Positions 1 to 64,000 are shown, counted from the first letter of the stretch. The stretch is 64,000 bases of DNA from Bacilli bacterium (GCA_017398945.1 JAFQES010000027.1:771-64770); one strand, 5' to 3'. Numbers and translations are program-made. The notes: a model not told the origin generated them from the sequence alone.

Positions 1-1522
1 GGTTATTTGTATAACAGTACTTTGGCAAAAAAGCCTCTGAATTAAAAAACATATCAAATTTATCCAACGTCATTTTTAAAGTTCTTTTTCTATTTTTATA
101 AATATCAGCCAACTCAATTATAATTTCTCCGCTTTTAACAGAAAAGTTTACATTAACATTTCCGTGAGCAAGAGCATTTCTAATGCTATCTAAAACCACA
201 AATTTAATAGCAGAATCATAATCTAATCCCTTTTTATTAATAACTTTCTTAATAGATTCTCTTAAATCAATTAGCGTCATATCTTCATTATCTATTAAAG
301 TATTAAAATAAATATTATCATCAAATTCCAAATTAATTTTTTCATAATCTATATCACTAAAAGTTTTATTTTGTACTCTATAAATAACCAAATATGCTTT
401 TAAAATGGAAAGTGATGCCATCATTCCTAAATTATAAGATTTATCGTAAACAAAATCTTCCACATTTGGTATAAAATTTTTATCACCAATTTTTAATATT
501 AATTTAAATAAATGAACTAGATTAGAACTAATTTGTCTTTTATTTTCATATACTATTTCTAGATAATATCTTATAATCTTTGATTGTTGAAAAAAATCCA
601 AATTATAAAAATCGAAGCCATATCTTCTCTCAATATCCAGCACAATTATATGAATAATTTCGTTTGAAAGCTTAAAAAAATTAACCCCTTCAAGCTTTAC
701 ACCATCGTCCGTTTTCTTAGTAAAAACCTCTTTCAAATAACTATAAATATTGGAGTTTTCAAGGCAATTATTTATTAAGCTCGTGCCAAAGAAATTATTT
801 CCATCGTAATTATTTACCTTAGAATTAACATCCCACACAAGAAATCTTCTCATAAAATTTATTAGTTTATCTTGATTATCCATAGGCACAAATTCTTCAA
901 TATTTGAAATTGTTTCTACCATATAAATATAAGTTTTTTCTGACAACCCCATTGAAGGAACATTGCTAAAATATGACAATATAAATTGATAAAAATTAAA
1001 ATTCAAAATAATTGCTTCATAATTGGATTTAATTTTTAAATGAGTCAACGCAACTAAGTTTGAGCCATTATCATCTAACGTAAAATCGCTATGTAACAAA
1101 CTATTTCTCACTTGACGAAAAATAGTTTTATCATTATTATTTTCATCAAAATTTTTTATAATGCTTAACCAAGAGTCAAACATACTTGGTTGTCTATTCA
1201 TACTTTTAAAATAATTAACAGCTTTTCGGTCTGCATTAGACATAAGAACTTTTGATAAATCAGCAACAACAGATTCATTATATGAATCAACAATACCTGC
1301 CTTATCAATACTTTCTTTATTAATACCTAAAATTGCTACCAGAATCATTAATAACAAAGCATTTTTTTGTTCAAATAATCTTTTCTCTGCAATAGAACTA
1401 TCAACTTTTTGATTTTCCCAAAATAGTTCCGTCCCTTTAGTATCAACGCCACTTTTATAAACTACCAATAATTCTTCTAATAAATTAAATGCTCTTCTAT
1501 AAAATTTTTCTTCTGCAGTCAT
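1..1522 (-). CDS. Hypothetical protein with two HEPN-type Rx4H motifs. The N-terminus is complete and the C-terminus lies beyond the window start.
   Basis: Absent from the supplied track because no stop codon lies inside the window. I checked all 507 codons from the ATG (1522..1520) down to position 2 and found no stop. The translation begins MTAEEKFYRRAFNLLEEL. It contains FRQVRNSLLHSDF (R at 1106-1108, H at 1091-1093) and LDSIRNALAHGNVN (R at 179-181, H at 164-166). Confidence 0.6.
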   Translation of the reverse strand, partial: MTAEEKFYRRAFNLLEELLVVYKSGVDTKGTELFWENQKVDSSIAEKRLFEQKNALLLMILVAILGINKESIDKAGIVDSYNESVVADLSKVLMSNADRKAVNYFKSMNRQPSMFDSWLSIIKNFDENNNDKTIFRQVRNSLLHSDFTLDDNGSNLVALTHLKIKSNYEAIILNFNFYQFILSYFSNVPSMGLSEKTYIYMVETISNIEEFVPMDNQDKLINFMRRFLVWDVNSKVNNYDGNNFFGTSLINNCLENSNIYSYLKEVFTKKTDDGVKLEGVNFFKLSNEIIHIIVLDIERRYGFDFYNLDFFQQSKIIRYYLEIVYENKRQISSNLVHLFKLILKIGDKNFIPNVEDFVYDKSYNLGMMASLSILKAYLVIYRVQNKTFSDIDYEKINLEFDDNIYFNTLIDNEDMTLIDLRESIKKVINKKGLDYDSAIKFVVLDSIRNALAHGNVNVNFSVKSGEIIIELADIYKNRKRTLKMTLDKFDMFFNSEAFLPKYCYTNN

Positions 1523-1578
1523 GATTATCCCCTAATTTCATATTTAATTATGTTATCTTAAATTTTATACTTTTGTCA

Positions 1579-1599
1579 ACAAAAAAACCCATAAGGGTT
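1579..1599 (-). terminator. Rho-independent terminator after the amidase gene
   Basis: On the minus strand the hairpin AACCC-ttat-GGGTT overlaps the stop codon and is followed by a run of 7 T. Confidence 0.5.
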
Positions 1600-2546
1600 A
1601 TTTTTTAGGAACTAATAGTTTTTGTCCAATACTTAGTACACTTGTTGATAAGTTATTAGTATTTATAAGATTACTAACAGTTGTACCATAAATTCTAGCT
1701 ATATTATATAAAGTATCGCCACTTTTTACTGTATATGTTTCTAAATCAGATTCTTTACCGGTTGGGATTTTTAATACTTGACCTATTGATAATAAATTAG
1801 ATGTAAGTCCATTAGCTTGCTTTAATTCGTTTACTGAAACACCATACAACTTACTAATAGCATATAAGTTATCGCCGTTTTTTACGATATATTGGTTTGT
1901 AGAATCATCTTGTTGCGGACTTTTAGAAATATACAACACCTGACCTATTGATAAATTATTGGATGTTAGATTATTAAGTTTTTTCAAGTTATCAACAGTA
2001 GTATTATAATTAGCTGCTATTTTATATAAAGTGTCGCCACTTTTTACTGTATAGGTTATATCTTCTCCTTCGGTAACATTTGTTTCTCCAGTTGGTAAAT
2101 ATAGAACTTGACCTATAGATAAGGAATTGGAAGTTAAATTATTTAATTCTTTTAATTCATTTACAGAAGTATTATACTTTTTAGCAAGATTCCATAAAGT
2201 ATCGCCACTTTTAACTACATGCACTTTAGCATCAGTACTTGGAACATAACTAACACCTAAGTATTGGGCAACGGCACTAACTACTGCCTCAGCATATTTT
2301 CGCCAATTATTTTTTAAATCTTCTGCATCAGAAGCATTATCTGCAAATCCATACTCAACTATGATACTCTCATTATTTGCTGTATCTCTTAAAATAAAGT
2401 AATAATCTTGAGCAGGATCACTTGGTAATCTTCTCTGATAATACTTACGGACAGTCTGGCCAGCTTTTTCTAACTCAGAAGCTATCATTCTTGATAAAGT
2501 ACTATTATTACGTAATGCATAGATTACTTCCGCACCTTCGCCGCCT
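1598..2546 (-). pseudogene. 3' segment of a split N-acetylmuramoyl-L-alanine amidase gene (end of the Amidase_3 domain plus four LysM repeats)
   Basis: Track ORF 1598..2488. The same frame stays open upstream to 2546 and reads GGEGAEVIYALRNNSTLSR-MIASELEKAGQ. There are four repeats of the type YTVKSGDTLYxIAxxYxxxVxxLxxLNNLxSNxLSIGQxL (LysM). There is no start codon context or RBS for the complete domain. Confidence 0.8.
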
Positions 2547-2562
2547 GGTGATAGTCATTGTG
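2538..2562. repeat. Element/host junction on the C-terminal side of the amidase gene (att-like)
   Basis: The plus strand reads tcgccgcct (2538-2546, one copy of a 9-nt direct repeat) followed by ggtgatagtcattgtg (2547-2562). The latter is inverted relative to 13851-13866. Confidence 0.7.
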
Positions 2563-2570
2563 TGGTTAAT

Positions 2571-3350
2571 TTATGGAACTACAGTGTAAGTTATAGTTAT
2601 TAAACCATCATAATCTTTATACAAATGATATTCTGCATCTGACTTATAATATAATGTTTTATGAATTTTACCATATTGTTTATCTTCAATTTTTATTTTA
2701 AAATGATTACTACTTGTCCATTCACCTTTTGACACACAATAACCATCTGATAATTTATATAATAATTTTTGAGTATTTGGAGCAATTATATAAACAGAAA
2801 TTTCTATCTCATCTCCATATCTAAATAGTTCTTTTAAATGTGCTGATTTATTTTTATAAATTTTACCATTTATATTAATAGAATCATATTCAGGAAAATA
2901 AGTGGACTTTTTTTCTATATCGCCTCTAAATTTCATAATTCCATTTTTTATATCACCAATATATCCAACTAATAGGTGTTTCTGGTAATCTAATAAATCT
3001 CTATTATGTGCATTCGGATTTCTAAAACTTTCTAATTGTGATAATTGATGTTCAATTATTTTTTTCTCACCAAAACAATTTTTAAATATATCCCAATTCT
3101 TTATTATAATTGTTTTTAAATCATAAAAATCAGAATAATAAATTTTTCTATTTTCAATTGATTGTCCTTTTAATCTTTTTCCTTCCTCTAACATTCTGTT
3201 ATTCCAAACTTCTAATCGTTCTTCCGTTACTCCTAAATGTTTTTCCCAATCATTACCATATTGATTTTTTAATATATACATAATATTATTTCGTAAAAAA
3301 TTTTCTATATCTCTCAATGATTTATCAACATCTATTTTTTCTTCAACCAT
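2571..3350 (-). CDS. Swt1-like HEPN domain protein with a beta-rich C-terminal domain of unknown function
   Basis: 259 aa. Motif LSQLESFRNPNAHNRDLLDYQ (R-x4-H) preceded by DWEKHLG and the YYSDFYDLKTII pattern typical of Swt1-type HEPN. Last gene of the AbiEi-like operon. Confidence 0.6.
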   Translation of the reverse strand: MVEEKIDVDKSLRDIENFLRNNIMYILKNQYGNDWEKHLGVTEERLEVWNNRMLEEGKRLKGQSIENRKIYYSDFYDLKTIIIKNWDIFKNCFGEKKIIEHQLSQLESFRNPNAHNRDLLDYQKHLLVGYIGDIKNGIMKFRGDIEKKSTYFPEYDSININGKIYKNKSAHLKELFRYGDEIEISVYIIAPNTQKLLYKLSDGYCVSKGEWTSSNHFKIKIEDKQYGKIHKTLYYKSDAEYHLYKDYDGLITITYTVVP

Positions 3351-3385
3351 AGCTTCCTCCTAATACATGTTTTCTAGTACAATAT

Positions 3386-4240
3386 TTACTTTGACGTTTC
3401 TATTTGTTTTTTATCTTTATATTCATAATTTAATCTATTTTGTTTAGTTACAATAGACTCCCCTAGATTTCTTTCTATATCTTCTCTTGCAACTTTTGCT
3501 GCATGTCCACCCATTTTAGCAACTTCTTTATTTTGTTCTAAACCTTGTGGTCTATGTTTTTCAGCAAGTCTTTTTGTAGTTTCTTCTGACAAATCAGTTA
3601 ATATTATTTCAATGTTATCCATATTATCTCTTAATGACTCTTTACGAAGACCTTTATATTGTTTATATTCTTTAGCTGTCATACCAGACCATTCTTTATA
3701 GATTTCATTAGTTAGTATAGCATATTCTTTACCTTCAGTTATACCATTTTCTTGCCAAATATCAGTTAATTCTTTTCTATCTTGAATACCTTTTAACCTT
3801 TTAGCAATCCATTTTTCATCATAACCTTTAGCACGATATATATCTATTGCCCTTTGAGCAGCAAGTGATGGGTCAAATACCTCGTCTATTCTTTCACTTC
3901 CTAATTTAGCTAACCATTGCTTTATTGGTTCTGCATTTTTACTAGGGATAGACTCAATTATTCTAAACATTCCTTCAATATCAACAACATCTGTTAATCT
4001 ATATTTACCATCCCCTGCTTTTAATTTCAACTGGTGACAATTTGTCACCGTTTCATTACCTTCTTCTTTTAATCGTTGTTTTAATTTATTCCAATATTTT
4101 CTACCATCTTTACTTTCTGATATTACTCCAACTATATCAACAACACTAATATAATATTTTTCTTCTTCTTTGTCCCACACAGTTCTTATTGTTTCATTAT
4201 TAAAAATTTTATTAATTAAATGCATTTTATCCTGATTCAT
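3386..4240 (-). CDS. Bro-N domain / DinD-like (DNA-damage-inducible protein D-like) protein
   Basis: 284 aa. The N-terminus FNNETIRTVWDKEEEKYYISVVDIVGVI is Bro-N-like. The remainder resembles DinD/antirepressor-type proteins as far as I recall them. Confidence 0.5.
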   Translation of the reverse strand: MNQDKMHLINKIFNNETIRTVWDKEEEKYYISVVDIVGVISESKDGRKYWNKLKQRLKEEGNETVTNCHQLKLKAGDGKYRLTDVVDIEGMFRIIESIPSKNAEPIKQWLAKLGSERIDEVFDPSLAAQRAIDIYRAKGYDEKWIAKRLKGIQDRKELTDIWQENGITEGKEYAILTNEIYKEWSGMTAKEYKQYKGLRKESLRDNMDNIEIILTDLSEETTKRLAEKHRPQGLEQNKEVAKMGGHAAKVAREDIERNLGESIVTKQNRLNYEYKDKKQIETSK

Positions 4241-4250
4241 TTATAACCTC

Positions 4251-4466
4251 CTACATCATTTCAAATTCAGATAATTCTATTATATCTTCAAGATTTCCTA
4301 CTCTTCTAAGATAATCTAAACCACCATCAACAGCTATACTTTTACAAGAACACCATTTAAAATCATGAACATGTTTTGACTCAATAATATCTTTACATTT
4401 TTTGCATTGTATTTTATTTACTAATATCTTTTTATCAGATAAATCCTTTGTTTTTTCACTACTCAT
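4251..4466 (-). CDS. Small zinc-ribbon protein
   Basis: 71 aa with CKKC...H.HDFKWCSC. Its start overlaps the stop of the upstream AbiEi-like gene by 8 nt, which suggests translational coupling. Confidence 0.5.
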   Translation of the reverse strand: MSSEKTKDLSDKKILVNKIQCKKCKDIIESKHVHDFKWCSCKSIAVDGGLDYLRRVGNLEDIIELSEFEMM

Positions 4467-5085
4467 ACATCATACCTACATAATCCATTACAACTTCTTT
4501 AATACCTAATTTTTCTGCATACAAAGATAGTTTAACAAGATCTTTATCCTTTCTTTTTATATATTCTTTAACACTATGTTTAATAAGTTCTAAATCCATT
4601 CTATTTTTAGATCTAATGATATCACATATACATCTTTCTATATCATATACTTTTACTTTATTACCCATAGGTGTTTCTATTTCAGTAAGACCCAGTTCAT
4701 AAATATCATTATCAACATAAAAGACATTATGCTTTCTTAAATGAACACTATTATAACTTCTTTTTACCGTTATATCATATACATTATTTGGAGCTTTTAT
4801 AGATAAACCATGAAAATATAAAGCTGTCATATGAGAATAGATTACATTCGGCATACTTAACCCAAAAACATAATAATTATCTTCAATTTTATTTGTATCA
4901 ATATAAATACCGGATGCTACTTTTTCTATAATCCCTTTTCCCTGCATAATCGAAAGATACATTCTATGTATATCAAACATATCAAGTTCTTTTGAAGTAA
5001 TATATCCATTATTGTTTTTCATAAGTTCTTCAATAATTTCAATATTACTTTTATCTTGAAACTCTTTTATAGTTAATTTTTCCAT
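4459..5085 (-). CDS. AbiEi-family antitoxin-like transcriptional regulator
   Basis: 208 aa. NGYITSKELDMFDIHRMYLSIMQGKGIIEKVASGIYI (wHTH), IYSHMTALYFHGLS and VYDIERCICDIIR match the AbiEi pattern. Confidence 0.7.
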   Translation of the reverse strand: MEKLTIKEFQDKSNIEIIEELMKNNNGYITSKELDMFDIHRMYLSIMQGKGIIEKVASGIYIDTNKIEDNYYVFGLSMPNVIYSHMTALYFHGLSIKAPNNVYDITVKRSYNSVHLRKHNVFYVDNDIYELGLTEIETPMGNKVKVYDIERCICDIIRSKNRMDLELIKHSVKEYIKRKDKDLVKLSLYAEKLGIKEVVMDYVGMMYE

Positions 5086-5114
5086 ATCATACCTCTTTTG
5101 ACTTTTCTACTGAA

Positions 5115-5142
5115 ATTATACCATAATCAGTAATTTTGTCAA
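5115..5142 (-). promoter_or_regulatory. Sigma-A type promoter of the AbiEi-like operon
   Basis: The minus strand reads TTGACA (5142-5137), a 16-nt spacer ending in TGG, then TATAAT (5120-5115), an extended -10. It lies about 30 nt upstream of the ATG at 5085. Confidence 0.6.
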
Positions 5143-5166
5143 GTGATTTAGTAGCATTTATTTATT

Positions 5167-5503
5167 CTCGACAGCTTGTCGGGATTTTTAACTTCGTGCC
5201 AACTTAGCACGAAGTAATATTAATATAAGTGTTGCAACTTCTGACCAAGTTGAACACAAGTTAAAACCTAACTTGTGGCCACGTCGTCCACAAGTAAATT
5301 TAACCTTGTAGCAATTTGCGACGAAGTTATAACTTCCGACCATGCTGGTCGGAGGTTGACTTCGTATCTAATCGGTATGAAGTTAATTAGCTTCTGCACA
5401 AAGTGTGCTGAAGTACTTTTATTTTTAACTTCTACACAGAGTGTGTCGAAGTTAAACTTCCCGACAGACTGTCGCGAAGTTAAATTTGTGATATATACAA
5501 GTT
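5167..5503 (+). repeat. Tandem array of about 11 imperfect hairpins with a conserved stem base (ACTTC...GAAGT) and covarying upper stems. It may be a structured ncRNA.
   Basis: Units at 5167-5183, 5191-5215, 5237-5261 (weak), 5271-5295, 5302-5328, 5331-5357, 5359-5383, 5391-5413, 5427-5453, 5455-5481 and 5483-5503. Upper stems differ but stay complementary (GTGC/GCAC, TGTGG/CCACA, CGACC/GGTCG, TGCAC/GTGCT, TACACA/TGTGT, CCGACAG/CTGTCG). Confidence 0.6.
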
Positions 5504-5518
5504 TTAATTTTATGTACT

Positions 5519-5545
5519 ATTCTGTGCATATTGCACAGAATTTTT
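5519..5545 (+). terminator. Rho-independent terminator on the + strand, closing the hairpin array
   Basis: Perfect 10-bp stem attctgtgca / tgcacagaat with a 3-nt loop, followed by TTTT(T) on the + strand. No T-run follows it on the minus strand. Confidence 0.6.
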
Positions 5546-7118
5546 AAATCATGAATCTATAGAAAATTTCAATATTCTTATCTTTATCAATTTCAATTTT
5601 ATCAATTAATGTTTGTAAAAGTTCTCTAGTAGGTTTCTTTATATCAATTAATTTTCTTATTTTCTTTTCGTATTCTTCTAATTCTTTGGTTTTAATATTT
5701 TCTTTTTTAGTATTTTTATACTTTTCTAAATCCAACTGAGCTTTATTTAAAAGCCTTTCCGTTTCCTGAGATAATCTTTTATAAGTAACATCTGATATAT
5801 TACCTCTAAATTTATCTTCATATAACATATCTATTTTTGATATATATTCTTTTATCTTATTTTCTAAATATCTTATCTTTTCTTTATTATCTTCCTTTTT
5901 ACTATTTTTATCTGCTATTTCTTTTGATAATAACTTAGAATCAATCTGCTTAATATAATTTTTACAAGTTGTTCTTACTACTTCAAGTAATGCCTCTTCT
6001 AATTTATCATAAGGCATAAAATGTGGTTCACATAATCTTCTTCTTGGATCTCTTGCATATTTATTACAATTAATAGTCCAATAATCGTGATTCTTTCGGT
6101 AAGTAATAGTTAATGCATTTCCACATTCTTTACAAAATAGCAAATTTTCAAATAATCTTTTTTCTCTATTACTAACACTTACATTAGTTCTTTTAACATT
6201 ACCTTGTATTCTTTCAAAAGTTAATTTATCAACTAATGGTTCATGTGTTCCAGGAACTATGTCCCAATTACTTTTTGGAAGAGCTTTTTTCTTTTTAGAT
6301 TTATAATTTACTTTAGTCTGAGTACTTTGAACCATATCACCTGTATACATTCTATTTTTTAGTATCTTCTTAACTGATGATATAGTCCATTGTTCGTTAT
6401 ATCTCATTTTAGAATTAGGATTTTTTCGTTTTAAACTACTTGGTGTTTTAATTTTATTATCATTTAAATATGAAGTTATATCAGATAATCCAACACCATT
6501 AGCAGCCATTTCAAATATTTTTTTAACTACTGGCGCATATTCTGGGTCTGGTATTAAATGTCCTTTTTCTTCTGGGTCTTTCATATATCCATAACTTGGA
6601 TTACTTCCAATAAACTTTCCTTTCTTTCTTTTATCATTTAAAACACTTCTAATTTTAATAGAGTTTTGCCTACTATAATAATCATTACAAGCAATTATAA
6701 ATGTTGATGAATCATTACTTGCTTGATTAATTGCACTATCATAGTTTTCTTGTAATGATATAAATCTTATATTATTTTCTGGAAAAAAGTTTTCAATATA
6801 ATATCCTGTCATAACATGATCTCTACCTAATCTTGATAAATCTTTTACTATAACTAAATTTACCATTTTATTTTTTATATCTTCAATCATTTTAGTAAAT
6901 CCAGGTCTTTCAAAATTAGTACCAGAATATCCATCATCAACATATTCTCCAACAAATATAAATCCTTTTTCTTTTACAAAGTTCATTAATAAATTTCTTT
7001 GATTAGTAATACTTTCACTTTCCGATTCATAAGATTTTCCTTCATCTGCTTCAGATAATCTTATATATATGACCGCTCTATAAATATTATTTGGCATTTG
7101 CATTAAACCGTTATACAT
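5544..7118 (-). CDS. Large serine recombinase
   Basis: 524 aa. The N-terminal resolvase domain has AVIYIRLSEADE (catalytic Ser) and VIVKDLSRLGRD. There is a recombinase domain, a zinc ribbon (CKECGNAL...NCNKY...C) and a long C-terminal coiled coil. Confidence 0.9.
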   Translation of the reverse strand: MYNGLMQMPNNIYRAVIYIRLSEADEGKSYESESESITNQRNLLMNFVKEKGFIFVGEYVDDGYSGTNFERPGFTKMIEDIKNKMVNLVIVKDLSRLGRDHVMTGYYIENFFPENNIRFISLQENYDSAINQASNDSSTFIIACNDYYSRQNSIKIRSVLNDKRKKGKFIGSNPSYGYMKDPEEKGHLIPDPEYAPVVKKIFEMAANGVGLSDITSYLNDNKIKTPSSLKRKNPNSKMRYNEQWTISSVKKILKNRMYTGDMVQSTQTKVNYKSKKKKALPKSNWDIVPGTHEPLVDKLTFERIQGNVKRTNVSVSNREKRLFENLLFCKECGNALTITYRKNHDYWTINCNKYARDPRRRLCEPHFMPYDKLEEALLEVVRTTCKNYIKQIDSKLLSKEIADKNSKKEDNKEKIRYLENKIKEYISKIDMLYEDKFRGNISDVTYKRLSQETERLLNKAQLDLEKYKNTKKENIKTKELEEYEKKIRKLIDIKKPTRELLQTLIDKIEIDKDKNIEIFYRFMI

Positions 7119-7195
7119 TTACTACTCCTTTCTTTTTTGTATAACAATCAAAGCCATTTAAAGTATAATACTTTATTTTCATAATTACGAATGTG

Positions 7196-7294
7196 CTAAT
7201 TTTTAATTAGTACACTTTTTATATATTTATTTAACAAATCCACCAAATTAAGAGCATTATCATCTTTTCTAAAAGTTTCCGTAATTTTAAACAT
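7196..7294 (-). CDS. Possible 32-aa ORF upstream of the recombinase
   Basis: My own translation gives MFKITETFRKDDNALNLVDLLNKYIKSVLIKN, preceded by GAGGTGG. It is too short to be sure. Confidence 0.2.
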   Translation of the reverse strand: MFKITETFRKDDNALNLVDLLNKYIKSVLIKN

Positions 7295-7339
7295 AAGCCA
7301 CCTCATAAAATTTTATGAGTGTCTTTTTCATTTTATTTC

Positions 7340-7855
7340 TTATTCCTCCTCGTATATATCACTTAATAATTTTTTTAATTCTTCTTGTTCTTCAATAGTT
7401 GCTTCATTTTTAGGTATTAACTTACCATGCCAGTATTCATTACCATCTTCATCTTTATAATAAATACTATCTTCTTTTTTATTTAATTTATTATTATATT
7501 GTTTAAAGTTTAGTTTATAGCCTGTATTAAAATTATCTTTAATACTTTTTAATTTTAAATTTAAGACTTCTGATAATTTAATTATACGCTTAGAATTATT
7601 TGTACTCGTATTATCGTATTCAGTCTTAATATAACCAAAGGTGGCTAAATTACTTATACTTTTTGATATAGTTACCTGTGTTACATTATAAATATCACAA
7701 AAATATCTATTAGTAGCCCAACAATAACCATTTTTCTTACAAAGACTTATTATATGAATTAATAATAATCTTTCTAAAAATGTTAATCTATCATCTCTTA
7801 GTATGGATTTTAAAATAAATACATTTATGAATTCTTCTTTATCCATAATAATCAA
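7340..7855 (-). CDS. Winged-helix/HTH protein (phage or plasmid replication- or regulator-like)
   Basis: 171 aa. YCWATNRYFCDIYNVTQVTISKSISNLATFGYIK is a typical HTH segment. Confidence 0.5.
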   Translation of the reverse strand: MIIMDKEEFINVFILKSILRDDRLTFLERLLLIHIISLCKKNGYCWATNRYFCDIYNVTQVTISKSISNLATFGYIKTEYDNTSTNNSKRIIKLSEVLNLKLKSIKDNFNTGYKLNFKQYNNKLNKKEDSIYYKDEDGNEYWHGKLIPKNEATIEEQEELKKLLSDIYEEE

Positions 7856-7949
7856 TATATAAGATATATCTTGAGATAATAAAAGTGCACTTTTAAATAT
7901 TATTTTCCCTAGGTGCTTTCATCTTATAACAAATTAAAATAAAAAGAAA

Positions 7950-7988
7950 TTGTACAAAACATACAAAAGGAGTACATTTCTGTACTCC
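7950..7988 (-). terminator. Rho-independent terminator after the RloC-like gene
   Basis: The minus strand reads GGAGTACA-gaaa-TGTACTCC (7988-7969), followed by TTTTGTATGTTTTG. Confidence 0.6.
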
Positions 7989-7995
7989 CATAATT

Positions 7996-10122
7996 TCATA
8001 ATTTATTCAGCCTATTAATTATATCTTCTTTCTCTCGTTCTAATATCACTTCGGATATATCAATAGCAGGTTGAAAAATATTCATATTTCCCTCAAAATG
8101 ATTGAATTCATTAAGCAATGTCTTTTTTGAAAAAAAGAATATTCTATTTTTATTATTTTCTATTGTATTTTCCTTAAAACATTGATAAATAATACTCGAA
8201 AGTTGATCATACTTAGTAGTATTAATATTATATTTATTGACTAATACTTTTTCAGTTATCAATCTTAAATACAAGTATACTAAATTATTACATAACACTT
8301 TATTCAAAAGAGGATAACTATTCTTATCTATAATTTCATCAAGATTATTAATATCAATACTTAAAATATCATTAACGCTTATTATATATGGATTAGATAG
8401 TTGATTTTTAAATAAATCATTGTAAATTTGACCTAAATCAATTCGAACATTTTCATATCCATGCATTAATTTCGTTAATTTATCTTTAACTTCATTTTCT
8501 CCTATATACTTAACATATCCTCTCATAAATGGGATTAAAGAATATATATACAATTTTTCATCTTTTATAAATGATAAAATTGTATTTGAACGAATAAACG
8601 CTAAAAGATCTGGAATTGAAATTAATATCTTCTTTTCATTTTCATTAATCAAAATAAATCCATTTTTTTGACCTTCAAAGTTATTAAATAAATATATGTT
8701 AAATTCCCTATTAGTTTGAAAGCCAACTAATTTTATTAGATCCATATTATGTGTTAGCAATAATACTTTCTTATTATCAAGAAATTTAATTATTGCATAT
8801 ACAAGCTTATTTTTAAAAATGGAATCAAAACTAGAAATAGGGTCGTCTATTACAATTATTTCATTATCTACATTTTTAGCTTTTAACAACTCAAAAGTTA
8901 ATGAAATAAAATTCTGTTCACCTGAACTTAGTTTTAGGTTTTCTCTTTCTACTCCTATTATATCTTCAGAATCGAGTGTAATAACTATTTTATTATTCGC
9001 TCTCTGTAGTTTAATTGTCTTATTAATGTTTTTTTCTATAAATTCTTCTATAAACATTAAATCTTCATCTGTGATATTTAAGTCTCTAGATAACATTTCT
9101 TTATATTCAAGATATTTTTTTATAAATTCATCATTTAATGACGTTACTAATGTATTAGTTAGTATATTTTTATATAATAAGATATAATAATCTATTTCTT
9201 TAATTAAATTAACAACGCCTTCTACATTACCTGTTGATATCGCATTTTTTAAAATGTATTTTATATTAAACGGATCGTCTTCTCCAATTTTTTCAATAAT
9301 ATTATTTAATATTTTTTGTGTTCCCTCATCAAGGCTACTTACTATATTATCTTTACTATTTTTTTTATCAATTAATAATTGATTTACATTTATTTCTGTT
9401 TCGCAAACTATACAATTATTTAAATCTTTATATTTATTTAAAATATTAATAGCATCATCACATTGTTCAATTTTAAAAAAATCTTTAATCATTTTTATAT
9501 CAGATATTTTTTTTACTTGCATAATAATATCATAATTATTATCTGTAATGATATATTTAAATTTCCTTTTATCATATTCTTCAATGTTTATATATTTAAT
9601 ATTTTGAATTAAATTATAAAATTCATCTATATCAACATCAACAGATTTTGCTCTAGTATTTATAATTTTTTTCAAAATATTAGTTAAACCAGCATTAATC
9701 CACGATAGTTTATTATCAGTGACTTTTGATAAATTTAAATCATTTTTATATAATAACTTTATATCTTTATAAACATCATCAAATTTATCATCTATCCATT
9801 CTTTAAGTTCATATTCTTTAGCAATATTATCACCTAATAAAAAATCTTTGGCCTTGCCTTTGATAATATTTCTACTATTTTGATCATTTATAACATGAAA
9901 CAAATTACAATTATTGCTGGAATATTCTTTATCATCATAATTTAATATAAATTCACCTTTATCATCCAGCACTTTACAAAGACTACTTTTTCCAACTCCG
10001 TTAGGTGCATATAAGATATTAATATTTGTATTATCAAAATTTATTACATTGTTATCTGTCATACTATTAAAATCTTCACAAAAGATATTTTCTTTTTGTA
10101 TTTTTAAAAATTCTAATTTCAT
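7996..10122 (-). CDS. RloC/PrrC-like anticodon-nuclease family ATPase (AAA_13 type)
   Basis: 708 aa. Walker A is YAPNGVGKSS and Walker B is IIVIDDPISSFD. An internal CIVC (CxxC, zinc-hook-like) lies in a long helical insert. The C-terminus has LRLITEK (R-x3-E) and LLNEFNHF (His), arranged as in the PrrC/RloC nuclease domain. Confidence 0.6.
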   Translation of the reverse strand: MKLEFLKIQKENIFCEDFNSMTDNNVINFDNTNINILYAPNGVGKSSLCKVLDDKGEFILNYDDKEYSSNNCNLFHVINDQNSRNIIKGKAKDFLLGDNIAKEYELKEWIDDKFDDVYKDIKLLYKNDLNLSKVTDNKLSWINAGLTNILKKIINTRAKSVDVDIDEFYNLIQNIKYINIEEYDKRKFKYIITDNNYDIIMQVKKISDIKMIKDFFKIEQCDDAINILNKYKDLNNCIVCETEINVNQLLIDKKNSKDNIVSSLDEGTQKILNNIIEKIGEDDPFNIKYILKNAISTGNVEGVVNLIKEIDYYILLYKNILTNTLVTSLNDEFIKKYLEYKEMLSRDLNITDEDLMFIEEFIEKNINKTIKLQRANNKIVITLDSEDIIGVERENLKLSSGEQNFISLTFELLKAKNVDNEIIVIDDPISSFDSIFKNKLVYAIIKFLDNKKVLLLTHNMDLIKLVGFQTNREFNIYLFNNFEGQKNGFILINENEKKILISIPDLLAFIRSNTILSFIKDEKLYIYSLIPFMRGYVKYIGENEVKDKLTKLMHGYENVRIDLGQIYNDLFKNQLSNPYIISVNDILSIDINNLDEIIDKNSYPLLNKVLCNNLVYLYLRLITEKVLVNKYNINTTKYDQLSSIIYQCFKENTIENNKNRIFFFSKKTLLNEFNHFEGNMNIFQPAIDISEVILEREKEDIINRLNKL

Positions 10123-10200
10123 TAACTACCTCCCACTACTAAAAAAAGCGCAATACAAAACTTAATAAATTTTAAGCCTGTACTAGCGCTTTACTAATAT

Positions 10201-10983
10201 TTATTTTATAATTACATTAAATACGTCATTTTTATCATCATAATTCCATATTGATTGTGCTTCTTCAAAATCAACATTTGATATAAAATCTTTATAATAT
10301 TTTGTAACTCCACCAAAATAAGACTTATCCGAACTAATATTATATTTTTTATAAATTTCACCATTAATAGATAAATTAAATGATGATTTATCCTTAATTA
10401 ATTCCTTGTATTCACTTGGAATTCTCAATATCCTTGCTCTTACATCATTTTTAGTGACTCTTCTCTCAATAGTTTTAATATCTCGTTTTTCTTCTAATTT
10501 TTCATCATTAACAAAAAGATCATTTAATTTATTAATACTAAAATAATATTTGACATCGAACATCATATCACCATGAGATTTACAAAAGTCTATTAGTTGA
10601 CTACCATTAATTAAAGTAATTGGTTGATTAGTATCATATGCTTCTTCTATTGCACCTTTAGTGTAATCACTAGTAGTAATAAAAATTTTTCTAACAGACA
10701 TATCTGTTTTAGAACCTCTAAAATCTCTTATATCACTAGGACCAACTTTATTATTTATTCCGTAACATTTTGCCTGAACAACATAATCAATAGTATTTAA
10801 GTTTAGTTGCTCTATTTCTTTTTTATTACACTTTAAATCTATACCACCATCACCACGTCTTTGAGTAACTTGTATATCATCAAAGTCTAACCACTTTAAA
10901 AATATTTTGCAAAAATTTTCAAATTTATATTTATCTTCATCAAAATATTTTATAAATTGTTCTCTTAATTCCTTATCACTCAT
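10201..10983 (-). CDS. Mrr-like restriction endonuclease domain protein with an unknown C-terminal domain
   Basis: 260 aa. TQRRGDGGIDLKC...YVVQAKCY...DIRDFRG matches the Mrr catalytic core pattern. Confidence 0.6.
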   Translation of the reverse strand: MSDKELREQFIKYFDEDKYKFENFCKIFLKWLDFDDIQVTQRRGDGGIDLKCNKKEIEQLNLNTIDYVVQAKCYGINNKVGPSDIRDFRGSKTDMSVRKIFITTSDYTKGAIEEAYDTNQPITLINGSQLIDFCKSHGDMMFDVKYYFSINKLNDLFVNDEKLEEKRDIKTIERRVTKNDVRARILRIPSEYKELIKDKSSFNLSINGEIYKKYNISSDKSYFGGVTKYYKDFISNVDFEEAQSIWNYDDKNDVFNVIIK

Positions 10984-10994
10984 ACTTTATACTC

Positions 10995-11807
10995 CTAATT
11001 AAAATATGCTTTTTTTATTCTCTCCAGTGCATCTAGAATATATTTTGAACATATTTTATATTCATCAATTATGATGTCATATCCCTTTTCATCATCACAT
11101 ACAAAGTTCCAATATTCTTTTCCAATCAATAATTCATCATCACTAAAATATTGTTTCACTCTCTCTTGACGCCATTCATTTCCTTCACCAAACATATTAT
11201 AAGCAGTAGCTAAATAAATTTTTACACTTTCTTCATCATTCTCCAATGCATTTCTCAAAATAAAATATTCATCTAATAAAGCTTCTTTCTCACTTTTTGC
11301 TTTTTTAATATCTAAATCGCCACCGGCTTTTAATTCTATGATAAAATGTTCTCTCGTTGTAGGGTTATAAAAATGATTATCGGTTACATGTTTTTTCTTA
11401 AAACTATCTATATTCTCTGGCTTATATGCTTGTAAGTTAGTATAATCTTGTGTTTTAGGTTTTACATGCTTATCATACTCATTCATAATATTTGATTTCC
11501 TTTGTATTTGTTCTGGTAGTAAATATGAAGAAATATCTTCTAATACAACCTCATATGAAATATCCGCAATATCATTAGATAATTTTTCTAAAATCTTACC
11601 AAAACTAGAATCAAATGATCTACAAAATGCAGAATAAAACATAAACTCATTACCCAATTGTGAAACAAATGCATTATTTTTTTTAGCATTAATTACACCT
11701 GTTGGATCAGATAATTCTTTCATATATCTTTTTTCAAATTTTCTAACAAAATCTTCTATATTATTTCTAACTTTTTCTCTTATTTTTTGTTCCTTAATAG
11801 CATCCAT
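10995..11807 (-). CDS. Putative type II restriction endonuclease, partner of the adjacent methyltransferase
   Basis: 270 aa. It lies 10 nt downstream of the MTase gene. FIIELKAGGDLD provides a candidate (D/E)xK motif. I cannot identify the family with confidence. Confidence 0.45.
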   Translation of the reverse strand: MDAIKEQKIREKVRNNIEDFVRKFEKRYMKELSDPTGVINAKKNNAFVSQLGNEFMFYSAFCRSFDSSFGKILEKLSNDIADISYEVVLEDISSYLLPEQIQRKSNIMNEYDKHVKPKTQDYTNLQAYKPENIDSFKKKHVTDNHFYNPTTREHFIIELKAGGDLDIKKAKSEKEALLDEYFILRNALENDEESVKIYLATAYNMFGEGNEWRQERVKQYFSDDELLIGKEYWNFVCDDEKGYDIIIDEYKICSKYILDALERIKKAYFN

Positions 11808-11817
11808 TCAAAACCTC

Positions 11818-12966
11818 CTAAATTTCATAGTTTGTTATTATTAAATGTTCAACGTCTTTATCATTTCTATTTTTAATACTAACCAAATATTTTTTATCAA
11901 AAGATTTAATATATAATCCATCAACATTATACAAATTATAAATAAAATCTGTATTTTTTATAATCAACATAAACTTTGCTTTAGTTTTTTTTAAAAAATT
12001 AGCCAATCTAATTTGATCATTTTTATCAAACTCGTTTTTTGCATATGTTGAAAATTCAGTATCATAAGGGGGATCTAAAAATATAAAATCATTACTTGTT
12101 AACTTTAATTTATTACAAAAATCCTCAAAATCCAAATTATATATTTTTGTATTTTTCATATAATTTTTTAATTTCGTAGAATTTAAATTATTTATTTTTT
12201 TATTAAAATCTTTTCTATTATAACTTATACCACCATAAGGTACATTAAATTTGCCATTAGCATTATATCTAAACATTGATGCATAACAATATTCTCTTAT
12301 AAAATAAAATATCGCACAGTAAAATTCATCTTCAATTTCTAATTCATAACGATTATTATATAAGTATCTAAAATGCATATAATATGAACTTTTAAAAGCA
12401 CATTCTAAGTTTTCTAGAATATTAGCTTCAGACATTTTTCCTCTGTTTAATTCTATTTTTCGCATTCTCTCAATTTTTGATAATAAGTTTTTTTTTATTT
12501 CCGCTAAAAAATTATCAATTTTAATATTAAAATGTTCTGATAATAATCCGTTAAATTCTTCCGAATGTTCCAACACAAATTCATAAATTTTATCACTATA
12601 ATTAATTTTTATGCGTTTATTAACCTTATCTTTTTTAACTTGCTTAGAATAATTATTATATAAAGCTATAAGTTGTTTTGAATTATTTTCAACGATTTTT
12701 TCTAATAACGTCCAATTCTTATTTATTTCTCTTAGTTTTTTTATAAATCTTTGATTGCCATCTTTAACCATGTTGTAAAGAAGTATTAATTCATCAGATT
12801 TATCGTTTATTATGCTCTCATTACAATTAATATTTAAATATACAGAACCACCGCCTACAAAAGGTTCTATATATCTATCAAATTTGGCAGGTAGATTTGA
12901 TAATATAATTGGCAATTCTTTTTCTTTACCACCAGCCCATTTTATAAAAGATTTCTCATAAGCCAT
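11818..12966 (-). CDS. Dam-family (D12 class) N6-adenine DNA methyltransferase
   Basis: 382 aa. FIKWAGGKEKELP, EPFVGGGSVYLN (SAM binding) and FLDPPYD (catalytic DPPY). Confidence 0.85.
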   Translation of the reverse strand: MAYEKSFIKWAGGKEKELPIILSNLPAKFDRYIEPFVGGGSVYLNINCNESIINDKSDELILLYNMVKDGNQRFIKKLREINKNWTLLEKIVENNSKQLIALYNNYSKQVKKDKVNKRIKINYSDKIYEFVLEHSEEFNGLLSEHFNIKIDNFLAEIKKNLLSKIERMRKIELNRGKMSEANILENLECAFKSSYYMHFRYLYNNRYELEIEDEFYCAIFYFIREYCYASMFRYNANGKFNVPYGGISYNRKDFNKKINNLNSTKLKNYMKNTKIYNLDFEDFCNKLKLTSNDFIFLDPPYDTEFSTYAKNEFDKNDQIRLANFLKKTKAKFMLIIKNTDFIYNLYNVDGLYIKSFDKKYLVSIKNRNDKDVEHLIITNYEI

Positions 12967-13144
12967 ACATTCTACCTCCTAACTGCAAAAGTACCATCTA
13001 TAAATAATTATAACATAATATTACATTTTTTTTAAGGGTTTTGGGAATTTCCCATAAAAGAATTTTGTACGGGAGTACAAATTCAGTGCTGGCTAGACAA
13101 TAAACATACTCCTACAAGTAAAAACACTACCATTTTTGATAGTG

Positions 13145-13453
13145 TTAATTTTTCTGATAATATCTTTTTAATCTTAATGGATTACTATTTTTTACTACTA
13201 AATTATATTTAATTTTTAATATTTCTTTTACCCTAGGTATAAGTTTATCCATATCACATCTACAGTTAAATACATCTATTGCCGAGTTAATATGATTCCT
13301 TAGAGGACAATCTGATAAGCAATGTCTACTATATCCATTTGCTAAATAGAATGCTACTAAATCTGGAATAACATAATTATTTAAATAATCATTAACATTG
13401 TTATAGAAAGGTAAATATATTTCTTCAAATTCTTTATCAGTTATATCACACAT
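13145..13453 (-). CDS. Hypothetical protein
   Basis: 102 aa, Cys-rich. It overlaps the upstream ORF by 8 nt. A terminator-like hairpin AACACTATCA-aaaa-TGGTAGTGTT plus T-run overlaps its stop (about 13122-13146). Confidence 0.4.
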   Translation of the reverse strand: MCDITDKEFEEIYLPFYNNVNDYLNNYVIPDLVAFYLANGYSRHCLSDCPLRNHINSAIDVFNCRCDMDKLIPRVKEILKIKYNLVVKNSNPLRLKRYYQKN

Positions 13454-13794
13454 AGATATACTCCTTTAAAATAATTTCTTCTACTCTATTTTTTATATTA
13501 TTCATTTTACCTATCCATAACATTTGATTACTACTTTTTAAATCTTCATTAATATTTTCTTTTTCAGCAAGTTCTTTAATTAAACTTTGTTCTTTCTCCA
13601 TAAGAGTAATATCAATATCATGTAAATACTCATTCAACTTATCTTTCATAATTAGTTCAGTATATAAACCTTTTTTGTTCTTCTTTAAATACTTTAATTT
13701 AAGTAATCCATACTTTCATATTAAATCTTTCTTTATCTTCTAATTTTAAATCCGGCAATAAATAATCACCAGTTCTAGTGTAACTAACGTTCAT
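13446..13794 (-). pseudogene. TnpV-like gene with one frameshift
   Basis: Frame A (13794..13699) reads MNVSYTRTGDYLLPDLKLEDKERFNMKVWIT-stop. A second frame continues LLKLKYLKKNKKGLYTELI-MKDKLNEYLHDID...QMLWIGKMNNIKNRVEEIILKEYIY (track ORF 13446..13649). Together they match the TnpV pattern of Tn4451-type serine-recombinase elements, from memory: GDYLLPNL...W..MNNI..RAEEI...E.IY. Confidence 0.55.
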
Positions 13795-13850
13795 AACTAT
13801 TTCCTCATTTCTTTCTATTTATTTTGGCTTTAATTGTTATACATTCGTTA

Positions 13851-13870
13851 CACAATGACTATCGCCACCT
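13851..13870. repeat. Element/host junction on the N-terminal side of the amidase gene (att-like)
   Basis: The plus strand reads cacaatgactatc (13851-13863), inverted relative to 2550-2562. It overlaps tcgccacct (13862-13870), the second copy of the 9-nt direct repeat. Confidence 0.7.
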
Positions 13871-14148
13871 CCCGCATTTATGTGATTAGAAATTAATAAT
13901 ACATCATTTCCACTACCATAAAAACTTTTTGCTTTATTAACCCTTTGTGAAGGTGTTAACGTCTCGTCAGTAGTTCTTGTCATACTAACATCCAATCCTA
14001 AAGCTTTTAATCGATCATAGATATAGTCACTTATCAACAAATTATATTCCTTTTCAACAATTCCATTTCCACTGGTTCCTGGATCATTTCCACCATGACC
14101 AGCATCAATTACTATTTTTTTAGGAGCTCTTTCATTCATGTTTATCAC
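13862..14148 (-). pseudogene. 5' segment of the split N-acetylmuramoyl-L-alanine amidase gene (first 95 aa of Amidase_3)
   Basis: Track ORF 13837..14148 reads MINMNERAPKKIVIDAGHGGNDPGTSGNG...LISNHINAGGG, then 8 element-derived codons (DSHCVTNV) and a stop. There is no signal peptide. Confidence 0.8.
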
Positions 14149-14225
14149 CTAATATAAAATATGTATTATTTAGCTTTTGGTGAAAAAAGATAACATCTAT
14201 GTTATAATTTCTCTGGTGATAAAAA

Positions 14226-15164
14226 ATGCCAGCAATTTATACTCATAATGTGTTTGCTAAAAACGTATATAATAATTTAGATAAAAATATTCAAAAAAAG
14301 TTTGTGGATAAAATCAATATTTATGAAATTTTCTCCCAAAGCTTTGACTTCCTTTACTACTATAATTTTTTATCTTTAAAGCCAGGAAGAAAAATTAGAA
14401 AATTTGGAAGGTATTGTCACCGCAATAATACTCAAGATTATTTACTAAATATTATAAAATATATTAAAAAAAACAAATTATATAATAACACCGATGTCTT
14501 AGCATATTTATATGGTTCTATTAATCATTACACTTGTGATACCACTATGCATCCATATGTTAATTATCTTTGTTCAATCGCCAAAGATAAAGTAGGTATG
14601 CATACGAAATTAGAATTTGAAATAGATGCTTACTACTATGAAACAGTTAACAATAAACCTTTTTATAAATATGACATTACTAAAGATTTATTAAATAAAG
14701 TTAGATTTTCTCAAGAATTAAAAGACTGTTTAAATAACGCTTTTAAACAAACATATAACGTTGATAACTTAGGTAATATCTATGAAAAAAGTTATAACCA
14801 AAGTTCTACTATTTTTAATCTTGCTATGAATGATAAATACGGAATAAAAAAGTTTATATATAAAATATTAGATCTATTAACAGTTCACTTTAATATTAAA
14901 TGTTCTTATTGTTCCTTTTATATAAAAAACGTTGATAAGTCATTTTTAAACATTAATAACAAAGAATGGTATAATCCAAGCAACAAGAACATAAAATCTA
15001 ATTTATCATGGGATGAATTATTTGATACAGCCAAAGATAAAAGTGTTATGTTAATAACTTTATGCGATAAATATTTTAACAATAAAATATCATTAAAAAA
15101 ATTAAAAGCCCAAATTCCTAACATTTCCTATGTAAACGGCCTTGTTATCAAACAAAAAAATTAG
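14226..15164 (+). CDS. Hypothetical protein, possibly of the zinc-dependent phospholipase C-like family
   Basis: 312 aa. The N-terminal MPAIYTHNVFA and several His-rich segments resemble that family. This is weak recall only. Confidence 0.3.
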   Translation: MPAIYTHNVFAKNVYNNLDKNIQKKFVDKINIYEIFSQSFDFLYYYNFLSLKPGRKIRKFGRYCHRNNTQDYLLNIIKYIKKNKLYNNTDVLAYLYGSINHYTCDTTMHPYVNYLCSIAKDKVGMHTKLEFEIDAYYYETVNNKPFYKYDITKDLLNKVRFSQELKDCLNNAFKQTYNVDNLGNIYEKSYNQSSTIFNLAMNDKYGIKKFIYKILDLLTVHFNIKCSYCSFYIKNVDKSFLNINNKEWYNPSNKNIKSNLSWDELFDTAKDKSVMLITLCDKYFNNKISLKKLKAQIPNISYVNGLVIKQKN

Positions 15165-15186
15165 CTATTTTTTCTTAGCTAATTTT

Positions 15187-16320
15187 TTAATTTGTTTTCT
15201 TTGTTTCAAGTGCTACTGACAACACTTTTTCAACACCATTTCGATTAACCGTAACACTAATCGTATCTCCAACTGAATGACTATATAATACATATCTAAA
15301 ATATGCTAATGAACTAATCTCAGTATCATCGACTTTAATGATAACATCATCTTTTTGTAGACCGCCTTTTTCAGCATCGCTTCCTTTTTCGACATCAGTT
15401 ACTAAAACTCCGCTCGTAACATTTAAAGCACTTAAAATATTATAATATTCTCTTGAATAGTAAGCATCTGCAACATTAATCATATAGATTCCTAAATATG
15501 GTTGTGATATTTCTTCTCCATTAATTATCTTATTAGCGTAATCCAATGCGGTTTCAATTGGAATAGCAAATCCCATTCCTTCAACCCCATTACTTACTAA
15601 TTTTAATGAGGTAACTCCAATTACTTCACCATTAGCATTAGCTAATGGACCACCACTATTCCCAGAATTTATTGCCGCATCTGTTTGTAATACACTCATT
15701 ACCCAATCACTTGATGAGCTATTACTTGTTGATACTTCTACTAACCTATCTTTTCCAGAAACTATTCCTCTGGTTACTGTCCAAGAATAAGCATTATCAA
15801 GTGGAGCCCCAACCGCAAAAGCCGTATCTCCAATTCTTGCATCTTTACTACTTCCTAATTCCGCAACAGAAATTATTTCATCACTATCTACAGACAACAC
15901 CGCAATATCGGCATATTTATCGCTTCCAACAACGGTAACTTCTGTTTCCTTTTGGTTAGTAAATGTTACTAAGATTTGATTGCCATCTTCAATAACATGA
16001 TTATTCGTCATAATAAAAGCTTTATTTCCATCTTTTTTATAAACAAAACCTGTTCCAGAAGCTACCCCTTTACCATTTTTATAAGTCGATACCACTACAA
16101 CAGAATCATATACCTTTTCAACAGATTCAGCTAAACCGGTATCATTTATTGTTACATTTTTCTCTAATTTAGTAGTTTCTTTAATAAATACTGTTGGATA
16201 AAGCTTTAAAACTGCATAAAAAGCTCCTGCTCCTATAAAGAATGCTAATATAGCAATTACTATAGTATTTAATTTACTATTATCATTATTATTAGTTCTT
16301 TGATAATTATTATAATCCAT
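15187..16320 (-). CDS. htrA: HtrA/DegP-family serine protease with a PDZ domain
   Basis: 377 aa. N-terminal TM segment, GTGFVY...MTNNHVIE (His), DIAVL (Asp), GNSGGPL (Ser) and a C-terminal PDZ-like region. Confidence 0.9.
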   Translation of the reverse strand: MDYNNYQRTNNNDNSKLNTIVIAILAFFIGAGAFYAVLKLYPTVFIKETTKLEKNVTINDTGLAESVEKVYDSVVVVSTYKNGKGVASGTGFVYKKDGNKAFIMTNNHVIEDGNQILVTFTNQKETEVTVVGSDKYADIAVLSVDSDEIISVAELGSSKDARIGDTAFAVGAPLDNAYSWTVTRGIVSGKDRLVEVSTSNSSSSDWVMSVLQTDAAINSGNSGGPLANANGEVIGVTSLKLVSNGVEGMGFAIPIETALDYANKIINGEEISQPYLGIYMINVADAYYSREYYNILSALNVTSGVLVTDVEKGSDAEKGGLQKDDVIIKVDDTEISSLAYFRYVLYSHSVGDTISVTVNRNGVEKVLSVALETKKTN

Positions 16321-16322
16321 TT

Positions 16323-17261
16323 TTATAACCTCACTATATCTCTAAAATTTGGTGGGAATCCCATGATATCCATAATTTTTTCAATACTAATTACTTCTAA
16401 CTTACCACTTAAATAGTCAAGTTCATAAGATATCTCATTAATTAATAAGGTAAAATCATCTTGACTTAATAAACCTTTTAAAATAATAATTACTGAGAAT
16501 ATATCATTTTTTCCATAAACATATTCTCCATTTAATTTATCAATGCCTAATTGACTATGATATATCGTATCATCAATTTCTTTTTGAGTTCTATGTTCAT
16601 AACATAAATCTTCATGAGCACACAAATTACGGTAATTAGCTAAGATTGGAAGATAATCTATTAAATCATGCACTTGAATATTTAATATATCTGCTATTTC
16701 ACTTTGATCTGAACTTTTTAATATTGTATAGAGTTCACTTACGATTCCAAAAGATAGCACTTTAACCCCTACCCACAAAGGAACAAAGTTATAATTATTT
16801 ATATAATGTTCAGTGGCTGTATGTTGAAATCCATTAATTCTGATTTGTCTACTCATTTTCTTTAGCAAATCATTTATTTGTTTCTTTCTTTTACTATCCC
16901 TGTTATAAATAGCAGGATTTAAATAATCATTTTCAGTATACCCATGATTTTTACTAATAACATAAGCAATAATACTTTTTAAGTTATTTTCCACAATTAA
17001 AACATTCTTAAAGATAATATTTCTCAGCTGTCTATCAAAAGAAAACATCGCATATAATTCTCTAAACGTTGTTCCAGGCAAAAAAGTACGATCCGCTTGT
17101 GACTTCAAAAAAGGATGACGATATCCACTAATAAAGAAATAATTCTCCCTTAATAAAATATGCTTTGTAAGTAATTCATCTTCAATTATTAACCCTTTAT
17201 TCTTAAGTATTTGGACCTGTTCTTCAAGAGTTTTAAAACTTTTTGATTTCATATGCTCCAC
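16323..17261 (-). CDS. Abi_2 (AbiD/AbiF-like) abortive-infection family protein
   Basis: 312 aa. The N-terminus is FKTLEEQVQILKNKGLII, and a HEPN-type motif is LANYRNLCAHEDL. Confidence 0.75.
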   Translation of the reverse strand: MEHMKSKSFKTLEEQVQILKNKGLIIEDELLTKHILLRENYFFISGYRHPFLKSQADRTFLPGTTFRELYAMFSFDRQLRNIIFKNVLIVENNLKSIIAYVISKNHGYTENDYLNPAIYNRDSKRKKQINDLLKKMSRQIRINGFQHTATEHYINNYNFVPLWVGVKVLSFGIVSELYTILKSSDQSEIADILNIQVHDLIDYLPILANYRNLCAHEDLCYEHRTQKEIDDTIYHSQLGIDKLNGEYVYGKNDIFSVIIILKGLLSQDDFTLLINEISYELDYLSGKLEVISIEKIMDIMGFPPNFRDIVRL

Positions 17262-17352
17262 CTATTATATAATTATATCACAAAGTTCTTTTAAAGAATA
17301 CTTAAATAATATGATTTTAATGCAAAATAAATGTGAAAAAAATGTGAATTTT

Positions 17353-18003
17353 TTAAATATCTATATTAGTAATACTTTTAGCAATTGCTCCAGCAACTTG
17401 TTTTTGATATTCATCAGTTATAAGTTTAGCTCTTTCCGTAGCATTCGATAAAAAACCACACTCTATTAAAACACCTGGAACTGCTAGTCTTTGATACATA
17501 TAAGTAGCAGTCGGCATTCGCTTGCTTTCTCTATCTCCTTTTAAATTTTTATTTAAATAATCTTGAATATTTTTAGCGTATTCCATATTATCTTTTAAAG
17601 CAAATACTTGCGCACCACTATATTTTGAATCTGTTAAATAATTGAGATGAATAGAAACATAGAAATCCACCTCACTATTATTTATTAACTTAATTCGGTT
17701 ATCAAAATCACTTTTCTTTCTAGCATATGCTGATGGCGAACTTAAATCATAATCTCCTTCTCTAGTCATAACTACATTAGCCCCAAGATTAATTAAGGAT
17801 TCTTTTAAATATAAACTTATTTTTAAATTAATATCTTTTTCATAAATATCTTTATAAGTAGTTCCCGGATCTTTACCACCATGACCTGCATCAATCGCAA
17901 TAGTTTTTTCGTTTAAAGGTAGCTTAGCAGAAACCATATATTTTGAAGATATAAAAAAACATATAAAAAAACATATAAAAATAAACATAATATACTTTTT
18001 CAT
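17353..18003 (-). CDS. cwlD: N-acetylmuramoyl-L-alanine amidase CwlD (germination-specific type)
   Basis: 216 aa. N-terminal TM segment, IAIDAGHGGKDPG, VSIHLNY...SGAQVF. Confidence 0.8.
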   Translation of the reverse strand: MKKYIMFIFICFFICFFISSKYMVSAKLPLNEKTIAIDAGHGGKDPGTTYKDIYEKDINLKISLYLKESLINLGANVVMTREGDYDLSSPSAYARKKSDFDNRIKLINNSEVDFYVSIHLNYLTDSKYSGAQVFALKDNMEYAKNIQDYLNKNLKGDRESKRMPTATYMYQRLAVPGVLIECGFLSNATERAKLITDEYQKQVAGAIAKSITNIDI

Positions 18004-18038
18004 ATTAAAATATATGCATAATCAATATTTTTAAAATA

Positions 18039-18064
18039 AAAAAGAACTAATTTATTAGTTCAAA
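18039..18064 (-). terminator. Rho-independent terminator
   Basis: The minus strand reads GAACTAAT-aa-ATTAGTTC followed by TTTTTT, just downstream of the stop at 18073. Confidence 0.5.
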
Positions 18065-18072
18065 ATTAAATT

Positions 18073-18483
18073 CTATTTTTGAGAATTATTAACTCTTTTT
18101 TTAACACTTACGGCCAAATCAGGATTTGTTATGTATCCAAGCATTTGTTCCTTTGTTATTTCTTCAAATTTCCACATTCCGTATTTTACTACGTCTTTTG
18201 TTTTTTCATAATAACCAGTATGAAGTCTAAAACTTACTCCATTATTAATTTGATTTAAAATGATCTCATCAAAAGTCATAGAGGTAAAGCAAGAATCATC
18301 GGCCCATTTAATCAAATCCCGCTCTTCGTAGAAGAAAGGCCAGATTGGACTATAAGTAATAACATGGTTTGTTACATCAAAAACTCCAGGAACTCGACCA
18401 GATGGGTCACTTAATTTCATTTTCCCATATCGCATTCCTCGCTCAATACAATCAGGCTTTAAATTGCATCCACCCATTCTCAT
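18073..18483 (-). CDS. Hypothetical protein
   Basis: 136 aa. It has a 4-nt overlap with the upstream ORF. No recognisable motif. Confidence 0.4.
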   Translation of the reverse strand: MRMGGCNLKPDCIERGMRYGKMKLSDPSGRVPGVFDVTNHVITYSPIWPFFYEERDLIKWADDSCFTSMTFDEIILNQINNGVSFRLHTGYYEKTKDVVKYGMWKFEEITKEQMLGYITNPDLAVSVKKRVNNSQK

Positions 18484-18713
18484 AAATGGACTGCTTTCTT
18501 ACAATAATCATCTCTTAAACTTCTTAAAGAGCCTTCGTTATCAAAATCGTATTTAGCCAATTCCTCACTAGATATATATTCTAGAAAAAATCGTTCTGGA
18601 TCTATATCACCTTTTCGAAATTCCAATATTTTTTCAAAAATATCTTCTCCGTCTTTCAATTCCATCTGATTAAATCTAAAAAATTCATCATTATAAACTT
18701 TTGCCAGAACCAC
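18480..18713 (-). CDS. Hypothetical protein
   Basis: 77 aa, acidic. It lies directly downstream of the CHAP-domain gene. Confidence 0.35.
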   Translation of the reverse strand: MVLAKVYNDEFFRFNQMELKDGEDIFEKILEFRKGDIDPERFFLEYISSEELAKYDFDNEGSLRSLRDDYCKKAVHL

Positions 18714-18723
18714 ACCTTCAAAT

Positions 18724-19740
18724 TTAATTATAATTTCCTCTATTCTTTCTTTTCCTAAATTTAAATATCAAACATAAACCAATAAGAATTATAACCCCAG
18801 CACCAACAGTCAAAATAATTATTTTCTCATTACCTTTTTTTACTATTGTTTGTTCAACTTGATTACTACTTTTTTCTATTTCAGGTTGCTCTTCTATTTT
18901 TTCTTTTCTTGTTACTTTTACAACATATTCTTTCGTAGTCCCATCTTCTGCCGTTACTACTAACTTTAACTCATTTGAACCGACATTTAATTCATAATTT
19001 CCGATTCCTTTAATTGTTGCTTTTTTATGTTCTGTTGTTGCATTAATTGTTATTTGTTCAACTTCATTTTCAACTTCTAAAGCATATTCAAATACTTCTT
19101 TATCAAAAATAATTGTTCCTACACTAAGCTCAATATCACTCAAATTAGCATTGTTAGATTTCTTAACTTCCGCTTTCGTTTCTTCTTTTTTGGTTGTAGC
19201 AGGTGTGCTTGTTGAACTTGACGATGTTGGCTTTTTAGGTGCATTATCTAAATATATGTAACCAGTTATTTCATAATCACTAGGTGATATTGTATATTTA
19301 CAAGCAATTCTTTTAGCATTTGCTCTACAAACTTTATCAGTTTCTTCACTAACTCCATTAGCAATACAGTTGATATATTTTGGATCTTCCTCATCGATAC
19401 ATGGTCCAGTAGAATCCCAAACATACATAATATTTCCTTCTACCTTCTCTACATACCCAACATGTCCATAAGATGTCCAATTACCCCACACTACAATAGA
19501 ATTAGCTTCAGGAGTTGTTCCAACACTATAGCCATCATTACTTGCATCACTATACCACTCTTTAGCATTACCCCAACCAGGTAATGTAACTCCCGCTTTT
19601 TCACTTGCCATTTTCCATGCATACCACGTACAATTGGTCCCATAAGGTCCACTCGGTTTATATGGATTTGATGCTGCATAAACATTTTGAATCCCTATAA
19701 TAAGTATTAAAAACACAATAAAATATAAACTTTTTTTCAT
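18724..19740 (-). CDS. Secreted CHAP-domain peptidoglycan hydrolase with a beta-sandwich repeat and a C-terminal membrane anchor
   Basis: The probable start is MKKSLYFIVFLILI (signal peptide); the track ORF extends to 19779. CHAP motifs are NCTWYAWKMA and YGHVGYVEKV. The C-terminus has a TM segment plus KFRKRKNRG. Confidence 0.7.
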   Translation of the reverse strand: MKKSLYFIVFLILIIGIQNVYAASNPYKPSGPYGTNCTWYAWKMASEKAGVTLPGWGNAKEWYSDASNDGYSVGTTPEANSIVVWGNWTSYGHVGYVEKVEGNIMYVWDSTGPCIDEEDPKYINCIANGVSEETDKVCRANAKRIACKYTISPSDYEITGYIYLDNAPKKPTSSSSTSTPATTKKEETKAEVKKSNNANLSDIELSVGTIIFDKEVFEYALEVENEVEQITINATTEHKKATIKGIGNYELNVGSNELKLVVTAEDGTTKEYVVKVTRKEKIEEQPEIEKSSNQVEQTIVKKGNEKIIILTVGAGVIILIGLCLIFKFRKRKNRGNYN

Positions 19741-19938
19741 TATAACAATCACACTTCCCACATATTTGTTCAATAGCAATTTCTGCAGATATATAATTTA
19801 TCAAAGTGCTATTCTTTTCAACTTTACTTTTTTATAATTCTATAATCTTCAGTTGCTAATTTATTTATCCGTTATATTAATTATATCACTAATAAGACAA
19901 ATAACAAAATATAGTTATTTTAAATGCTAAAACAACTT

Positions 19939-19995
19939 CCCATAAATGAGCTTTTTGAAACATTGAAATAAGTAAACCTTAACGTTTTGTTAATT
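19939..19995. repeat. Copy A of a 57-bp direct repeat (degenerate duplicate of the rpsI 3' end and terminator)
   Basis: cccataaatgagctttttgaaacattgaaataagtaaACcttaacgttttgTTaatt differs from copy B at 4 positions. Confidence 0.8.
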
Positions 19996-20076
19996 AGCTT
20001 TCCCTTACTTAATGGACTTCTCAGCCTACTTGTAAACTACTTAAACTGACTACACCAGAGTCTAAGGCAATATTAA

Positions 20077-20490
20077 TTATGAAACATATTTTATTAGCTT
20101 TTCTTTTTCATCTAGATCAGTAAGAAAGTAAATAGAATTATTATTTAGAATACTTTTTATTAATTTTTTATCATTTTTATTGAGCAGTTTATGCACAACA
20201 TATTTTTGATCCAGCTGATTAGTCTGTGTATTGAAATCATTACAATAATCCAAAAATCCTAGCAATAGTTCAACATCACCTTTATCAATAAAGTAATCAA
20301 TTATTTTATTTCTGTTGTAATCCGAATATATCGCCACTAAACTTGTTAGAGTATATGCCTCATCGTCAATAATTAATTTTGCAACTAAATCATTAAATTC
20401 TTCTATAGTTATTTTAATAATCAAAGTATGAAAAGGCCCTTCATTACATTGTCTTATAATCCTTTTTTCTTTGCTAGTATAATTACTCAT
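20077..20490 (-). CDS. Hypothetical protein, sole ORF of the segment bracketed by the 57-bp repeats
   Basis: 137 aa with no recognisable motif. Confidence 0.4.
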   Translation of the reverse strand: MSNYTSKEKRIIRQCNEGPFHTLIIKITIEEFNDLVAKLIIDDEAYTLTSLVAIYSDYNRNKIIDYFIDKGDVELLLGFLDYCNDFNTQTNQLDQKYVVHKLLNKNDKKLIKSILNNNSIYFLTDLDEKEKLIKYVS

Positions 20491-20599
20491 TTATCTTAAG
20501 CTCCTTTCCTTTTATAATTTTATTATATCATAACCGGTAAATTTGTAACCTTCGACTAAAAAATGTGTTTTTTTCTATATTTTACTGCAGCAAAAAAAG

Positions 20600-20656
20600 C
20601 CCATAAATGAGCTTTTTGAAACATTGAAATAAGTAATTCTTAACGTTTTGAGAATT
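20600..20656. repeat. Copy B of the 57-bp direct repeat (authentic rpsI stop codon and terminator)
   Basis: cccataaatgagctttttgaaacattgaaataagtaaTTcttaacgttttgAGaatt. It includes the last codons of rpsI (…FSKR-stop). Confidence 0.8.
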
Positions 20657-21056
20657 GTGGAGCACGACGTGCTTTTTTAAGTCCGTATTTCTTTCTTTCT
20701 TTAATACGAGAATCTCTAGTGATAAATCCACCAGCTTTTAAAATACGGCGATAAGAATCTTCTCTAGTTTGATCAGTATTTTCATCAAATTTTAGTAATG
20801 CTCTAGTAATCCCTAATCTGATAGCTCCAGTTTGACCTGAGAATCCACCACCAGATACGTTTACTTCGATATCAAATCTATTTTCATTATCAGTTGCTAC
20901 TAATGGTTGTTTTAAGTCTAAAACTAAAGTTGCATAAGGCATGTATTCATTAACATCTACACCATTAACAGTAATTTTACCAGTTCCTCCAACCATTTTA
21001 ACTCTAGCTACAGAACGTTTTCTACGTCCAGTTGCAGTCCATACTTGTTTACTCAT
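20640..21056 (-). CDS. rpsI: 30S ribosomal protein S9
   Basis: 138 aa. [10 protein letters not shown] and the C-terminal [12 protein letters not shown]. Confidence 0.95.
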
Positions 21057-21067
21057 AACTTACCCTC

Positions 21068-21499
21068 CTAATCAACCTTTAAGATTTCTGGTTTTTGAGC
21101 TTCATGCTTATGATTAGCATCTGCATAAACAAATAATTTTTTATACATTTTTGCTCCTAAAGCGTTATGAGGAAGCATTCCTTTGATAGCTCTTTCTACC
21201 ATTTCTTCTGGATATTTTTCAATCATAGTTTGAGCGTTTCTTTCTCTTAATCCTCCAGGGAATCCACTATGATTGTAATACATCTTATCAGCCATTTTGT
21301 TTCCAGTTAATTTAACTTTGTTAGCATTGATTACGATTACATAATCACCACAATCAACATGAGGAGTATAAGTAACTTTGTGTTTTCCTCTTAATACTGT
21401 AGCAACTTTAGTTGCTAAACGTCCTAATGTTTGATTTTCTGCATCAACGATGTACCACTTACGTTCAACGTTTTCTTTTTTTTGCATAAATGATTTCAT
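21068..21499 (-). CDS. rplM: 50S ribosomal protein L13
   Basis: [23 protein letters not shown] place the start at MKSFMQKK (21499), preceded by AAAGGA. The track ORF's 38-codon N-terminal extension covers the promoter. Confidence 0.93.
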
Positions 21500-21580
21500 T
21501 ATTTTAATTCCTTTCACCATTCTCCTCTTTAAACTTTCCCAGGGTCTAAAGCTTCGAATAAATAAAATGTACCATTCAAA

Positions 21581-21609
21581 ATTATATGAGATTAACCCTA
21601 AAAAGTCAA
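21581..21609 (-). promoter_or_regulatory. Sigma-A promoter of rplM-rpsI
   Basis: The minus strand reads TTGACT (21609-21604), a 17-nt spacer, then TATAAT (21586-21581). Confidence 0.65.
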
Positions 21610-21610
21610 A

Positions 21611-21640
21611 CAAAAAAGCAAAAATATTACAATTTTTGCT
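21611..21640 (-). terminator. Rho-independent terminator after the HerA-like gene
   Basis: The minus strand reads AGCAAAAAT-tgtaat-ATTTTTGCT followed by TTTTTTG. It overlaps the stop codon. Confidence 0.55.
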
Positions 21641-23405
21641 AATTATTATACCAAATTCCTAAAATATCACAGCTTGAACTCATTGGTAATGGATTTGGCA
21701 TAGCCATTCTGATTAATGTTGGTAACTTGAATGCAGTACCAAACAAAATACAATTACCCGGTTGTAATGTCTTCATTTTTTGAATTGTAGCTTCAGTTAT
21801 ATCAGGAACAACATGAGATATAAAACTTAAATCTTTAGGATGAATCATCTTAAACATTAAAAAATTTGAACATTGTGACAAGGCTGTTTCTGATAACTCT
21901 GATGGTCTTTGCGTAATTAAGCCTAATAAAACCCCATACTTTCTTCCTTCTTTAGCAATTCTATCAAATATGTTATAACCAATAATATTCACGTCATTAT
22001 CATTTTGAACATACCGATGAGCCTCTTCTAAAACAATATGAACCGGAACTGAAGCTCTAATTTCCATTCCTTTACAAAAATCATATAACATCCTTGAATA
22101 TATTTTAGCAATCATTTTAGCCAAACGATCATCAATAAAATTTATATTTATATTTAATATTTGACATTTTCTATCTCCATCATATAATAACTTTTGCATA
22201 AACTCCATTTCAGTTATATATTCTGGATATTCAAAAAATATTTTATCACTACTATTTCTTAAAGTATCTAAGTTTGTTTTTATATAATAAATATCATTAT
22301 ATAAAGTTTCATTTCTTAAAATACCCTCATCAATTAGGGCAAACTCTAAAGCATAAGCTAAATCATCTAGGGTATAAGCATAAGATTTATCTGGAGCTTT
22401 AAGAACAATATCTTCTTTTATAAGTTTACTTAAAAACTCGTTAACTAAATCAATTGCTCTAATCTTACCAGAATCATCAATCAATAAACACTGTTTTAAA
22501 GGACGGACATAGCCAGGTTGCGCTACAGAAGAATCTAAATTTATTAATCTTGTATTATATTTTGTTAATACTGAAAAAAACTGATCTCTAATTTGCGATG
22601 ATGGTCTTCCACTTGTTAATATTTCTAATAATGATTTTGCAATAATACTTGTTTTATATTCTAAAACCTTTTCTTCATCTTGCGCAAAAATATCAACAAA
22701 CTTTAAAGTTTTTTCTAATACAGGTATTTGTGAAACGTTTTTTACATTTAACAATAAAGCTAAATCATCAATACCAAGTAACCATACCGGAATCTTTAAT
22801 ATATTATCAATTTGACTTTTATTTGTAGTTAATGATTTAAAAACAAAATTTGGATTACTTTGAATCAATGCTTTAAATGAAGGTTCATATTCTCCAAAAG
22901 AATCAATAACTACAAAACTAGCATTTTTTGGAAATGCTTCTTTTCTAAATAAATTTTGAATTACAGTTGCAAATCCACATGACTTTCCTGAACCACTACT
23001 TCCGACAATCGCAAAATTATGACTAAATAAGGATTGAACTTTAGCACCCACTTTAATATCGGAATAAACCATACTATTTCCTAAATACAATTCATATTTG
23101 TCCTGTTCATTTTCAATTCCAATAATTTTATTAATATATTTGGGTGAAAGTAAATTTACTTGCGCTTTAAATGAAGGCTTATTAGATACCCCATAAACAA
23201 AATTATTACTAACAAACTCTCCCACTAAGTTTACTGAAGCTACATTATTTCTAATTCCTACTACTTCACCAACGTAATTTTTATTGTTTTCACTCATAAG
23301 TACGAATACATTAATAATATTCTGAATCTCACTAGCATTGATACTTAATTCTACTTCTACTAAGTTTTCATTTATTCCAATTATTTTTCCTAGCATCACT
23401 AACAC
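21639..23405 (-). CDS. HerA-like (DUF87) P-loop ATPase
   Basis: 588 aa. Walker A is [11 protein letters not shown], Walker B is [11 protein letters not shown], followed by [18 protein letters not shown]. The N-terminus is barrel-like ([15 protein letters not shown]). Confidence 0.7.
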
Positions 23406-23454
23406 CCTTTACTATTATCATAATAACACATATTTTATTAAAACTTCAACAACT

Positions 23455-24177
23455 TTAATAAAATATTTTCTTCAAATAAAGTCCCTTTGCTGGTGCGGTT
23501 GATAATTGTTTAGGCACTTGAGAATAGTCTAACATCTTTTTAATATCACCTAAAGATACTTTTCCTTTATTATAATCAAGCATAGCTCCGACTAAATTAC
23601 GGACCATATACTTATAAAAAGCTTTACCAACAAATATAATACTAAGTATATCTTTTTCTTTTTTTATTTTAATGTCATAAATTAACGAAACTGTATTAGC
23701 ATTTTCCCCACTAACAAAGTTTTTAAAATCATATTGACCAACAAACAATTTACTAACTTTCTTTAATTTCTTAATATCAATAGCAAATTTAGGTTGCAAA
23801 TAAAAATCTTCTTTTAAAGGAGATGCTTCTCCTAAATTTATTTTGTAAACATAAACTTTTTTCTTAACAGAAAACCTTGCATGAAAAGAATCCTCTACAT
23901 AATGACACGACTTAACTAAAATATAATTACTCACATATCTTTGAATGGCCTTTCTTAAGCTTTCTAACCCCATATCATAATCTATATCGAAGTGAAAACA
24001 TTGTTCAAAAGCATGTACCCCTTTATCAGTCCTTCCCGCTCCTTTTATTAAAACTTCTTTTTTAAATACTCTTTTTAACGATTCTTCTATTTCTTTTTGA
24101 ACGGTTGGTAAATCATTCAATCTTTGAAATCCATAAAACTTACTACCATCATAAGCTATTTTTACTAAGTATCTCAT
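23455..24177 (-). CDS. truA: tRNA pseudouridine(38-40) synthase
   Basis: 240 aa. KIAYDGSKFYGFQRL and GAGRTDKGVHA. Confidence 0.92.
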   Translation of the reverse strand: MRYLVKIAYDGSKFYGFQRLNDLPTVQKEIEESLKRVFKKEVLIKGAGRTDKGVHAFEQCFHFDIDYDMGLESLRKAIQRYVSNYILVKSCHYVEDSFHARFSVKKKVYVYKINLGEASPLKEDFYLQPKFAIDIKKLKKVSKLFVGQYDFKNFVSGENANTVSLIYDIKIKKEKDILSIIFVGKAFYKYMVRNLVGAMLDYNKGKVSLGDIKKMLDYSQVPKQLSTAPAKGLYLKKIFY

Positions 24178-24770
24178 AATCTATACAATCCTTTTAATAA
24201 TTCTGATATATCAATATAATTATCAAGCTTCTTGCCTAAGAGATGACATTTTTTGACAAAAGATATTATTTGTGGTCTATCAATATATTTAAAAATAGAT
24301 TCATTATAAAACTCTTTATTAGTTAAAGTTTTTGCTATTTCTTGATTTTCTAAAATAATTATTTTATCTACAAAACCCAACAAAAATTCCAAATCATTAG
24401 TAAATACTAACACTTTTACTTTATAATCAAGCGCTAACTTTCTAAGAATTCTTTTTATATAAATTCTTTCTTTTTCATTTAACCCTTTTTCAAAATAATT
24501 TAAAATCACTTCTTTTCCCTTTAATAATTGAGTAGCTAAAATAATTAATTTTTCTTCTAAAGAAAGCAAATCATTAACATGTTTTTCTAGCACTTGTTCT
24601 TCTATTCCTAACATTCTAAATACTTTTAATATTTTTTCTTGAGAAGATAATGCTAGCAAATATTCTTTCAAAGCAACTTTTGGCAACTTATTTTCTTTAT
24701 TATAATTAGCATTTAAAAAAGTGGTAATTTCGCCAAAAGAAGCTAAATTTAAATAATAATTTATTTCCAT
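24174..24770 (-). CDS. ABC-ATPase-like protein lacking Walker A and with a degenerate Walker B (EcfA-like position)
   Basis: 198 aa. LSLEEKLIILATQLL sits where the ABC signature would be, and VILNYFEKGLN where Walker B/D-loop would be. There is no P-loop. Confidence 0.4.
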   Translation of the reverse strand: MEINYYLNLASFGEITTFLNANYNKENKLPKVALKEYLLALSSQEKILKVFRMLGIEEQVLEKHVNDLLSLEEKLIILATQLLKGKEVILNYFEKGLNEKERIYIKRILRKLALDYKVKVLVFTNDLEFLLGFVDKIIILENQEIAKTLTNKEFYNESIFKYIDRPQIISFVKKCHLLGKKLDNYIDISELLKGLYRL

Positions 24771-25402
24771 AATTCCCCTACCAATTCATCATCACTATAA
24801 CAAGTCTTACTTACCATTCCATACAATTTTAATTGATTTGATAAATCAACTATAAATGGCAATCTATATCCTAATCTTTTTAAAATTTTATCTTCTTCTA
24901 AAACTACTTTAGCTGGTCCACTAATAGCCAATTTATCTTGCATGAAAACCATTATTTGTCCGGAAAAGAAATAATCATCTTCAATAGTTTGAGAATAAGC
25001 TATTATTACAATGTTATTCTCTTCAGCATATTTAAAAATAGCTTCTCTTATGCTTTTATTTAAGTAAGTTAAATAATTATCTATAACTATAACCCCATCT
25101 TTTATAGGCATTTTTAAAATAATCTTTAAAAAGTATTTCTCACTAATACTTAGATCATCTATGGATTTATCAATCATATCACCAAGTTTACTAAACGAAG
25201 CTACATTAACATCATAGTTTTCTAATTCCGTTTTAACAAAATCTGTCGAAAATGAAAAATCATCATTTAAGATACTAATATTTAACTTTTTTAATTCTTC
25301 ATTCAAATTGTTTTTTATTTTTTTAGATGTACCTAAAATTAATGTGTTTGTTTTATATAGATATACATCATCTACGTGTAATAATATTTCCATTATTCTC
25401 AC
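24761..25402 (-). CDS. ABC-ATPase-like protein with degenerate motifs (EcfA-like position)
   Basis: 213 aa. LILGTSKKI replaces GxxGxGKS, LSISEKYFLKIIL replaces LSGGQ, and VIVIDNYLTYLN replaces the DEPT Walker B. The C-terminal LGYRLPFIVDL resembles the EcfA tail. Confidence 0.4.
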   Translation of the reverse strand: MRIMEILLHVDDVYLYKTNTLILGTSKKIKNNLNEELKKLNISILNDDFSFSTDFVKTELENYDVNVASFSKLGDMIDKSIDDLSISEKYFLKIILKMPIKDGVIVIDNYLTYLNKSIREAIFKYAEENNIVIIAYSQTIEDDYFFSGQIMVFMQDKLAISGPAKVVLEEDKILKRLGYRLPFIVDLSNQLKLYGMVSKTCYSDDELVGELWK

Positions 25403-25474
25403 CTACAAAGTATTATAATTTTAATCTAAAAATAACACAAGAGTTTTATCACCAAAAAAAGAAAGCTAAGCCTT

Positions 25475-25765
25475 CTATTTCATCTTAATTATAACTTCAT
25501 CTGGCAAAGAATAAAAAAATGTCTCTCTTGCATATCTTGCCACATATTCCGGATCTTGTAATTTTGTTACTTCAGCTTGTAATTCTTTTTCTTCTTTTAA
25601 TAACGCCGTATACTTTTCTTGTAAAATTACAGTTTGTTTTTTATTATCTAAAATCTTTAACCAGTCTTTTAAAACTGAACTAGCTAAGATACCGATGCAC
25701 CCAATCATAAGCACACAAATCATAAATAAGCGACGACGTGATTTTTTTGACACTTTTGATTTCAT
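25475..25765 (-). CDS. divIC: Septum formation initiator (DivIC/FtsB family)
   Basis: The start is taken at MKSKVSKKSRRR, preceded by AGGAGA. It has a TM segment plus a coiled coil, ending DPEYVARYARE. Confidence 0.75.
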   Translation of the reverse strand: MKSKVSKKSRRRLFMICVLMIGCIGILASSVLKDWLKILDNKKQTVILQEKYTALLKEEKELQAEVTKLQDPEYVARYARETFFYSLPDEVIIKMK

Positions 25766-25766
25766 A

Positions 25767-26090
25767 TTACAATCTCCTATTATTTTCATTATAACATCTT
25801 TTCCATATTTTTTTAATTCCATTTTTTACTTTTGGCATTAGCTTTACACTAACAAAAAATGATATAACTAATATTAGCAAAAAATAGATATGTAAAATTC
25901 CCTCATTTATTATATATAAACCTAATAAAAATAAAAGGTCGAAATCTATCACAAAAACAATTGTAATTATATATTTCCAAATAACTTTATAGTTTTTAAC
26001 TATTTTATAATTAAAATAACTTAAAACATAAAATAACCATCCACTAAAAATCGCATACAAGAAAGACCATAATTGTACATCTATTTTCAT
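25767..26090 (-). CDS. yabQ: Spore cortex biosynthesis protein YabQ
   Basis: 107 aa, multi-TM, with the INEGILHIYFLL motif. It follows yabP as in Bacillus. Confidence 0.7.
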   Translation of the reverse strand: MKIDVQLWSFLYAIFSGWLFYVLSYFNYKIVKNYKVIWKYIITIVFVIDFDLLFLLGLYIINEGILHIYFLLILVISFFVSVKLMPKVKNGIKKIWKRCYNENNRRL

Positions 26091-26383
26091 TATTTAAATA
26101 ATTTAGCTATAAAGCCTTCTTCTTTGTTCTTGAGTTTATTATTTTCTAAATAAGCTATGCTATTTACTTTTCCTTTAATTTTAACATTTCCTTCATGAGT
26201 ATCTAATTTTACTATTTCTAAAGATTCTCCTTTAAGCAAAATAACTCCCATTGTACTATCCATTAAAAATTCTTCATTATCAAAACTAGTTATTTTTTTG
26301 ATCCCTGTAAAAATAATTTGACTTCTATCTACCATTTTTAATTCATGCGATCCAATAGATACTTCTGTTATAGTCTTGTCCAT
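26090..26383 (-). CDS. yabP: Sporulation protein YabP
   Basis: The start is at MDKTITEV, preceded by AGGAGG. HELKMVDRSQIIFTGIKKITSFDNEEF...LKGESLEIVKLD. Confidence 0.8.
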   Translation of the reverse strand: MDKTITEVSIGSHELKMVDRSQIIFTGIKKITSFDNEEFLMDSTMGVILLKGESLEIVKLDTHEGNVKIKGKVNSIAYLENNKLKNKEEGFIAKLFK

Positions 26384-26431
26384 ATTTATCCTCCTAAGAA
26401 TATTTATGTTAGTACATTTAAAATTAGACCA

Positions 26432-26453
26432 CAAAAAAACTCAACTTGTGAGT
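26432..26453 (-). terminator. Rho-independent terminator after spoVG
   Basis: The minus strand reads ACTCA-caagt-TGAGT followed by a T-run. Confidence 0.45.
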
Positions 26454-26461
26454 TTTAATTT

Positions 26462-26728
26462 TTATTCAGCATCTTCTGCTTCGTTATATTTTTCTAAGAT
26501 AGCAGTTTCTAATTGAGTACGAGCTTCTTGGTTAACTGGATGTGCAACATCTTTAAATTCTCCAGTAGCTAACTTACGTCTTGGCATACCAATATGAAGA
26601 CCATTATCTCCTTCTAAAATTCTAATATCATTAATAGCTACAGCATCATCGATAGTTACTGAAGCAAATCCTTTAACGATAGACCCTTCTCTTTCAAATT
26701 TACGAACGTATACTTTTGTAATATTCAT
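26462..26728 (-). CDS. spoVG: Septation protein SpoVG
   Basis: 88 aa. MNITKVYVRKF...KGFASVTIDDAVAINDIRILEGDNGLHIGMPRRK. Confidence 0.93.
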   Translation of the reverse strand: MNITKVYVRKFEREGSIVKGFASVTIDDAVAINDIRILEGDNGLHIGMPRRKLATGEFKDVAHPVNQEARTQLETAILEKYNEAEDAE

Positions 26729-26788
26729 TGTGTATCACTCCTTCTATAATATTATTTTAAAGCAAAATTTAATGATAAGCAATAAAAA

Positions 26789-27025
26789 TTAAAGGTACTT
26801 TACAACTACATCTTTAGTTATAACATCTGCATAAGAAATGCTTTTTTGTTCATAGTTGTTTTCAACCATAAAAAGTTTTGGATAAATCTTTGTAATATAT
26901 CCCGTGAAAGATTCAACCCTATTACGCATTCCATATATTTTAAGTTCCACTTCTGTACCTAGTTTTTTAGCAATCTCTTCTTTTACTAACTCAATGTTCA
27001 AATTATTCTCGAGGATATCCGACAT
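26789..27025 (-). CDS. veg: Veg protein
   Basis: 78 aa. The YPKLFMVEN...SISYADVITKDV pattern, and synteny next to yabG. Confidence 0.8.
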   Translation of the reverse strand: MSDILENNLNIELVKEEIAKKLGTEVELKIYGMRNRVESFTGYITKIYPKLFMVENNYEQKSISYADVITKDVVVKYL

Positions 27026-27797
27026 ACATTACGCCATTACCAACGATACCCCCTATACCATCCTTTCCGTATTTAGTTTTTTCTAAAAGCGTTAACAAAT
27101 CTATTTCTTCGCTTCTTTTAGTAAGTGCTACTGTACATGCAATAATTGCCGGATCTAAAGCATGAATATTAACGCGCTTTGGACTTGAGGCAAAGTTGGC
27201 TCCTGCTTTTATTAATTCTTCGTAATTACTTTGACAAGCCCCCGCAATAATAATTAATTTATCATGACTTTTTTCATATTTTCGCGCTTCTTTAACAGCT
27301 TTTATAAAATTTTCCGTATTCTTATAATTTCTAATATTATGAATATCTCCCTTTTTCTTATAGTAAGCATCATGCCCAGTAATAATAACAATATCAGGGC
27401 GATATTCATTTAATAAAAATTTCATTTGTTCATAAATATTTTTTTCTGCTATCTTTTTACCAATAGCAAGTACACCAGCTTCCTTATAAAAAGCCAAACA
27501 TCTTTTTAAAAATTCAGCATCCCCATCAATATGAAGCACCTTGCCTGGCAGATAAAAATAGTCACTTCTATCTCCAATTAAATTTTTATCTAAAATATCT
27601 TTTGCATTTTTAGTAACTTCTGGAACAAGATTAACAACTTCTAAATCATTAATCGGACTATCGGCATATAACCTTACTTCTTCACCTTTTAAATAACAAA
27701 CACCATCTTTTATGTTAATAACTTTAAAAATAATATCATAATTATAACTTTTTCTCGTTACATAAACTCCTTTTTTTATTTCCAAATATACCACCAT
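27003..27797 (-). CDS. yabG: Sporulation-specific protease YabG
   Basis: YLPGKVLHIDGD, DIVIITGHDAY, IIAGACQSNYEELIKAGANFASSPKRVNIHALDP. The start is taken at MVVYLEIKKG. Confidence 0.88.
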   Translation of the reverse strand: MVVYLEIKKGVYVTRKSYNYDIIFKVINIKDGVCYLKGEEVRLYADSPINDLEVVNLVPEVTKNAKDILDKNLIGDRSDYFYLPGKVLHIDGDAEFLKRCLAFYKEAGVLAIGKKIAEKNIYEQMKFLLNEYRPDIVIITGHDAYYKKKGDIHNIRNYKNTENFIKAVKEARKYEKSHDKLIIIAGACQSNYEELIKAGANFASSPKRVNIHALDPAIIACTVALTKRSEEIDLLTLLEKTKYGKDGIGGIVGNGVMYVGYPRE

Positions 27798-27835
27798 TAA
27801 AATATATGAAAAAAAGTATAAATAAATTATACTTT

Positions 27836-29167
27836 TTAATCGGAAAACATTTGGACCCAATAATATTGATCTGTTTTAACAAACCCAATGCCAATTTTAC
27901 CAAACTCTGTTCTAATCATATTTTCGTAATGACCTTGAGAATCTTTCCAACCTTGCGAAACGTCTGCAGGTGTTTTGTAGCCAGAAGCAATATTTTCTCC
28001 GTAAGCATATGCAATATATCCTATTTCATCTAAAACGGTAAAACAGCTTGAACCATTAGGTCTATCATGAGAAAACTCGCCACTGTAACCTAACTCTAAT
28101 GCTCTAATTGTCGCAGCAACACTTAAATTTTTATCTAACACTAAAGCTGGCTTTCCCACTTCAGCACGATACTCATTTACTTTTGATAAAACTTGATTTA
28201 TTTCATTTGAATACTTGCTTACAAGACTTGTTGCTTCTGTTTTTAATTCATCAGTGGTAGCATTAAATCCTCTTTTATCATAACTAACTGAAGAACTGGA
28301 ACTTAATTTTTCTTTTGTACCATCATAATAAACTTTATATTTAGTTTTAGTTGTTGTTGTTAAGACCGACCCGTATTTTACTTTTTCTTCAGTAGTAACC
28401 TCTTGTTTAACTTCATAAGTTACTTCTGTTTTAGTATCCTCTTTTGGATTTGAATCCTGCGTTTTATTTTCCTCTTTAGAAAATGTATCTTTGATTTCCG
28501 TATTCTCATTTCCTGTATTCTTACTTTCTTCTTTAGAAGAAGTGTTAACTTTTTTAATAATTAATTTAGTTTCTTTAGAAATTTCATTTCCATATTTATC
28601 ACTAGCTATTATTTCTATATCATATGAACCCGATTTAGTATAGCTAGTCATTTTATCATCCGAAAATTTTAAAATACAATCTTCTTGGCTATTATCACTA
28701 CAATTATCTATAAAATCATTCAAATTATAACTTTCTTTTTCCTTAATCGTAACTTCTTTTAACTTCAACTTTGGAGAAGTCTCATCAATTACTAATAATT
28801 TACTAGAATATTCTTTGTCTTTTATTTTAAGACGAACATCATATTCTCCTACTTCAGACGCAAATTTTTTGCCATCAATTGTTTCTGTAGGTAATCCTAT
28901 AAAATCCTCATCGATTAATATTTTAGGATCTTCATTAAAAAATTTATAACCACCGGGAACTTCATCGTATACATTAATTGTTAAACTTTCCTTTACACTT
29001 AAAGCGTCTTCAATCTTTTTATTGTTTTCTGTTTTAGGAATATCTTTTTTATCTTTCCAAACAAAATAACCTACTGTTCCACTTCCTCCTACTACCAGCG
29101 TAATTGCACATATAATAATTATTAATTTCTTACTTATTTTTATCTTTTTCTTCCCACTCTTTTTCAT
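27836..29167 (-). CDS. Membrane-anchored protein with a C-terminal CAP/SCP (YkwD-like) domain
   Basis: 443 aa. N-terminal TM segment, a Lys/Glu/Thr-rich linker, and the C-terminus VNEYRAEVGKPAL...GENIA...GWKDSQGHYENM. Confidence 0.6.
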   Translation of the reverse strand: MKKSGKKKIKISKKLIIIICAITLVVGGSGTVGYFVWKDKKDIPKTENNKKIEDALSVKESLTINVYDEVPGGYKFFNEDPKILIDEDFIGLPTETIDGKKFASEVGEYDVRLKIKDKEYSSKLLVIDETSPKLKLKEVTIKEKESYNLNDFIDNCSDNSQEDCILKFSDDKMTSYTKSGSYDIEIIASDKYGNEISKETKLIIKKVNTSSKEESKNTGNENTEIKDTFSKEENKTQDSNPKEDTKTEVTYEVKQEVTTEEKVKYGSVLTTTTKTKYKVYYDGTKEKLSSSSSVSYDKRGFNATTDELKTEATSLVSKYSNEINQVLSKVNEYRAEVGKPALVLDKNLSVAATIRALELGYSGEFSHDRPNGSSCFTVLDEIGYIAYAYGENIASGYKTPADVSQGWKDSQGHYENMIRTEFGKIGIGFVKTDQYYWVQMFSD

Positions 29168-29252
29168 AAAACTTCAACCTCTACTATTTACATTTTAGCT
29201 CATAAAAATTTCTATCTCAATAACTATTGACTAAAGAAAAACAACTCCTTAC

Positions 29253-30989
29253 TCAAAAGTTGAATTTCATATTTAAATTATTTTCTTGGCTTCTTACTGT
29301 ATCATTAGGAAATCTTTGCGCTATACTTTGGTAATAAACTTTAACAGGAGCAAGGATTGCGTTTCCCATTTTTTCTTTAAAAGAACCTGCTGTTATAACT
29401 TCATATTCTTTAATATAATCTTTTACTAAATGGAATTGTTCTTGAGTTAAATATAAATATATTTGCTTTTCTAAAATACCGGCATTAATGGCTTCATCAA
29501 TAGACATAGTAGCAAATATTCCATTGGAATAACATATCGTAACATTTCCTTCACTATCACATGTACAACTATTCATTGAAACTAATGGTTTATAACGAGT
29601 CTTGGTTGGTACTCCTCCTATATTATATTTTTCAAACATTAACGCGTCTTCTTCGTTATTACTAATAACTTCATAATATATGATATCATCCTCTTTTACT
29701 AAACCAAGATTTAAACCTTTTTGAACTGATACATTATAAAAATTATTTTCAAGAATTTTAGATTCATTAAAATAAATTCTTTTATCAATAAAATTGCCAT
29801 GAACATCATAAATATCTTGATTAGATTTAATATCTGTCTTATAAATGTTTAAGTAAAGTTTATCAATTAAATTTGATAGTTCTTCATCTCGCCCATCATT
29901 TTTTTCTAGAATATCAATAAACGCCTTATAATCTTCTTCTGATAAATTTTCTCTCAAAATATTATTTAACTTAGTTGCATCACCAGTAAATACATATTCC
30001 CAAATTATTTTTGGGCCTATTACGTCCATTAATTTACGACCATTCTTATCCGCATTAACGTATCCCTCATGACTAGATCCATAATATTCATAAGCAATAA
30101 TATCCGCCGTTGACTCACAAATATAACTATAAACATTAGGATGTTGTAATAAATGAATAAATTCATGATCTAGCCATAATTTCTTCTCAACACCTTCTTT
30201 TCCATTAATAGCATTAGGATCCATCATTGTATAATACCCAATAAGAGGGTCATCTTCTTCACCCTGAAAATACTTAATTTCTAAACCTTCAAGTTTTAAA
30301 TTATATAAGTAATCCATTTTAGTTCCACACGTATAAAGTAAAATATCATTAAACAAATCTTCATTATCTAAAAACTCTTTTTCAGTTTGAGTTAGATTAT
30401 CCGATTGATAAATATATTCTTGTATTTCCTTAACACTATTTACTTTTTTAGCTAATGGACCATATTCTATTTTACCCAAAGAACTAATCCTTACTTGGCT
30501 AAGATTATCAAAAGTAGTTTTAATCTCAGTCAAAGACACATCAAAAATATTCATAAGATTTAATAGCAAAATAAAACTAGCCGAACAAATAAACACCGCT
30601 CCTAATATTTTAAACTTAAATATTCCTTTATTATTTTTGTTTTTTGAACCAGAAGACTCAAAGATTTCCTCGCACTTCTCATAATTTAAAGCATTATCTC
30701 CATTAAATTTAAAAAGTGCAGAGAAATTTTCTTTACCATCTTTAAAATAATGTTTCAAACCAGTTTTCTTATCTAAATAAACTTTAAACCCTAAGTAGTC
30801 GTCCAGTTGTTCCGATTCTTTACCTAACAAAAAAGTTTCTAACAATTCATAGATAAACGTTTTATTCATATTAAAAACACCAGCATTCGTTACATCAAAC
30901 CCATGAATGTTTAAATAATTACTTGACAAACCGAAATACATATATGTTTGCCTATTATTATTTTCGTCGCATTTAATAACAGATATCAT
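29253..30989 (-). CDS. Hypothetical membrane protein with an HExxH motif
   Basis: 578 aa. A central TM segment (ILGAVFICSASFILLLNLM) and LDHEFIHLLQH. Confidence 0.4.
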   Translation of the reverse strand: MISVIKCDENNNRQTYMYFGLSSNYLNIHGFDVTNAGVFNMNKTFIYELLETFLLGKESEQLDDYLGFKVYLDKKTGLKHYFKDGKENFSALFKFNGDNALNYEKCEEIFESSGSKNKNNKGIFKFKILGAVFICSASFILLLNLMNIFDVSLTEIKTTFDNLSQVRISSLGKIEYGPLAKKVNSVKEIQEYIYQSDNLTQTEKEFLDNEDLFNDILLYTCGTKMDYLYNLKLEGLEIKYFQGEEDDPLIGYYTMMDPNAINGKEGVEKKLWLDHEFIHLLQHPNVYSYICESTADIIAYEYYGSSHEGYVNADKNGRKLMDVIGPKIIWEYVFTGDATKLNNILRENLSEEDYKAFIDILEKNDGRDEELSNLIDKLYLNIYKTDIKSNQDIYDVHGNFIDKRIYFNESKILENNFYNVSVQKGLNLGLVKEDDIIYYEVISNNEEDALMFEKYNIGGVPTKTRYKPLVSMNSCTCDSEGNVTICYSNGIFATMSIDEAINAGILEKQIYLYLTQEQFHLVKDYIKEYEVITAGSFKEKMGNAILAPVKVYYQSIAQRFPNDTVRSQENNLNMKFNF

Positions 30990-31004
30990 TATGTCACCTC
31001 TTTA

Positions 31005-31784
31005 TTACTTGGCCATATAATTAGCTAATAAAACGAAAATATTTACTGGAATTTCTTCAGCTCTTACATTTTCTGTATAACCATGTACTTTTAATATATC
31101 ATATATTTCGTTCCAATCATAAGCTTTTAAATTATTTTTTAAAGTCTTTCTTTTTAGAGCAAAAGAATCATTAATAAGCTTTTCAAAAACTTCCATATTT
31201 TTAATATTATATTTATCTGCTCTAATAAATTTTACTATTGCACTATCTACTTTAGGAACAGGATTAAAGCAAGTTTTATCAACATTAAATAGCTTTTTAA
31301 CATCATAATTAACATTACAATAAACAGTTAAAGACCCATAAGCTTTTGATCTGCATGATGCACTTAATCTATCCGCAACCTCTTTTTGGACCATTAAAAT
31401 CATTTCATCAACAATTATTTTACTTTCTAATACTTTCTTAATTATTAATGAAGTAATATAGTAAGGAATATTAGCAATAATATGAATCTTACGATATTGT
31501 TTATTTATGTATTTTTCTAAATCCACTTTTAAAAAATCTTCAAAAATAATTGAAGTTTTATCATTTTCTAGCTTTTTTAAAATACTAATCATTCTCTCAT
31601 CTATTTCAAAAGCAATTAAGTCACAATTAAAAGATTTTAATCTTTTAGTTAAAGCACCTTTACCAGGCCCAATTTCAATTACTAAGTCTTCCTGGGTAAC
31701 ATTACAATTAGCTATAATATCATCTAAAATTTTTTCATCTTCTAAAAAATTTTGACCTAAACTCTTTTTGGCTTTAATTTCCAT
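31005..31784 (-). CDS. rsmA: 16S rRNA (adenine1518/1519-N6)-dimethyltransferase
   Basis: 259 aa. KSLGQNFLEDE, VIEIGPGKGALT, ANIPYYITS. Confidence 0.93.
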   Translation of the reverse strand: MEIKAKKSLGQNFLEDEKILDDIIANCNVTQEDLVIEIGPGKGALTKRLKSFNCDLIAFEIDERMISILKKLENDKTSIIFEDFLKVDLEKYINKQYRKIHIIANIPYYITSLIIKKVLESKIIVDEMILMVQKEVADRLSASCRSKAYGSLTVYCNVNYDVKKLFNVDKTCFNPVPKVDSAIVKFIRADKYNIKNMEVFEKLINDSFALKRKTLKNNLKAYDWNEIYDILKVHGYTENVRAEEIPVNIFVLLANYMAK

Positions 31785-31809
31785 ATGATTCTCCTTTAAA
31801 AAAGATGGG

Positions 31810-32343
31810 TTATTCCCATCCTAATCTTAATACGTCATAAGTAATTGTCGAACGACCAACATTTGTCCTAGCATATTCTTCAGATGGAGAAAGTAAATCT
31901 AAGGCATTTCCTCTAACCCCTCTATCTAAAACTATTGCTATTACTGGATCTGGAGAGATTCTACTGCTTTCAAATCTTACAATTGAACCACATGGTAAAT
32001 TTTTTGATGATGCAACAATTTTTACTTTTTTATAAGTTTCATCTACATAATAATCTTTACCATCCCTAATGTTATAACTAGGCATACAACCAAGTGTTCC
32101 TCCACATAAAGGACAATCATAAGTATATCCAGTTAAATCACCAGTAAACGTATCTATTGCTGTATAGTATTTATTAACTTCAATTTCTTCAATTTTTAAA
32201 GCCATTGTTGATAAATTAACGTTTTTACTAACATTTTCATTTTCAACTTTACTTTCATTATAAACTAAAGTGCTTGAATTTATTAAAAATACTGCTACAA
32301 CCATTAATAATGATTTTATTCCTATATTTAAAATTTTCATCAA
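31810..32343 (-). CDS. Secreted 3D-domain (YabE/RlpA-like) protein
   Basis: 177 aa. Signal peptide, GYTYDCPLCGG, then LPCGSIV...IVLDRGVRGNALDLL. Confidence 0.6.
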   Translation of the reverse strand: MMKILNIGIKSLLMVVAVFLINSSTLVYNESKVENENVSKNVNLSTMALKIEEIEVNKYYTAIDTFTGDLTGYTYDCPLCGGTLGCMPSYNIRDGKDYYVDETYKKVKIVASSKNLPCGSIVRFESSRISPDPVIAIVLDRGVRGNALDLLSPSEEYARTNVGRSTITYDVLRLGWE

Positions 32344-32376
32344 TTCACCTCAATTGATAAAAGAATTATAGCATAA

Positions 32377-33132
32377 TTACATATCTATGTCAAAAATGCG
32401 CTTAATATTAGTGTTGGTAACTTTTGCTAATTCATCTAAAGATACACCATAAAGATCACTTAAAAATTCGGCAACATGAATAACATATTTAGGAGCATTC
32501 TGCTTCCCTCTAAAAGGAACAGGAGTTAAATACGGAGAGTCTGTTTCTAAAATTATATGTTCTAAAGGTATTCTTTTTAACACATCTTTTAAATTACTAT
32601 TTTTAAAAGTTACTACCCCATTTACTCCTAATAAATAACCCATTTTAATATAAATCATGGCAGTTTCATAAGAACCAGAAAAAGAATGGATTACTCCCTT
32701 AACATTATATTTTTTTAAAACTTCTATTGTATCAGCAGTAGCTTCTCTACTATGTATAATGACTGGTTTATGATACTTTTTAGCTAACTTTAATTGAGCT
32801 TCAAATAACTCGATTTGTTTATCTTTATCTTCCTTTGTATAATGATAATCTAAACCTATTTCTCCAACAGCGACTACTTTAGGATTGTTAATATTATCTT
32901 CAATAAATTTCAAATCACCTTCGGTATAATCTAAAACTGATTCCGGATGAATTCCAATAGCTCCATACATATTTTTATAAACATTCAAAAGTTGTAAAAC
33001 TTCTTTATTTGACCTGCGATCACAACCATTGTTGATAACATATCCAATATTGTTTTCTTTAGCTTCTTCTAAAACAGTAGCAATATCTTCATAATACTCA
33101 TTATATATATGACAATGTGTATCTACAAACAT
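32377..33132 (-). CDS. tatD: TatD-family metal-dependent hydrolase
   Basis: The start is at MFVDTHCHIY. GEIGLDYHY, IHSR, ETDSPYL. Confidence 0.9.
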   Translation of the reverse strand: MFVDTHCHIYNEYYEDIATVLEEAKENNIGYVINNGCDRRSNKEVLQLLNVYKNMYGAIGIHPESVLDYTEGDLKFIEDNINNPKVVAVGEIGLDYHYTKEDKDKQIELFEAQLKLAKKYHKPVIIHSREATADTIEVLKKYNVKGVIHSFSGSYETAMIYIKMGYLLGVNGVVTFKNSNLKDVLKRIPLEHIILETDSPYLTPVPFRGKQNAPKYVIHVAEFLSDLYGVSLDELAKVTNTNIKRIFDIDM

Positions 33133-33183
33133 AATATCACCAACAAAAATTATAAATAAAAAACACCTTTTTAACAAGTATTC

Positions 33184-34023
33184 TTAGTATTTTTTTAATA
33201 ATCTAGAAAAACCTAATAATTTATTTCTGTCAAACACATAATCATCAGATCTATCAATTAATTCATCTAAATATGGTATATCCTCAACATCCCGATTAAC
33301 ATCGACAAGCATATCAAAAATTGGCCTTAAATTTTCCAACGTACGAACATTTCTAGATAGCTTATCATATTTTCTAGGTGTTATTTCTTGAATTTCTTTA
33401 GCATAAATTAAATGCAAAAGAGAAGTTAACATAGAAATTCTATCAACTTTCTCTGTAAATACATCAGTTTCTTTTCTATAATTAATCCATAAGCTTTGCA
33501 TTACTGCAGGTATAAATGGCGAAATGAGATTGTTATAACAACAAGCATCCATATCACAAAAATGAATATTGTCTTCATTATCAACTAATATATTTTCAAA
33601 ATTTAAATCTTGATAGATTATACCATTCTCATGAAGCTTTTTTAAGACATCAGTTGCTTTAATAACATAACTAAACAAAGCTTTGCAAGATACATATCTA
33701 CTCTGAAACATATCAAACAAAGTGATAGACCCTTTATAATAATCCATCGTATAACCAACAAATTTATTGTTATGCATAATCAAAGTTTTTGGAAATATCG
33801 CCCCAACTATTTGTATACCATCCATTTCTAAAAACTTTCTTAACATCACTTCTATTTCCGCGTCGTATAAATTCTCAAATAATTTATAGCATACATCACC
33901 TTGGCAATAAATTGTTGAAAAATTACCTTGTTTAGGCAGCTTTTCTAATCGTTCAAAATTAATATCATTATATTTTATTATTTCCATAATCTTCACGTTC
34001 CTAAAAATTCTAATAAATTGCAT
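33184..34023 (-). CDS. Protein-kinase-like fold protein with atypical catalytic motifs
   Basis: 279 aa (the start may be MEIIKYND at 33987). YQDLNFENILV sits in place of HRDLKPxN and FCDMD in place of DFG. Confidence 0.45.
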   Translation of the reverse strand: MQFIRIFRNVKIMEIIKYNDINFERLEKLPKQGNFSTIYCQGDVCYKLFENLYDAEIEVMLRKFLEMDGIQIVGAIFPKTLIMHNNKFVGYTMDYYKGSITLFDMFQSRYVSCKALFSYVIKATDVLKKLHENGIIYQDLNFENILVDNEDNIHFCDMDACCYNNLISPFIPAVMQSLWINYRKETDVFTEKVDRISMLTSLLHLIYAKEIQEITPRKYDKLSRNVRTLENLRPIFDMLVDVNRDVEDIPYLDELIDRSDDYVFDRNKLLGFSRLLKKY

Positions 34024-34081
34024 TTACAATAGCACAAACATTAGCAAATATCAAATAAAAAAGCTCATGTAAAATGAACTT

Positions 34082-35605
34082 CTATTTAATGTCAATTCTA
34101 GCAAATAATATTTCTGGCTTATTTAATTCAAATACATTATTTTCTTTAAATGAAGCAGATTCATAATTATTTAACTCTGTATTTAATTGAGCAAATATCT
34201 TTTCGGCAGTTGTAGGAATAAATGCTTGTAATAATACAGATGCACATCTAATTGATTCAATTAGATTATATAAAACTGTTTGTAATTTATCTTTTTCATT
34301 TTCATCTTTAGCAAGTATCCATGGAGTTGTTTCATCAATGTATTTATTACATCTTCTTAAAACTTCAAATATTTCATCTAAAGCATCAGCAATTCTTAAA
34401 TTACTCATTTTTTCTTCTACAACATTAGTTAAATTATTAACCAAGTTAATTAAGCTTTCATCAAATTCGGTAGCAACTTTTTTATTTTCAATTCTTCCTT
34501 CAAAATATTTATGACTCATGCTTATTGTTCTATTTACTAAGTTACCTAATGTGTTAGCTAAATCAGCGTTGGTTCTATTAATTAAAGATTCTTCAGAGAA
34601 ATTACCATCATTTCCAAACGGAACTTCTCTTAAAGCAAAATATCTAACAGCATCGACACCATATTCTTCAATGTATTCACGAGGATCTTTATAATTTCCG
34701 GTTGATTTAGAAATCTTGCCACCATCAATGATTAACCATCCATGACCAAATACTTTATCAGGTAGTGGAATATCCAAAGCCATTAATAAAGCCGGCCAGA
34801 TAATTGTATGGAATCTAACAATTTCTTTTCCTACTAAATGTAAGTTTGCTGGCCAATATTTTTGATATAACTCATCATTATCACTAGCATATCCTAAAGC
34901 TGTAATATAATTTGTTAAAGCGTCTATCCATACATAAACAACATGTTTTGGATCAAATGTTACAGGAACTCCCCAAGTAAATGTTGTTCTAGAAACACAT
35001 AAATCTTCTAATCCTGGTTTAATAAAATTATTAATCATTTCGTTTTTACGAGATTCAGGTTGAATAAATTCCGGATGACTTTCTAAATATTCAACTAATC
35101 TATCTTGATATTTTGATAATTTAAAGAAATAACTTTCTTCTTCTACTTCATGAACCTCTCTTCCACAATCTGGACATTTACCATCAACTAATTGAGTTTC
35201 AGTCCAAAAAGATTCACATGGAGTACAATAAAGTCCAGTATACTTTCCTTTATAAATATCTCCTTGATTATATAATTTCTCAAATATTTTTTGCACAGCC
35301 TGTTCATGATAATCATCAGTTGTTCTTATAAATTTATCATAAGTTATTCCTAAAGATGACCATAAATTTTTAGCATTATCTACTATTTCATCAACATATT
35401 CTTGAGGAGTTACTCCAGCATCCTTAGCTTTATTTTCAATCTTTTGACCATGTTCATCAGTTCCTGTTAAGAAAAACACATCAAAACCAGTTAATCTTTT
35501 ATATCTTGCAATTGCATCGGCAATTATCGTTGTATAACAATGTCCAATATGAAAATTAGCACTTGGATAATATATTGGTGTTGTTATGTAATATTTTTTA
35601 TTCAT
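34082..35605 (-). CDS. metG: Methionine--tRNA ligase (short form)
   Basis: The start is at MNKKYYITTPIYYPSANFHIGH (HIGH motif). The zinc knuckle is CPDCG and KISKS is the KMSKS motif. Confidence 0.95.
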   Translation of the reverse strand: MNKKYYITTPIYYPSANFHIGHCYTTIIADAIARYKRLTGFDVFFLTGTDEHGQKIENKAKDAGVTPQEYVDEIVDNAKNLWSSLGITYDKFIRTTDDYHEQAVQKIFEKLYNQGDIYKGKYTGLYCTPCESFWTETQLVDGKCPDCGREVHEVEEESYFFKLSKYQDRLVEYLESHPEFIQPESRKNEMINNFIKPGLEDLCVSRTTFTWGVPVTFDPKHVVYVWIDALTNYITALGYASDNDELYQKYWPANLHLVGKEIVRFHTIIWPALLMALDIPLPDKVFGHGWLIIDGGKISKSTGNYKDPREYIEEYGVDAVRYFALREVPFGNDGNFSEESLINRTNADLANTLGNLVNRTISMSHKYFEGRIENKKVATEFDESLINLVNNLTNVVEEKMSNLRIADALDEIFEVLRRCNKYIDETTPWILAKDENEKDKLQTVLYNLIESIRCASVLLQAFIPTTAEKIFAQLNTELNNYESASFKENNVFELNKPEILFARIDIK

Positions 35606-35607
35606 TT

Positions 35608-36096
35608 TTATCTTCCTTCCTTTTCTGGTTTTCCACTCCATCCAGTTCTTTCATTTTCTACTTTTTCTTCATTTGATACACAATTATATTTTACAAAAAT
35701 GCCTTGACCAAAACCTTCTCCTGCTTTAACTTTAAAAGTTTTATCTCCTTCATTTTGTAACGCAATCCACATATGACCTTCATTATCAGGATTATTATAG
35801 TAATCTGCATCAATAATTCCAACTTGATTGCACATTCGTACATTCCACTTAAATCCCATGCTACTACGCACAAATAGCATTAGCACTTCATCTTCAGGAT
35901 ACTTTGCTTTAATTCCTGTAGGAATCTTTTTAATTTGGCCTGGCTCAATTTCAAAATCTTCTATTGCCAAAAAGTCATATCCAGCAGATGCTTTTGTTTT
36001 TCTAATTGGTAATTCATATTTACCATATAAATCTTTATCATCTTTTATGTCTTTTTTAAATTGTTCAAAACTAATTTTTTCAAAAGATCTTTCCAT
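35608..36096 (-). CDS. dut: dUTP diphosphatase (dUTPase/dCTP deaminase superfamily)
   Basis: 162 aa. ASAGYDF, RSSMGFK, VGIIDADY. Its stop lies 2 nt before the metG start. Confidence 0.75.
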   Translation of the reverse strand: MERSFEKISFEQFKKDIKDDKDLYGKYELPIRKTKASAGYDFLAIEDFEIEPGQIKKIPTGIKAKYPEDEVLMLFVRSSMGFKWNVRMCNQVGIIDADYYNNPDNEGHMWIALQNEGDKTFKVKAGEGFGQGIFVKYNCVSNEEKVENERTGWSGKPEKEGR

Positions 36097-36112
36097 AATT
36101 CCTCCAAAACAT

Positions 36113-36320
36113 AAAAAAATTCATAAACTAAAGGACGAGCATACACCCGCGGTACCACCTTTATTTATGAATTATCATACACTTATATCTTAACGCGACT
36201 TACACGGTTTAACTCCAGAGTCATCTTCATTATTTTAAATCAAATTGTTTTCACCAACCACAATCTCTCTAGATAATTAAAATAACTACTCATTCCTTCA
36301 ACATTAATTATGTAGCCATT
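36113..36320 (-). promoter_or_regulatory. T-box riboswitch leader (candidate Met specifier) upstream of dut-metG
   Basis: The minus strand has GAATGAGTAG, AGAGAG...GGTGAAAA, two AUG-A candidates (aaaataATGAagATGAct) and the T-box core AAAGGTGGTACCGCGGG (36163-36147). A long terminator stem ATTCATAAATAAAGG / CCTTTAGTTTATGAAT is followed by TTTTTTT. Confidence 0.8.
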
Positions 36321-36339
36321 TTAACATAGATAAATTTTT

Positions 36340-36873
36340 TTAGCAAGAAATATCCACTTTGTTAGCAATTAATGAAGAAAGTAATTTAGCAACTACTAAA
36401 TAATTAGTATCTATTTGATTTTTACTATATAAAATTACTAACCCTAAAGAATTACCATCACTAATTACAGGAAATATCATATAATATCCAATTAATTCTT
36501 TATTTTCAAAAAAATATTTATCTAGTTCTTTACTAACTTTGTTTTGTCTTTCATCAATTATTGCTTTTAAATTATTATCTAGTTGTTTATTTAAAAATTC
36601 ATTTTTAATATTACTTCCTGCACAAGCTATAACTTTATCACGATCAGTAACAATGATATCTAAATCAGTTATATTATTAGTTGAATTTACTAAATCATTT
36701 ATAAATCCTTGATAATTATTTACTAAAGAATGCTTTCTTAATTTAATATCATCATCATCTATTATTATTTCTAAATTTTCGCCATCTCTAATTCCCATAG
36801 TCTTTCTTATCTCTTTAGGAATAACAATTCTTCCTAAATCATCTATTTTTCTAAATACTCCAGTAGATTTCAC
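36340..36873 (-). CDS. spoVT: Stage V sporulation protein T (AbrB-type N-domain plus GAF-like domain)
   Basis: 177 aa. MKSTGVFRKIDDLGRIVIPKEIRKTMGIRDGENLEI. Confidence 0.88.
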   Translation of the reverse strand: MKSTGVFRKIDDLGRIVIPKEIRKTMGIRDGENLEIIIDDDDIKLRKHSLVNNYQGFINDLVNSTNNITDLDIIVTDRDKVIACAGSNIKNEFLNKQLDNNLKAIIDERQNKVSKELDKYFFENKELIGYYMIFPVISDGNSLGLVILYSKNQIDTNYLVVAKLLSSLIANKVDISC

Positions 36874-36983
36874 TACGTTAATTCACTCCATTCTAATTAT
36901 AGTGTTAACTTTTGTTAAGTATTTATACTTTTATTTGAATTAAATAAAGAAGATATTTATACTTATTATGAAAGGTGGTTTAT

Positions 36984-37460
36984 ATGACAGTAGAAGCTAT
37001 TGTAGAAATTCCTATGGGAACCAGAAATAAATATGAAGTTGATCATGAATCAGGAAAAATAAAATTAGATAGAGTTTTATATAGTAGTGTCTCATATCCT
37101 TGTGAATATGGATTTATTGATAAAACATTAAGTGGTGATGGCGATCCATTAGATATCTTAGTATTATCAACATCTCAAACTTTTCCGGGTTGTATAATTA
37201 AAGCAAGAGTTTTGGGGTATATGGAAGTTTATGATAATAACATGACTGATGAAAAAGTTATAAGTGTAGTTGACACTGACCCAAGATGGGATCATATCCA
37301 AAAACTTGAGGATCTACCGGAACACACTCTAAAAGAAATTCGTGAATTTTTTAAAACTTACAAACATTTACAAAACATTGACGTAGAAACTGGTAACCTT
37401 CACGGCTTAGAAGAAACTATAAAATTAATTGAAGAATGCCGTCATAACTACAAAGGATAA
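36984..37460 (+). CDS. ppa: Inorganic pyrophosphatase, family I
   Basis: EIPMGTRNKYEVD, YPCEYGFI, GDGDPLDILV. The start is taken at the ATG after AAAGGTGG. Confidence 0.92.
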   Translation: MTVEAIVEIPMGTRNKYEVDHESGKIKLDRVLYSSVSYPCEYGFIDKTLSGDGDPLDILVLSTSQTFPGCIIKARVLGYMEVYDNNMTDEKVISVVDTDPRWDHIQKLEDLPEHTLKEIREFFKTYKHLQNIDVETGNLHGLEETIKLIEECRHNYKG

Positions 37461-37488
37461 GATAATTTATAAAATTGTAAAAAAAAGT

Positions 37489-37524
37489 AAACGCTAGGTC
37501 ATACCTTGATCCTAGCGTTTTTTC
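37489..37524. terminator. Bidirectional terminator between ppa and mfd
   Basis: AAACGCTAGG...CCTAGCGTTT, flanked by an A-run upstream and a T-run downstream. Confidence 0.65.
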
Positions 37525-37536
37525 ATTTACGTAAAA

Positions 37537-40500
37537 TTAATTACTAATTTTTTCTAATAATTCAACTAAATAATATATAAAATGTTTGTCTAATTGTTTA
37601 ATTGGAAGCGATATTATAATTCGTTTATTAAAATATTTAAATTGAAATTTAGGAGTTATAGAATAAGCTTCTAAAAATAATTTATCTCCTTTAATGTTGG
37701 CACTTATATCTTCTGGAATTTCGATAGTTATTAAACGATCAGTTTGGGAAACTTTTGTAATATTAAATTTACTAGCTAATTTTTCAAACCATTCTTCATA
37801 CATGTAAATAACTAATTCTTCACTTATTTTACCAAATCGATCTTCTAATTCATTTTTAACATCAATTAATTTATTATATGAATCTATTTCATTAATCTTT
37901 TGATGAATTTCAATTTTTAAATCTTCATCAGAAACATAATTATCACTAATATGTGTTTCTACATTTATTAAAGAAGGTTTCTCGGTTTCTTCATAAACCT
38001 CTTCGCCATTTTGGCGTTTAATCTCATCTTCAACCATTTTTAAATATAAAGAAATACCAACACTATCAACAAATCCCGCTTGCTCACTTCCCAAGATATC
38101 TCCAGCGCCACGGATTGCTAAATCTCGCATCGCTATCTTGTACCCACTACCAAGTTCCGTAAATTCTTTAATAGCTTGCAGACGTTTTACCGCAATATCA
38201 TTTAGTACTTTCCTATTATCATAGAAAAGATAAGCATACGCAATACGATCGCTTCTTCCAACTCTCCCTCGTAACTGATATAACTGACTTAAACCAAAAT
38301 GATCAGCATCAAATACTAATAAAGTATTGGTATTAGGTATATCAATACCCGTTTCAATAATCGTAGTACATAATAAAATATCATATTTATAATCAATGAA
38401 ATCTTCCATTATTTTTTCCAACTCTTGTTTAGACATTTTCCCATGAGCACTTATAATTCTTGCTTCTGGCACTAATTTTTGTAAATGCAAGAGTTTATTT
38501 TCCATCTTACCGATATTATTATATAAAATAAATACTTGGCCATTTCTAGCTAACTCTTTATATATTGCATCCTTAATTATTAAATCATTTTCAGCGACTA
38601 CATAAGTCTGAATTGGATATCTGTTTACGGGAGCAGTATCAATTACTGTTAAATCCCGAAGCCCGCTTAAAGCCATTTTTAAAGTTCGCGGAATTGGCGT
38701 AGCTGATAACGTTAAAACATTAACATCATTTTTGTATTCTTTAATTTTTTCTTTATGAGTTACACCAAACCGTTGTTCTTCATCCACTACTAAAAGTCCC
38801 AACTTCTTAAATTTAACATCTTTACTTAATAAGCGATGAGTTCCAAATACTATATCAATAGTTCCATTTTCTAAGCCTTTTAAAATACGTTCTTTTTCTT
38901 TTGGTGTTGTAAATCTATTTAATAAAGCTATTTCAATAGGATAACTTTTAAATCTTTCTATCGCATTTTCATATTGTTGTTTTGATAAAATTGTTGTTGG
39001 ACATAAATAAAATACTTGTTTATTATTCAATACTGCTTTAAATATCGCTCTAAAGGCTACCTCAGTTTTCCCGAAACCAACATCTCCACACAATAGCCTA
39101 TCCATTGGTTTAGAACTTTTTAAATCCATATCTATTTCTGAAATAGCTTTTATTTGATCAGCTGTTTCAGTATATGGAAACTCATTGGCAAACAAGACTT
39201 CTTCTTCGTATGTTTTATATTTTTCATTTTCTAGCATATTTCTAGCAGCATACAACTTGATTAATTCCTCTGATATATCTCTAATTTTTTTAGTTAATGA
39301 TCTTTTTGTCTTTTCCCAACTAACAGAATTTAATTTATTTAACTTAGGGGCACTACCCTCGTTTGCACTATATTTAAAAACATTACTAATATTTTCCACT
39401 GGAACATAAATCTTATCATTTCCTTGATAATTTATTTGTAAATAATCTTTTTTTAAGCCATTTCTTTCTAAAGTTATTAAACCCGCATACACACCTATTC
39501 CATGCATACTATGAACAACATAGTCTCCTATTTCTAATTGTTCATAATCCTTAATTTTTCTTCCTAAACGATAATTATTACGATATTTAATAACACTATT
39601 TTTAGATTTATCTAGATCATTTTCTCCAATTACAACATATTTATCAAGTATAAAACCATTATTTATTTTTTTCTTTATTATTTTAATGTTCCCTAAATTT
39701 AATTCTTTAATAGCTTTAATCTCGCTATCAGTTGATAAACAAAAAATTACTTCTTTTCCCGCATTTAAATATTTATCAACTTCTTTAGCTAAATAATCGT
39801 AATCACCATCAAACGGGATTATCGTTTTAGCCCCAAGATTAACATTTACATCACTATCCACATTTTCCAAAGTATCTAAATAAATTACTTCTTTTTCTAT
39901 GATTTCATCTAAATAAAACATATATTTTTCCATATGATTATCTTTAGTTTCACAATATTCAACAATATCACTTTGAAGTTTTAAATTACTAGCGTTAATT
40001 TGTTGTTCGTTTATCTTAATTACTAATGGGTTATCACAACAATCATATAACGAACTATTGATAGAGGTAGTTATTTCGTCAACTGGATAAATATTTATAG
40101 ATTCTATTGTATCTAAAGATCGTTGCGTCTTTTCATCAAAATATCTAATAGATTCTACTTCATTACCAAAAAACTCTATTCTTACCGGATGATTTTCGCT
40201 AAACAAAAAAGCATCTACAACAAAGCCTCGAACCGCAAATTCTCCTGTTGAAGTAACAATAGAATCCTTGGTATAACCTAAATCTACCAAGTTTTCTACT
40301 AATGTATCGCGATTAATATTTTCTCCTTTTGAAATTGTATATATTTTATTACTTTCAACGTGTGGTAAAAATTTTAAATAACCCATCAAGTTAGTAACAA
40401 TTATTTTAGGTGTTGATAAACTATTTAAAGTTTCTAATCTTGTCATTTTAAGTTCAGGTGACACCGCTAATGCTACCGATGTAACAAAATCGTCCATTGG

Positions 40501-40698
40501 AAACAATAAAACGTCATCCGTATGAGTTTTAATCTTTTGATATAACTTGTTAGCTTCATATAATGAACTTACCAATACAATTATATGCTTATTTGTCTTT
40601 TGAAATGCTTTTAGAACGTAAAAAATGCTTAACTCTTCAGTTAAACCACCTATCTTAAGTCCAGATTCCACTTTTAAATAATCATCCAAAAAGTCCAT
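37537..40698 (-). CDS. mfd: Transcription-repair coupling factor
   Basis: 1053 aa. Helicase motifs are GDVGFGKTEVA, VVDEEQRFG and LSATPIPRT, plus the CarD-like region DYVVHSMHGIG. Confidence 0.95.
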   Translation of the reverse strand: MDFLDDYLKVESGLKIGGLTEELSIFYVLKAFQKTNKHIIVLVSSLYEANKLYQKIKTHTDDVLLFPMDDFVTSVALAVSPELKMTRLETLNSLSTPKIIVTNLMGYLKFLPHVESNKIYTISKGENINRDTLVENLVDLGYTKDSIVTSTGEFAVRGFVVDAFLFSENHPVRIEFFGNEVESIRYFDEKTQRSLDTIESINIYPVDEITTSINSSLYDCCDNPLVIKINEQQINASNLKLQSDIVEYCETKDNHMEKYMFYLDEIIEKEVIYLDTLENVDSDVNVNLGAKTIIPFDGDYDYLAKEVDKYLNAGKEVIFCLSTDSEIKAIKELNLGNIKIIKKKINNGFILDKYVVIGENDLDKSKNSVIKYRNNYRLGRKIKDYEQLEIGDYVVHSMHGIGVYAGLITLERNGLKKDYLQINYQGNDKIYVPVENISNVFKYSANEGSAPKLNKLNSVSWEKTKRSLTKKIRDISEELIKLYAARNMLENEKYKTYEEEVLFANEFPYTETADQIKAISEIDMDLKSSKPMDRLLCGDVGFGKTEVAFRAIFKAVLNNKQVFYLCPTTILSKQQYENAIERFKSYPIEIALLNRFTTPKEKERILKGLENGTIDIVFGTHRLLSKDVKFKKLGLLVVDEEQRFGVTHKEKIKEYKNDVNVLTLSATPIPRTLKMALSGLRDLTVIDTAPVNRYPIQTYVVAENDLIIKDAIYKELARNGQVFILYNNIGKMENKLLHLQKLVPEARIISAHGKMSKQELEKIMEDFIDYKYDILLCTTIIETGIDIPNTNTLLVFDADHFGLSQLYQLRGRVGRSDRIAYAYLFYDNRKVLNDIAVKRLQAIKEFTELGSGYKIAMRDLAIRGAGDILGSEQAGFVDSVGISLYLKMVEDEIKRQNGEEVYEETEKPSLINVETHISDNYVSDEDLKIEIHQKINEIDSYNKLIDVKNELEDRFGKISEELVIYMYEEWFEKLASKFNITKVSQTDRLITIEIPEDISANIKGDKLFLEAYSITPKFQFKYFNKRIIISLPIKQLDKHFIYYLVELLEKISN

Positions 40699-41253
40699 TT
40701 ACTCACCTTTTTTATTATAGTTCATCATCGCTTTTTCAATACCATCAGATATAAAGGTTTCAATTATTTTATTAAATATTGGATATAAATCATTTATCTT
40801 TTCTATTTCTGCTTTAGAAAACTTTCCTAAAACATAATCCTTAACATCACCATTTGCTTTAGATATACCAACTTTTAATCTTGCAAACGCTTCTGAATGA
40901 AGATTACTAATAATTGATTTAATTCCATTATGTCCACCAGATGAACTATTTTTCTTAAGTTTATAAGTTCCAAAAGCTAAATCTAAATCATCGTGAATTA
41001 TTAAAATATCATTTATATCCACATCATAATAATTAGCTATTTCTCTAACAGCTAGACCAGAATTATTCATATAAGTAAGAGGTTTTACAAATAAAACCTT
41101 TTGACCAGATATATTTGTACTATAAATTAAACTATTATGTTTTTTCGTCCAATTTAAGTTATCAACAAAGTTATCCACAATCATAAATCCAATATTATGT
41201 CTTGTATTTTCATATTCCTTATCAGGATTACCTAATCCTACAATCAGTTTCAT
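40699..41253 (-). CDS. pth: Peptidyl-tRNA hydrolase
   Basis: 184 aa. MKLIVGLGNPDKEYENTRHNIGF and GGHNGIKS. Confidence 0.95.
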   Translation of the reverse strand: MKLIVGLGNPDKEYENTRHNIGFMIVDNFVDNLNWTKKHNSLIYSTNISGQKVLFVKPLTYMNNSGLAVREIANYYDVDINDILIIHDDLDLAFGTYKLKKNSSSGGHNGIKSIISNLHSEAFARLKVGISKANGDVKDYVLGKFSKAEIEKINDLYPIFNKIIETFISDGIEKAMMNYNKKGE

Positions 41254-41264
41254 ATTGTAACCTC

Positions 41265-41960
41265 CTAATCAAATATATTTTTATAAGTCTTTAAGTCTTG
41301 AACATCAAGACATTTTACTTTTACCCCTAGCTTTCCTTTTTTTACGGCTTTAATTAATACTAAAGCTAATTCAGCAGATTTATTAGTCTTAATAAAAACT
41401 AATTCTTTTATAGCAATGCCATAATTATTTAAAATAATCGTTAATTCTGTAAGTCGATCTGCTCGATGAACCATGTATGAACAGCCATTATCTTTTAATA
41501 AATAATTTATTTGCCAACAAAGTTCTTCTAAACTAACTTTTATCTCATGACGAGATATCGCTTTTTCTTCCACTTCATTTATAAGAGCATTTTTATTATA
41601 TTTAAAAAACGGCGGATTGCAAGATACAACATCAAAATTATTTCCCGGGAAATAATTTTTTACATTTTTAACATCATCATTTATTATTTTGATTTGTTCT
41701 TGTAAATTATTATAAGTAATTGAATCAATTGCATTATTATATACATTATTTTGAATTTCTATTCCATATATCTCATTATCATACTTTGTTGATAAAATCA
41801 ATGGTATAGGGGCATTACCTGTGCATAGATCAATAATTTTATCATTATTCTTTAATTTAATATATTCAGCTAGCAAGATAGAATCTAAAGAAAATTTAAA
41901 ATAATCCTCATCTTGATAAATTTTTAAATTATAATCATATAAATCATTTAATATCTTCAT
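41265..41960 (-). CDS. SAM-dependent N6-adenine methyltransferase (TrmN6/YfiC/YabB-like)
   Basis: 231 aa. IIDLCTGNA and SCNPPFFKY (NPPF motif). It contains one copy of the CCCGGG-centred palindrome. Confidence 0.7.
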   Translation of the reverse strand: MKILNDLYDYNLKIYQDEDYFKFSLDSILLAEYIKLKNNDKIIDLCTGNAPIPLILSTKYDNEIYGIEIQNNVYNNAIDSITYNNLQEQIKIINDDVKNVKNYFPGNNFDVVSCNPPFFKYNKNALINEVEEKAISRHEIKVSLEELCWQINYLLKDNGCSYMVHRADRLTELTIILNNYGIAIKELVFIKTNKSAELALVLIKAVKKGKLGVKVKCLDVQDLKTYKNIFD

Positions 41961-42735
41961 AAGGATAACTTATTTCTTTCTTTTCATTTCCGACTAAAAC
42001 AGTAACTTCTCTTTTTAAAATATTTACAGAGATTACTTGAGCAAATTCTCCATCAACATTAATCTTTTGACCAACTGAAGGTAATCCTTTATTACATCTT
42101 TTATATTCTTCATCTTCATACGTTAAACAACAAAGAAGTCTTGAACACATTCCATTAATCTTTTGGGGATTTAAAGAAACGCCTTGATTTTTGGCCATAT
42201 TCATTGAAACAGAATCAATATGTTGTAAAAAGTTACTACAACATAGTACTTGTCCACATGGACCAATCCCAGCAATTTCTCTTGCTTTATCACGAGCTCC
42301 AATTTGGCGTAATTCTATTCTTGTTTTATAAATAGCAGCTAGCTTTTTAGCAAGTTCACGAAAATCAATTCTTTCATCAGCTACAAAATTAAACAATAAT
42401 TGCTTACGATCAAAAGTAAATACGACATTTATGATATCCATATCTAAATTTAACTCTTTAACCAAAGACTTTGCTTTTTTTAAAGCAGCTGTAGCATCCT
42501 TACAATTTTTTAAATATGTATCATAATCTTTATCAGTAGCAATTCTTATTATTTCTTTGATTTCAGCAACTGGCACTTTATTTTGATCTTCATTTACTTT
42601 GTTAACAACTTTTCCAAATTGTTCTCCCTTTTCAGTTTCAACAATTACTTGAGTATCAACTTCAATAGTCTGTTCACTTTTGAAATAATACTTCTTTCCT
42701 CTTTCTTTAAAGATTACTTCATATATATTAATCAT
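41944..42735 (-). CDS. ricT: PSP1-domain regulator RicT/YaaT
   Basis: 263 aa. FKERGKKYYF and the Cys cluster GPCGQVLCCSNFL...CSRLLCCLTYE. Confidence 0.88.
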   Translation of the reverse strand: MINIYEVIFKERGKKYYFKSEQTIEVDTQVIVETEKGEQFGKVVNKVNEDQNKVPVAEIKEIIRIATDKDYDTYLKNCKDATAALKKAKSLVKELNLDMDIINVVFTFDRKQLLFNFVADERIDFRELAKKLAAIYKTRIELRQIGARDKAREIAGIGPCGQVLCCSNFLQHIDSVSMNMAKNQGVSLNPQKINGMCSRLLCCLTYEDEEYKRCNKGLPSVGQKINVDGEFAQVISVNILKREVTVLVGNEKKEISYPYEDIK

Positions 42736-43493
42736 TTTACTTCACTCATCTCTATTATAAACTCTTCAAGCAAAAGTTCCATATTTACATTATACTTTAT
42801 TTTTTCTAGAAAGCGATGGTAAATTTTAACTTTTCTTAAATTAAATTCTTTCCCTTTTTCTAATTCATCATGTAATAAATAACTAAATATATGTTTTAAA
42901 TCATTTTTATCTTCCAGACTGCCTATATAATCTTTTACATCATAAATCCCCGTAATAGATGATGTTAAATCAAGTAATCTTGTAGCATTCTCTTTTAAAC
43001 CATTATTATCTTCACATATATCAAATTTTTCGGTTAAAATTTGACAACGACTAGTTATTGTTGGTAAAACTAGATCCTTTTTCGTTGTTAAAAGTAAACC
43101 AATAATATTTTCTTCTGGTTCTTCTAAGAACTTAAGTAATGCATTTGCGGCAGTCTGATTTAGTTTGTCCGCTTCAGAAATGATATAAATATTATACTTT
43201 CCAAAAAAAGCTTTAGTGCTAAATTTCTTTTGTAACTCTTCAACTTGTCCTATTTTAATATTAACACCATCAGGAGATATTCGAATAATGTTAGGATGAT
43301 TATCACTATCAATAAAATGACATTGTTGACAGCTATTACAATATTCATTGTCTTCTTCACATAAGATTATTTTTAATATTTCTTTTAATTCTTTTTCAAA
43401 TTCTAATAAATTGTTTGTTTCAATTAAATAAGCGTGAGCTAACTTTTTCTCACGTACTTGATTTAATATAGCTTGTCTAACAAATACTGCCAT
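42732..43493 (-). CDS. holB: DNA polymerase III delta' subunit (short)
   Basis: 253 aa. KLAHAYLIE, CNSCQQC, NALLKFLEEP, TITSRCQ. Confidence 0.8.
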   Translation of the reverse strand: MAVFVRQAILNQVREKKLAHAYLIETNNLLEFEKELKEILKIILCEEDNEYCNSCQQCHFIDSDNHPNIIRISPDGVNIKIGQVEELQKKFSTKAFFGKYNIYIISEADKLNQTAANALLKFLEEPEENIIGLLLTTKKDLVLPTITSRCQILTEKFDICEDNNGLKENATRLLDLTSSITGIYDVKDYIGSLEDKNDLKHIFSYLLHDELEKGKEFNLRKVKIYHRFLEKIKYNVNMELLLEEFIIEMSEVK

Positions 43494-43503
43494 TTAAACC
43501 TCC

Positions 43504-43692
43504 TTATTTAACAATGAAACTCATTATTACCAAAGATAACAAACCTGGAGTTCCTAAACAAGATACTATTCCAATAGAGATTAAATTTACGGGAATATTA
43601 ATATTTATTGAGGAAACTAACAAGTTAAAACTATATAAAAATATAAATGCAAATAATACTCTTTTTAATACTTTAAATAGCACTTTGAACAT
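43504..43692 (-). CDS. bofA: Pro-sigma-K processing inhibitor BofA
   Basis: 62 aa. NINIPVNLISIGIVSCLGTPGLLSLVIMSFI matches the BofA C-terminal pattern. Its position after recR is as in Bacillus. Confidence 0.75.
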   Translation of the reverse strand: MFKVLFKVLKRVLFAFIFLYSFNLLVSSININIPVNLISIGIVSCLGTPGLLSLVIMSFIVK

Positions 43693-43730
43693 ATTCTCAC
43701 CTAGTGAAAATTATGCATTAAATCAATAAA

Positions 43731-44333
43731 TTATTCAGAAATCTTTTTTCTATCAACTAAGGCTTTATCAATAGTTACTGGATCGAGATAATCTATATCA
43801 GCTCCCATCGGAATTCCATAAGATAATCTTGATATTGTGACATTACTATTTTCAAATATTTTTTTCAAATAAAGCATCGTAGTTTCACCTTCTATTGATG
43901 ATTTTAAAGATAATATTAATTCAGGATTTTCCATTTCTTTAACTCTGGATACCAAACTTGCAATGTTAATATCTTCGGGAGAAATATCATCAATTGGAGA
44001 AATTAATCCATTTAAAACATGATATACCCCATTAAAATGACCAGACTTTTCAAATGTAAAAACACTTTTTGAATCTTCAGTAACACATATAACATTTTGT
44101 TCACGACTATCATCACGACAAATATTACAAACGTCTTCATCAGTTAAATGTCCACATATTGAGCATGAATGCAATGATTTTAAATTAACAATTGAAGAAG
44201 CAAAATCATTTATTACATCTTCATCAATAGCCATAGTTGCTAAAGCAAGTCTTTCAGCGTTTTTCTCACCTATACCTGGAAGCTGTTTATAAAACTCCAT
44301 TGTTTCTTCAATTAATTTAGGATAAATTGCCAT
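43731..44333 (-). CDS. recR: Recombination protein RecR
   Basis: 200 aa. LPGIGEKNAERLA, the CSICGHL...CNIC zinc finger, and a Toprim region. Confidence 0.95.
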   Translation of the reverse strand: MAIYPKLIEETMEFYKQLPGIGEKNAERLALATMAIDEDVINDFASSIVNLKSLHSCSICGHLTDEDVCNICRDDSREQNVICVTEDSKSVFTFEKSGHFNGVYHVLNGLISPIDDISPEDINIASLVSRVKEMENPELILSLKSSIEGETTMLYLKKIFENSNVTISRLSYGIPMGADIDYLDPVTIDKALVDRKKISE

Positions 44334-44334
44334 T

Positions 44335-44634
44335 TTAGAATAACCCGTTTAAGCCTTGACTATATGCACCAAGTTTATCATTAATTTCTTTATCAATTTT
44401 TGCTAAAGCATCACTTATAGCAATATTAATCATATCTTCCAACACTTCTTTATCATCTTCATCGATAGTACCTTCTTTTAAAATCTTTAAAGAAACTAGT
44501 TTTCTATCTCCTTTAAATTTAACTTTTACCCATTCAGAATTTCCTTCAAATTCAGTTTTATCAATTTCTTCTTTCTTTTTAGTAATATCACGTTGCATTC
44601 TTTGCGCTTGCGCCATCATACTTTGTAAATTCAT
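44335..44634 (-). CDS. ybaB: Nucleoid-associated protein YbaB/EbfC
   Basis: 99 aa. MMAQAQRMQRDI...V.V...G. Confidence 0.9.
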   Translation of the reverse strand: MNLQSMMAQAQRMQRDITKKKEEIDKTEFEGNSEWVKVKFKGDRKLVSLKILKEGTIDEDDKEVLEDMINIAISDALAKIDKEINDKLGAYSQGLNGLF

Positions 44635-44646
44635 GATTCCATCTCC

Positions 44647-46326
44647 TTAATTAAATTCTATTTTATCCTCTGAAAATATTTCGCTAGCAATATCTGCAAG
44701 TTCATCATTTTCTTTCTCTATATATTGTATATCATCTTCTTCAATAAGAGAATATGTTTTCTTATTTTTTAAATTTTGGATATATTCCTTTTTTTGAACA
44801 ATCCATTCTTCATCAGTTATCGCAACTAATTTTAATTTTTTATTAAAATACTCAGAAGCAACTTCATCAACCTTATTAATATTTAAGTTAACTAATTCTG
44901 CAGTGCCTTTAGATCCCGAAGTTATTATGACATATAAATCAGAAGCTGCAACAACATTAGTATCTACTAAAACTGATAATATTTGAGAATCATTTATATT
45001 ATTAACAAAACTATTCCATTTTTCTTTTAATTCTTCTAAAATTAATTTTTGAGGATTTACAAAACAATTATTGATTCTAATATTTTTCAATTTTTCATAA
45101 TCAGATTCTTCAAAATTATTTCCCGGGAAATAATTTTTATTATCTTCCCTAGAAACTTCGGTCTCTTTATTTTCCTCAACAACCGGAATCTTCTCATTTT
45201 TTTCTATTTCAACATGATTCAAATTATTTCCCGGGAAATAATTTTCACCAACACGATTTACATTGTTAGTAACTTTTTTATCTTCTTTTGAGTTTTCAAT
45301 AGCAACCTCACTGTCAACTGTTGCTAACATTATAGCTTCTAGCAATATGAATGGACTAACATATATATTAGCATCATTAATAGATTGATTTATCTCTAAT
45401 ATTGCTTTCTTTATTTTAGAGATATTAGACGAAGAATATTCGTTTCTGTTTGCTATTAGCATAATCATAAAAATGTTGATTATTTTTTTAGCAACACTTT
45501 TATAATCATACCCTTTAGCTTTTATTTCATCAATAATTTCAATAATCTTAGGATAATCATTAGTTAAAAAAGCATTATTAAGTTGTTCTATCAAAATAGT
45601 ACCAACTATATTATATGAATTTTGAACAATATCTAATGAAATATTATCATATTGAGAGCTGAGTTGATCTAATATTCCTAAAGCATCTCGCATTCCGCCT
45701 TCTGCCAAATTTGCTATTTCGGTTATTGCTTCATCAGAAATTTCAATTTTTTCTTCTTTGCTTACATACTTTAAACGAGAAACCAACGCTGGAAGACTTA
45801 TTTGATGAAAATCAAATCTTTGACATCTCGATAAAATAGTTATTGGGATACATTCGACATTAGTTGTAGCCAATATAAACACCACATTACTAGGCGGTTC
45901 CTCCAACGTTAATAACAAAGCATTAAAAGCGTTTGCTGTTAGCATATGAACTTCATCAATTATATAAACTTTATATTTAGACATCGACGGCGCAAGCTTT
46001 ACATTGTTAATAAGTTCTCTTATCTCATCTACGCCGTTATTAGATGCAGCATCAATTTCAATTATATCTGGGCTTTGGGCAAAACTCTTACACAAATCAC
46101 ACTCGCCACAAGGTCCAGATTCAGAATAATTCAAACAATTTAAAGATTTAGCAAAAACCTTTGCTGTCGTAGTTTTTCCGGTTCCACGAGGTCCCGAAAA
46201 AATATAAGCATGAGCAATCTTTTGCTTATTTATCGCATTCTTTAAAGTCTTTATAATAAAATCTTGATCAATAATATTTTCAAAATTGTTAGGTCTATAT
46301 TTACGATATAATACTTTGTAGTCCAT
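44647..46326 (-). CDS. dnaX: DNA polymerase III subunit gamma/tau
   Basis: 559 aa. YRKYRP, GPRGTGKTT, CGECDLC, YIIDEVHML, SRCQRFDF. The linker region contains two copies of the CCCGGG-centred palindrome. Confidence 0.95.
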   Translation of the reverse strand: MDYKVLYRKYRPNNFENIIDQDFIIKTLKNAINKQKIAHAYIFSGPRGTGKTTTAKVFAKSLNCLNYSESGPCGECDLCKSFAQSPDIIEIDAASNNGVDEIRELINNVKLAPSMSKYKVYIIDEVHMLTANAFNALLLTLEEPPSNVVFILATTNVECIPITILSRCQRFDFHQISLPALVSRLKYVSKEEKIEISDEAITEIANLAEGGMRDALGILDQLSSQYDNISLDIVQNSYNIVGTILIEQLNNAFLTNDYPKIIEIIDEIKAKGYDYKSVAKKIINIFMIMLIANRNEYSSSNISKIKKAILEINQSINDANIYVSPFILLEAIMLATVDSEVAIENSKEDKKVTNNVNRVGENYFPGNNLNHVEIEKNEKIPVVEENKETEVSREDNKNYFPGNNFEESDYEKLKNIRINNCFVNPQKLILEELKEKWNSFVNNINDSQILSVLVDTNVVAASDLYVIITSGSKGTAELVNLNINKVDEVASEYFNKKLKLVAITDEEWIVQKKEYIQNLKNKKTYSLIEEDDIQYIEKENDELADIASEIFSEDKIEFN

Positions 46327-46370
46327 AGTTATTGCTCCTTACCTAATAATTATACCATAGTTCAAAAAGA

Positions 46371-46784
46371 TTATCTTTTATTTTTAAAAGTTTTTTGCAT
46401 AAAATCAACAAGTTCTTGAGAAACATTAGTTTGAACTTTAATGAATTCTGTTTTGTTATACTCTTTTTTTGTGGATAACTTTTCTGAATAAAAATAAACT
46501 TTATTTATTCTAGATTGCTTAATAATCTCACAACACATTGAACAAGGTTTTAACGTCACGTACAAATCACAACCATTAAGGCGCCAATCTTTTAGTTTTT
46601 TAGCAGCTTTTCTTATAGCTAATATTTCAGCATGACCTGTTACATCATGAGATTTTTGTCTTTTATTAAAAGCACAAGAAATTATCTTATTATTTTTAAC
46701 AATTACTGCCGAAACTGGTATTTCATCCCTGTTAAAAGCTTTTTTAGCTAATGTTAATAACTTTTTATCGATTTTTTCTTGCAT
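46371..46784 (-). CDS. tadA: tRNA-specific adenosine deaminase
   Basis: HAEILAI and PCSMCCEII. The start is taken at MQEKIDKK, preceded by AGGAGA. The track's longer ORF overlaps the SRP RNA. Confidence 0.9.
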   Translation of the reverse strand: MQEKIDKKLLTLAKKAFNRDEIPVSAVIVKNNKIISCAFNKRQKSHDVTGHAEILAIRKAAKKLKDWRLNGCDLYVTLKPCSMCCEIIKQSRINKVYFYSEKLSTKKEYNKTEFIKVQTNVSQELVDFMQKTFKNKR

Positions 46785-46805
46785 ATAAATTCTCCTATAA
46801 AAAAA

Positions 46806-46876
46806 GTGCACACAAACAGAGACCGACGTGGCTGCTATATTCCTATCCTGACCAGGTTACAGCGTATTTGTTGCAC
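46806..46876 (-). ncRNA. ffs: Small (4.5S-type) signal recognition particle RNA
   Basis: The minus strand reads GTGCAACAAATACGCTGTAACCTGGTCAGGATAGGAATATAGCAGCCACGTCGGTCTCTGTTTGTGTGCAC. It contains the GGUCAGG...GGAA...AGCAGCC domain IV signature. The 5' and 3' ends pair (GTGCAACAAA / TTTGTGTGCAC) and a U-run follows. Confidence 0.8.
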
Positions 46877-46882
46877 GAATAA

Positions 46883-46911
46883 ATATTATCACATATTTTT
46901 TTAACAAGCAA
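46883..46911 (-). promoter_or_regulatory. Sigma-A promoter of ffs
   Basis: The minus strand reads TTGCTT (46911-46906), a 17-nt spacer, then TAATAT (46888-46883). The G at 46876 lies 7 nt downstream. Confidence 0.55.
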
Positions 46912-46919
46912 CTTTTTAA

Positions 46920-46935
46920 TGTTTCACGTGGAACA
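46920..46935. promoter_or_regulatory. parS site 1
   Basis: TGTTTCACGTGGAACA. Its reverse complement TGTTCCACGTGAAACA fits the Firmicute parS consensus TGTTNCACGTGAAACA. It sits within a 24-bp palindrome ttaatg...cattaa. Confidence 0.8.
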
Positions 46936-47015
46936 TTAAAAAAAACAATATTTTTTATAAAAATCTAAAACAAATAAAGGTTTGTTACCTTTAAAACTAT
47001 GTTATCAAAAATATA

Positions 47016-47031
47016 TGTTTCACGTAAAACA
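47016..47031. promoter_or_regulatory. parS-like site 2 (one mismatch)
   Basis: TGTTTCACGTAAAACA, with central CACGTA instead of CACGTG. It sits within an AT-rich extended palindrome. Confidence 0.6.
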
Positions 47032-47080
47032 TATATATGCAAAGAATTTAAGTCTATCAGAACAAACAAATTATGATTAA

Positions 47081-47096
47081 TGTTTCACGTGGAACA
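47081..47096. promoter_or_regulatory. parS site 3
   Basis: TGTTTCACGTGGAACA, identical to site 1 over 24 bp. Confidence 0.8.
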
Positions 47097-47134
47097 TTAA
47101 TTTAAGTTTTTAAGTTAAACTGCACTAAACAAAG

Positions 47135-47143
47135 TTATCCACA
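47135..47143 (+). promoter_or_regulatory. Perfect DnaA box abutting parS site 4
   Basis: TTATCCACA. Its last five bases are part of the 28-bp palindrome around parS 4. Confidence 0.6.
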
Positions 47144-47144
47144 A

Positions 47145-47160
47145 TGTTTCACGTGAAACA
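47145..47160. promoter_or_regulatory. parS site 4 (perfect palindrome)
   Basis: TGTTTCACGTGAAACA, inside the 28-bp perfect palindrome ccacaatgtttcacgtgaaacattgtgg (47139-47166). Confidence 0.85.
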
Positions 47161-47265
47161 TTGTGGTGCACCAATAAATGATTAAATACAAAATTTAGAA
47201 AAACATCGAGTTAATTTTATTTTAAAATAATAGTTAATTGTATAAATATTATATACTTTTATGAA

Positions 47266-47281
47266 TGTTCCACGTGAAACA
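47266..47281. promoter_or_regulatory. parS site 5
   Basis: TGTTCCACGTGAAACA, within the 24-bp palindrome tgaatg...cattca. Confidence 0.8.
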
Positions 47282-47344
47282 TTCACAATTTTTATGTAAT
47301 AAAAAACTATCTAAGTTCATTCTTAAATAGTTTTTAAATTAATA

Positions 47345-49846
47345 CTAGTTCTGTTCTTCAGATGTTTCACGTGGAACATCATTATTGATTTCATTATAAT
47401 CTATTTCTGTAAGATTATCTTCAATCTCATCTTCTTTTTCTACTAAACTAATGGTAGTAACAAAGTGATCTTCTTTCAAATTAATTAATCTAACTCCTTG
47501 CGCAGTTCTTCCTAAAGTATTAATTTGCTCTAATTTCATACGCATTGCCATACCATTGTTGGTCATAATAACTAATTCTTTATTTTCTTCAACAACTTTT
47601 ACAGCAACTATTGAACCATTTTTCTCTGTTACACTTAAAGCTTTTACACCTTTGCTTCCACGGCTTGTTTCTCTAAAATCACTAACTCTTGATTGTTTTC
47701 CATACCCTTTGTTAGTAACTATTAAGATATTATCTTCATTTTTAACAATTTCACACGCCACACAAACATTTCCGTCCAAATTAATACCTTTAACGCCACT
47801 TGCAGTTCTTCCCATTGCTCTTAATTTATCTTCTGAGAACTTAACTAACTTACCTTCACTTGATCCAAGTAATACTAAATCATTACCAGAAGTCTTTTTA
47901 ACATCTAATAATTCATCACTATCTTTCATAGAAATAGCAATCTTTCCTGTTGCTCTAATATTGTTGAATTCTTCAATGTTAGTTTTCTTAACAACACCTT
48001 TTTTGGTTGCAAATAGCAAATACTTATGACTTTCAACTTTCGAAATGTTGATCATCGATTTAACATATTCGTCTTTTTCTATTTGAATCAAGTTTACTAT
48101 TGGTAAACCTTTCGCGGTTCTACTAAATTCTGGTATTTCATAGCCTTTTAAGCGATATACGCGACCTAAATTAGTAAATAATAAGACATAATCATGCGTT
48201 GTAATATTAATCATACTTTCCACAAAATCTTCTTCATTTATTGTCATACCTTTAATACCTACACCACCACGATTTTGCGTTTTATAAGTATCTGCAAGCA
48301 TTCTTTTAATATATCCTTTGTTAGTAAGTGTGATAACAACATTTTCATCAGGAATCAATGATTCATCTTCAATATAATCAATTGCCGTCATATCGATATC
48401 TGTTTTACGTTCATCAGCATATTTTGCTTTAATTTCTAGCATTTCAGACTTAATTATATTAAGAATTTTTTCTTCACTAGCTAAAATTTCTGTTAATTCA
48501 GCAACTAATTTAGTTAATTCAGCAATTTCATTTTCAACTGTTTCCTTAGCTAATCCAGTTAATCTTCTTAACTTCATTTCTAAAATAGCATTAGTTTGCG
48601 CCTCAGAAAGACCATATTTAGCCATTAATGCTTTACTTGCATCTTCATCTGTTTCAGATTCCTTAATAATACGAATTACTTCATCAATATGATCTAAAGC
48701 AATCTTTAAACCTTCTAAAATATGCAATCTAGCTTTATATTTAGCTAAATCAAACTCTGTACGACGATAAATTACTTGTTTTTGATGATCCACATACTTT
48801 TCGTAAATAGTTTTTAGATCTAAACATCTAGGACGACCATCTACTAACATCAAGAAATTTATTCCATAAGACATTTGAACTTGTGTATGTTTATATAAAT
48901 TATTTAATATAACGTTAGCATTTGCTTCTTTTTTTACATCTATTACAATTCTAACTCCACCTAAAGCAGATTCATCGGTTAAACCTGAAACTCCGTCGAT
49001 TACTTTATCTCTAATTAATTCAGCTATTTTAATAATTAAAGCCTTTTTATTAACTTGGTATGGTAATTCAGTAATAATAATTCTATTTTTTCCATGATTT
49101 TCTTCAATTTCTACTCTAGAACGAATCGTAATTGTTCCACGACCCGTTTCAAAAGCCTTTTTAATACCTGAATTTCCTAAAATTATACCACCACTTGGAA
49201 AATCTGGCCCCTTAATATAATTCATTAATTCCATAATACTTATATCAGGATTATCAATATAAGCAACACATCCATCGATAACTTCTCCTAAGTTATGTGG
49301 TGGAATGTTAGTAGCCATACCAACAGCAATACCCATATTTCCGTTAACTAAAATATTTGGAAATCTACTTGGTAGAATTGTTGGTTCTTTTCTTTGACCA
49401 TCGTAGTTATCAGTAAAATCTACAGTGTTTTTATTTAAGTCTCTTAATAACTCCATTGATATCTTAGCTAATTTAGCTTCGGTATAACGGGAAGCTGCAG
49501 CTCCATCACCATCAATATTACCAAAGTTTCCGTGTCCATCAACCAAAGTATGTCGATAAGTAAATGGTTGAGCCATTCTTACCATTGAATCATAAATAGC
49601 TGAATCTCCATGTGGATGGTAATGTCCCATTACAGCACCAACAGCGTTAGCACTTTTTTGATGTTTTTTATCAGGAGTCATTCCTTCTTCTAATAATGTA
49701 TATAATATTCTTCTATGAACTGGCTTTAAACCATCTCTTACATCAGGAATTGCTCTTGATACAATTACACTCATCGAATAATCTAGAAAAGAATCTTTCA
49801 TTTCTTTAACAAGATTAACGCTGACCATTTTATCATGTTCATTCAT
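47345..49846 (-). CDS. gyrA: DNA gyrase subunit A
   Basis: 833 aa. [20 protein letters not shown] and [11 protein letters not shown] (the catalytic Tyr region). Confidence 0.97.
47363..47378. promoter_or_regulatory. parS site 6, inside the last codons of gyrA
   Basis: TGTTTCACGTGGAACA. It encodes DVPRETS in the gyrA C-terminal tail. Confidence 0.75.
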
Positions 49847-49859
49847 TTAACTCACCACC

Positions 49860-51779
49860 CTAAACATCCAGATTTATAACACTTAAAGCATTATCCTCAA
49901 TGAATTTTCTTCTAGGTTCAACATCTTCACCCATTAATAAGTCAAATATTGAATCAGCTGCCATAGCGTCTTCTAAATCAATTTTCTTTAAAACTCTCGT
50001 ATCAATATGCATTGTTGTTTCACGAAGTTCATGCGCATCCATTTCTCCTAGACCTTTCATACGCCCAATATCTGGTTTAACGTTTGGAGGTAAAGTTGCT
50101 AAATACGCATTAAGTTCCTCATCATTAAGCACATATTTTGTTGTTTTACCATGCTTAATTGAATATAAAGGAGGTTGCGCAGCATAAATATGTCCATTTT
50201 CAATTAATGGTTTAAAATAGCGATAAAATAATGTTAATAACAATGTTCTAATATGAGCTCCGTCAACATCGGCATCGGTCATAATAACGATTTTGTGATA
50301 ACGTAATTTAGAAATATCGAAATCTTCTCCAATTCCTGTATTGAAAGCTGTTATCATCGTTCTAATTTCTTCGTTTGATAAAGCGCGGTCTAAACGAGCT
50401 TTTTCAACGTTTAAGATCTTACCGCGAATCGGTAAAATAGCTTGTGTTGCCGGATTTCTTCCATCCTTAGCTGTTCCTGCTGCACTATCCCCTTCGACTA
50501 TAAATACTTCACATTCTTCAGGATTTTTTGAAGAACATCCTGTTAATTTTCCTTGGAACGAAGGTAAATCAACAGTTCCTTTTTTACGATTAACTTCACG
50601 AGCTTTTTTAGCTGCAATTCTTGCTCTGGCTGCCACCATTGATTTTTCAACTATAGATTTAGCTTGATCAGGATTTTCTAATAAAAATCTCTCAAATGCT
50701 TCAGCAAAAATGTTAGCAGCAACTCTTTTAACCTCGGTATTACCTAGTTTTGTTTTAGTTTGTCCTTCAAATTGTGGTTCAGGAACTTTTACTGAAACAA
50801 TCATTGTAACACCTTCTCTAACGTCTTCACCGGTTAAAGAATCATCATTTTCTTTCATAAACTTATTTGCTTTTGCATAAGTGTTAATAATTCTTGTTAA
50901 AGCAGATTTTACTCCGTCTTCATGTGTTCCTCCTTCTGGAGTTGTAATATTATTAACAAAAGAATAAATAGCTGGATTATATCCGTCATTATATTGGAAT
51001 GCTACTTCTAAAGAAATATCTTCTTCTACTCCATCTACATAAATAATATCTTCATGAATAGCTGTCTTATTTTCATTTAATAATGCAACATATTCCTTGA
51101 TTCCACCTTCATAAAGGAAAGTATCTTTCTTACCAGATCTATCATCTACTAAGATTATTCTAAGCCCTTTATTTAAGAAAGCTAATTCTCTGGCTCTTGT
51201 AAATAAGGTATCATAATCAAATGTTGTAGTTTCTTTAAATATTTCAGCATCTGGCATAAAAGTTACAGTTGTACCAGTTCTTTCTTCACTACAGTCACCA
51301 ATAACCGTTAATGGTGACTCAGTATGTCCTCCATTAGCAAATTTTACTTCATGAATTTTACCTTCTTTATAAACTGTTACAGTAACCCATTTACTTAAGG
51401 CATTAACAACTGATGCACCTACACCATGTAATCCTCCAGATACCTTATATCCGCCACCACCGAACTTTCCTCCGGCATGTAATACTGTATAAACAGTTTC
51501 AACTGTTGATAACCTTGTTTTAGGATGAACTCCAACCGGAATACCACGACCATCATCTTTTACAGTAACAGAACCATCTTTATTAACAATAATTTCAATA
51601 TCATCACAATATCCTGCTAATGCTTCATCAATTGCATTATCCACAATTTCCCATACTAAATGGTGAAGACCTCTAACGCTAGTACTACCGATATACATAC
51701 CAGGTCTTTTACGAACGGCCTCTAAACCTTCTAAGACTTGGATATCCGATGCATCATAATGTTTTGTTTCTTCTTGCAT
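49860..51779 (-). CDS. gyrB: DNA gyrase subunit B
   Basis: 639 aa. [40 protein letters not shown]. Confidence 0.97.
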
Positions 51780-51783
51780 ACTC

Positions 51784-52869
51784 TCACTCCTCTACGACGT
51801 TTCCGGAAAAAACCTTAAACTTCTTGCTATTTTCTTTTAATGTTTTTTTTAACTTACTTAATTCAGTAGTTGTTATAAATATTTGGCAATCACTTGGTAA
51901 TAATTTTAAAATATTGTTTATTTTTTCTTTATCTAACTCGCTAAATAAGTCATCTAAAATAAGTATTGGTCCAAATCCTAATCTTTCTTTAATCATTTCT
52001 AATTCGGCCAATTTTAAAGCAACTATAATATTTTTTATTTGTCCTTCACTTGCCCACTCTTTCGCTTTATTATCATCTAACAAAAAATCAAGATCATCTA
52101 AATGTACTCCTAATAAAGTTTTCCCAAAATTTAGCTCTTTTTCATATATTTTTTTGAATTTTTTAGCTAATTCTTCTGAGCTTTTATCAAAAGTAGATAA
52201 ATATTTTACTGAGATACTTCCCTCTTTTGTAATTAGATTATAATAATCATTAATTCTTAAATTAATTTGATTAATGAACTCTAAACGTAAATCATAAATA
52301 ATTTTACCTAACTCAATTAATTTTTGTGTTAGAATATCCAAATATTCATAACTTTTATTAGCATTTAAAGATAACTGTTTCAAATAAGAATTCCGTTGTT
52401 TTAAGACTTTATTATAATCACTAACATATTTTAAATAGTTAGAATCATAAAAAGATAACTCAATATTTAGAAATTTTCTTCTTGTAATCGGCGTATCTTT
52501 TAAAATTCTTAAATCTCCAGGCGAGAACACAACTATCGGAATTTTAGCAATATATTCACTTAACAACTGAATTTTATTGTTATTAATTTGAACCTTTTTC
52601 CCCTCTTTTGTAATTTCTACCTGATATTTGATTTTCTTTGTTTGTTTAACAGTACCTTTGATTTTTGCTTTTTCACAAGACTTTCGAATTAAGCTCTTAT
52701 CATTTACATTTCGAAAAGTTTTGGTTAAGGCTAAAACATAGATTGCTTCAACAATATTTGTTTTACCACTACCATTTTTACCATATATAATATTAACGTT
52801 TGGGGAAAATTTTAAAGACAATTTATGATAATTACGAAAATTTAGTAATTCTAGAAGTTCAAATTTCAT
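51784..52869 (-). CDS. recF: DNA replication and repair protein RecF
   Basis: 361 aa. [31 protein letters not shown]. Confidence 0.93.
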
Positions 52870-52960
52870 AAATTGCCCCCTTTTACGTCAATATAATAAA
52901 ATAATAGGTATACCCGTACACCTATACCTATCATTAATTATAACACAAATTTAAGATTTA

Positions 52961-53413
52961 TTAAATGTTTTTTCGATTTTTTCGCCCTCTTAAAACCGAT
53001 TCTAAACGAGTTGCTCTTAAAACTTGATTATCAATAATTCCATATGATGTTGATAACTCAATTTTTTGCTTATTTTTAAAGATAATAATAACCTTATTAC
53101 CAACTGTGTAATACCTATCAATATTTTTTAAAGATACCCAAGAACACTCTTTTAACCTTGGTGAACAAGTTGGAAAAAAGATGATCTCTTTAGTTTCTTC
53201 AACAATTACTGGGCACTTATGCGTTACACCAATTAAATTAGATGTCCCCTTTTGTCTACCTAATAAACTACTTCCAAAATAAGCACAACTATCTTCCATT
53301 ATGTTATTAGCCAACTTATCCACATAAAATTCCTGATTATTTTCATATACTTTAGTTTTTCCTTTTTCGCTAATCAAAGCTAATGTATCGGTATTAATTT
53401 CATAATCTTGCAT
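52961..53413 (-). CDS. ComK-family protein (competence transcription factor-like)
   Basis: 150 aa. CAYFGSSLLGRQKGT...THKCPVIV...IIFFPTCSPRLKECSWVSL...STSYGIIDNQVLRATRL parallels the ComK pattern. Confidence 0.6.
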   Translation of the reverse strand: MQDYEINTDTLALISEKGKTKVYENNQEFYVDKLANNIMEDSCAYFGSSLLGRQKGTSNLIGVTHKCPVIVEETKEIIFFPTCSPRLKECSWVSLKNIDRYYTVGNKVIIIFKNKQKIELSTSYGIIDNQVLRATRLESVLRGRKNRKNI

Positions 53414-53489
53414 ATTACTTCACCCCCTTACAAATAAATTGTTTTCTATTAAACTAAAAAAAAACAACAAAATTTGTTGCTTTTTGTAA

Positions 53490-54611
53490 TTAATATGTTT
53501 TTATCGGTAAAATTAGCTGAATTAATGATTCATCACTAACAGATTTTACAATAATTGGTTTTGTATCACTATTTAATAATATTAAAATATCTTCATCTTT
53601 AATGGTTTTTAAAGCTTCTAACATATATTTAGAACTAAAGGAAATTTCTAATTTTTCTTTATTATTAGATTCTACTAACAATTTTTCTTCAACTTTTCCT
53701 AATTCTGAAGATGACGATGAAATTAACATATTAACATTTTCTAAATTCATCTTAACAATATTTTTATCTTTTCCTTGTGTTAATAAAGATGCTCTATCAA
53801 TAGCAGAATTAAACTCACTAGAACTTACCTTTATAATATAAGCAAACTCATTAGGAATTAAATTACTTGTATTTGGATAAGTTCCATTTAATAAGTTACT
53901 TTGGAATAAGATATTCTTATATTTAAATAATATTTTATTACTAAATACATGAATTTCTAAATTTTCATCTGTTAATAACTTCTCTAATTCAATAATATTT
54001 CTTCCTGGAATAACGATATCCACATTGTTATTAACAATCTGATTTAATTTAATATTCTTTTTAGCTAAACGATATGAATCTGTAGCTACACATTCTAATA
54101 AATCTCCATTAATTTTTAAGTTAACACCTGTAAGTAATGGTCTTAATTCTTGATTAGATATTGCAAAAGAGGTTTGATTAATAATTGTTTTAAATGTTTC
54201 TGCTTCAATAACAATTGGTTCTTTACTTTCCTCTATTTTAATAAGTGGATAATCTTTAGCATCTAAACAATTTAATGAAAATTGGTTATTATCAGTATAG
54301 ATTTTTATCTTTAATCCATCTAATACTTCAAAGTTAACAACATCACTAGGCATCTTTCTAATAATTTCTAAGATATATTTACTTTGTAAAATAATAGATC
54401 CTTCTTTTTCAATATTTTTAATTTCTTTACTTTCAATTAATACTTTAATAGTAAGCTCTCCATCACTTGCTAACAAGTATAATCCTTCTTTTTGTAAATC
54501 AAATTTAATTCCATTTAATACTGGTATTATGTTTTTAGTAGATATTGCTTTAATAACATTATTAAGTCCATCTAATATAATATTTTTATCAATTGAAAAT
54601 TTCATCTTCAT
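53490..54611 (-). CDS. dnaN: DNA polymerase III beta sliding clamp
   Basis: 373 aa. Three-domain length, with NPILNGIKF-like IIPVLNGIKF and QLILPIKTY at the end. Confidence 0.93.
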   Translation of the reverse strand: MKMKFSIDKNIILDGLNNVIKAISTKNIIPVLNGIKFDLQKEGLYLLASDGELTIKVLIESKEIKNIEKEGSIILQSKYILEIIRKMPSDVVNFEVLDGLKIKIYTDNNQFSLNCLDAKDYPLIKIEESKEPIVIEAETFKTIINQTSFAISNQELRPLLTGVNLKINGDLLECVATDSYRLAKKNIKLNQIVNNNVDIVIPGRNIIELEKLLTDENLEIHVFSNKILFKYKNILFQSNLLNGTYPNTSNLIPNEFAYIIKVSSSEFNSAIDRASLLTQGKDKNIVKMNLENVNMLISSSSSELGKVEEKLLVESNNKEKLEISFSSKYMLEALKTIKDEDILILLNSDTKPIIVKSVSDESLIQLILPIKTY

Positions 54612-54747
54612 TCCTTCTTTCTTATTTATATTATTAATTATTATTATAATAGTGTTAGTAATGTGGATAAGTCATTTTTCTTAGGTATAACCTAGGGTGA
54701 AAACCAATATTCTATGTTTATAAGTAGTTGATAACTTTTAACATTAT
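54612..54747. promoter_or_regulatory. dnaA-dnaN intergenic region with DnaA boxes (second half of a bipartite oriC)
   Basis: A perfect box TGTGGATAA (54662-54670, the reverse complement of TTATCCACA) and a near-box agTTGATAA at about 54728-54737. The surroundings are AT-rich. Confidence 0.6.
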
Positions 54748-56100
54748 TCACATTCGGTTTTTTATTTCGTTAATTGTTACTTGTAATTTAGCATCTTGTT
54801 TTAGTTCTTTTTCAATCTTATCACAAGCAAATATTACGGTTGAATGATCCCTACCCCCAAATTCTAATCCAATCTTAGGAAATGTCTCATTTGTTTCCAT
54901 TCGACATAAGTACATTCCTAGCTGTCTTGGATATGCGATCTTATTACTTCTTTTCTTTCCTTTTAAGTCTTCTACGGTTATACCATAATAACTTGCTACA
55001 GCTTTTTGAATTTTTTCGATATTACTGGACGCATAAATGTTTTTACTAACATAATCTTTTAATGCTTCGCAGGCAAATTCTAAATCGATTTTATCTGGTA
55101 CAATCATTGCTGTATAAGCCATTAATCTATTTATTGTTCCTTCAATATGTCTAACATCATTTTGACAAGCATTAGCGATATATTCAACAACCGCATCATC
55201 AATTTTCTTAGCAATACTTGTATGAGCTATCTTACTTCTAATAATGCGACATCGAAGATCAAAATCAGGTGGATAAATATCAACAGGTAATCCCCACATA
55301 AAACGAGATCTTAGCCTTTCTTCAAGCTTTTTTAAATCATCTGGCGATCTATCCGAACTTATAATGATTTGTTTTCCCATTTTATGTAAAGAATTAAATG
55401 TATTAAAGAATTCTTGTTGTGTTCTATCGGCACCAACTAAATATTGAATATCATCAATTATCAACACATCAACATTCCGATACTTATTTTTAAATTCATT
55501 AGCATAATCAAATGAATTAGCATTTTTTGTAATATCAGCAATACCAGTAAAGTCAGTCATAAAATCTTCACTAGTTACGTATAAAACGCGTTTTTTTGAA
55601 GTTTCCACAATATAATTACCGATAGCATGCATTAAATGTGTTTTTCCTAGTCCACTTTTTCCATATAAAAATAAAGGATTATGGATTTTTCCAGGAGCTT
55701 CTGCTACAGCTCTAGCAGATATATAAGCAAGTCGATTGGTGTTACCAACAACAAAATTTTCAAAATTTAAATTTTTATTTAAATTAGTATCATATACTTT
55801 ATAAGTAGTTTCTGGAACTTCCTTCTCTACTATTTCTTCTTCAGTAAAGATAGAATCATCTTCTAATACAAATTTAATATCATATTTTGTATTAGTTAAA
55901 TTATAAAATATATTTTCTATTAAATTATAATAAGTATTTCCAAGCATCTTTTTATGTATTTCCATTGGTACTTGAATCTTTATTATATTCTGATCTATTT
56001 TTAATAATATTAAATCATTAAACCAAACTTGATACGTGGTCGGGCTTACTTCTTCAGCAACTTCTGCCAAAAAATTTTTCCATAAATTTTCTGTGTTCAT
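54748..56100 (-). CDS. dnaA: Chromosomal replication initiator DnaA
   Basis: The start is taken at MNTENLWKNF. GKSGLGKTHLMHAIGN, LIIDDIQY, and a C-terminal DNA-binding region DHSTVIFACDKI. Confidence 0.96.
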   Translation of the reverse strand: MNTENLWKNFLAEVAEEVSPTTYQVWFNDLILLKIDQNIIKIQVPMEIHKKMLGNTYYNLIENIFYNLTNTKYDIKFVLEDDSIFTEEEIVEKEVPETTYKVYDTNLNKNLNFENFVVGNTNRLAYISARAVAEAPGKIHNPLFLYGKSGLGKTHLMHAIGNYIVETSKKRVLYVTSEDFMTDFTGIADITKNANSFDYANEFKNKYRNVDVLIIDDIQYLVGADRTQQEFFNTFNSLHKMGKQIIISSDRSPDDLKKLEERLRSRFMWGLPVDIYPPDFDLRCRIIRSKIAHTSIAKKIDDAVVEYIANACQNDVRHIEGTINRLMAYTAMIVPDKIDLEFACEALKDYVSKNIYASSNIEKIQKAVASYYGITVEDLKGKKRSNKIAYPRQLGMYLCRMETNETFPKIGLEFGGRDHSTVIFACDKIEKELKQDAKLQVTINEIKNRM

Positions 56101-56182
56101 TCCCCACCCCCACATCTAATTTTGACAATTAAATTTTCTCACAATTGTGTTAACAAAACAAGTAAAAGAAGCAACCTTTAAG

Positions 56183-56280
56183 TTATTAACACAACTTATC
56201 AACAATTTAGTGCTTATAATACCTTAAAAAAATCGATTTATCAACATTATCCACAAATTTCTGTAAAAAAGTTATCCCAA
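56183..56280. promoter_or_regulatory. DnaA-box cluster upstream of dnaA (oriC)
   Basis: TTATCAACA (56196-56204), tandem TTATCAACA-TTATCCACA (56238-56255), TTATCCCAA (56272-56280) and several TTATTAACA variants. A very AT-rich stretch at 56340-56460 follows. Confidence 0.7.
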
Positions 56281-56692
56281 CAGTTAATAAACAAAATTTT
56301 AGTTATTAACATAAATGTTTATATGTTAAATATTCTTGATAAATAAAGGAAAAAAATTATTAACAAAATAAGAAAAATAATTAACATTATACATAATAAA
56401 TAATAAAATATTATTTATAATAAACATTTAAATGTTTATAACTAAAAATACTTATAATTGCATTATAAGATATTATGGTAGGAGCATATGAAATCTATAA
56501 CTAAAGTAAAAAATGATTCAAGAAAATAATAAAAAAAGCAAATTAAAAGGGGAAATTATGATTTTAATATAAGCAAAGAAATCATGAACAACAAAAATAT
56601 AACTAAATCCTATTAATAGAAGAAGTAAAAAAGCTTGACAAAAATATAACATAAATAATATAATTAAAAAAGTTTAGTGATGGAGGTGCAAA

Positions 56693-56815
56693 ATGAAAAG
56701 AACTTATCAACCAAATAATCGTAAAAAAGCTAAAAAACACGGATTTTTTGCAAGAAAAGAAACTAAAATTTTAAAATCAAGAAGAAAAAAAGGTCGTAAG
56801 ATTTTATCAAGATAA
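56693..56815 (+). CDS. rpmH: 50S ribosomal protein L34 (short, 40 aa)
   Basis: Not in the track because it is too short. My translation is [40 protein letters not shown], preceded by GGAGGTG. Confidence 0.9.
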
Positions 56816-56853
56816 CCACTTTAATGTGGTTTTTTTTCTATAAGGTGAAAAAA

Positions 56854-57183
56854 ATGAAGAAATATGAAATTATAAAAGATTCAAAAATATTTGATTATGT
56901 TATAAAAAACGGAAAACGTCTAAAAAACCAATATTACAATATATTTTATATGGAAAATAAAGAAGCTAAAACATTATTTGGACTCGCTGTTGGTAAAAAA
57001 GTTGGTAATGCCGTTATAAGAAATAAAAATAAAAGACAATTAAAGAATATAGTTGATGAAAATAAGTTTTTATTTCAAAAGCCTTACTATTATATTATAA
57101 TGGTAAAGAAAGATGTTAATGATTTAAGTTATGAACAAAAAAAAGAAGCTTTAGTTTCTTTAATAAAAAAGGAGAAAAATTAA
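56854..57183 (+). CDS. rnpA: Ribonuclease P protein component
   Basis: The start is at MKKYEIIK. GLAVGKKVGNAVIRNKNKRQLK (RNR motif). Confidence 0.9.
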   Translation: MKKYEIIKDSKIFDYVIKNGKRLKNQYYNIFYMENKEAKTLFGLAVGKKVGNAVIRNKNKRQLKNIVDENKFLFQKPYYYIIMVKKDVNDLSYEQKKEALVSLIKKEKN

Positions 57184-58199
57184 TGAAAAAAAATATAACT
57201 AAAATAGCAGTATTAGCTTTATTAGTATTAACTTTAACAGGATGTGGTCAAAAAGATTACTTAATGGATAAAAAAGATAAAGTTATTACTTATGAAAAAA
57301 CTGGCCAAACATTACCAAATAACATATTATGTAAACCAACCGATAAAGAATTATATAAAGTTTATGAAAAAAATAATGATCAATTAAAAGTACCAATGGA
57401 TAAATTACCAACATGTTCTAATTTTAAAGTTTCATTTAAAAATAGTGGTTCTCTATGGGAAGGATTATTTATTAGACCACTTGCTTATTTAATTATTAAA
57501 TTAGGAGAAATTGTTAATAACTATGGTGTTTCGGTAATTTTAATTGGATTAGCAATAAGATTATTGTTGTTACCAGTATCAATTAAAAACCAAGCTCAAG
57601 CTGAAAATATGAAAAAGATTAATCCTGAACTGCAAAAACTAGAAAAGAAATATGCTAATCAAACTAGTAATGAAGCAATGATGGCTAAAAGTCAAGAAAT
57701 GATGATGTTATATAAAAAATATAATGTAAGTCCATTTTCCAGTTGTTTAATATCATTTATTCAATTACCATTATTCTTAGCATTCTTACAAGCTATAAAT
57801 CGTATTCCTGTTGTTTTTGAAGATTCATTATTTGGAATGTATTTAGGTATGACACCTTATACTGGATTAAAATCTGGCAATTATATTTATATCATTTTAA
57901 TAGTATTAATTTTCTTAACAACATATCTATCATTTAAAAAGACATTATCATCAACTGGAAATAAAGAACAAGATCAAAGTATGAAAACAATGTTTTATAT
58001 GATGTTAATAATGATTGTGTTTACTTCATTTAGTTTATCAACCGCAATTAGTTTATATTGGATTGCTACAAATGGCTTTATCGCTATTCAAAACTATATA
58101 ATTAAAAAAATAATTGAAAAAAAAGAAGAAAACAACGATAATAGAAGTAGAAAACAAAAAAAGGTTTCAATTAAAGAAAAATCTGAACGTAGAAGGTGA
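57183..58199 (+). CDS. yidC: Membrane protein insertase YidC/SpoIIIJ (lipoprotein type)
   Basis: 338 aa. The lipobox is LTLTGCG, with PLAYLI, MMLYKKYNVSPFSSCL and a basic C-tail. Confidence 0.92.
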   Translation: MKKNITKIAVLALLVLTLTGCGQKDYLMDKKDKVITYEKTGQTLPNNILCKPTDKELYKVYEKNNDQLKVPMDKLPTCSNFKVSFKNSGSLWEGLFIRPLAYLIIKLGEIVNNYGVSVILIGLAIRLLLLPVSIKNQAQAENMKKINPELQKLEKKYANQTSNEAMMAKSQEMMMLYKKYNVSPFSSCLISFIQLPLFLAFLQAINRIPVVFEDSLFGMYLGMTPYTGLKSGNYIYIILIVLIFLTTYLSFKKTLSSTGNKEQDQSMKTMFYMMLIMIVFTSFSLSTAISLYWIATNGFIAIQNYIIKKIIEKKEENNDNRSRKQKKVSIKEKSERRR

Positions 58200-58204
58200 A
58201 GTAA

Positions 58205-58816
58205 ATGAACAAAATCATTAAAGAAGGTAAAAGCTTAGCAGATTTATTAGAACAAATTGCTAATGAATATGAAATTTCTCAAAATGAAATTTTATATACA
58301 ACTTATGAAAAAAAAGGTGGACTATTTAAAGGAAATATTGTTGTTGTAGAAGCAATTACCTATAATAGTTTGAAAGATGAAATAAAATCTTTTTTAGCAG
58401 AATTGTTAAATAACTTAGGGTTTGAAGTTACTTTAGAAAGTAAATTAAGAGAAAATCAAATTATTATTAATATGAATTCAAATAACAATCCATTATTAAT
58501 TGGAAAAAACGGTCAAACGCTAAAAGCTTTAGAAACAATTGTAAGACAATATGTCTTAAAAGATTTTAGAACTTGTCCAATAATTTCTTTAGATGTTGAA
58601 GATTACAAACTAAAACAACAAAAGAGAATTGAAAGATTGGCTAAAAATGTTGCTCGAGAAGTATCAAGAACCAAAATTGAAGTGGCTTTAGAAAATATGA
58701 ATTCATTTGAAAGAAGATTGGTACATAACATATTATCTAATAATAAATATGTTTATACTGAAAGCGTTGGAGAAGACCCAAATAGACATGTTGTAATTAA
58801 ACCAAAAAATGAATAA
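58205..58816 (+). CDS. jag: Jag/KhpB RNA-binding protein (KH plus R3H)
   Basis: 203 aa. LIGKNGQTLKALETIV (KH) and SFERRLVHNIL (R3H). Confidence 0.88.
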   Translation: MNKIIKEGKSLADLLEQIANEYEISQNEILYTTYEKKGGLFKGNIVVVEAITYNSLKDEIKSFLAELLNNLGFEVTLESKLRENQIIINMNSNNNPLLIGKNGQTLKALETIVRQYVLKDFRTCPIISLDVEDYKLKQQKRIERLAKNVAREVSRTKIEVALENMNSFERRLVHNILSNNKYVYTESVGEDPNRHVVIKPKNE

Positions 58817-59105
58817 TATGTTTGAACAATTAGAACAATTTCAAGCAGAATTATTAGAAATTCAAAATGAATACAATATGTCAGATAATGAATTTCAATA
58901 TCTTTGTACTCTAATAACTGAAAATATTCCAAGTATTAAAGATTCAATCGAAATAATCGAAATAATAAAAAGAAGTGTAGAGATATATAATACAGAAGAA
59001 ACAATACTTCCAGCATTAAATAAAACTCGACCTATGTTAGCTAAAGAAGCCGTTAAATCAGCAATAAAAAGCTTACAAGATGAAAATAAATCAATAAGAC
59101 TTTAA
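58809..59105 (+). CDS. Hypothetical protein
   Basis: 98 aa, helical and acidic. It overlaps the jag stop by 8 nt. It is not part of the usual jag-mnmE arrangement. Confidence 0.4.
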   Translation: MNNMFEQLEQFQAELLEIQNEYNMSDNEFQYLCTLITENIPSIKDSIEIIEIIKRSVEIYNTEETILPALNKTRPMLAKEAVKSAIKSLQDENKSIRL

Positions 59106-59191
59106 GCAAAGAAAAAACTTCTTTGCTTTTTATATGGATAGATTGAATTTTAAGATATATTTTGCTATAATACGTGCCGGAAGTGAGCGTT

Positions 59192-60535
59192 ATGAACGAT
59201 ACAATTTGTGCTATTTGTACCTCTTTGGGAACAGGAGCAATCTCAATAATTAGAGTTAGTGGTGAAGAGAGCTTATCGATTGTTTCTAAAATTTTTAGTA
59301 AAGATTTAACTAAATTAGCTGATCATACTATCAATTATGGTTTTATAAAATATGAAAGTGAAATAATCGATGAAGTCTTAGTAGCTATTATGAAAGGTCC
59401 AAAATCATATACATGCGAAGATGTAGTTGAAATAAACTGTCATGGTGGAATTGCAACAACTAATAAAATATTAGAAATATTACTTGCTGAAGGTTGCCGT
59501 TTAGCAACACCGGGAGAATTTACCAAAAGAGCTTATTTAAACGGCAGACTTAATTTATCTCAAGCCCAAGCAGTTAATGATTTACTCACTGCTAAAAGTG
59601 ATGCTGCGAGAAAAGTATTTATAAACGGACTTCAAGGGGTCTTAACTAAAAAAATTAGAGAAATAAGACAAGTACTAGTTGATTTAATAAGTAATATCGA
59701 AGTAAATATCGACTTTCCTGAATATGAAGACAACTTAGTAATAACCAATGAAATATTAGAAAAACATTTAAATAGTTTAAAAGAAGATTTTACGAGTCTA
59801 TTGGAAGATGCCAAAACAACGAATTTAGTTAAAGAAGGTATTAATGTTTGTTTAGTAGGTAAACCAAATTCAGGTAAAAGTAGTTTATTAAATGCATTGC
59901 TTAATGAAGAAAAAGCCATTGTCAGTAATATTGAAGGAACAACAAGAGATATTGTTGAAGGAACTATTAATTTAAACGGAATATCATTAAACTTAATTGA
60001 TACTGCCGGTATAAGAGAAACAGAAAATGAAATTGAAAAAATAGGGGTGGAGAAGAGTAAAAAAGCTATAGATATGGCTGATTTAATCATTATAGTCATA
60101 GATAAATCTAAAGGTATTACAAGTGAAGATCAAGAATTGATTGATAACGTACCCGAAGAAAAAAGAATTATTTTTATGAATAAGGATGATTTAGAAGGTG
60201 CATCAATTCCAAGTGACTATAAAGTAATCACAGGAAACACGCAAAATATTGAAGGCATTAGAGGATTAAAACAAGAAATAATAAATATGTTTAATTTAGA
60301 TCAAATTAATTCTAAAGATGTAACATACTTAAACAACATTAATCAAATCAATGTTATTAAGAAATGTTTAGATTTAACGTTAAATGCTTTAACTAATTTA
60401 AAAAACAATGCTTTTGTCGATATGATAGAAATAGATATTCGTACAATTTGGGAATTATTAGGAGAACTTATCGGCGAGCAATATGATGAAGAATTATTAG
60501 ATAACTTATTTAAAAATTTTTGTTTAGGAAAGTAG
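59192..60535 (+). CDS. mnmE: tRNA modification GTPase MnmE
   Basis: The start is at MNDTICAICT. GKPNSGKSSLLNAL, DTAGIRE, and the C-terminal FCLGK. Confidence 0.95.
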   Translation: MNDTICAICTSLGTGAISIIRVSGEESLSIVSKIFSKDLTKLADHTINYGFIKYESEIIDEVLVAIMKGPKSYTCEDVVEINCHGGIATTNKILEILLAEGCRLATPGEFTKRAYLNGRLNLSQAQAVNDLLTAKSDAARKVFINGLQGVLTKKIREIRQVLVDLISNIEVNIDFPEYEDNLVITNEILEKHLNSLKEDFTSLLEDAKTTNLVKEGINVCLVGKPNSGKSSLLNALLNEEKAIVSNIEGTTRDIVEGTINLNGISLNLIDTAGIRETENEIEKIGVEKSKKAIDMADLIIIVIDKSKGITSEDQELIDNVPEEKRIIFMNKDDLEGASIPSDYKVITGNTQNIEGIRGLKQEIINMFNLDQINSKDVTYLNNINQINVIKKCLDLTLNALTNLKNNAFVDMIEIDIRTIWELLGELIGEQYDEELLDNLFKNFCLGK

Positions 60536-60543
60536 GTGAGAAT

Positions 60544-62403
60544 ATGTATGATGTAATTGTTGTAGGAGCAGGTCATGCTGGTTGTGAAGCAGCTTACATT
60601 TCTTCTTTTATGGGCAAGAAAACAGCTTTAATAACGATTAATAAAGCCAATCTTGCTGATATGCCATGTAATCCATCAATTGGTGGAACTGCCAAAGGAA
60701 TTATTGTTAGAGAAATAGATGCCCTAGGCGGATTAATGGGTAAAGTTGCTGATAAAAGTCATTTTCAAATAAAAATGTTAAATGATAGCAAAGGCCCAGC
60801 TGTAAGGTCGCTAAGAGCTCAAGCTGATAAAAAAGTCTATCCTGCTGAAATGTTAAAAGAATTAGAAAAGCAAACTAATTTAGATATTATTGAAAATACT
60901 GTTGAAGACTTAATTGTTGAAGATAAAAAAGTTTCCGGTGTGGTTTTAGCTAATAAAAAAACATTAACAGCTAAAATCGTTATTCTAACAACCGGAACAT
61001 ATTTAAAAGCCAATATTTTGATTGGAGATACCAATACTCCGGGAGGTCCCCATGGTGAAAAAAGAAGTAATCATCTAAGTGATAATTTAGAAAAATTAGG
61101 ATTTACCATTCAAAGACTAAAGACCGGAACTCCACCTCGAATTAAAGAAAGCTCAATCGATTTTTCTGTAATGCAAGAAGAGCATGGATCAATAAAACCA
61201 TATACATTTAGCTTTGAAAATGAAATATATTACGATATAGATCGTCAAGAGAAATGTTATTTAATTTATACAAATGAGAAAACTCATCAAATTATTAATG
61301 AAAATTTAGACAAATCAAGTATGTATGGTGGATTTGTAAGTGGAGTAGGTCCAAGATATTGTCCTTCTATCGAAGATAAAATCGTTCGTTTTAAAGATAA
61401 AGAAAGACATCAATTATTTTTAGAACCAGAAAGTAAATATTATGATGAATGGTATCTTCAAGGCTTTTCTACTTCCATGCCTAAAGATGTTCAAGAAAAA
61501 ATGGTTCATAGCTTACCTGGATTAGAAAATGCTATCATCACCAAATATGCCTATGCAATAGAATATGATGCTATCGATCCATTAGAGCTTACTCCATCAC
61601 TAGAAACCAAAGTGATTGAAAACTTATTTACAGCTGGTCAAATAAATGGTACTAGTGGATACGAAGAAGCAGCTGCTCAAGGATTAATGGCAGGAATTAA
61701 TGCTGTCTTAAAATTAGATAACAAAGACCCTTTAATTTTAAGAAGAGATGAAGCATATATCGGGGTATTAATTGATGATTTAGTAACAAAAGGAACAAAA
61801 GAACCATATCGAATGCTAACTAGTAGAGCAGAATTTCGGCTTATTTTAAGACATGATAATGCTGATTTACGTTTAACACCTTATGCTTATGAAGTAAAAT
61901 CAATATCAGAAAAAGCATATCGAAGATATGAAAATAAAATAAATCTAATAAATGAGTTTAAAGAATTTTTACAAACAAACTCTTTAAATATTAAAGAAAA
62001 TAAAGAAAAGTTAGAAGAATTATGTCGCACTGAATTTACCAAAAATATTAAACTAATTGATGCTTTAAAGCGCCCAGAGATTACTTTAGATATTTTAAAT
62101 CAAATAATTGATTTAACTAAATATACTTCAGTATTTGAAGAAGTAGAAATCGAAATAAAATATGAAGGATACATAAATAAAGCTTATAAAGAAAAAGATA
62201 AATTAATCAAGCTAGAAAAAAAGACAATTCCAAAAGATCTTAACTATGATTTAATTAAAAATTTATCAAGCGAATCTCGCCAAAAACTAAAACAAGTAAA
62301 TCCTCTAACACTAGGTCAAGCTTCTCGAATTAGTGGAGTAAATCCTGTTGATATATCTATTTTAGCAATTTATTTAAAAAAGGAATATGCCAATGAAAAT
62401 TAA
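60544..62403 (+). CDS. mnmG: tRNA uridine 5-carboxymethylaminomethyl modification enzyme MnmG
   Basis: The start is at MYDVIVVGAGHAGCEAA, preceded by AGGTGA. GPRYCPSIEDK. Confidence 0.96.
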   Translation: MYDVIVVGAGHAGCEAAYISSFMGKKTALITINKANLADMPCNPSIGGTAKGIIVREIDALGGLMGKVADKSHFQIKMLNDSKGPAVRSLRAQADKKVYPAEMLKELEKQTNLDIIENTVEDLIVEDKKVSGVVLANKKTLTAKIVILTTGTYLKANILIGDTNTPGGPHGEKRSNHLSDNLEKLGFTIQRLKTGTPPRIKESSIDFSVMQEEHGSIKPYTFSFENEIYYDIDRQEKCYLIYTNEKTHQIINENLDKSSMYGGFVSGVGPRYCPSIEDKIVRFKDKERHQLFLEPESKYYDEWYLQGFSTSMPKDVQEKMVHSLPGLENAIITKYAYAIEYDAIDPLELTPSLETKVIENLFTAGQINGTSGYEEAAAQGLMAGINAVLKLDNKDPLILRRDEAYIGVLIDDLVTKGTKEPYRMLTSRAEFRLILRHDNADLRLTPYAYEVKSISEKAYRRYENKINLINEFKEFLQTNSLNIKENKEKLEELCRTEFTKNIKLIDALKRPEITLDILNQIIDLTKYTSVFEEVEIEIKYEGYINKAYKEKDKLIKLEKKTIPKDLNYDLIKNLSSESRQKLKQVNPLTLGQASRISGVNPVDISILAIYLKKEYANEN

Positions 62404-63109
62404 TGAATTTATTGATTATTTAAAAGAAATTAATATTAATGTCACAGAAAAAGAATTATCATTATTAGAAAAATATTATGAATTTTTAGTTGAATATAAT
62501 TCTCATACCAATTTAACCTCGATTACCCAAAAAGATCTAGTTTATCTAAAACACTTTTATGATAGCATCTCTGTAGCTCAAAGTTATGATTTTACGAAAG
62601 AATTAAAAGTCTTAGATATTGGAACTGGTGCAGGTTTTCCGGGAGTTATTTTAAAAATCTTTTTTCCGCAAATAAAGTTAGTTTTATTAGATTCTAATAA
62701 TAAAAAAACAACATTTTTAATAAACTTAATAAAGAAACTAGATTTAAAAAATGTTACAGTTGTAAATGATCGGGCGGAAAATTATATAAAACAAAATAGA
62801 GAAAGTTTTGATGTAGTCATATCTCGTGCTGTAGCTAATATGGCTATCTTGCTAGAACTAGGAATTCCTTTCTTAAAAGTAGGGGGAAACCTAATAGCTA
62901 TGAAAGCAAGTAGAGAGGTGACAACTAAAGAATTAGATAATAGCAAAAATACTTTACAAATCATAAAAGCTAAAATTATTACGGAAAAAAGTTTTCTTTT
63001 ACCAATTGAAAACAGTCAAAGAACAATAATTGTTTTTGAAAAAGAAGATATAACAGATACTAAATATCCAAGGAGCTATGATAAAATTCTAAAAAATCCA
63101 TTGAAATAA
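62393..63109 (+). CDS. rsmG: 16S rRNA (guanine527-N7)-methyltransferase
   Basis: VLDIGTGAGFPG and VISRAVA. Confidence 0.92.
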   Translation: MKINEFIDYLKEININVTEKELSLLEKYYEFLVEYNSHTNLTSITQKDLVYLKHFYDSISVAQSYDFTKELKVLDIGTGAGFPGVILKIFFPQIKLVLLDSNNKKTTFLINLIKKLDLKNVTVVNDRAENYIKQNRESFDVVISRAVANMAILLELGIPFLKVGGNLIAMKASREVTTKELDNSKNTLQIIKAKIITEKSFLLPIENSQRTIIVFEKEDITDTKYPRSYDKILKNPLK

Positions 63110-63149
63110 AATTCAAAACGCGCTAAAATGACATTAGAATAAGAAAGGG

Positions 63150-64000
63150 TTTGATATATGTGAATCATACAGGGAGTGTAATTCAAATACCTATTGAAGA
63201 TATTATTCCAAATAGATTTCAACCACGTATAGCTTTTGATGAAAAAGCTTTACAAGACTTAGCAAATTCTATAAAGCAACATGGTATTATTCAACCCTTA
63301 GTTGTACGTAGATTAGGCGATAAGTATGAAATAATCGCAGGGGAAAGAAGATATAAAGCCTCACAGTTAGCTGGTCTTATCTCTGTTCCTGCAGTTTTAA
63401 CTGATATAGATGACCAAACTAGCGCCGAAGTAGCATTAGTCGAAAATGTTCAAAGAAAAGATTTAACTGCTATAGAAGAAGCAAGAAGTTATAAAAACAT
63501 TTTAGATAAAGGTAGTATGACTCAAGAAGAGTTAGCTAAAAAGATGGGAGTATCTCAATCTGCTATTGCTAATAAATTACGTCTATTAAATTTAGCTGAC
63601 GAAGTTCAGGATGCGTTATTAGAAGGTAAAATTTCAGAAAGACATGCAAGAAGCTTATTGATGGCTTCTAATCATAGAAGACAAGTAGAATTATTAAACA
63701 GAACAATAGAAGATCGTCTTACTGTTCGTCAATTAGACACTATTATTAAATCAGAAAGTGCTCAGTCTGCTGATGATATTTTGGAAGATGTTCCCCTAGT
63801 TAATATTGAGCAAGATTTAGAAGAATTGAAATCAAAAGCAACCGATATAAATCCGGTTAATCAAGATATAGTTTTACCAAATTTAGAGTCAATGGGTGAT
63901 AACGAAACTCAGGAATCCAATTCGAATGTAGAACAAAAGCCAAAGTTTTTTAACTTTCTGGATAATAGTCCTAAATCTTCAGAAGTAAATTCATCTCTTC
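63150..64000 (+). CDS. ParB/Spo0J/Noc-family protein (3' end beyond the window)
   Basis: Not in the track because it is open-ended. From the GTG at 63150 the translation reads VNHTGSVIQIPIEDIIPNRFQPRIAFDEKALQDLANSIKQHGIIQPLVVR...IIAGERRYKAS...VENVQRKDL...MTQEELAKKMGVSQSAIANKLRLL. No stop occurs before position 64000. No ParA gene lies between rsmG and this gene. Confidence 0.85.

Follow-up and report, generated by a model that had tools for sequence, protein, structure and literature searches.

A site-specific serine-recombinase element with defence cargo splits a putative mother-cell amidase gene in gut Bacilli

Organization of the split gene

The window, that is, the whole stretch of DNA analysed here, comprises 64,000 nucleotides from a Bacilli bacterium (GCA_017398945.1, JAFQES010000027.1:771-64770). 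On its minus strand lies a LysM-type Amidase_3 gene that is cut in two by an element of 11,324 bp. The features of the split gene and of the two junctions are as follows.

14155..14181 (-), sigma-K-type promoter motif of the amidase gene, ACC-N16-CATATTTTA, 4 nt 5' of the RBS AGGTGA
13871..14139 (-), amidase 5' fragment, residues 1 to about 90 of Amidase_3, including DAGHGG and the SNHINA histidine
13862-13870 (-), attL core, copy of the 9-bp repeat, in gene sense AGGTGGCGA
13850..13867 (-), P' arm of attL, TGGCGATAGTCATTGTGT
13825..13843 (-), conserved 19-nt motif between attL and tnpV, TGTATAACAATTAAAGCCA, present in all family members
2546..2563 (-), P arm of attR, ACACAATGACTATCACCA
2538-2546 (-), attR core, copy of the 9-bp repeat, in gene sense AGGCGGCGA
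1598..2543 (-), amidase 3' fragment, the remaining Amidase_3 (GEGAEVIY...VEYGF, catalytic Glu region) and four LysM repeats

The ORF of the 5' fragment (13837..14148, minus strand) reads LISNHINAGGG, continues with eight foreign codons, and stops inside the element at 13837; the true start of the gene is likely the ATG at 14139, which matches the orthologues. The frame 5' of the ORF at 1598..2488 (minus strand) is open as far as 2546 and reads GGEGAEVIY. A sequence-only reading of the window had described a split amidase on the basis of these two frames, and all of its sequence claims about them hold. It had also placed the break between the conserved His and Glu segments; the break indeed falls after the SNHINA histidine and before the downstream Glu segments, which leaves neither half of the enzyme complete. 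When the fragments are joined at the repeat in silico, the result is a 405-aa ORF from the ATG, or the previously predicted continuous ORF of 408 aa from a GTG. In the repaired ORF, Pfam Amidase_3 is matched without a break over positions 1-173/174, so that by profile match a complete domain, with metal-ligand and catalytic segments, is present together with the four LysM repeats. The predicted lack of a signal peptide was borne out, because the catalytic domain begins at residue 8.

Attachment sites and empty sites

A 9-nt direct repeat with one mismatch is present at 2538-2546 and 13862-13870, as had been reported. The inverted arms had been given as 13 nt; they measure 18 nt with one mismatch around a central GG, so that the deduced attP, ACACAATGACTATCACCA-GG-TGGCGATAGTCATTGTGT, is a near-palindrome of 38 bp. 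The dyad expected of a large serine recombinase (LSR) is thus there, but it is 38 bp rather than about 36 bp long. Because the empty site reads GGAGGCGGCGAA, the T of the T/C mismatch in the repeat belongs to the P' arm and the C to the B' arm; this single mismatch places the crossover in AGG, and the crossover dinucleotide is most likely GG at 13868-13869.

Natural counterparts of the repaired gene exist. An uninterrupted allele, P0001 (94% identity), has the junction NAGGGEGAEVIY, identical to the predicted one, and L002, a species-representative MAG that matches both flanks at 92-97% nucleotide identity, has an empty site at which the two flank alignments overlap by precisely the 9-bp repeat; its sequence is exactly as predicted. 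The fragments therefore abut where they were expected to abut, and the scarless in-frame reconstitution and the LSR-type att sites proposed from the window agree with these natural sequences. Uninterrupted alleles thus occur in nature, but the exact 405-aa sequence has no match among the intact proteins of the protein collection. Neither amidase half of the window is broken by a stop or a frameshift, and together they show 97% identity to the allele of L002, which is intact.

In four other hosts, the reconstituted amidases are exact matches to existing intact proteins, one of which (454 aa) occurs intact on 123 contigs. The same 90% clusters include many split fragments, such as a 319-aa C-fragment on 237 contigs. 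When split and intact loci are compared, the flanks abut exactly and are 98.5-99.96% identical, and intact and split alleles with identical protein sequences coexist within species. A high frequency of split alleles would also be expected if the amidase were simply dispensable, a point that counts against tying excision to sporulation.

Genes of the element

The element consists of a conserved backbone and a variable cargo. In the backbone, tnpV and orf99 stand on the left, the HTH_36 gene, orf32 and the LSR gene in the middle, and the gene for a Bro-N protein on the right, with two cargo slots between them. The features of the copy in the window are given below.

13446..13794 (-), tnpV (Pfam TnpV, E = 5e-18), frameshifted
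13145..13453 (-), orf99 (102 aa here), conserved backbone, Cys-rich, overlapping the tnpV stop codon
13123..13146 (-), terminator-like hairpin that ends the left-end module amiN'-tnpV-orf99
10995..12966 (-), type II R-M system, with a D12 N6-adenine methyltransferase (11818-12966) and a TdeIII-type endonuclease (10995-11807)
7996..10983 (-), Mrr_cat nuclease (10201-10983) and AAA_13 ATPase (7996-10122), matching PADLOC candidates PDC-S02 and PDC-S06
7340..7855 (-), HTH_36 backbone protein, similar to phage/plasmid replication initiators in their N-terminal part and conserved in relatives
7302-7319, 18-bp palindrome before orf32, CTCATAAAATTTTATGAG
7196..7294 (-), orf32, backbone, MFKITETFRKDDNALNLVDLLNKYIKSVLIKN, directly 5' of the LSR gene
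7138..7156 (-), inverted copy of the 19-nt motif, TGGCTTTGATTGTTATACA, immediately 5' of the LSR RBS
5544..7118 (-), LSR, 524 aa, with Resolvase, Recombinase and Zn_ribbon_recom domains
5150..5545 (-), about 8 hairpins in an array, their outer stems (AACTTCG...CGAAGTT) being conserved (z = -12.4)
2571..5085 (-), right-end module of four genes
4459-5085 (-), AbiEi-like gene of this module, with a perfect sigma-70-type promoter at 5115-5142
4251-4466 (-), DUF7695 gene of this module
3386-4240 (-), Bro-N/PDC-S13 backbone gene of this module
2571-3350 (-), HEPN_Swt1/PDC-M34B gene of this module

The element had been said to encode a large serine recombinase, and the three domains identify the product of 5544..7118 as such; a DUF4368 match is weak and below the cutoff. 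The best solved relative is TnpX (PDB 2mhc, E = 3e-25) and the best annotated relative is TndX (34% identity); by these relationships, the LSR is of the TnpX/TndX type. What had been taken for a TnpV-like remnant is indeed tnpV, but the gene is of full length, with a 2-bp deletion near 13716 that shifts the frame; relatives encode 116 aa. Since the TnpV model is all-alpha and without a structural match, the old analogy to Xis is unsupported. For orf99, no family match was found, and the candidates for a directionality factor (TnpV, orf99 and orf32) do not match any known RDF. The left-end module reads in the same direction as the amidase promoter, from which no terminator separates it; a terminator follows orf99. 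Upstream of the LSR gene, we found no convincing sporulation promoter; a CATA-like motif 5' of orf32 sits in the 18-bp palindrome and is ambiguous.

Domain and PADLOC matches also bear out the earlier statement that the element carries defence genes. In the family as a whole, the cargo repertoire comprises R-M, GmrSD, Gabija-like OLD+UvrD, Hachiman-like HamA, AbiE-like, HEPN and nSTAND proteins.

Distribution and mobility of the family

Members of the family are very frequent in gut metagenomes of humans and animals. At all 21 related loci examined, LSRs that are 70-100% identical occupy the same amidase codons (NAGG|GEGAEV), the att arms are conserved and the backbone is common, while the defence cargo is interchangeable. 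Hosts with amidase catalytic domains of only 53-63% identity were found to have identical LSRs; for example, the elements of L029 and L027 show 2 differences in 13,942 nt, whereas the host amidases are only 60% identical. Different elements are arranged in tandem at one att site in L032, L033 and L038. At L033, a second, unrelated LSR element of 3.2 kb also splits the amidase gene, and when both elements are removed in silico, the resulting ORF of 451 aa matches an existing intact protein.

The use of one site across species, the presence of near-identical elements in diverged hosts and the coexistence of intact and split alleles characterize an active site-specific mobile island. These comparisons show transfer of the element between host species and variation in its presence from strain to strain within a species. 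They also show that insertion, which is precise, took place by recombination, through the LSR, of attP with the stretch of a LysM-type Amidase_3 gene that encodes the conserved motif NAGG|GEGAEV. Reverse recombination would restore the amidase gene without a scar.

Two other classifications were considered. A fixed, domesticated intervening element is ruled out by the movement between species and the polymorphism within them. A prophage or phage satellite was rejected because PHROGs matches are limited to integrase, Rep-like and unknown families, with none to structural, packaging or lysis genes; IMG/VR contains no relatives of the element, and the best phage tblastn matches are at most 38% identical. 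No relaxase domain (Mob/Pre, TnpZ) was found in the element proteins of the window or of its relatives.

Probable sporulation link of the target gene

All 13 amidase orthologues have the sequence CATAnnnTA at 4-8 nt before the RBS, and 10 of them also have AC 16-17 nt further upstream. Among the 56 other ORFs of the window, only one has CATAnnnTA at -45..-8, and nowhere in the window except at the amidase does the full motif stand in front of an RBS and ATG. The -10 and the 'AC' -35 agree with the sigma-K consensus (PMC3789822); that this consensus is the one of B. subtilis and C. difficile, and the present host is of an uncultured lineage, weighs against the assignment. The amidase architecture is CwlC-like, and sigma-K-dependent amidases have been linked to mother-cell lysis (PMC3789822). 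The gene adjoins a SleB/CwlJ-type Hydrolase_2 gene. A YabG encoded in the window scores above the NCBIfam curated cutoff; CwlD-like and SpoVT-like genes are also present in the window, both below their cutoffs. The target is thus most likely a late mother-cell gene under sigma-K that encodes a CwlC-like lysin.

Interpretation

The element is a widespread, non-phage, site-specific integrative one, and we give about an even chance to the reading that its target is a mother-cell amidase gene and that excision in the mother cell rebuilds the enzyme. Such an element would park in a gene for which only the terminal mother cell has a use, by the same logic as SPbeta, gin and yin; excision in the mother cell would rebuild the amidase, and the spore would retain the island. 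Excision timed by sporulation is inferred, and a possible timing device would be transcription that starts at the amidase promoter and continues over attL into tnpV-orf99, as an amiN'-tnpV-orf99 co-transcript. Two points tell against this reading: none of the small element proteins could be identified as a directionality factor, and tnpV is frameshifted in this copy. The resemblance to skin and SPbeta that had been proposed gains support from the conserved sigma-K/E-type motif, the lack of a signal peptide and the presence of YabG, although the present element is not fixed but mobile and polymorphic. The loss of a defence island on excision, which had been foreseen as well, would affect only the terminal mother cell and not the spore lineage.

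A plain IME-type insertion, to which we assign a little less than an even chance, would account for much of the same evidence. In this case, a dispensable, redundant amidase would be knocked out, excision would be occasional, serving horizontal transfer and not tied to sporulation, and the reconstituted ORF would be a by-product of conservative serine recombination. Serine-recombinase IMEs typically integrate in, and disrupt, dispensable genes (PMC5704250); TnpX, which the LSR resembles, is sufficient for both excision and insertion according to Lyras 2004, as cited in PMC3158075 and PMC5704250; and recombinases of the TnpX/TndX type reportedly need no directionality factor for excision and can carry it out in any cell (PMC5704250), so that excision need not be specific to a cell type. 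The strong horizontal mobility with repeated gain and loss, the tandem arrays, the failure to identify a sporulation promoter for the LSR, and the absence of attP joints from JGI metagenome contigs and IMG/VR also fit this explanation. On the other hand, the mother-cell-type promoter conserved in all 13 orthologues makes a random dispensable target unlikely, and two unrelated LSR elements converge on an amidase gene that stays fully reconstitutable. The orientation of the left-end module under the amidase promoter also disagrees with a plain insertion, as does the precedent that all gene-splitting LSR elements tested in sporulation genes excise during sporulation (PMC4191935, PMC5595907, PMC10747680).

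An extended form of the sporulation reading, in which the host sigma-K promoter is the clock of the element, appears unlikely. Transcription from the amidase promoter would cross attL into tnpV-orf99, which would act as an excision/directionality module; recombinase expression would be linked to this module through the 19-nt site that occurs both at the left end and in the LSR leader; and the rebuilt lysin would open the mother cell and release a circular element equipped with a Rep-like protein. Release by the lysin would explain how an island without transfer genes spreads between gut species.

It is very unlikely that the family is, or once was, excisable while the tnpV deletion or other lesions have made the amidase a permanent pseudogene in the strain of the window. 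The tnpV frameshift, which sets this copy apart from all relatives, and the absence of the exact 405-aa protein would fit such a history; however, the LSR, orf99, orf32 and both att sites are intact, the amidase halves are free of lesions, and no part in excision has been demonstrated for TnpV, TnpX being enough by itself in Tn4451 as far as the reports cited above go. A chimeric or misjoined contig can be dismissed as a negligible prospect, because more than 20 independent assemblies, produced by different studies, show the same architecture and junctions, and the att arms give the expected palindrome.

Comparison with known systems

Gene-intervening elements have been described in sporulation genes: skin (sigK), SPbeta (spsM), vfbin (spoVFB), vrin (spoVR), gin (gerE) and yin (yabG) (PMC4191935, PMC5595907, PMC10747680). 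As in the skin/SPbeta/gin/yin class, an LSR element splits the coding region of a gene, here one predicted from its promoter motif to be expressed in the mother cell, a short direct repeat is accompanied by inverted arms, and precise excision, here in silico, restores the ORF. It resembles gin in being non-phage and in having an R-M system, and it shares with SPbeta and yin a presence in only some strains. In contrast to these elements, its LysM Amidase_3 target is not among the intervened genes of PMC10747680, PMC5595907 and PMC4191935, its recombinase is TnpX/TndX-like with TnpV alongside, and it is a modular carrier of many alternative defence systems that moves between species.

With Tn4451/Tn4453 and Tn5397, the element shares the recombinase clade, tnpV, a 2-bp crossover and an expected circular intermediate. 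Those transposons insert with low specificity at GA, whereas the present family has a strict single site with a GG core (21/21 loci); here the LSR gene is in mid-element and tnpV at the left end, and, unlike Tn4451/Tn4453, the element has neither a Mob relaxase nor a known oriT nor a resistance gene. The streptococcal IMEs that target rumA (PMC5704250) are similar in site-specific insertion in a conserved gene, very short direct repeats and accessory cargo, but here no relaxase was recognized, the host is a spore former and the target has a mother-cell-type promoter. SCC/SCCmec-like cassettes (PMC11470126) are likewise mobilized by LSRs, with variable defence cargo and tandem arrays at one att site; they differ in having recombinases of the Ccr family, in leaving the 3' end of rlmH undisrupted and in having no link to sporulation.

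If the preferred reading of excision in the mother cell is true, a peptidoglycan amidase, a putative mother-cell lysin, would join sigK, spsM, spoVFB, spoVR, gerE and yabG as a split sporulation gene, and the setting would be abundant uncultured low-GC gut Bacilli rather than model Bacillus or Clostridium. The family supplies a well-defined LSR site pair, with an attP of 38 bp and an attB that lies within a conserved motif, and raises the question of how an island without recognizable transfer genes moves between species. It ties the mobility of anti-phage defence islands to what is most likely a sporulation locus, with near-identical sequence crossing species boundaries.

Split amidase gene and its predicted rejoining

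As the sequence-only reading had proposed, a LysM-type Amidase_3 gene on the minus strand of the window is divided by the element, and the coordinates of both halves are confirmed. The relevant features are as follows.

13837..14148 (-): ORF with the first ~95 Amidase_3 residues (KKIVIDAGHGG...LISNHINAGGG), then 8 foreign codons and a stop
13862-13870: 9-nt repeat, attL copy, gene sense AGGTGGCGA
2538-2546: 9-nt repeat, attR copy, gene sense AGGCGGCGA
1598..2488 (-): ORF whose upstream frame is open to 2546, reading GGEGAEVIYALRNNSTLSR-MIASELEKAGQ..., then four LysM repeats

When one repeat copy and everything between are removed in silico, a 1,227-nt ORF results, which encodes 408 aa from a GTG codon or 405 aa from the ATG at 14139, the start used by all amidase orthologues. 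The predicted scarless, in-frame reconstitution is borne out in silico: the rejoined ORF matches Pfam Amidase_3 in one stretch (profile positions 1-173 of 174) and contains four LysM domains. In an alignment with the solved Cwp6 amidase domain, the break falls where it had been expected, after the SxHxNA histidine segment and before the Glu segments further downstream, and therefore neither half is complete.

Uninterrupted alleles, for which a search had been suggested, do exist. P0001, a 405-aa protein with 94% identity, has the junction NAGGGEGAEVIY exactly as predicted. L002, the locus in the GTDB species-representative MAG 'Bacilli bacterium RGIG3081', has an unbroken allele whose protein is 97% identical, and shows 92-97% nucleotide identity to both window flanks. 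The flanking matches, L002 4255-10278 to window 19861-13862 and L002 10270-12815 to window 2546-1, have exactly the 9 bp of the repeat in common. The element in the window is therefore a precise insertion of 11,324 bp. The two strains differ by another indel near the rpsI side of the locus (window 19861-20071 versus L002 789-4255), where ~3.4 kb of L002 is absent from the window.

Attachment sites

The empty site reads AATGC(G/A)GGA-GG-CGGCGAAGGTGCGG. This sequence accounts for the mismatch: the attL repeat takes its T from the P' arm of the element, and the attR repeat takes its C from the B' arm of the host. Strand exchange must therefore occur within the AGG immediately 5' of the mismatched base. 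As reconstructed, attP is ACACAATGACTATCACCA-GG-TGGCGATAGTCATTGTGT, with a central GG flanked by 18-nt arms that differ at one position, in agreement with the near-palindrome anticipated for the circular joint. Large serine recombinases make a 2-bp staggered cut, for which this geometry is as expected. For TnpX, a 2-bp target is cited in the family paper (PMC3158075). A degenerate 38-nt pattern search found no attP joints in JGI metagenome contigs or IMG/VR, an absence that carries little weight because most carriers of the element family are in ENA and Logan assemblies.

Gene content of the element

Genes and features of the element, in order from the amidase 5' side (all listed ORFs are co-oriented with the amidase)
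tnpV: Pfam TnpV
orf99: conserved Cys-rich ORF, 102 aa
13146-13123: terminator-like hairpin, 3' of orf99
Type II R-M pair: D12 methyltransferase and TdeIII-type endonuclease
Mrr_cat nuclease
AAA_13 ATPase
HTH_36 protein: like the N-terminus of replication initiators
orf32: 32-aa ORF
5544..7118 (-): large serine recombinase (LSR), 524 aa; Resolvase, Recombinase and Zn_ribbon_recom, weak DUF4368
Spacer: 400 nt, hairpin-rich
AbiEi-like protein: perfect sigma-70-type promoter in front
DUF7695
Bro-N protein: match to PADLOC candidate PDC-S13, 383 bits
HEPN_Swt1 protein

The element is indeed loaded with defence genes. What had been called a TnpV-like remnant does belong to TnpV, and the description can be refined: relative to all relatives, the gene has a 2-bp deletion (AATAT--GAAAG, window 13708-13725) that shifts the frame and leaves only a 67-aa C-terminal ORF. 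This deletion is probably real because it lies outside any homopolymer run. No match to orf99 was found among families, PADLOC, PHROG or PDB. The G+C content is 24.1% in the element and 26.9% in the window.

The best solved relative of the LSR is the TnpX catalytic domain (2mhc, E = 3e-25), and its best annotated relative is TndX of Tn5397. A phage origin was rejected, as the LSR has no relatives in IMG/VR and at most 38% identity to phage records, and no structural genes were found by PHROGs. Among plasmids and IMEs, the one relative found was TndX, at 34% identity. Neither a relaxase nor conjugation genes were found among the element genes, and the lack of a relaxase, the strict site specificity and the GG core exclude the element from the Tn4451 family.

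Within window 4251-5142, the AbiEi-like gene has the promoter TTGACA-16-TGnTATAAT and is followed by the gene for the 71-aa DUF7695 protein, not by an AbiEii nucleotidyltransferase; this could represent either an antitoxin-like regulator without a partner or a pair not described before. The stretch from the LSR stop to this promoter (window 5150-5545, -) contains ~8 short hairpins, whose outer stems are conserved (AACTTCG...CGAAGTT) and whose inner stems vary with compensating changes (RNA fold z-score -12.4). Relatives have about 8, 5, 4 or 2 copies, and two subfamilies have none. The array has no meaningful Rfam match; it is possibly an oriT or ori, a set of iterons, or a structured RNA.

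Element family and mobility

At 70-98% identity, the LSR has over 100 clusters of relatives in the databases, almost all of them 524-529 aa long. We inspected 21 loci, with LSR relatives at 98, 94, 89, 76 and 72% identity. Wherever the contig includes the end in question, the element is bordered by an N-terminal Amidase_3 fragment of 96-107 aa on one side and by a C-terminal fragment with LysM on the other. The common junctions, with the boundary marked by ^, are ...CAC ATA AAT GCA GGA GG^TGGCGAT(A/G)GTCA(TT/AA)GTGT for attL and ACAC(AA/TT)TGAC(C/T)ATCnnn(A/G)GG^(T/C)GG(C/A)GA... for attR. The backbone is kept (TnpV, orf99, HTH_36, orf32, LSR and often the Bro-N protein), and the cargo between the backbone genes is freely swapped.

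Cargo found in the family
EcoRI-type methylase, GmrSD and OLD/UvrD (Gabija-like)
Dcm and NOV_C
Type IIG R-M
MazG/HEPN/SLFN-helicase/nSTAND
Fic
HamA and helicase

For loci holding both ends, in-silico excision yields complete ORFs of 345-470 aa, with exceptions that are explained by further elements. In L032, a second, different element is inserted in tandem at the same site: positions 15321-15420 contain the P arm and GG, after which comes another P'-like arm (TGGCGAGTTTACTTACC) that differs from the usual one, and the second island carries HamA with a helicase, Fic and Dcm. In L033 (2911-18806; also L035 and L036), the gene is in three pieces, cut by two unrelated LSR elements: the 11.3-kb family element at NAGG^GDGAEV, and a minimal element of 3,214 bp, which encodes a 521-aa LSR of its own, in the first LysM repeat, at YTVKKGD^TLWD. 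Without both, a 451-aa ORF is obtained that is present as an intact protein in the public collection. Apart from these, L038 shows a tandem or compound arrangement at the site of the family element: the amidase 3' part has its start in two copies (13841 and 15811), ~2 kb from each other and behind a different arm. Contig ends near the att sites of L036 and L039 were considered as a sign of coexisting alleles, an idea dropped since a second element or a duplicated segment explains them.

LSRs that are 100% identical occur in hosts that share just 53-63% identity in the amidase catalytic domain. The 13.9-kb elements of L029 and L027 differ by 2 nt, with host amidases 60% identical. The rejoined proteins of L027, L029, L045 and L033 are the exact sequences of intact proteins in the public collection. 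Among the matches listed, the 454-aa protein of L027 is on 123 contigs, and the same 90% clusters also include many split fragments, such as a 319-aa C-fragment on 237 contigs; these counts come from 15 listed members per cluster and are indicative only. In intact loci of the L027 host, the gene order matches that of the window (rplM-rpsI ... cwlD-like, Abi_2, HtrA, amidase, Hydrolase_2), and their flanks abut exactly at the predicted join, with 98.5-99.96% identity to split loci. In a 2.7-kb flank comparison, split strains are not one another's nearest relatives. Shared LSRs across diverged hosts, together with the intact and split alleles, show recent between-species transfer and repeated gain or loss within species. 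The island is thus mobile and active rather than domesticated and fixed.

The amidase as a probable mother-cell gene

The upstream regions of amidase orthologues are otherwise diverged, and all 13 distinct ones have CATAnnnTA 4-8 nt 5' of the RBS, preceded in 10 of the 13 by AC 16-17 nt further upstream. The window copy is ACC-N16-CATATTTTA (14181-14155). CATAnnnTA occurs at -45..-8 in one of 56 other window ORFs; the full motif occurs nine times in 128 kb (both strands), and only the amidase copy precedes an RBS and ATG. Judged by sequence, the motif corresponds to the sigma-K consensus (PMC3789822), with AC as the -35 element and a -10 element common to sigma-E.

The amidase has no signal peptide, as the earlier reading had noted, because its catalytic domain begins at residue 8, and its C-terminus consists of wall-binding repeats. 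This is the layout of CwlC. Sigma-K-dependent amidases linked to mother-cell lysis are CwlC and CwlH in B. subtilis, and CD1898 and CD2184 in C. difficile (PMC3789822). In relatives, the neighbouring gene encodes a SleB/CwlJ-type Hydrolase_2. The window also encodes YabG (290 bits versus an NCBIfam equivalog cutoff of 270) and CwlD-like and SpoVT-like proteins, both under their cutoffs. The case that the amidase is a late mother-cell lysin in a spore-forming host is good, but indirect.

Other features of the window may be recorded here. Upstream of yabG (27861-27900, -), a mother-cell-type -10-like element, CATATATTT, lies a few bases 5' of the RBS with no AC at -35, consistent with short-leader sporulation promoters in this organism. 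The layout of gyrA-gyrB-recF-dnaN-dnaA (-) and mnmE-mnmG-rsmG (+) at 47345-63109 puts the replication origin at around 56-57 kb, some 40 kb from the amidase locus, which is co-oriented with replication. Beside rplM, a 588-aa protein (21639-23405, -) weakly matches anti-phage-associated HerA helicase models (166 bits versus a cutoff of 800); it is possibly a divergent ATPase of the HerA type that serves defence or repair and belongs to the core genome.

Candidates for the control of excision

tnpV starts 43 nt after the truncated amidase ORF, with no terminator-like structure in between; one follows orf99 (13146-13123). Transcription from the amidase promoter would thus cross attL into tnpV-orf99. 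A 19-nt motif, GTATAACAAT(T/C)AAAGCCA, is kept in every family member in two copies of opposite orientation, at 13843-13825 (between attL and tnpV) and 7156-7138 (just before the LSR RBS). Its placement suggests a putative shared binding site that couples the left end to LSR expression, and it may be a site for a shared regulator or for the recombinase.

TnpV was formerly likened to lambda Xis (PMC3158075). This analogy is unsupported: no PDB sequence match was found, and the AF2 model (pLDDT 84) is all-helical with no Foldseek match. For Tn4451 transposition, TnpX alone suffices (Lyras 2004, as related in PMC3158075 and PMC5704250). A conserved CATA(A/C)A(A/C)T-like element before orf32-LSR is ambiguous as a sigma-E/K promoter and was given no weight, because in most members it forms one half of a perfect 18-bp palindrome overlapping the RBS.

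Comparison with known intervening elements

Known sporulation gene-intervening elements are skin (sigK), SPbeta (spsM), vfbin (spoVFB), vrin (spoVR), gin (gerE) and yin (yabG); neither the papers describing them (PMC4191935, PMC5595907, PMC10747680) nor our literature searches provided an amidase as the intervened gene. The present element has the defining anatomy of this class. With gin it shares a non-phage nature and an R-M system, and with SPbeta and yin its variability among strains. Its own features are the amidase target, a TnpX/TndX-type recombinase with TnpV, modular defence cargo and demonstrable spread between species.

The sequence-only observation is thus confirmed and refined, and its interpretation as a skin/SPbeta-class element is partly supported: the shared anatomy and the mother-cell-type promoter motif speak for it, but the element is mobile and polymorphic, not fixed or domesticated. 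The defining function of that class is excision timed to sporulation, which this element may share. The main rival is the same element with excision unrelated to sporulation, the amidase being simply dispensable; we consider this a real possibility, a little short of an even chance. We give an even chance to the reading in which the element is a site-specific mobile defence island whose attachment site is a mother-cell lysin gene, and which would be excised there to rebuild the lysin.

Follow-up and report, generated by a model that had tools for sequence, protein, structure and literature searches.

The question raised by this locus is what a run of palindromes does in the non-coding gap between a large serine recombinase gene and a minus-strand operon. 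The window, that is, the whole 64-kb stretch of DNA that was analysed, carries 11 consecutive imperfect palindromes, set back to back at 5162-5543 between the recombinase stop codon and the operon promoter (Table 1). Nine of the 11 are regular units of exactly 27 nt, AACTTC-N15-GAAGTT, with covarying interiors, and the two end hairpins are degenerate members of the same 27-nt class. The end hairpin next to the recombinase has the orthologue AACTTCTGTGCAAATTGCACAGAAG in the related loci L148 and L200, relative to which the window copy shows the compensatory change AACTTC/GAAGTT to AATTC/GAATT.

Table 1. Features of the insert and of its palindrome array (positions in the window; a dot marks features without a strand)
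Feature	Position	Strand	Remark
Terminal inverted repeat CACAATGACTATC	2550..2562	-	Borders the C-terminal half of the split amidase gene
Degenerate palindromic unit	5162..5188	.	Core CGACAGCTTGTCG at 5169-5181; also scores as plus-strand terminator-like; orthologue in L128 is TCCCGACAATCTGTCGGGA
27-bp unit AACTTCGTGCCAACTTAGCACGAAGTA	5190..5216	.	Inner code CGTGC; 2 mismatches to the L226/L290 ParB-embedded site
27-bp unit AACTTCTGACCAAGTTGAACACAAGTT	5236..5262	.	Weak palindrome, 9/12; nearest ParB site L231, 3 mismatches
27-bp unit AACTTGTGGCCACGTCGTCCACAAGTA	5270..5296	.	
27-bp unit AACCTTGTAGCAATTTGCGACGAAGTT	5302..5328	.	
27-bp unit AACTTCCGACCATGCTGGTCGGAGGTT	5331..5357	.	L122 orthologue with compensatory change CCAACC/GGTTGG
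27-bp unit GACTTCGTATCTAATCGGTATGAAGTT	5358..5384	.	
27-bp unit AGCTTCTGCACAAAGTGTGCTGAAGTA	5389..5415	.	
27-bp unit AACTTCTACACAGAGTGTGTCGAAGTT	5427..5453	.	Nearest ParB site L275 (code CGACA), 4 mismatches
27-bp unit AACTTCCCGACAGACTGTCGCGAAGTT	5455..5481	.	Nearest ParB site L276 (code CCCGA), 4 mismatches
Conserved block GTACATAAAAT..AAACTTGTATATATC	5483..5518	-	Promoter-like on the recombinase strand, read from sequence; putative function
AATTC..GAATT unit variant	5517..5543	.	First palindrome past the recombinase stop; plus-strand terminator-like
Large serine recombinase	5544..7118	-	Resolvase + Recombinase + Zn_ribbon_recom + DUF4368; the palindromes travel with this gene
HTH_36 protein gene	7340..7855	-	Kept upstream of the recombinase in 51/80 related loci
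Other terminal inverted repeat	13851..13863	+	Junction with the N-terminal amidase fragment

The exact unit pattern was restricted to the array in the 64-kb window, with 2 matches against 0.05 expected, and elsewhere relaxed units occurred at the background frequency (18 in the roughly 1 Mb of related loci, 35 per 2.6 Mb in shuffles). Clusters of imperfect palindromes in 3' intergenic positions, whose stems covary above a conserved base, recall REP/BIME elements; however, REP sequences are dispersed over many loci of a genome and come with a RAYT transposase, whereas the array units occur only after the recombinase. The REP/BIME and MITE readings were rejected, with no copies elsewhere in the window and a background rate in the roughly 1 Mb around the 80 related loci, so within this sequence the array does not behave as the dispersed repeat that the first-pass annotation had named as counting against its own reading.

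Tandem Repeats Finder did not report the array, because the units differ too much. The Rfam 15 scan (E up to 10) returned chance-level matches only, the best with E of at least 1.2 and far below the gathering score, which agrees with the earlier remark that the array was not recognised as a named RNA family. By DNA search, the phage database gave no match and the plasmid database gave weak matches to the recombinase and AbiEi genes only; a full-text literature search for the core sequences returned unrelated papers. A CRISPR was ruled out on its defining features. Integron attC sites (RYYYAAC..GTTRRRY boxes, cassettes, IntI tyrosine integrase) were likewise rejected, since the unit ends AACTTC..GAAGTT are arranged the other way round, the units have no cassettes between them, and the only recombinase present is a serine recombinase. 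The 90-aa ORF at 5275-5547 was rejected as a gene, as the unit spacing is not in multiples of three and the unit content varies among close relatives; it reads through the hairpins, as had been proposed.

The array was then considered as a folded molecule. Its minimum free energy was -144.7 kcal/mol on the plus strand (z = -11.8) and -139.5 kcal/mol on the minus strand (z = -11.9), and on either strand 0 shuffles folded as well. Over 93 distinct family units, paired cells amounted to 85.9% versus 72.2% in shuffled units, a percentage inflated by the pre-selection of units for palindromy; double-sided changes numbered 169 versus 66, and the covariation score was 0.38 versus 0.14, with slid controls at or below 0.125. 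The hairpins, their shared stem base and their compensatory interiors, as first described, are therefore real. The covariation was located at pairs 6-10 (formal pair counts), where it is expected equally from a DNA dyad bound by a dimer or from a hairpin. The unit consensus, A-ACTT-N5-CAA-N-TTG-N5-AAGT-T, is also symmetric through its centre, positions 12/16 being A/T in 87 and 86 of 94 units and positions 13/15 in 70 and 68 of 94. This central symmetry is not needed by a hairpin.

The first-pass annotation had read the locus as an RNA of about 375 nt, with the plus strand favoured, or as an array of single-strand-folded DNA sites. In wider terms, the array could be a structured multi-hairpin RNA, formed as the 3' UTR of the recombinase mRNA, the leader of the minus-strand cargo or a separate plus-strand transcript, and acting as a stabiliser, a protein sponge or an antitoxin. 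The very strong predicted fold of both strands agrees with this, as does the recombinase gene, which has no terminator on its own strand, making read-through into the array likely. Over 94 distinct family units, the recombinase strand also had roughly double the G:T pairs of the plus strand of the window (73 versus 38). However, the array of the window has the opposite bias, with a plus-strand excess of 6-7 to 1; the plus-strand excess described before thus holds for the window and reverses in the family, and a strand call from G:T versus A:C counts was dropped because window and family disagree.

The consensus scan found the plus-strand terminator-like hairpin with a T-run that had been placed at the array end (5519-5541), a point in favour of an RNA, and, against it, a second plus-strand terminator-like site at the array start (5166-5184, then TTTTT). 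The scan did not list the promoter TTGTCA-17-TATTTA that had been suggested; it listed TTGACT-18-CATAAT at 5098-5127 on the plus strand, from which a transcript would reach the terminator at 5166-5184 before the array, together with a perfect minus-strand promoter for the AbiEi-like gene at 5142-5115. With an inconsistent strand bias in the family, a terminator-like hairpin ahead of the array and a dyad through the unit centres, the plus-strand RNA of about 375 nt is not supported, and we regard a structured RNA of any of these forms as quite unlikely.

The type III antitoxin proposed earlier fares no better. As with ToxI, a short tandem array of structured units lies beside abortive-infection-type genes; but in ToxI-type loci near-identical direct repeats and a terminator precede, on the same strand, an endoribonuclease gene of the ToxN type, and the array has none of this arrangement. 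Its units all differ, Tandem Repeats Finder did not report it, its neighbours are an AbiEi_4-like gene and a serine recombinase, no ToxN/AbiQ-type partner gene is present, and no plus-strand gene follows downstream.

The genomic setting was characterized next to the array itself. The window has about 26% GC and a GC-skew switch near 56 kb, the region around which was taken to be the chromosomal origin region; gyrA and dnaA presumably lie in the window, a guess from ORF sizes. An Amidase_3 + LysM gene is split into an N-terminal fragment (13837-14148) and a C-terminal part (1598-2488) by an 11.3-kb insert flanked by perfect 13-bp inverted repeats. Beside the array stands the minus-strand operon, with a weak AbiEi_4 match, DUF7695, Bro-N and HEPN_Swt1, and the other genes of the insert encode an AAA_13 ATPase, an Mrr_cat nuclease and a TdeIII-type restriction enzyme with a D12 methylase. 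The insert is a small integrative defence island, a serine-recombinase element, and it is probably non-autonomous, depending on helper elements. The array units were rejected as att or res sites of the recombinase, the reconstructed attP-like site being an unrelated palindrome, CACAATGACTATC-N10-GATAGTCATTGTG.

A recombinase scan, with one genome per species, resulted in 80 related loci, all from metagenome-assembled genomes of uncultured gut Bacilli, "Tenericutes" or "Clostridium sp. CAG". At 93-98% recombinase identity, 0-10 palindromic units were found, the first one 6-20 nt past the stop codon, and at 59-60% identity 2-5 units followed the stop. At 65-75% identity, 20 of 33 scorable loci had exactly one palindrome, then a conserved promoter-like block; across the relatives of 65-98% identity, the block that the window carries at 5483..5518 comes after the first palindrome. 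Loci of the 54-56% class had no palindromes except one borderline match, and in two of them, L183 and L185, the recombinase gene immediately adjoins the att site, which again lies in this amidase gene.

The cargo beside the array varies among the loci and includes Fic, reverse transcriptase, AAA_14 and other genes. In L148, a relative of the 93-98% class, the array is followed by a convergent 327-aa ORF and then Fic. The cargo thus differs while the recombinase and the HTH_36 gene stay, and the palindromes therefore belong to the recombinase core and not to the AbiEi/HEPN genes. The link to AbiEi, HEPN or RloC-like genes drawn by the first-pass annotation is not borne out: relatives of 93-98% identity have quite different genes after the array, relatives of about 70% identity keep one palindrome in the corresponding place, and the conserved neighbours are the recombinase and HTH_36. 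An array tied to no single cargo gene also speaks against the RNA reading.

The same palindrome class was found in another setting. A first viral-search pattern, two adjacent loose units, was discarded as too permissive, with mostly chance matches. The fixed-spacing consensus pattern AACTTNNNNCCAANTTGGNNNNAAGTT, used on a viral collection and on the family of the window, matched 43 viral contigs and 7 family loci, where 1-2 matches are expected by chance, a rough estimate from the pattern length and an assumed collection size. A ParB homologue is encoded in the examined sequence of 39 of the 43 contigs. In most of these 39 the palindrome lies inside an ORF with ParB_N and HTH_ParB domains, at one codon position (..HQGxRxDL|TSxQVGxKL) just before the helix-turn-helix.

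In a protein-first check, ParB loci were collected by homology, and the palindrome was present at that codon position in 60 of 60 loci with a match to the anchor motif, with 10-13 of 13 Watson-Crick pairs. The ParB genes of Cohnella herbarum plasmid NZ_CP051681, in parA-parB operons and beside an annotated segregation ATPase, and of Enterococcus faecalis plasmid LR962508 carry it at the same position. The carriers are Firmicutes conjugative elements, phages or phage-plasmids, and plasmids; in the conjugative-element-like loci L229, L222 and L208, the parB palindrome is the only long perfect one in 8-15 kb. Across 39 distinct ParB-embedded sites, 95% of pairs are Watson-Crick, with 8 G:T versus 13 A:C, and pair 13:15, impossible in a hairpin, is A:T in 39 of 39. 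The array units are less perfect, with 81-86% paired.

The outer AACTT/AAGTT and the central CAA-N-TTG do not vary within the class, and the five positions between them in each arm form a variable code. For the coupling test, the code was taken as 7 nt (positions 6-12) and the helix as six residues of the ParB recognition helix. Sites with the same code had the same helix 6-mer in 24 of 37 cases, and conversely the same helix went with the same code in 24 of 30 cases; the two fractions were 6/37 and 6/38 for a control segment just upstream, and 6/37 and 6/91 for one just downstream. The pairs CATCC-SRNQVH, CGTCC-SRNQVQ, CCCGA-SGRQVQ, CTACG-SKDT[VI]R and GTTCC-SKNQIF recur on different ParB backbones, the last also on the Cohnella plasmid. 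Part of this coupling could come from physical linkage, as site and helix are about 20 codons apart, but that account is disfavoured because equidistant control segments couple far less. By this computational evidence, the palindrome would be the cognate, parS-like DNA site of a ParB subfamily, normally present once, inside parB itself, and positions 6-10 would be its specificity-determining part.

These sites bear on three other explanations of the array. For a structured RNA, they are unfavourable: the same palindromes lie inside parB ORFs, show no preference for wobble pairs and covary with a protein recognition helix.

Single-strand DNA hairpins for transfer or replication, serving either as sso-like sites for priming or as mimics of an oriT for the relaxase of a helper, would suit a non-autonomous and probably helper-dependent island, and enzymes that recognise hairpins select for this kind of unit, in which stem base and loop are conserved and the middle of the stem covaries freely. 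However, relaxase and Rep genes are absent, the strand asymmetry is inconsistent, the symmetry extends to positions unable to pair in a hairpin, and the code is coupled to the ParB helix, which leaves such hairpins a very slim chance.

The array could also hold sites for the HTH_36 protein of the island, for example as the origin or regulatory region of an excised circle. No other DNA-binding gene is conserved in cis with recombinase and palindromes, and HTH_36/DUF6017 genes also occur near parB in conjugative-element-like loci. A single protein is not expected to read 11 different codes, however; the code tracks the ParB helix in ParB-bearing loci, and neither the L229 nor the island HTH_36 protein had a tblastn match in the examined sequence of the phage locus L225. 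We hold this reading to be improbable.

The island carries the sites and not the protein. With the ParB of L229 as tblastn query (E <= 1e-5), no homologue of the subfamily was found in the island or in the 80 related loci, and the sole match in the window was the chromosomal ParB at about 63184-63699. The host has its own parS sites, six near-identical copies of TGTTTCACGTGGAACA at 46920-47378, differing by at most 2 bases and unlike the array units in sequence. Within arrays, on the other hand, the inner codes are all different in 16 of 16 arrays having at least four units, including two ParB-less arrays adjoining serine recombinases in L233 and L238. Of the nine regular units in the window, seven differ at no more than 4 of the inner 17 nt from a ParB-embedded site, the lineage being a different one for each unit; only 2.5% of random palindromes show such closeness.

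Compared with a parS, the units are likewise short, dyad-symmetric double-stranded DNA (27 bp, symmetric through the centre), and by computation the specificities of site and protein covary; no cognate parB lies in the same element, and the sites are in this sense "orphan". ParB binding to the array units is what we infer from the sequences. We give about even chances to the array being an orphan, polyvalent set of parS-like, ParB-loading sites that would engage ParB proteins in trans; such a set might let one mobile element hijack or jam the partition machinery of others. The options of the first-pass annotation nearest to this reading are "protein sponge" and "sites of the element", with the difference that the sites would act as double-stranded DNA for ParB-family proteins.

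Mechanistically, ParB dimers of co-resident elements, supplied in trans, would load on the unit matching their specificity. The excised island could then be partitioned by the ParABS system of the other element, and/or the other element could be destabilised through centromere incompatibility or ParB titration. Alternatively, the promoters of the adjacent recombinase and cargo genes might sense, through loaded ParB clamps, that a helper element is present.

A more specific form of the proposal, which we put forward only tentatively, is that the island holds a "library" of centromere mimics, each unit tuned to the ParB class of a different plasmid, conjugative element or phage-plasmid, so that it rides on or evicts an incoming ParABS element. 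The array would then be, with the same tentativeness, a polyvalent device that consists of DNA alone and serves in conflicts among mobile elements, lodged in defence islands of uncultured gut Bacilli.

Variation among related arrays raises the contrary possibility that the palindromes are fossil or selfish and functionless now, being either a decaying in-frame tract of a lost parB or a duplicated 3' hairpin of the recombinase gene. A model for the former is the phage ParB gene of L225, which holds 4-5 in-frame units with different codes; these multi-code units fit a "structure only" requirement as well as polyvalency. The 27-nt unit equals 9 codons, and several array units translate to ParB-linker-like peptides, those of the 90-aa ORF arising directly from the palindrome consensus. 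About 14 unit types account for the arrays of close relatives, which are collinear subsets of this set and differ through the loss of whole units; as noted above, array units are less perfect than ParB-embedded sites. Because units in orthologous arrays are only marginally better conserved than spacers, some may be decaying. Nevertheless, loops vary while stems are kept, and orthologous units show compensatory changes. In addition, palindromes of this class are found in one and the same place across recombinase clades of 59-98% identity, as arrays in two clades and as a single copy in the third, and tblastn found no flanking parB remnant. A functionless relic is, in our estimate, unlikely.

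The orphan ParB-site reading has a precedent in SGI1, an integrative mobilizable element whose two parS mimics bind the ParB of IncC plasmids, stabilise the island and expel the helper (PMC10954446). In both cases, the island is integrative and non-conjugative, lacks a ParB of its own and holds sites like those for the ParB of another element. However, SGI1 has two copies directed at the parS of one helper, with binding shown by experiment, whereas the array has 11 sites (to about 14 in relatives) with codes all different and with predicted binding. SGI1 is also Gammaproteobacterial, while the array belongs to a Gram-positive gut lineage and directly follows a serine recombinase gene.

The sopC centromere of the F plasmid consists of 12 tandem repeats, each with a 16-bp palindrome. 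Like sopC and the host parS cluster, the array is a tandem series of short palindromes, tens of bases apart, in non-coding DNA; but ordinary centromeres repeat one sequence, whereas each array unit has a different inner code and no cognate ParB is nearby. KorB of RK2 is a ParB-like CTP clamp of a mobile element that loads at a specific site and regulates distant promoters. BisD of ICEclc is a ParB-like CTP clamp with the same behaviour (PMC12409273). The likeness is a palindromic loading site, and an array that lies beside the promoters of recombinase and cargo could tie the island to the state of a helper; the difference is that this regulatory role is hypothetical and that the loading protein would come from another element.

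If the units load ParB, centromere mimicry, to date demonstrated for the single island SGI1, would extend to Gram-positive gut bacteria in multiplexed form, with up to about 14 specificities in a row, and a DNA-only function against plasmids or phage-plasmids, or for hitch-hiking, would exist among protein-based defence genes. If the proposed pairing is true, parB genes with their own site about 20 codons from the helix would offer dozens of natural site/helix pairs and, with them, a readable ParB-DNA code. Even without ParB binding, a perfect 27-bp palindrome within a coding gene, kept across many ParB lineages, calls for explanation.

The arrangement of sites in ParB-bearing loci also speaks for the ParB-site reading. 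The ParB of L209 has no internal palindrome, and two copies with the same code lie elsewhere in the element, upstream of a serine recombinase. L228 and L240 have two ParB-type sites each, with different codes. The gene order in L229 is recombinase, parA and parB with its site, and that in the island is recombinase and then the sites. Against this reading, the outer AACTT/AAGTT, the best-conserved part of the non-coding arrays, lies beyond the reach of a typical 16-bp parS, and most of the ParB-bearing elements found have a much higher GC (mean 48%) than the island hosts (26%). In its favour, low-GC ParB elements (30-32% GC; L234, L235, L317 and L318) have the code TGTCC, which is found in the family arrays too.

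The palindrome class of the array, read as candidate ParB-loading sites, was also found on contigs from viral collections. In L225, a phage contig, the linker of a ParB gene (4544-5650) contains four to five tandem, in-frame palindromes of 27 nt with differing codes, that is, differing inner arm bases; a tape-measure gene lies upstream of the ParB gene and an actin-like ALP gene downstream. Two higher-GC contigs carry non-coding arrays, and ParB was not found in the sequence examined around either of them. The L233 array, on the annotated contig of the two, adjoins genes for two large serine recombinases and for a UvrD-like helicase. Within the window, several array units in the 90-aa ORF (5275-5547, +) encode the ParB-linker-like peptides ITSDHAGRRL, LTSYLIGMKL, and LTSTQSVSKL; nine codons equal one 27-nt unit, and the peptides are a by-product of the palindrome consensus.

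Features of the palindrome-bearing contigs and of the window
Feature	Sequence	Coordinates	Strand
Non-coding array, at least 9 palindromes	L233	5300-6700	
Non-coding array, at least 9 palindromes	L238	5300-6600	
Promoter-like site, TTGACT-18-CATAAT	Window	5098-5127	+
Terminator-like hairpin, then TTTTT	Window	5166-5184	+
Perfect promoter of AbiEi-like gene	Window	5142-5115	-
Perfect 13-bp inverted repeats CACAATGACTATC, bounding the element	Window	2550-2562 and 13851-13863	
833-aa ORF adjoining the six TGTTTCACGTGGAACA copies	Window	47345-49846	

The host's own centromere cluster probably lies elsewhere in the window, where a single intergenic region (46920-47378) holds six copies of TGTTTCACGTGGAACA with at most two mismatches, since this sequence agrees with the B. 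subtilis-type parS consensus. The adjoining ORF may be gyrA, judging by its size.

At the array edge, the plus-strand promoter-like site and terminator-like hairpin could yield an RNA of about 50 nt, which would overlap the AbiEi-like gene promoter and run divergent from it. Directly past the first palindrome 3' of the recombinase stop codon, the block GTACATAAAA..(G)ATAAACTACTTATA (minus strand, 5483-5518) is conserved at the equivalent position in the recombinase-related loci L129-L160 and L171; from its sequence, it looks like a -35/-10 pair directed toward the downstream cargo.

The 11.3-kb serine-recombinase element separates two pieces (1598-2488 and 13837-14148) of an Amidase_3 and LysM gene, and the reconstructed attP-like site is the palindrome CACAATGACTATC-N10-GATAGTCATTGTG. 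The more distant relatives L183 and L185 are inserted in the same amidase gene. Immediately outside the island, positions 14226-19779 may be a further variable region. This stretch holds genes for zinc phospholipase C-like and CHAP/cadherin-like proteins and for an HtrA-type protease, together with an Abi_2 gene and a second gene of the Amidase_3 type.
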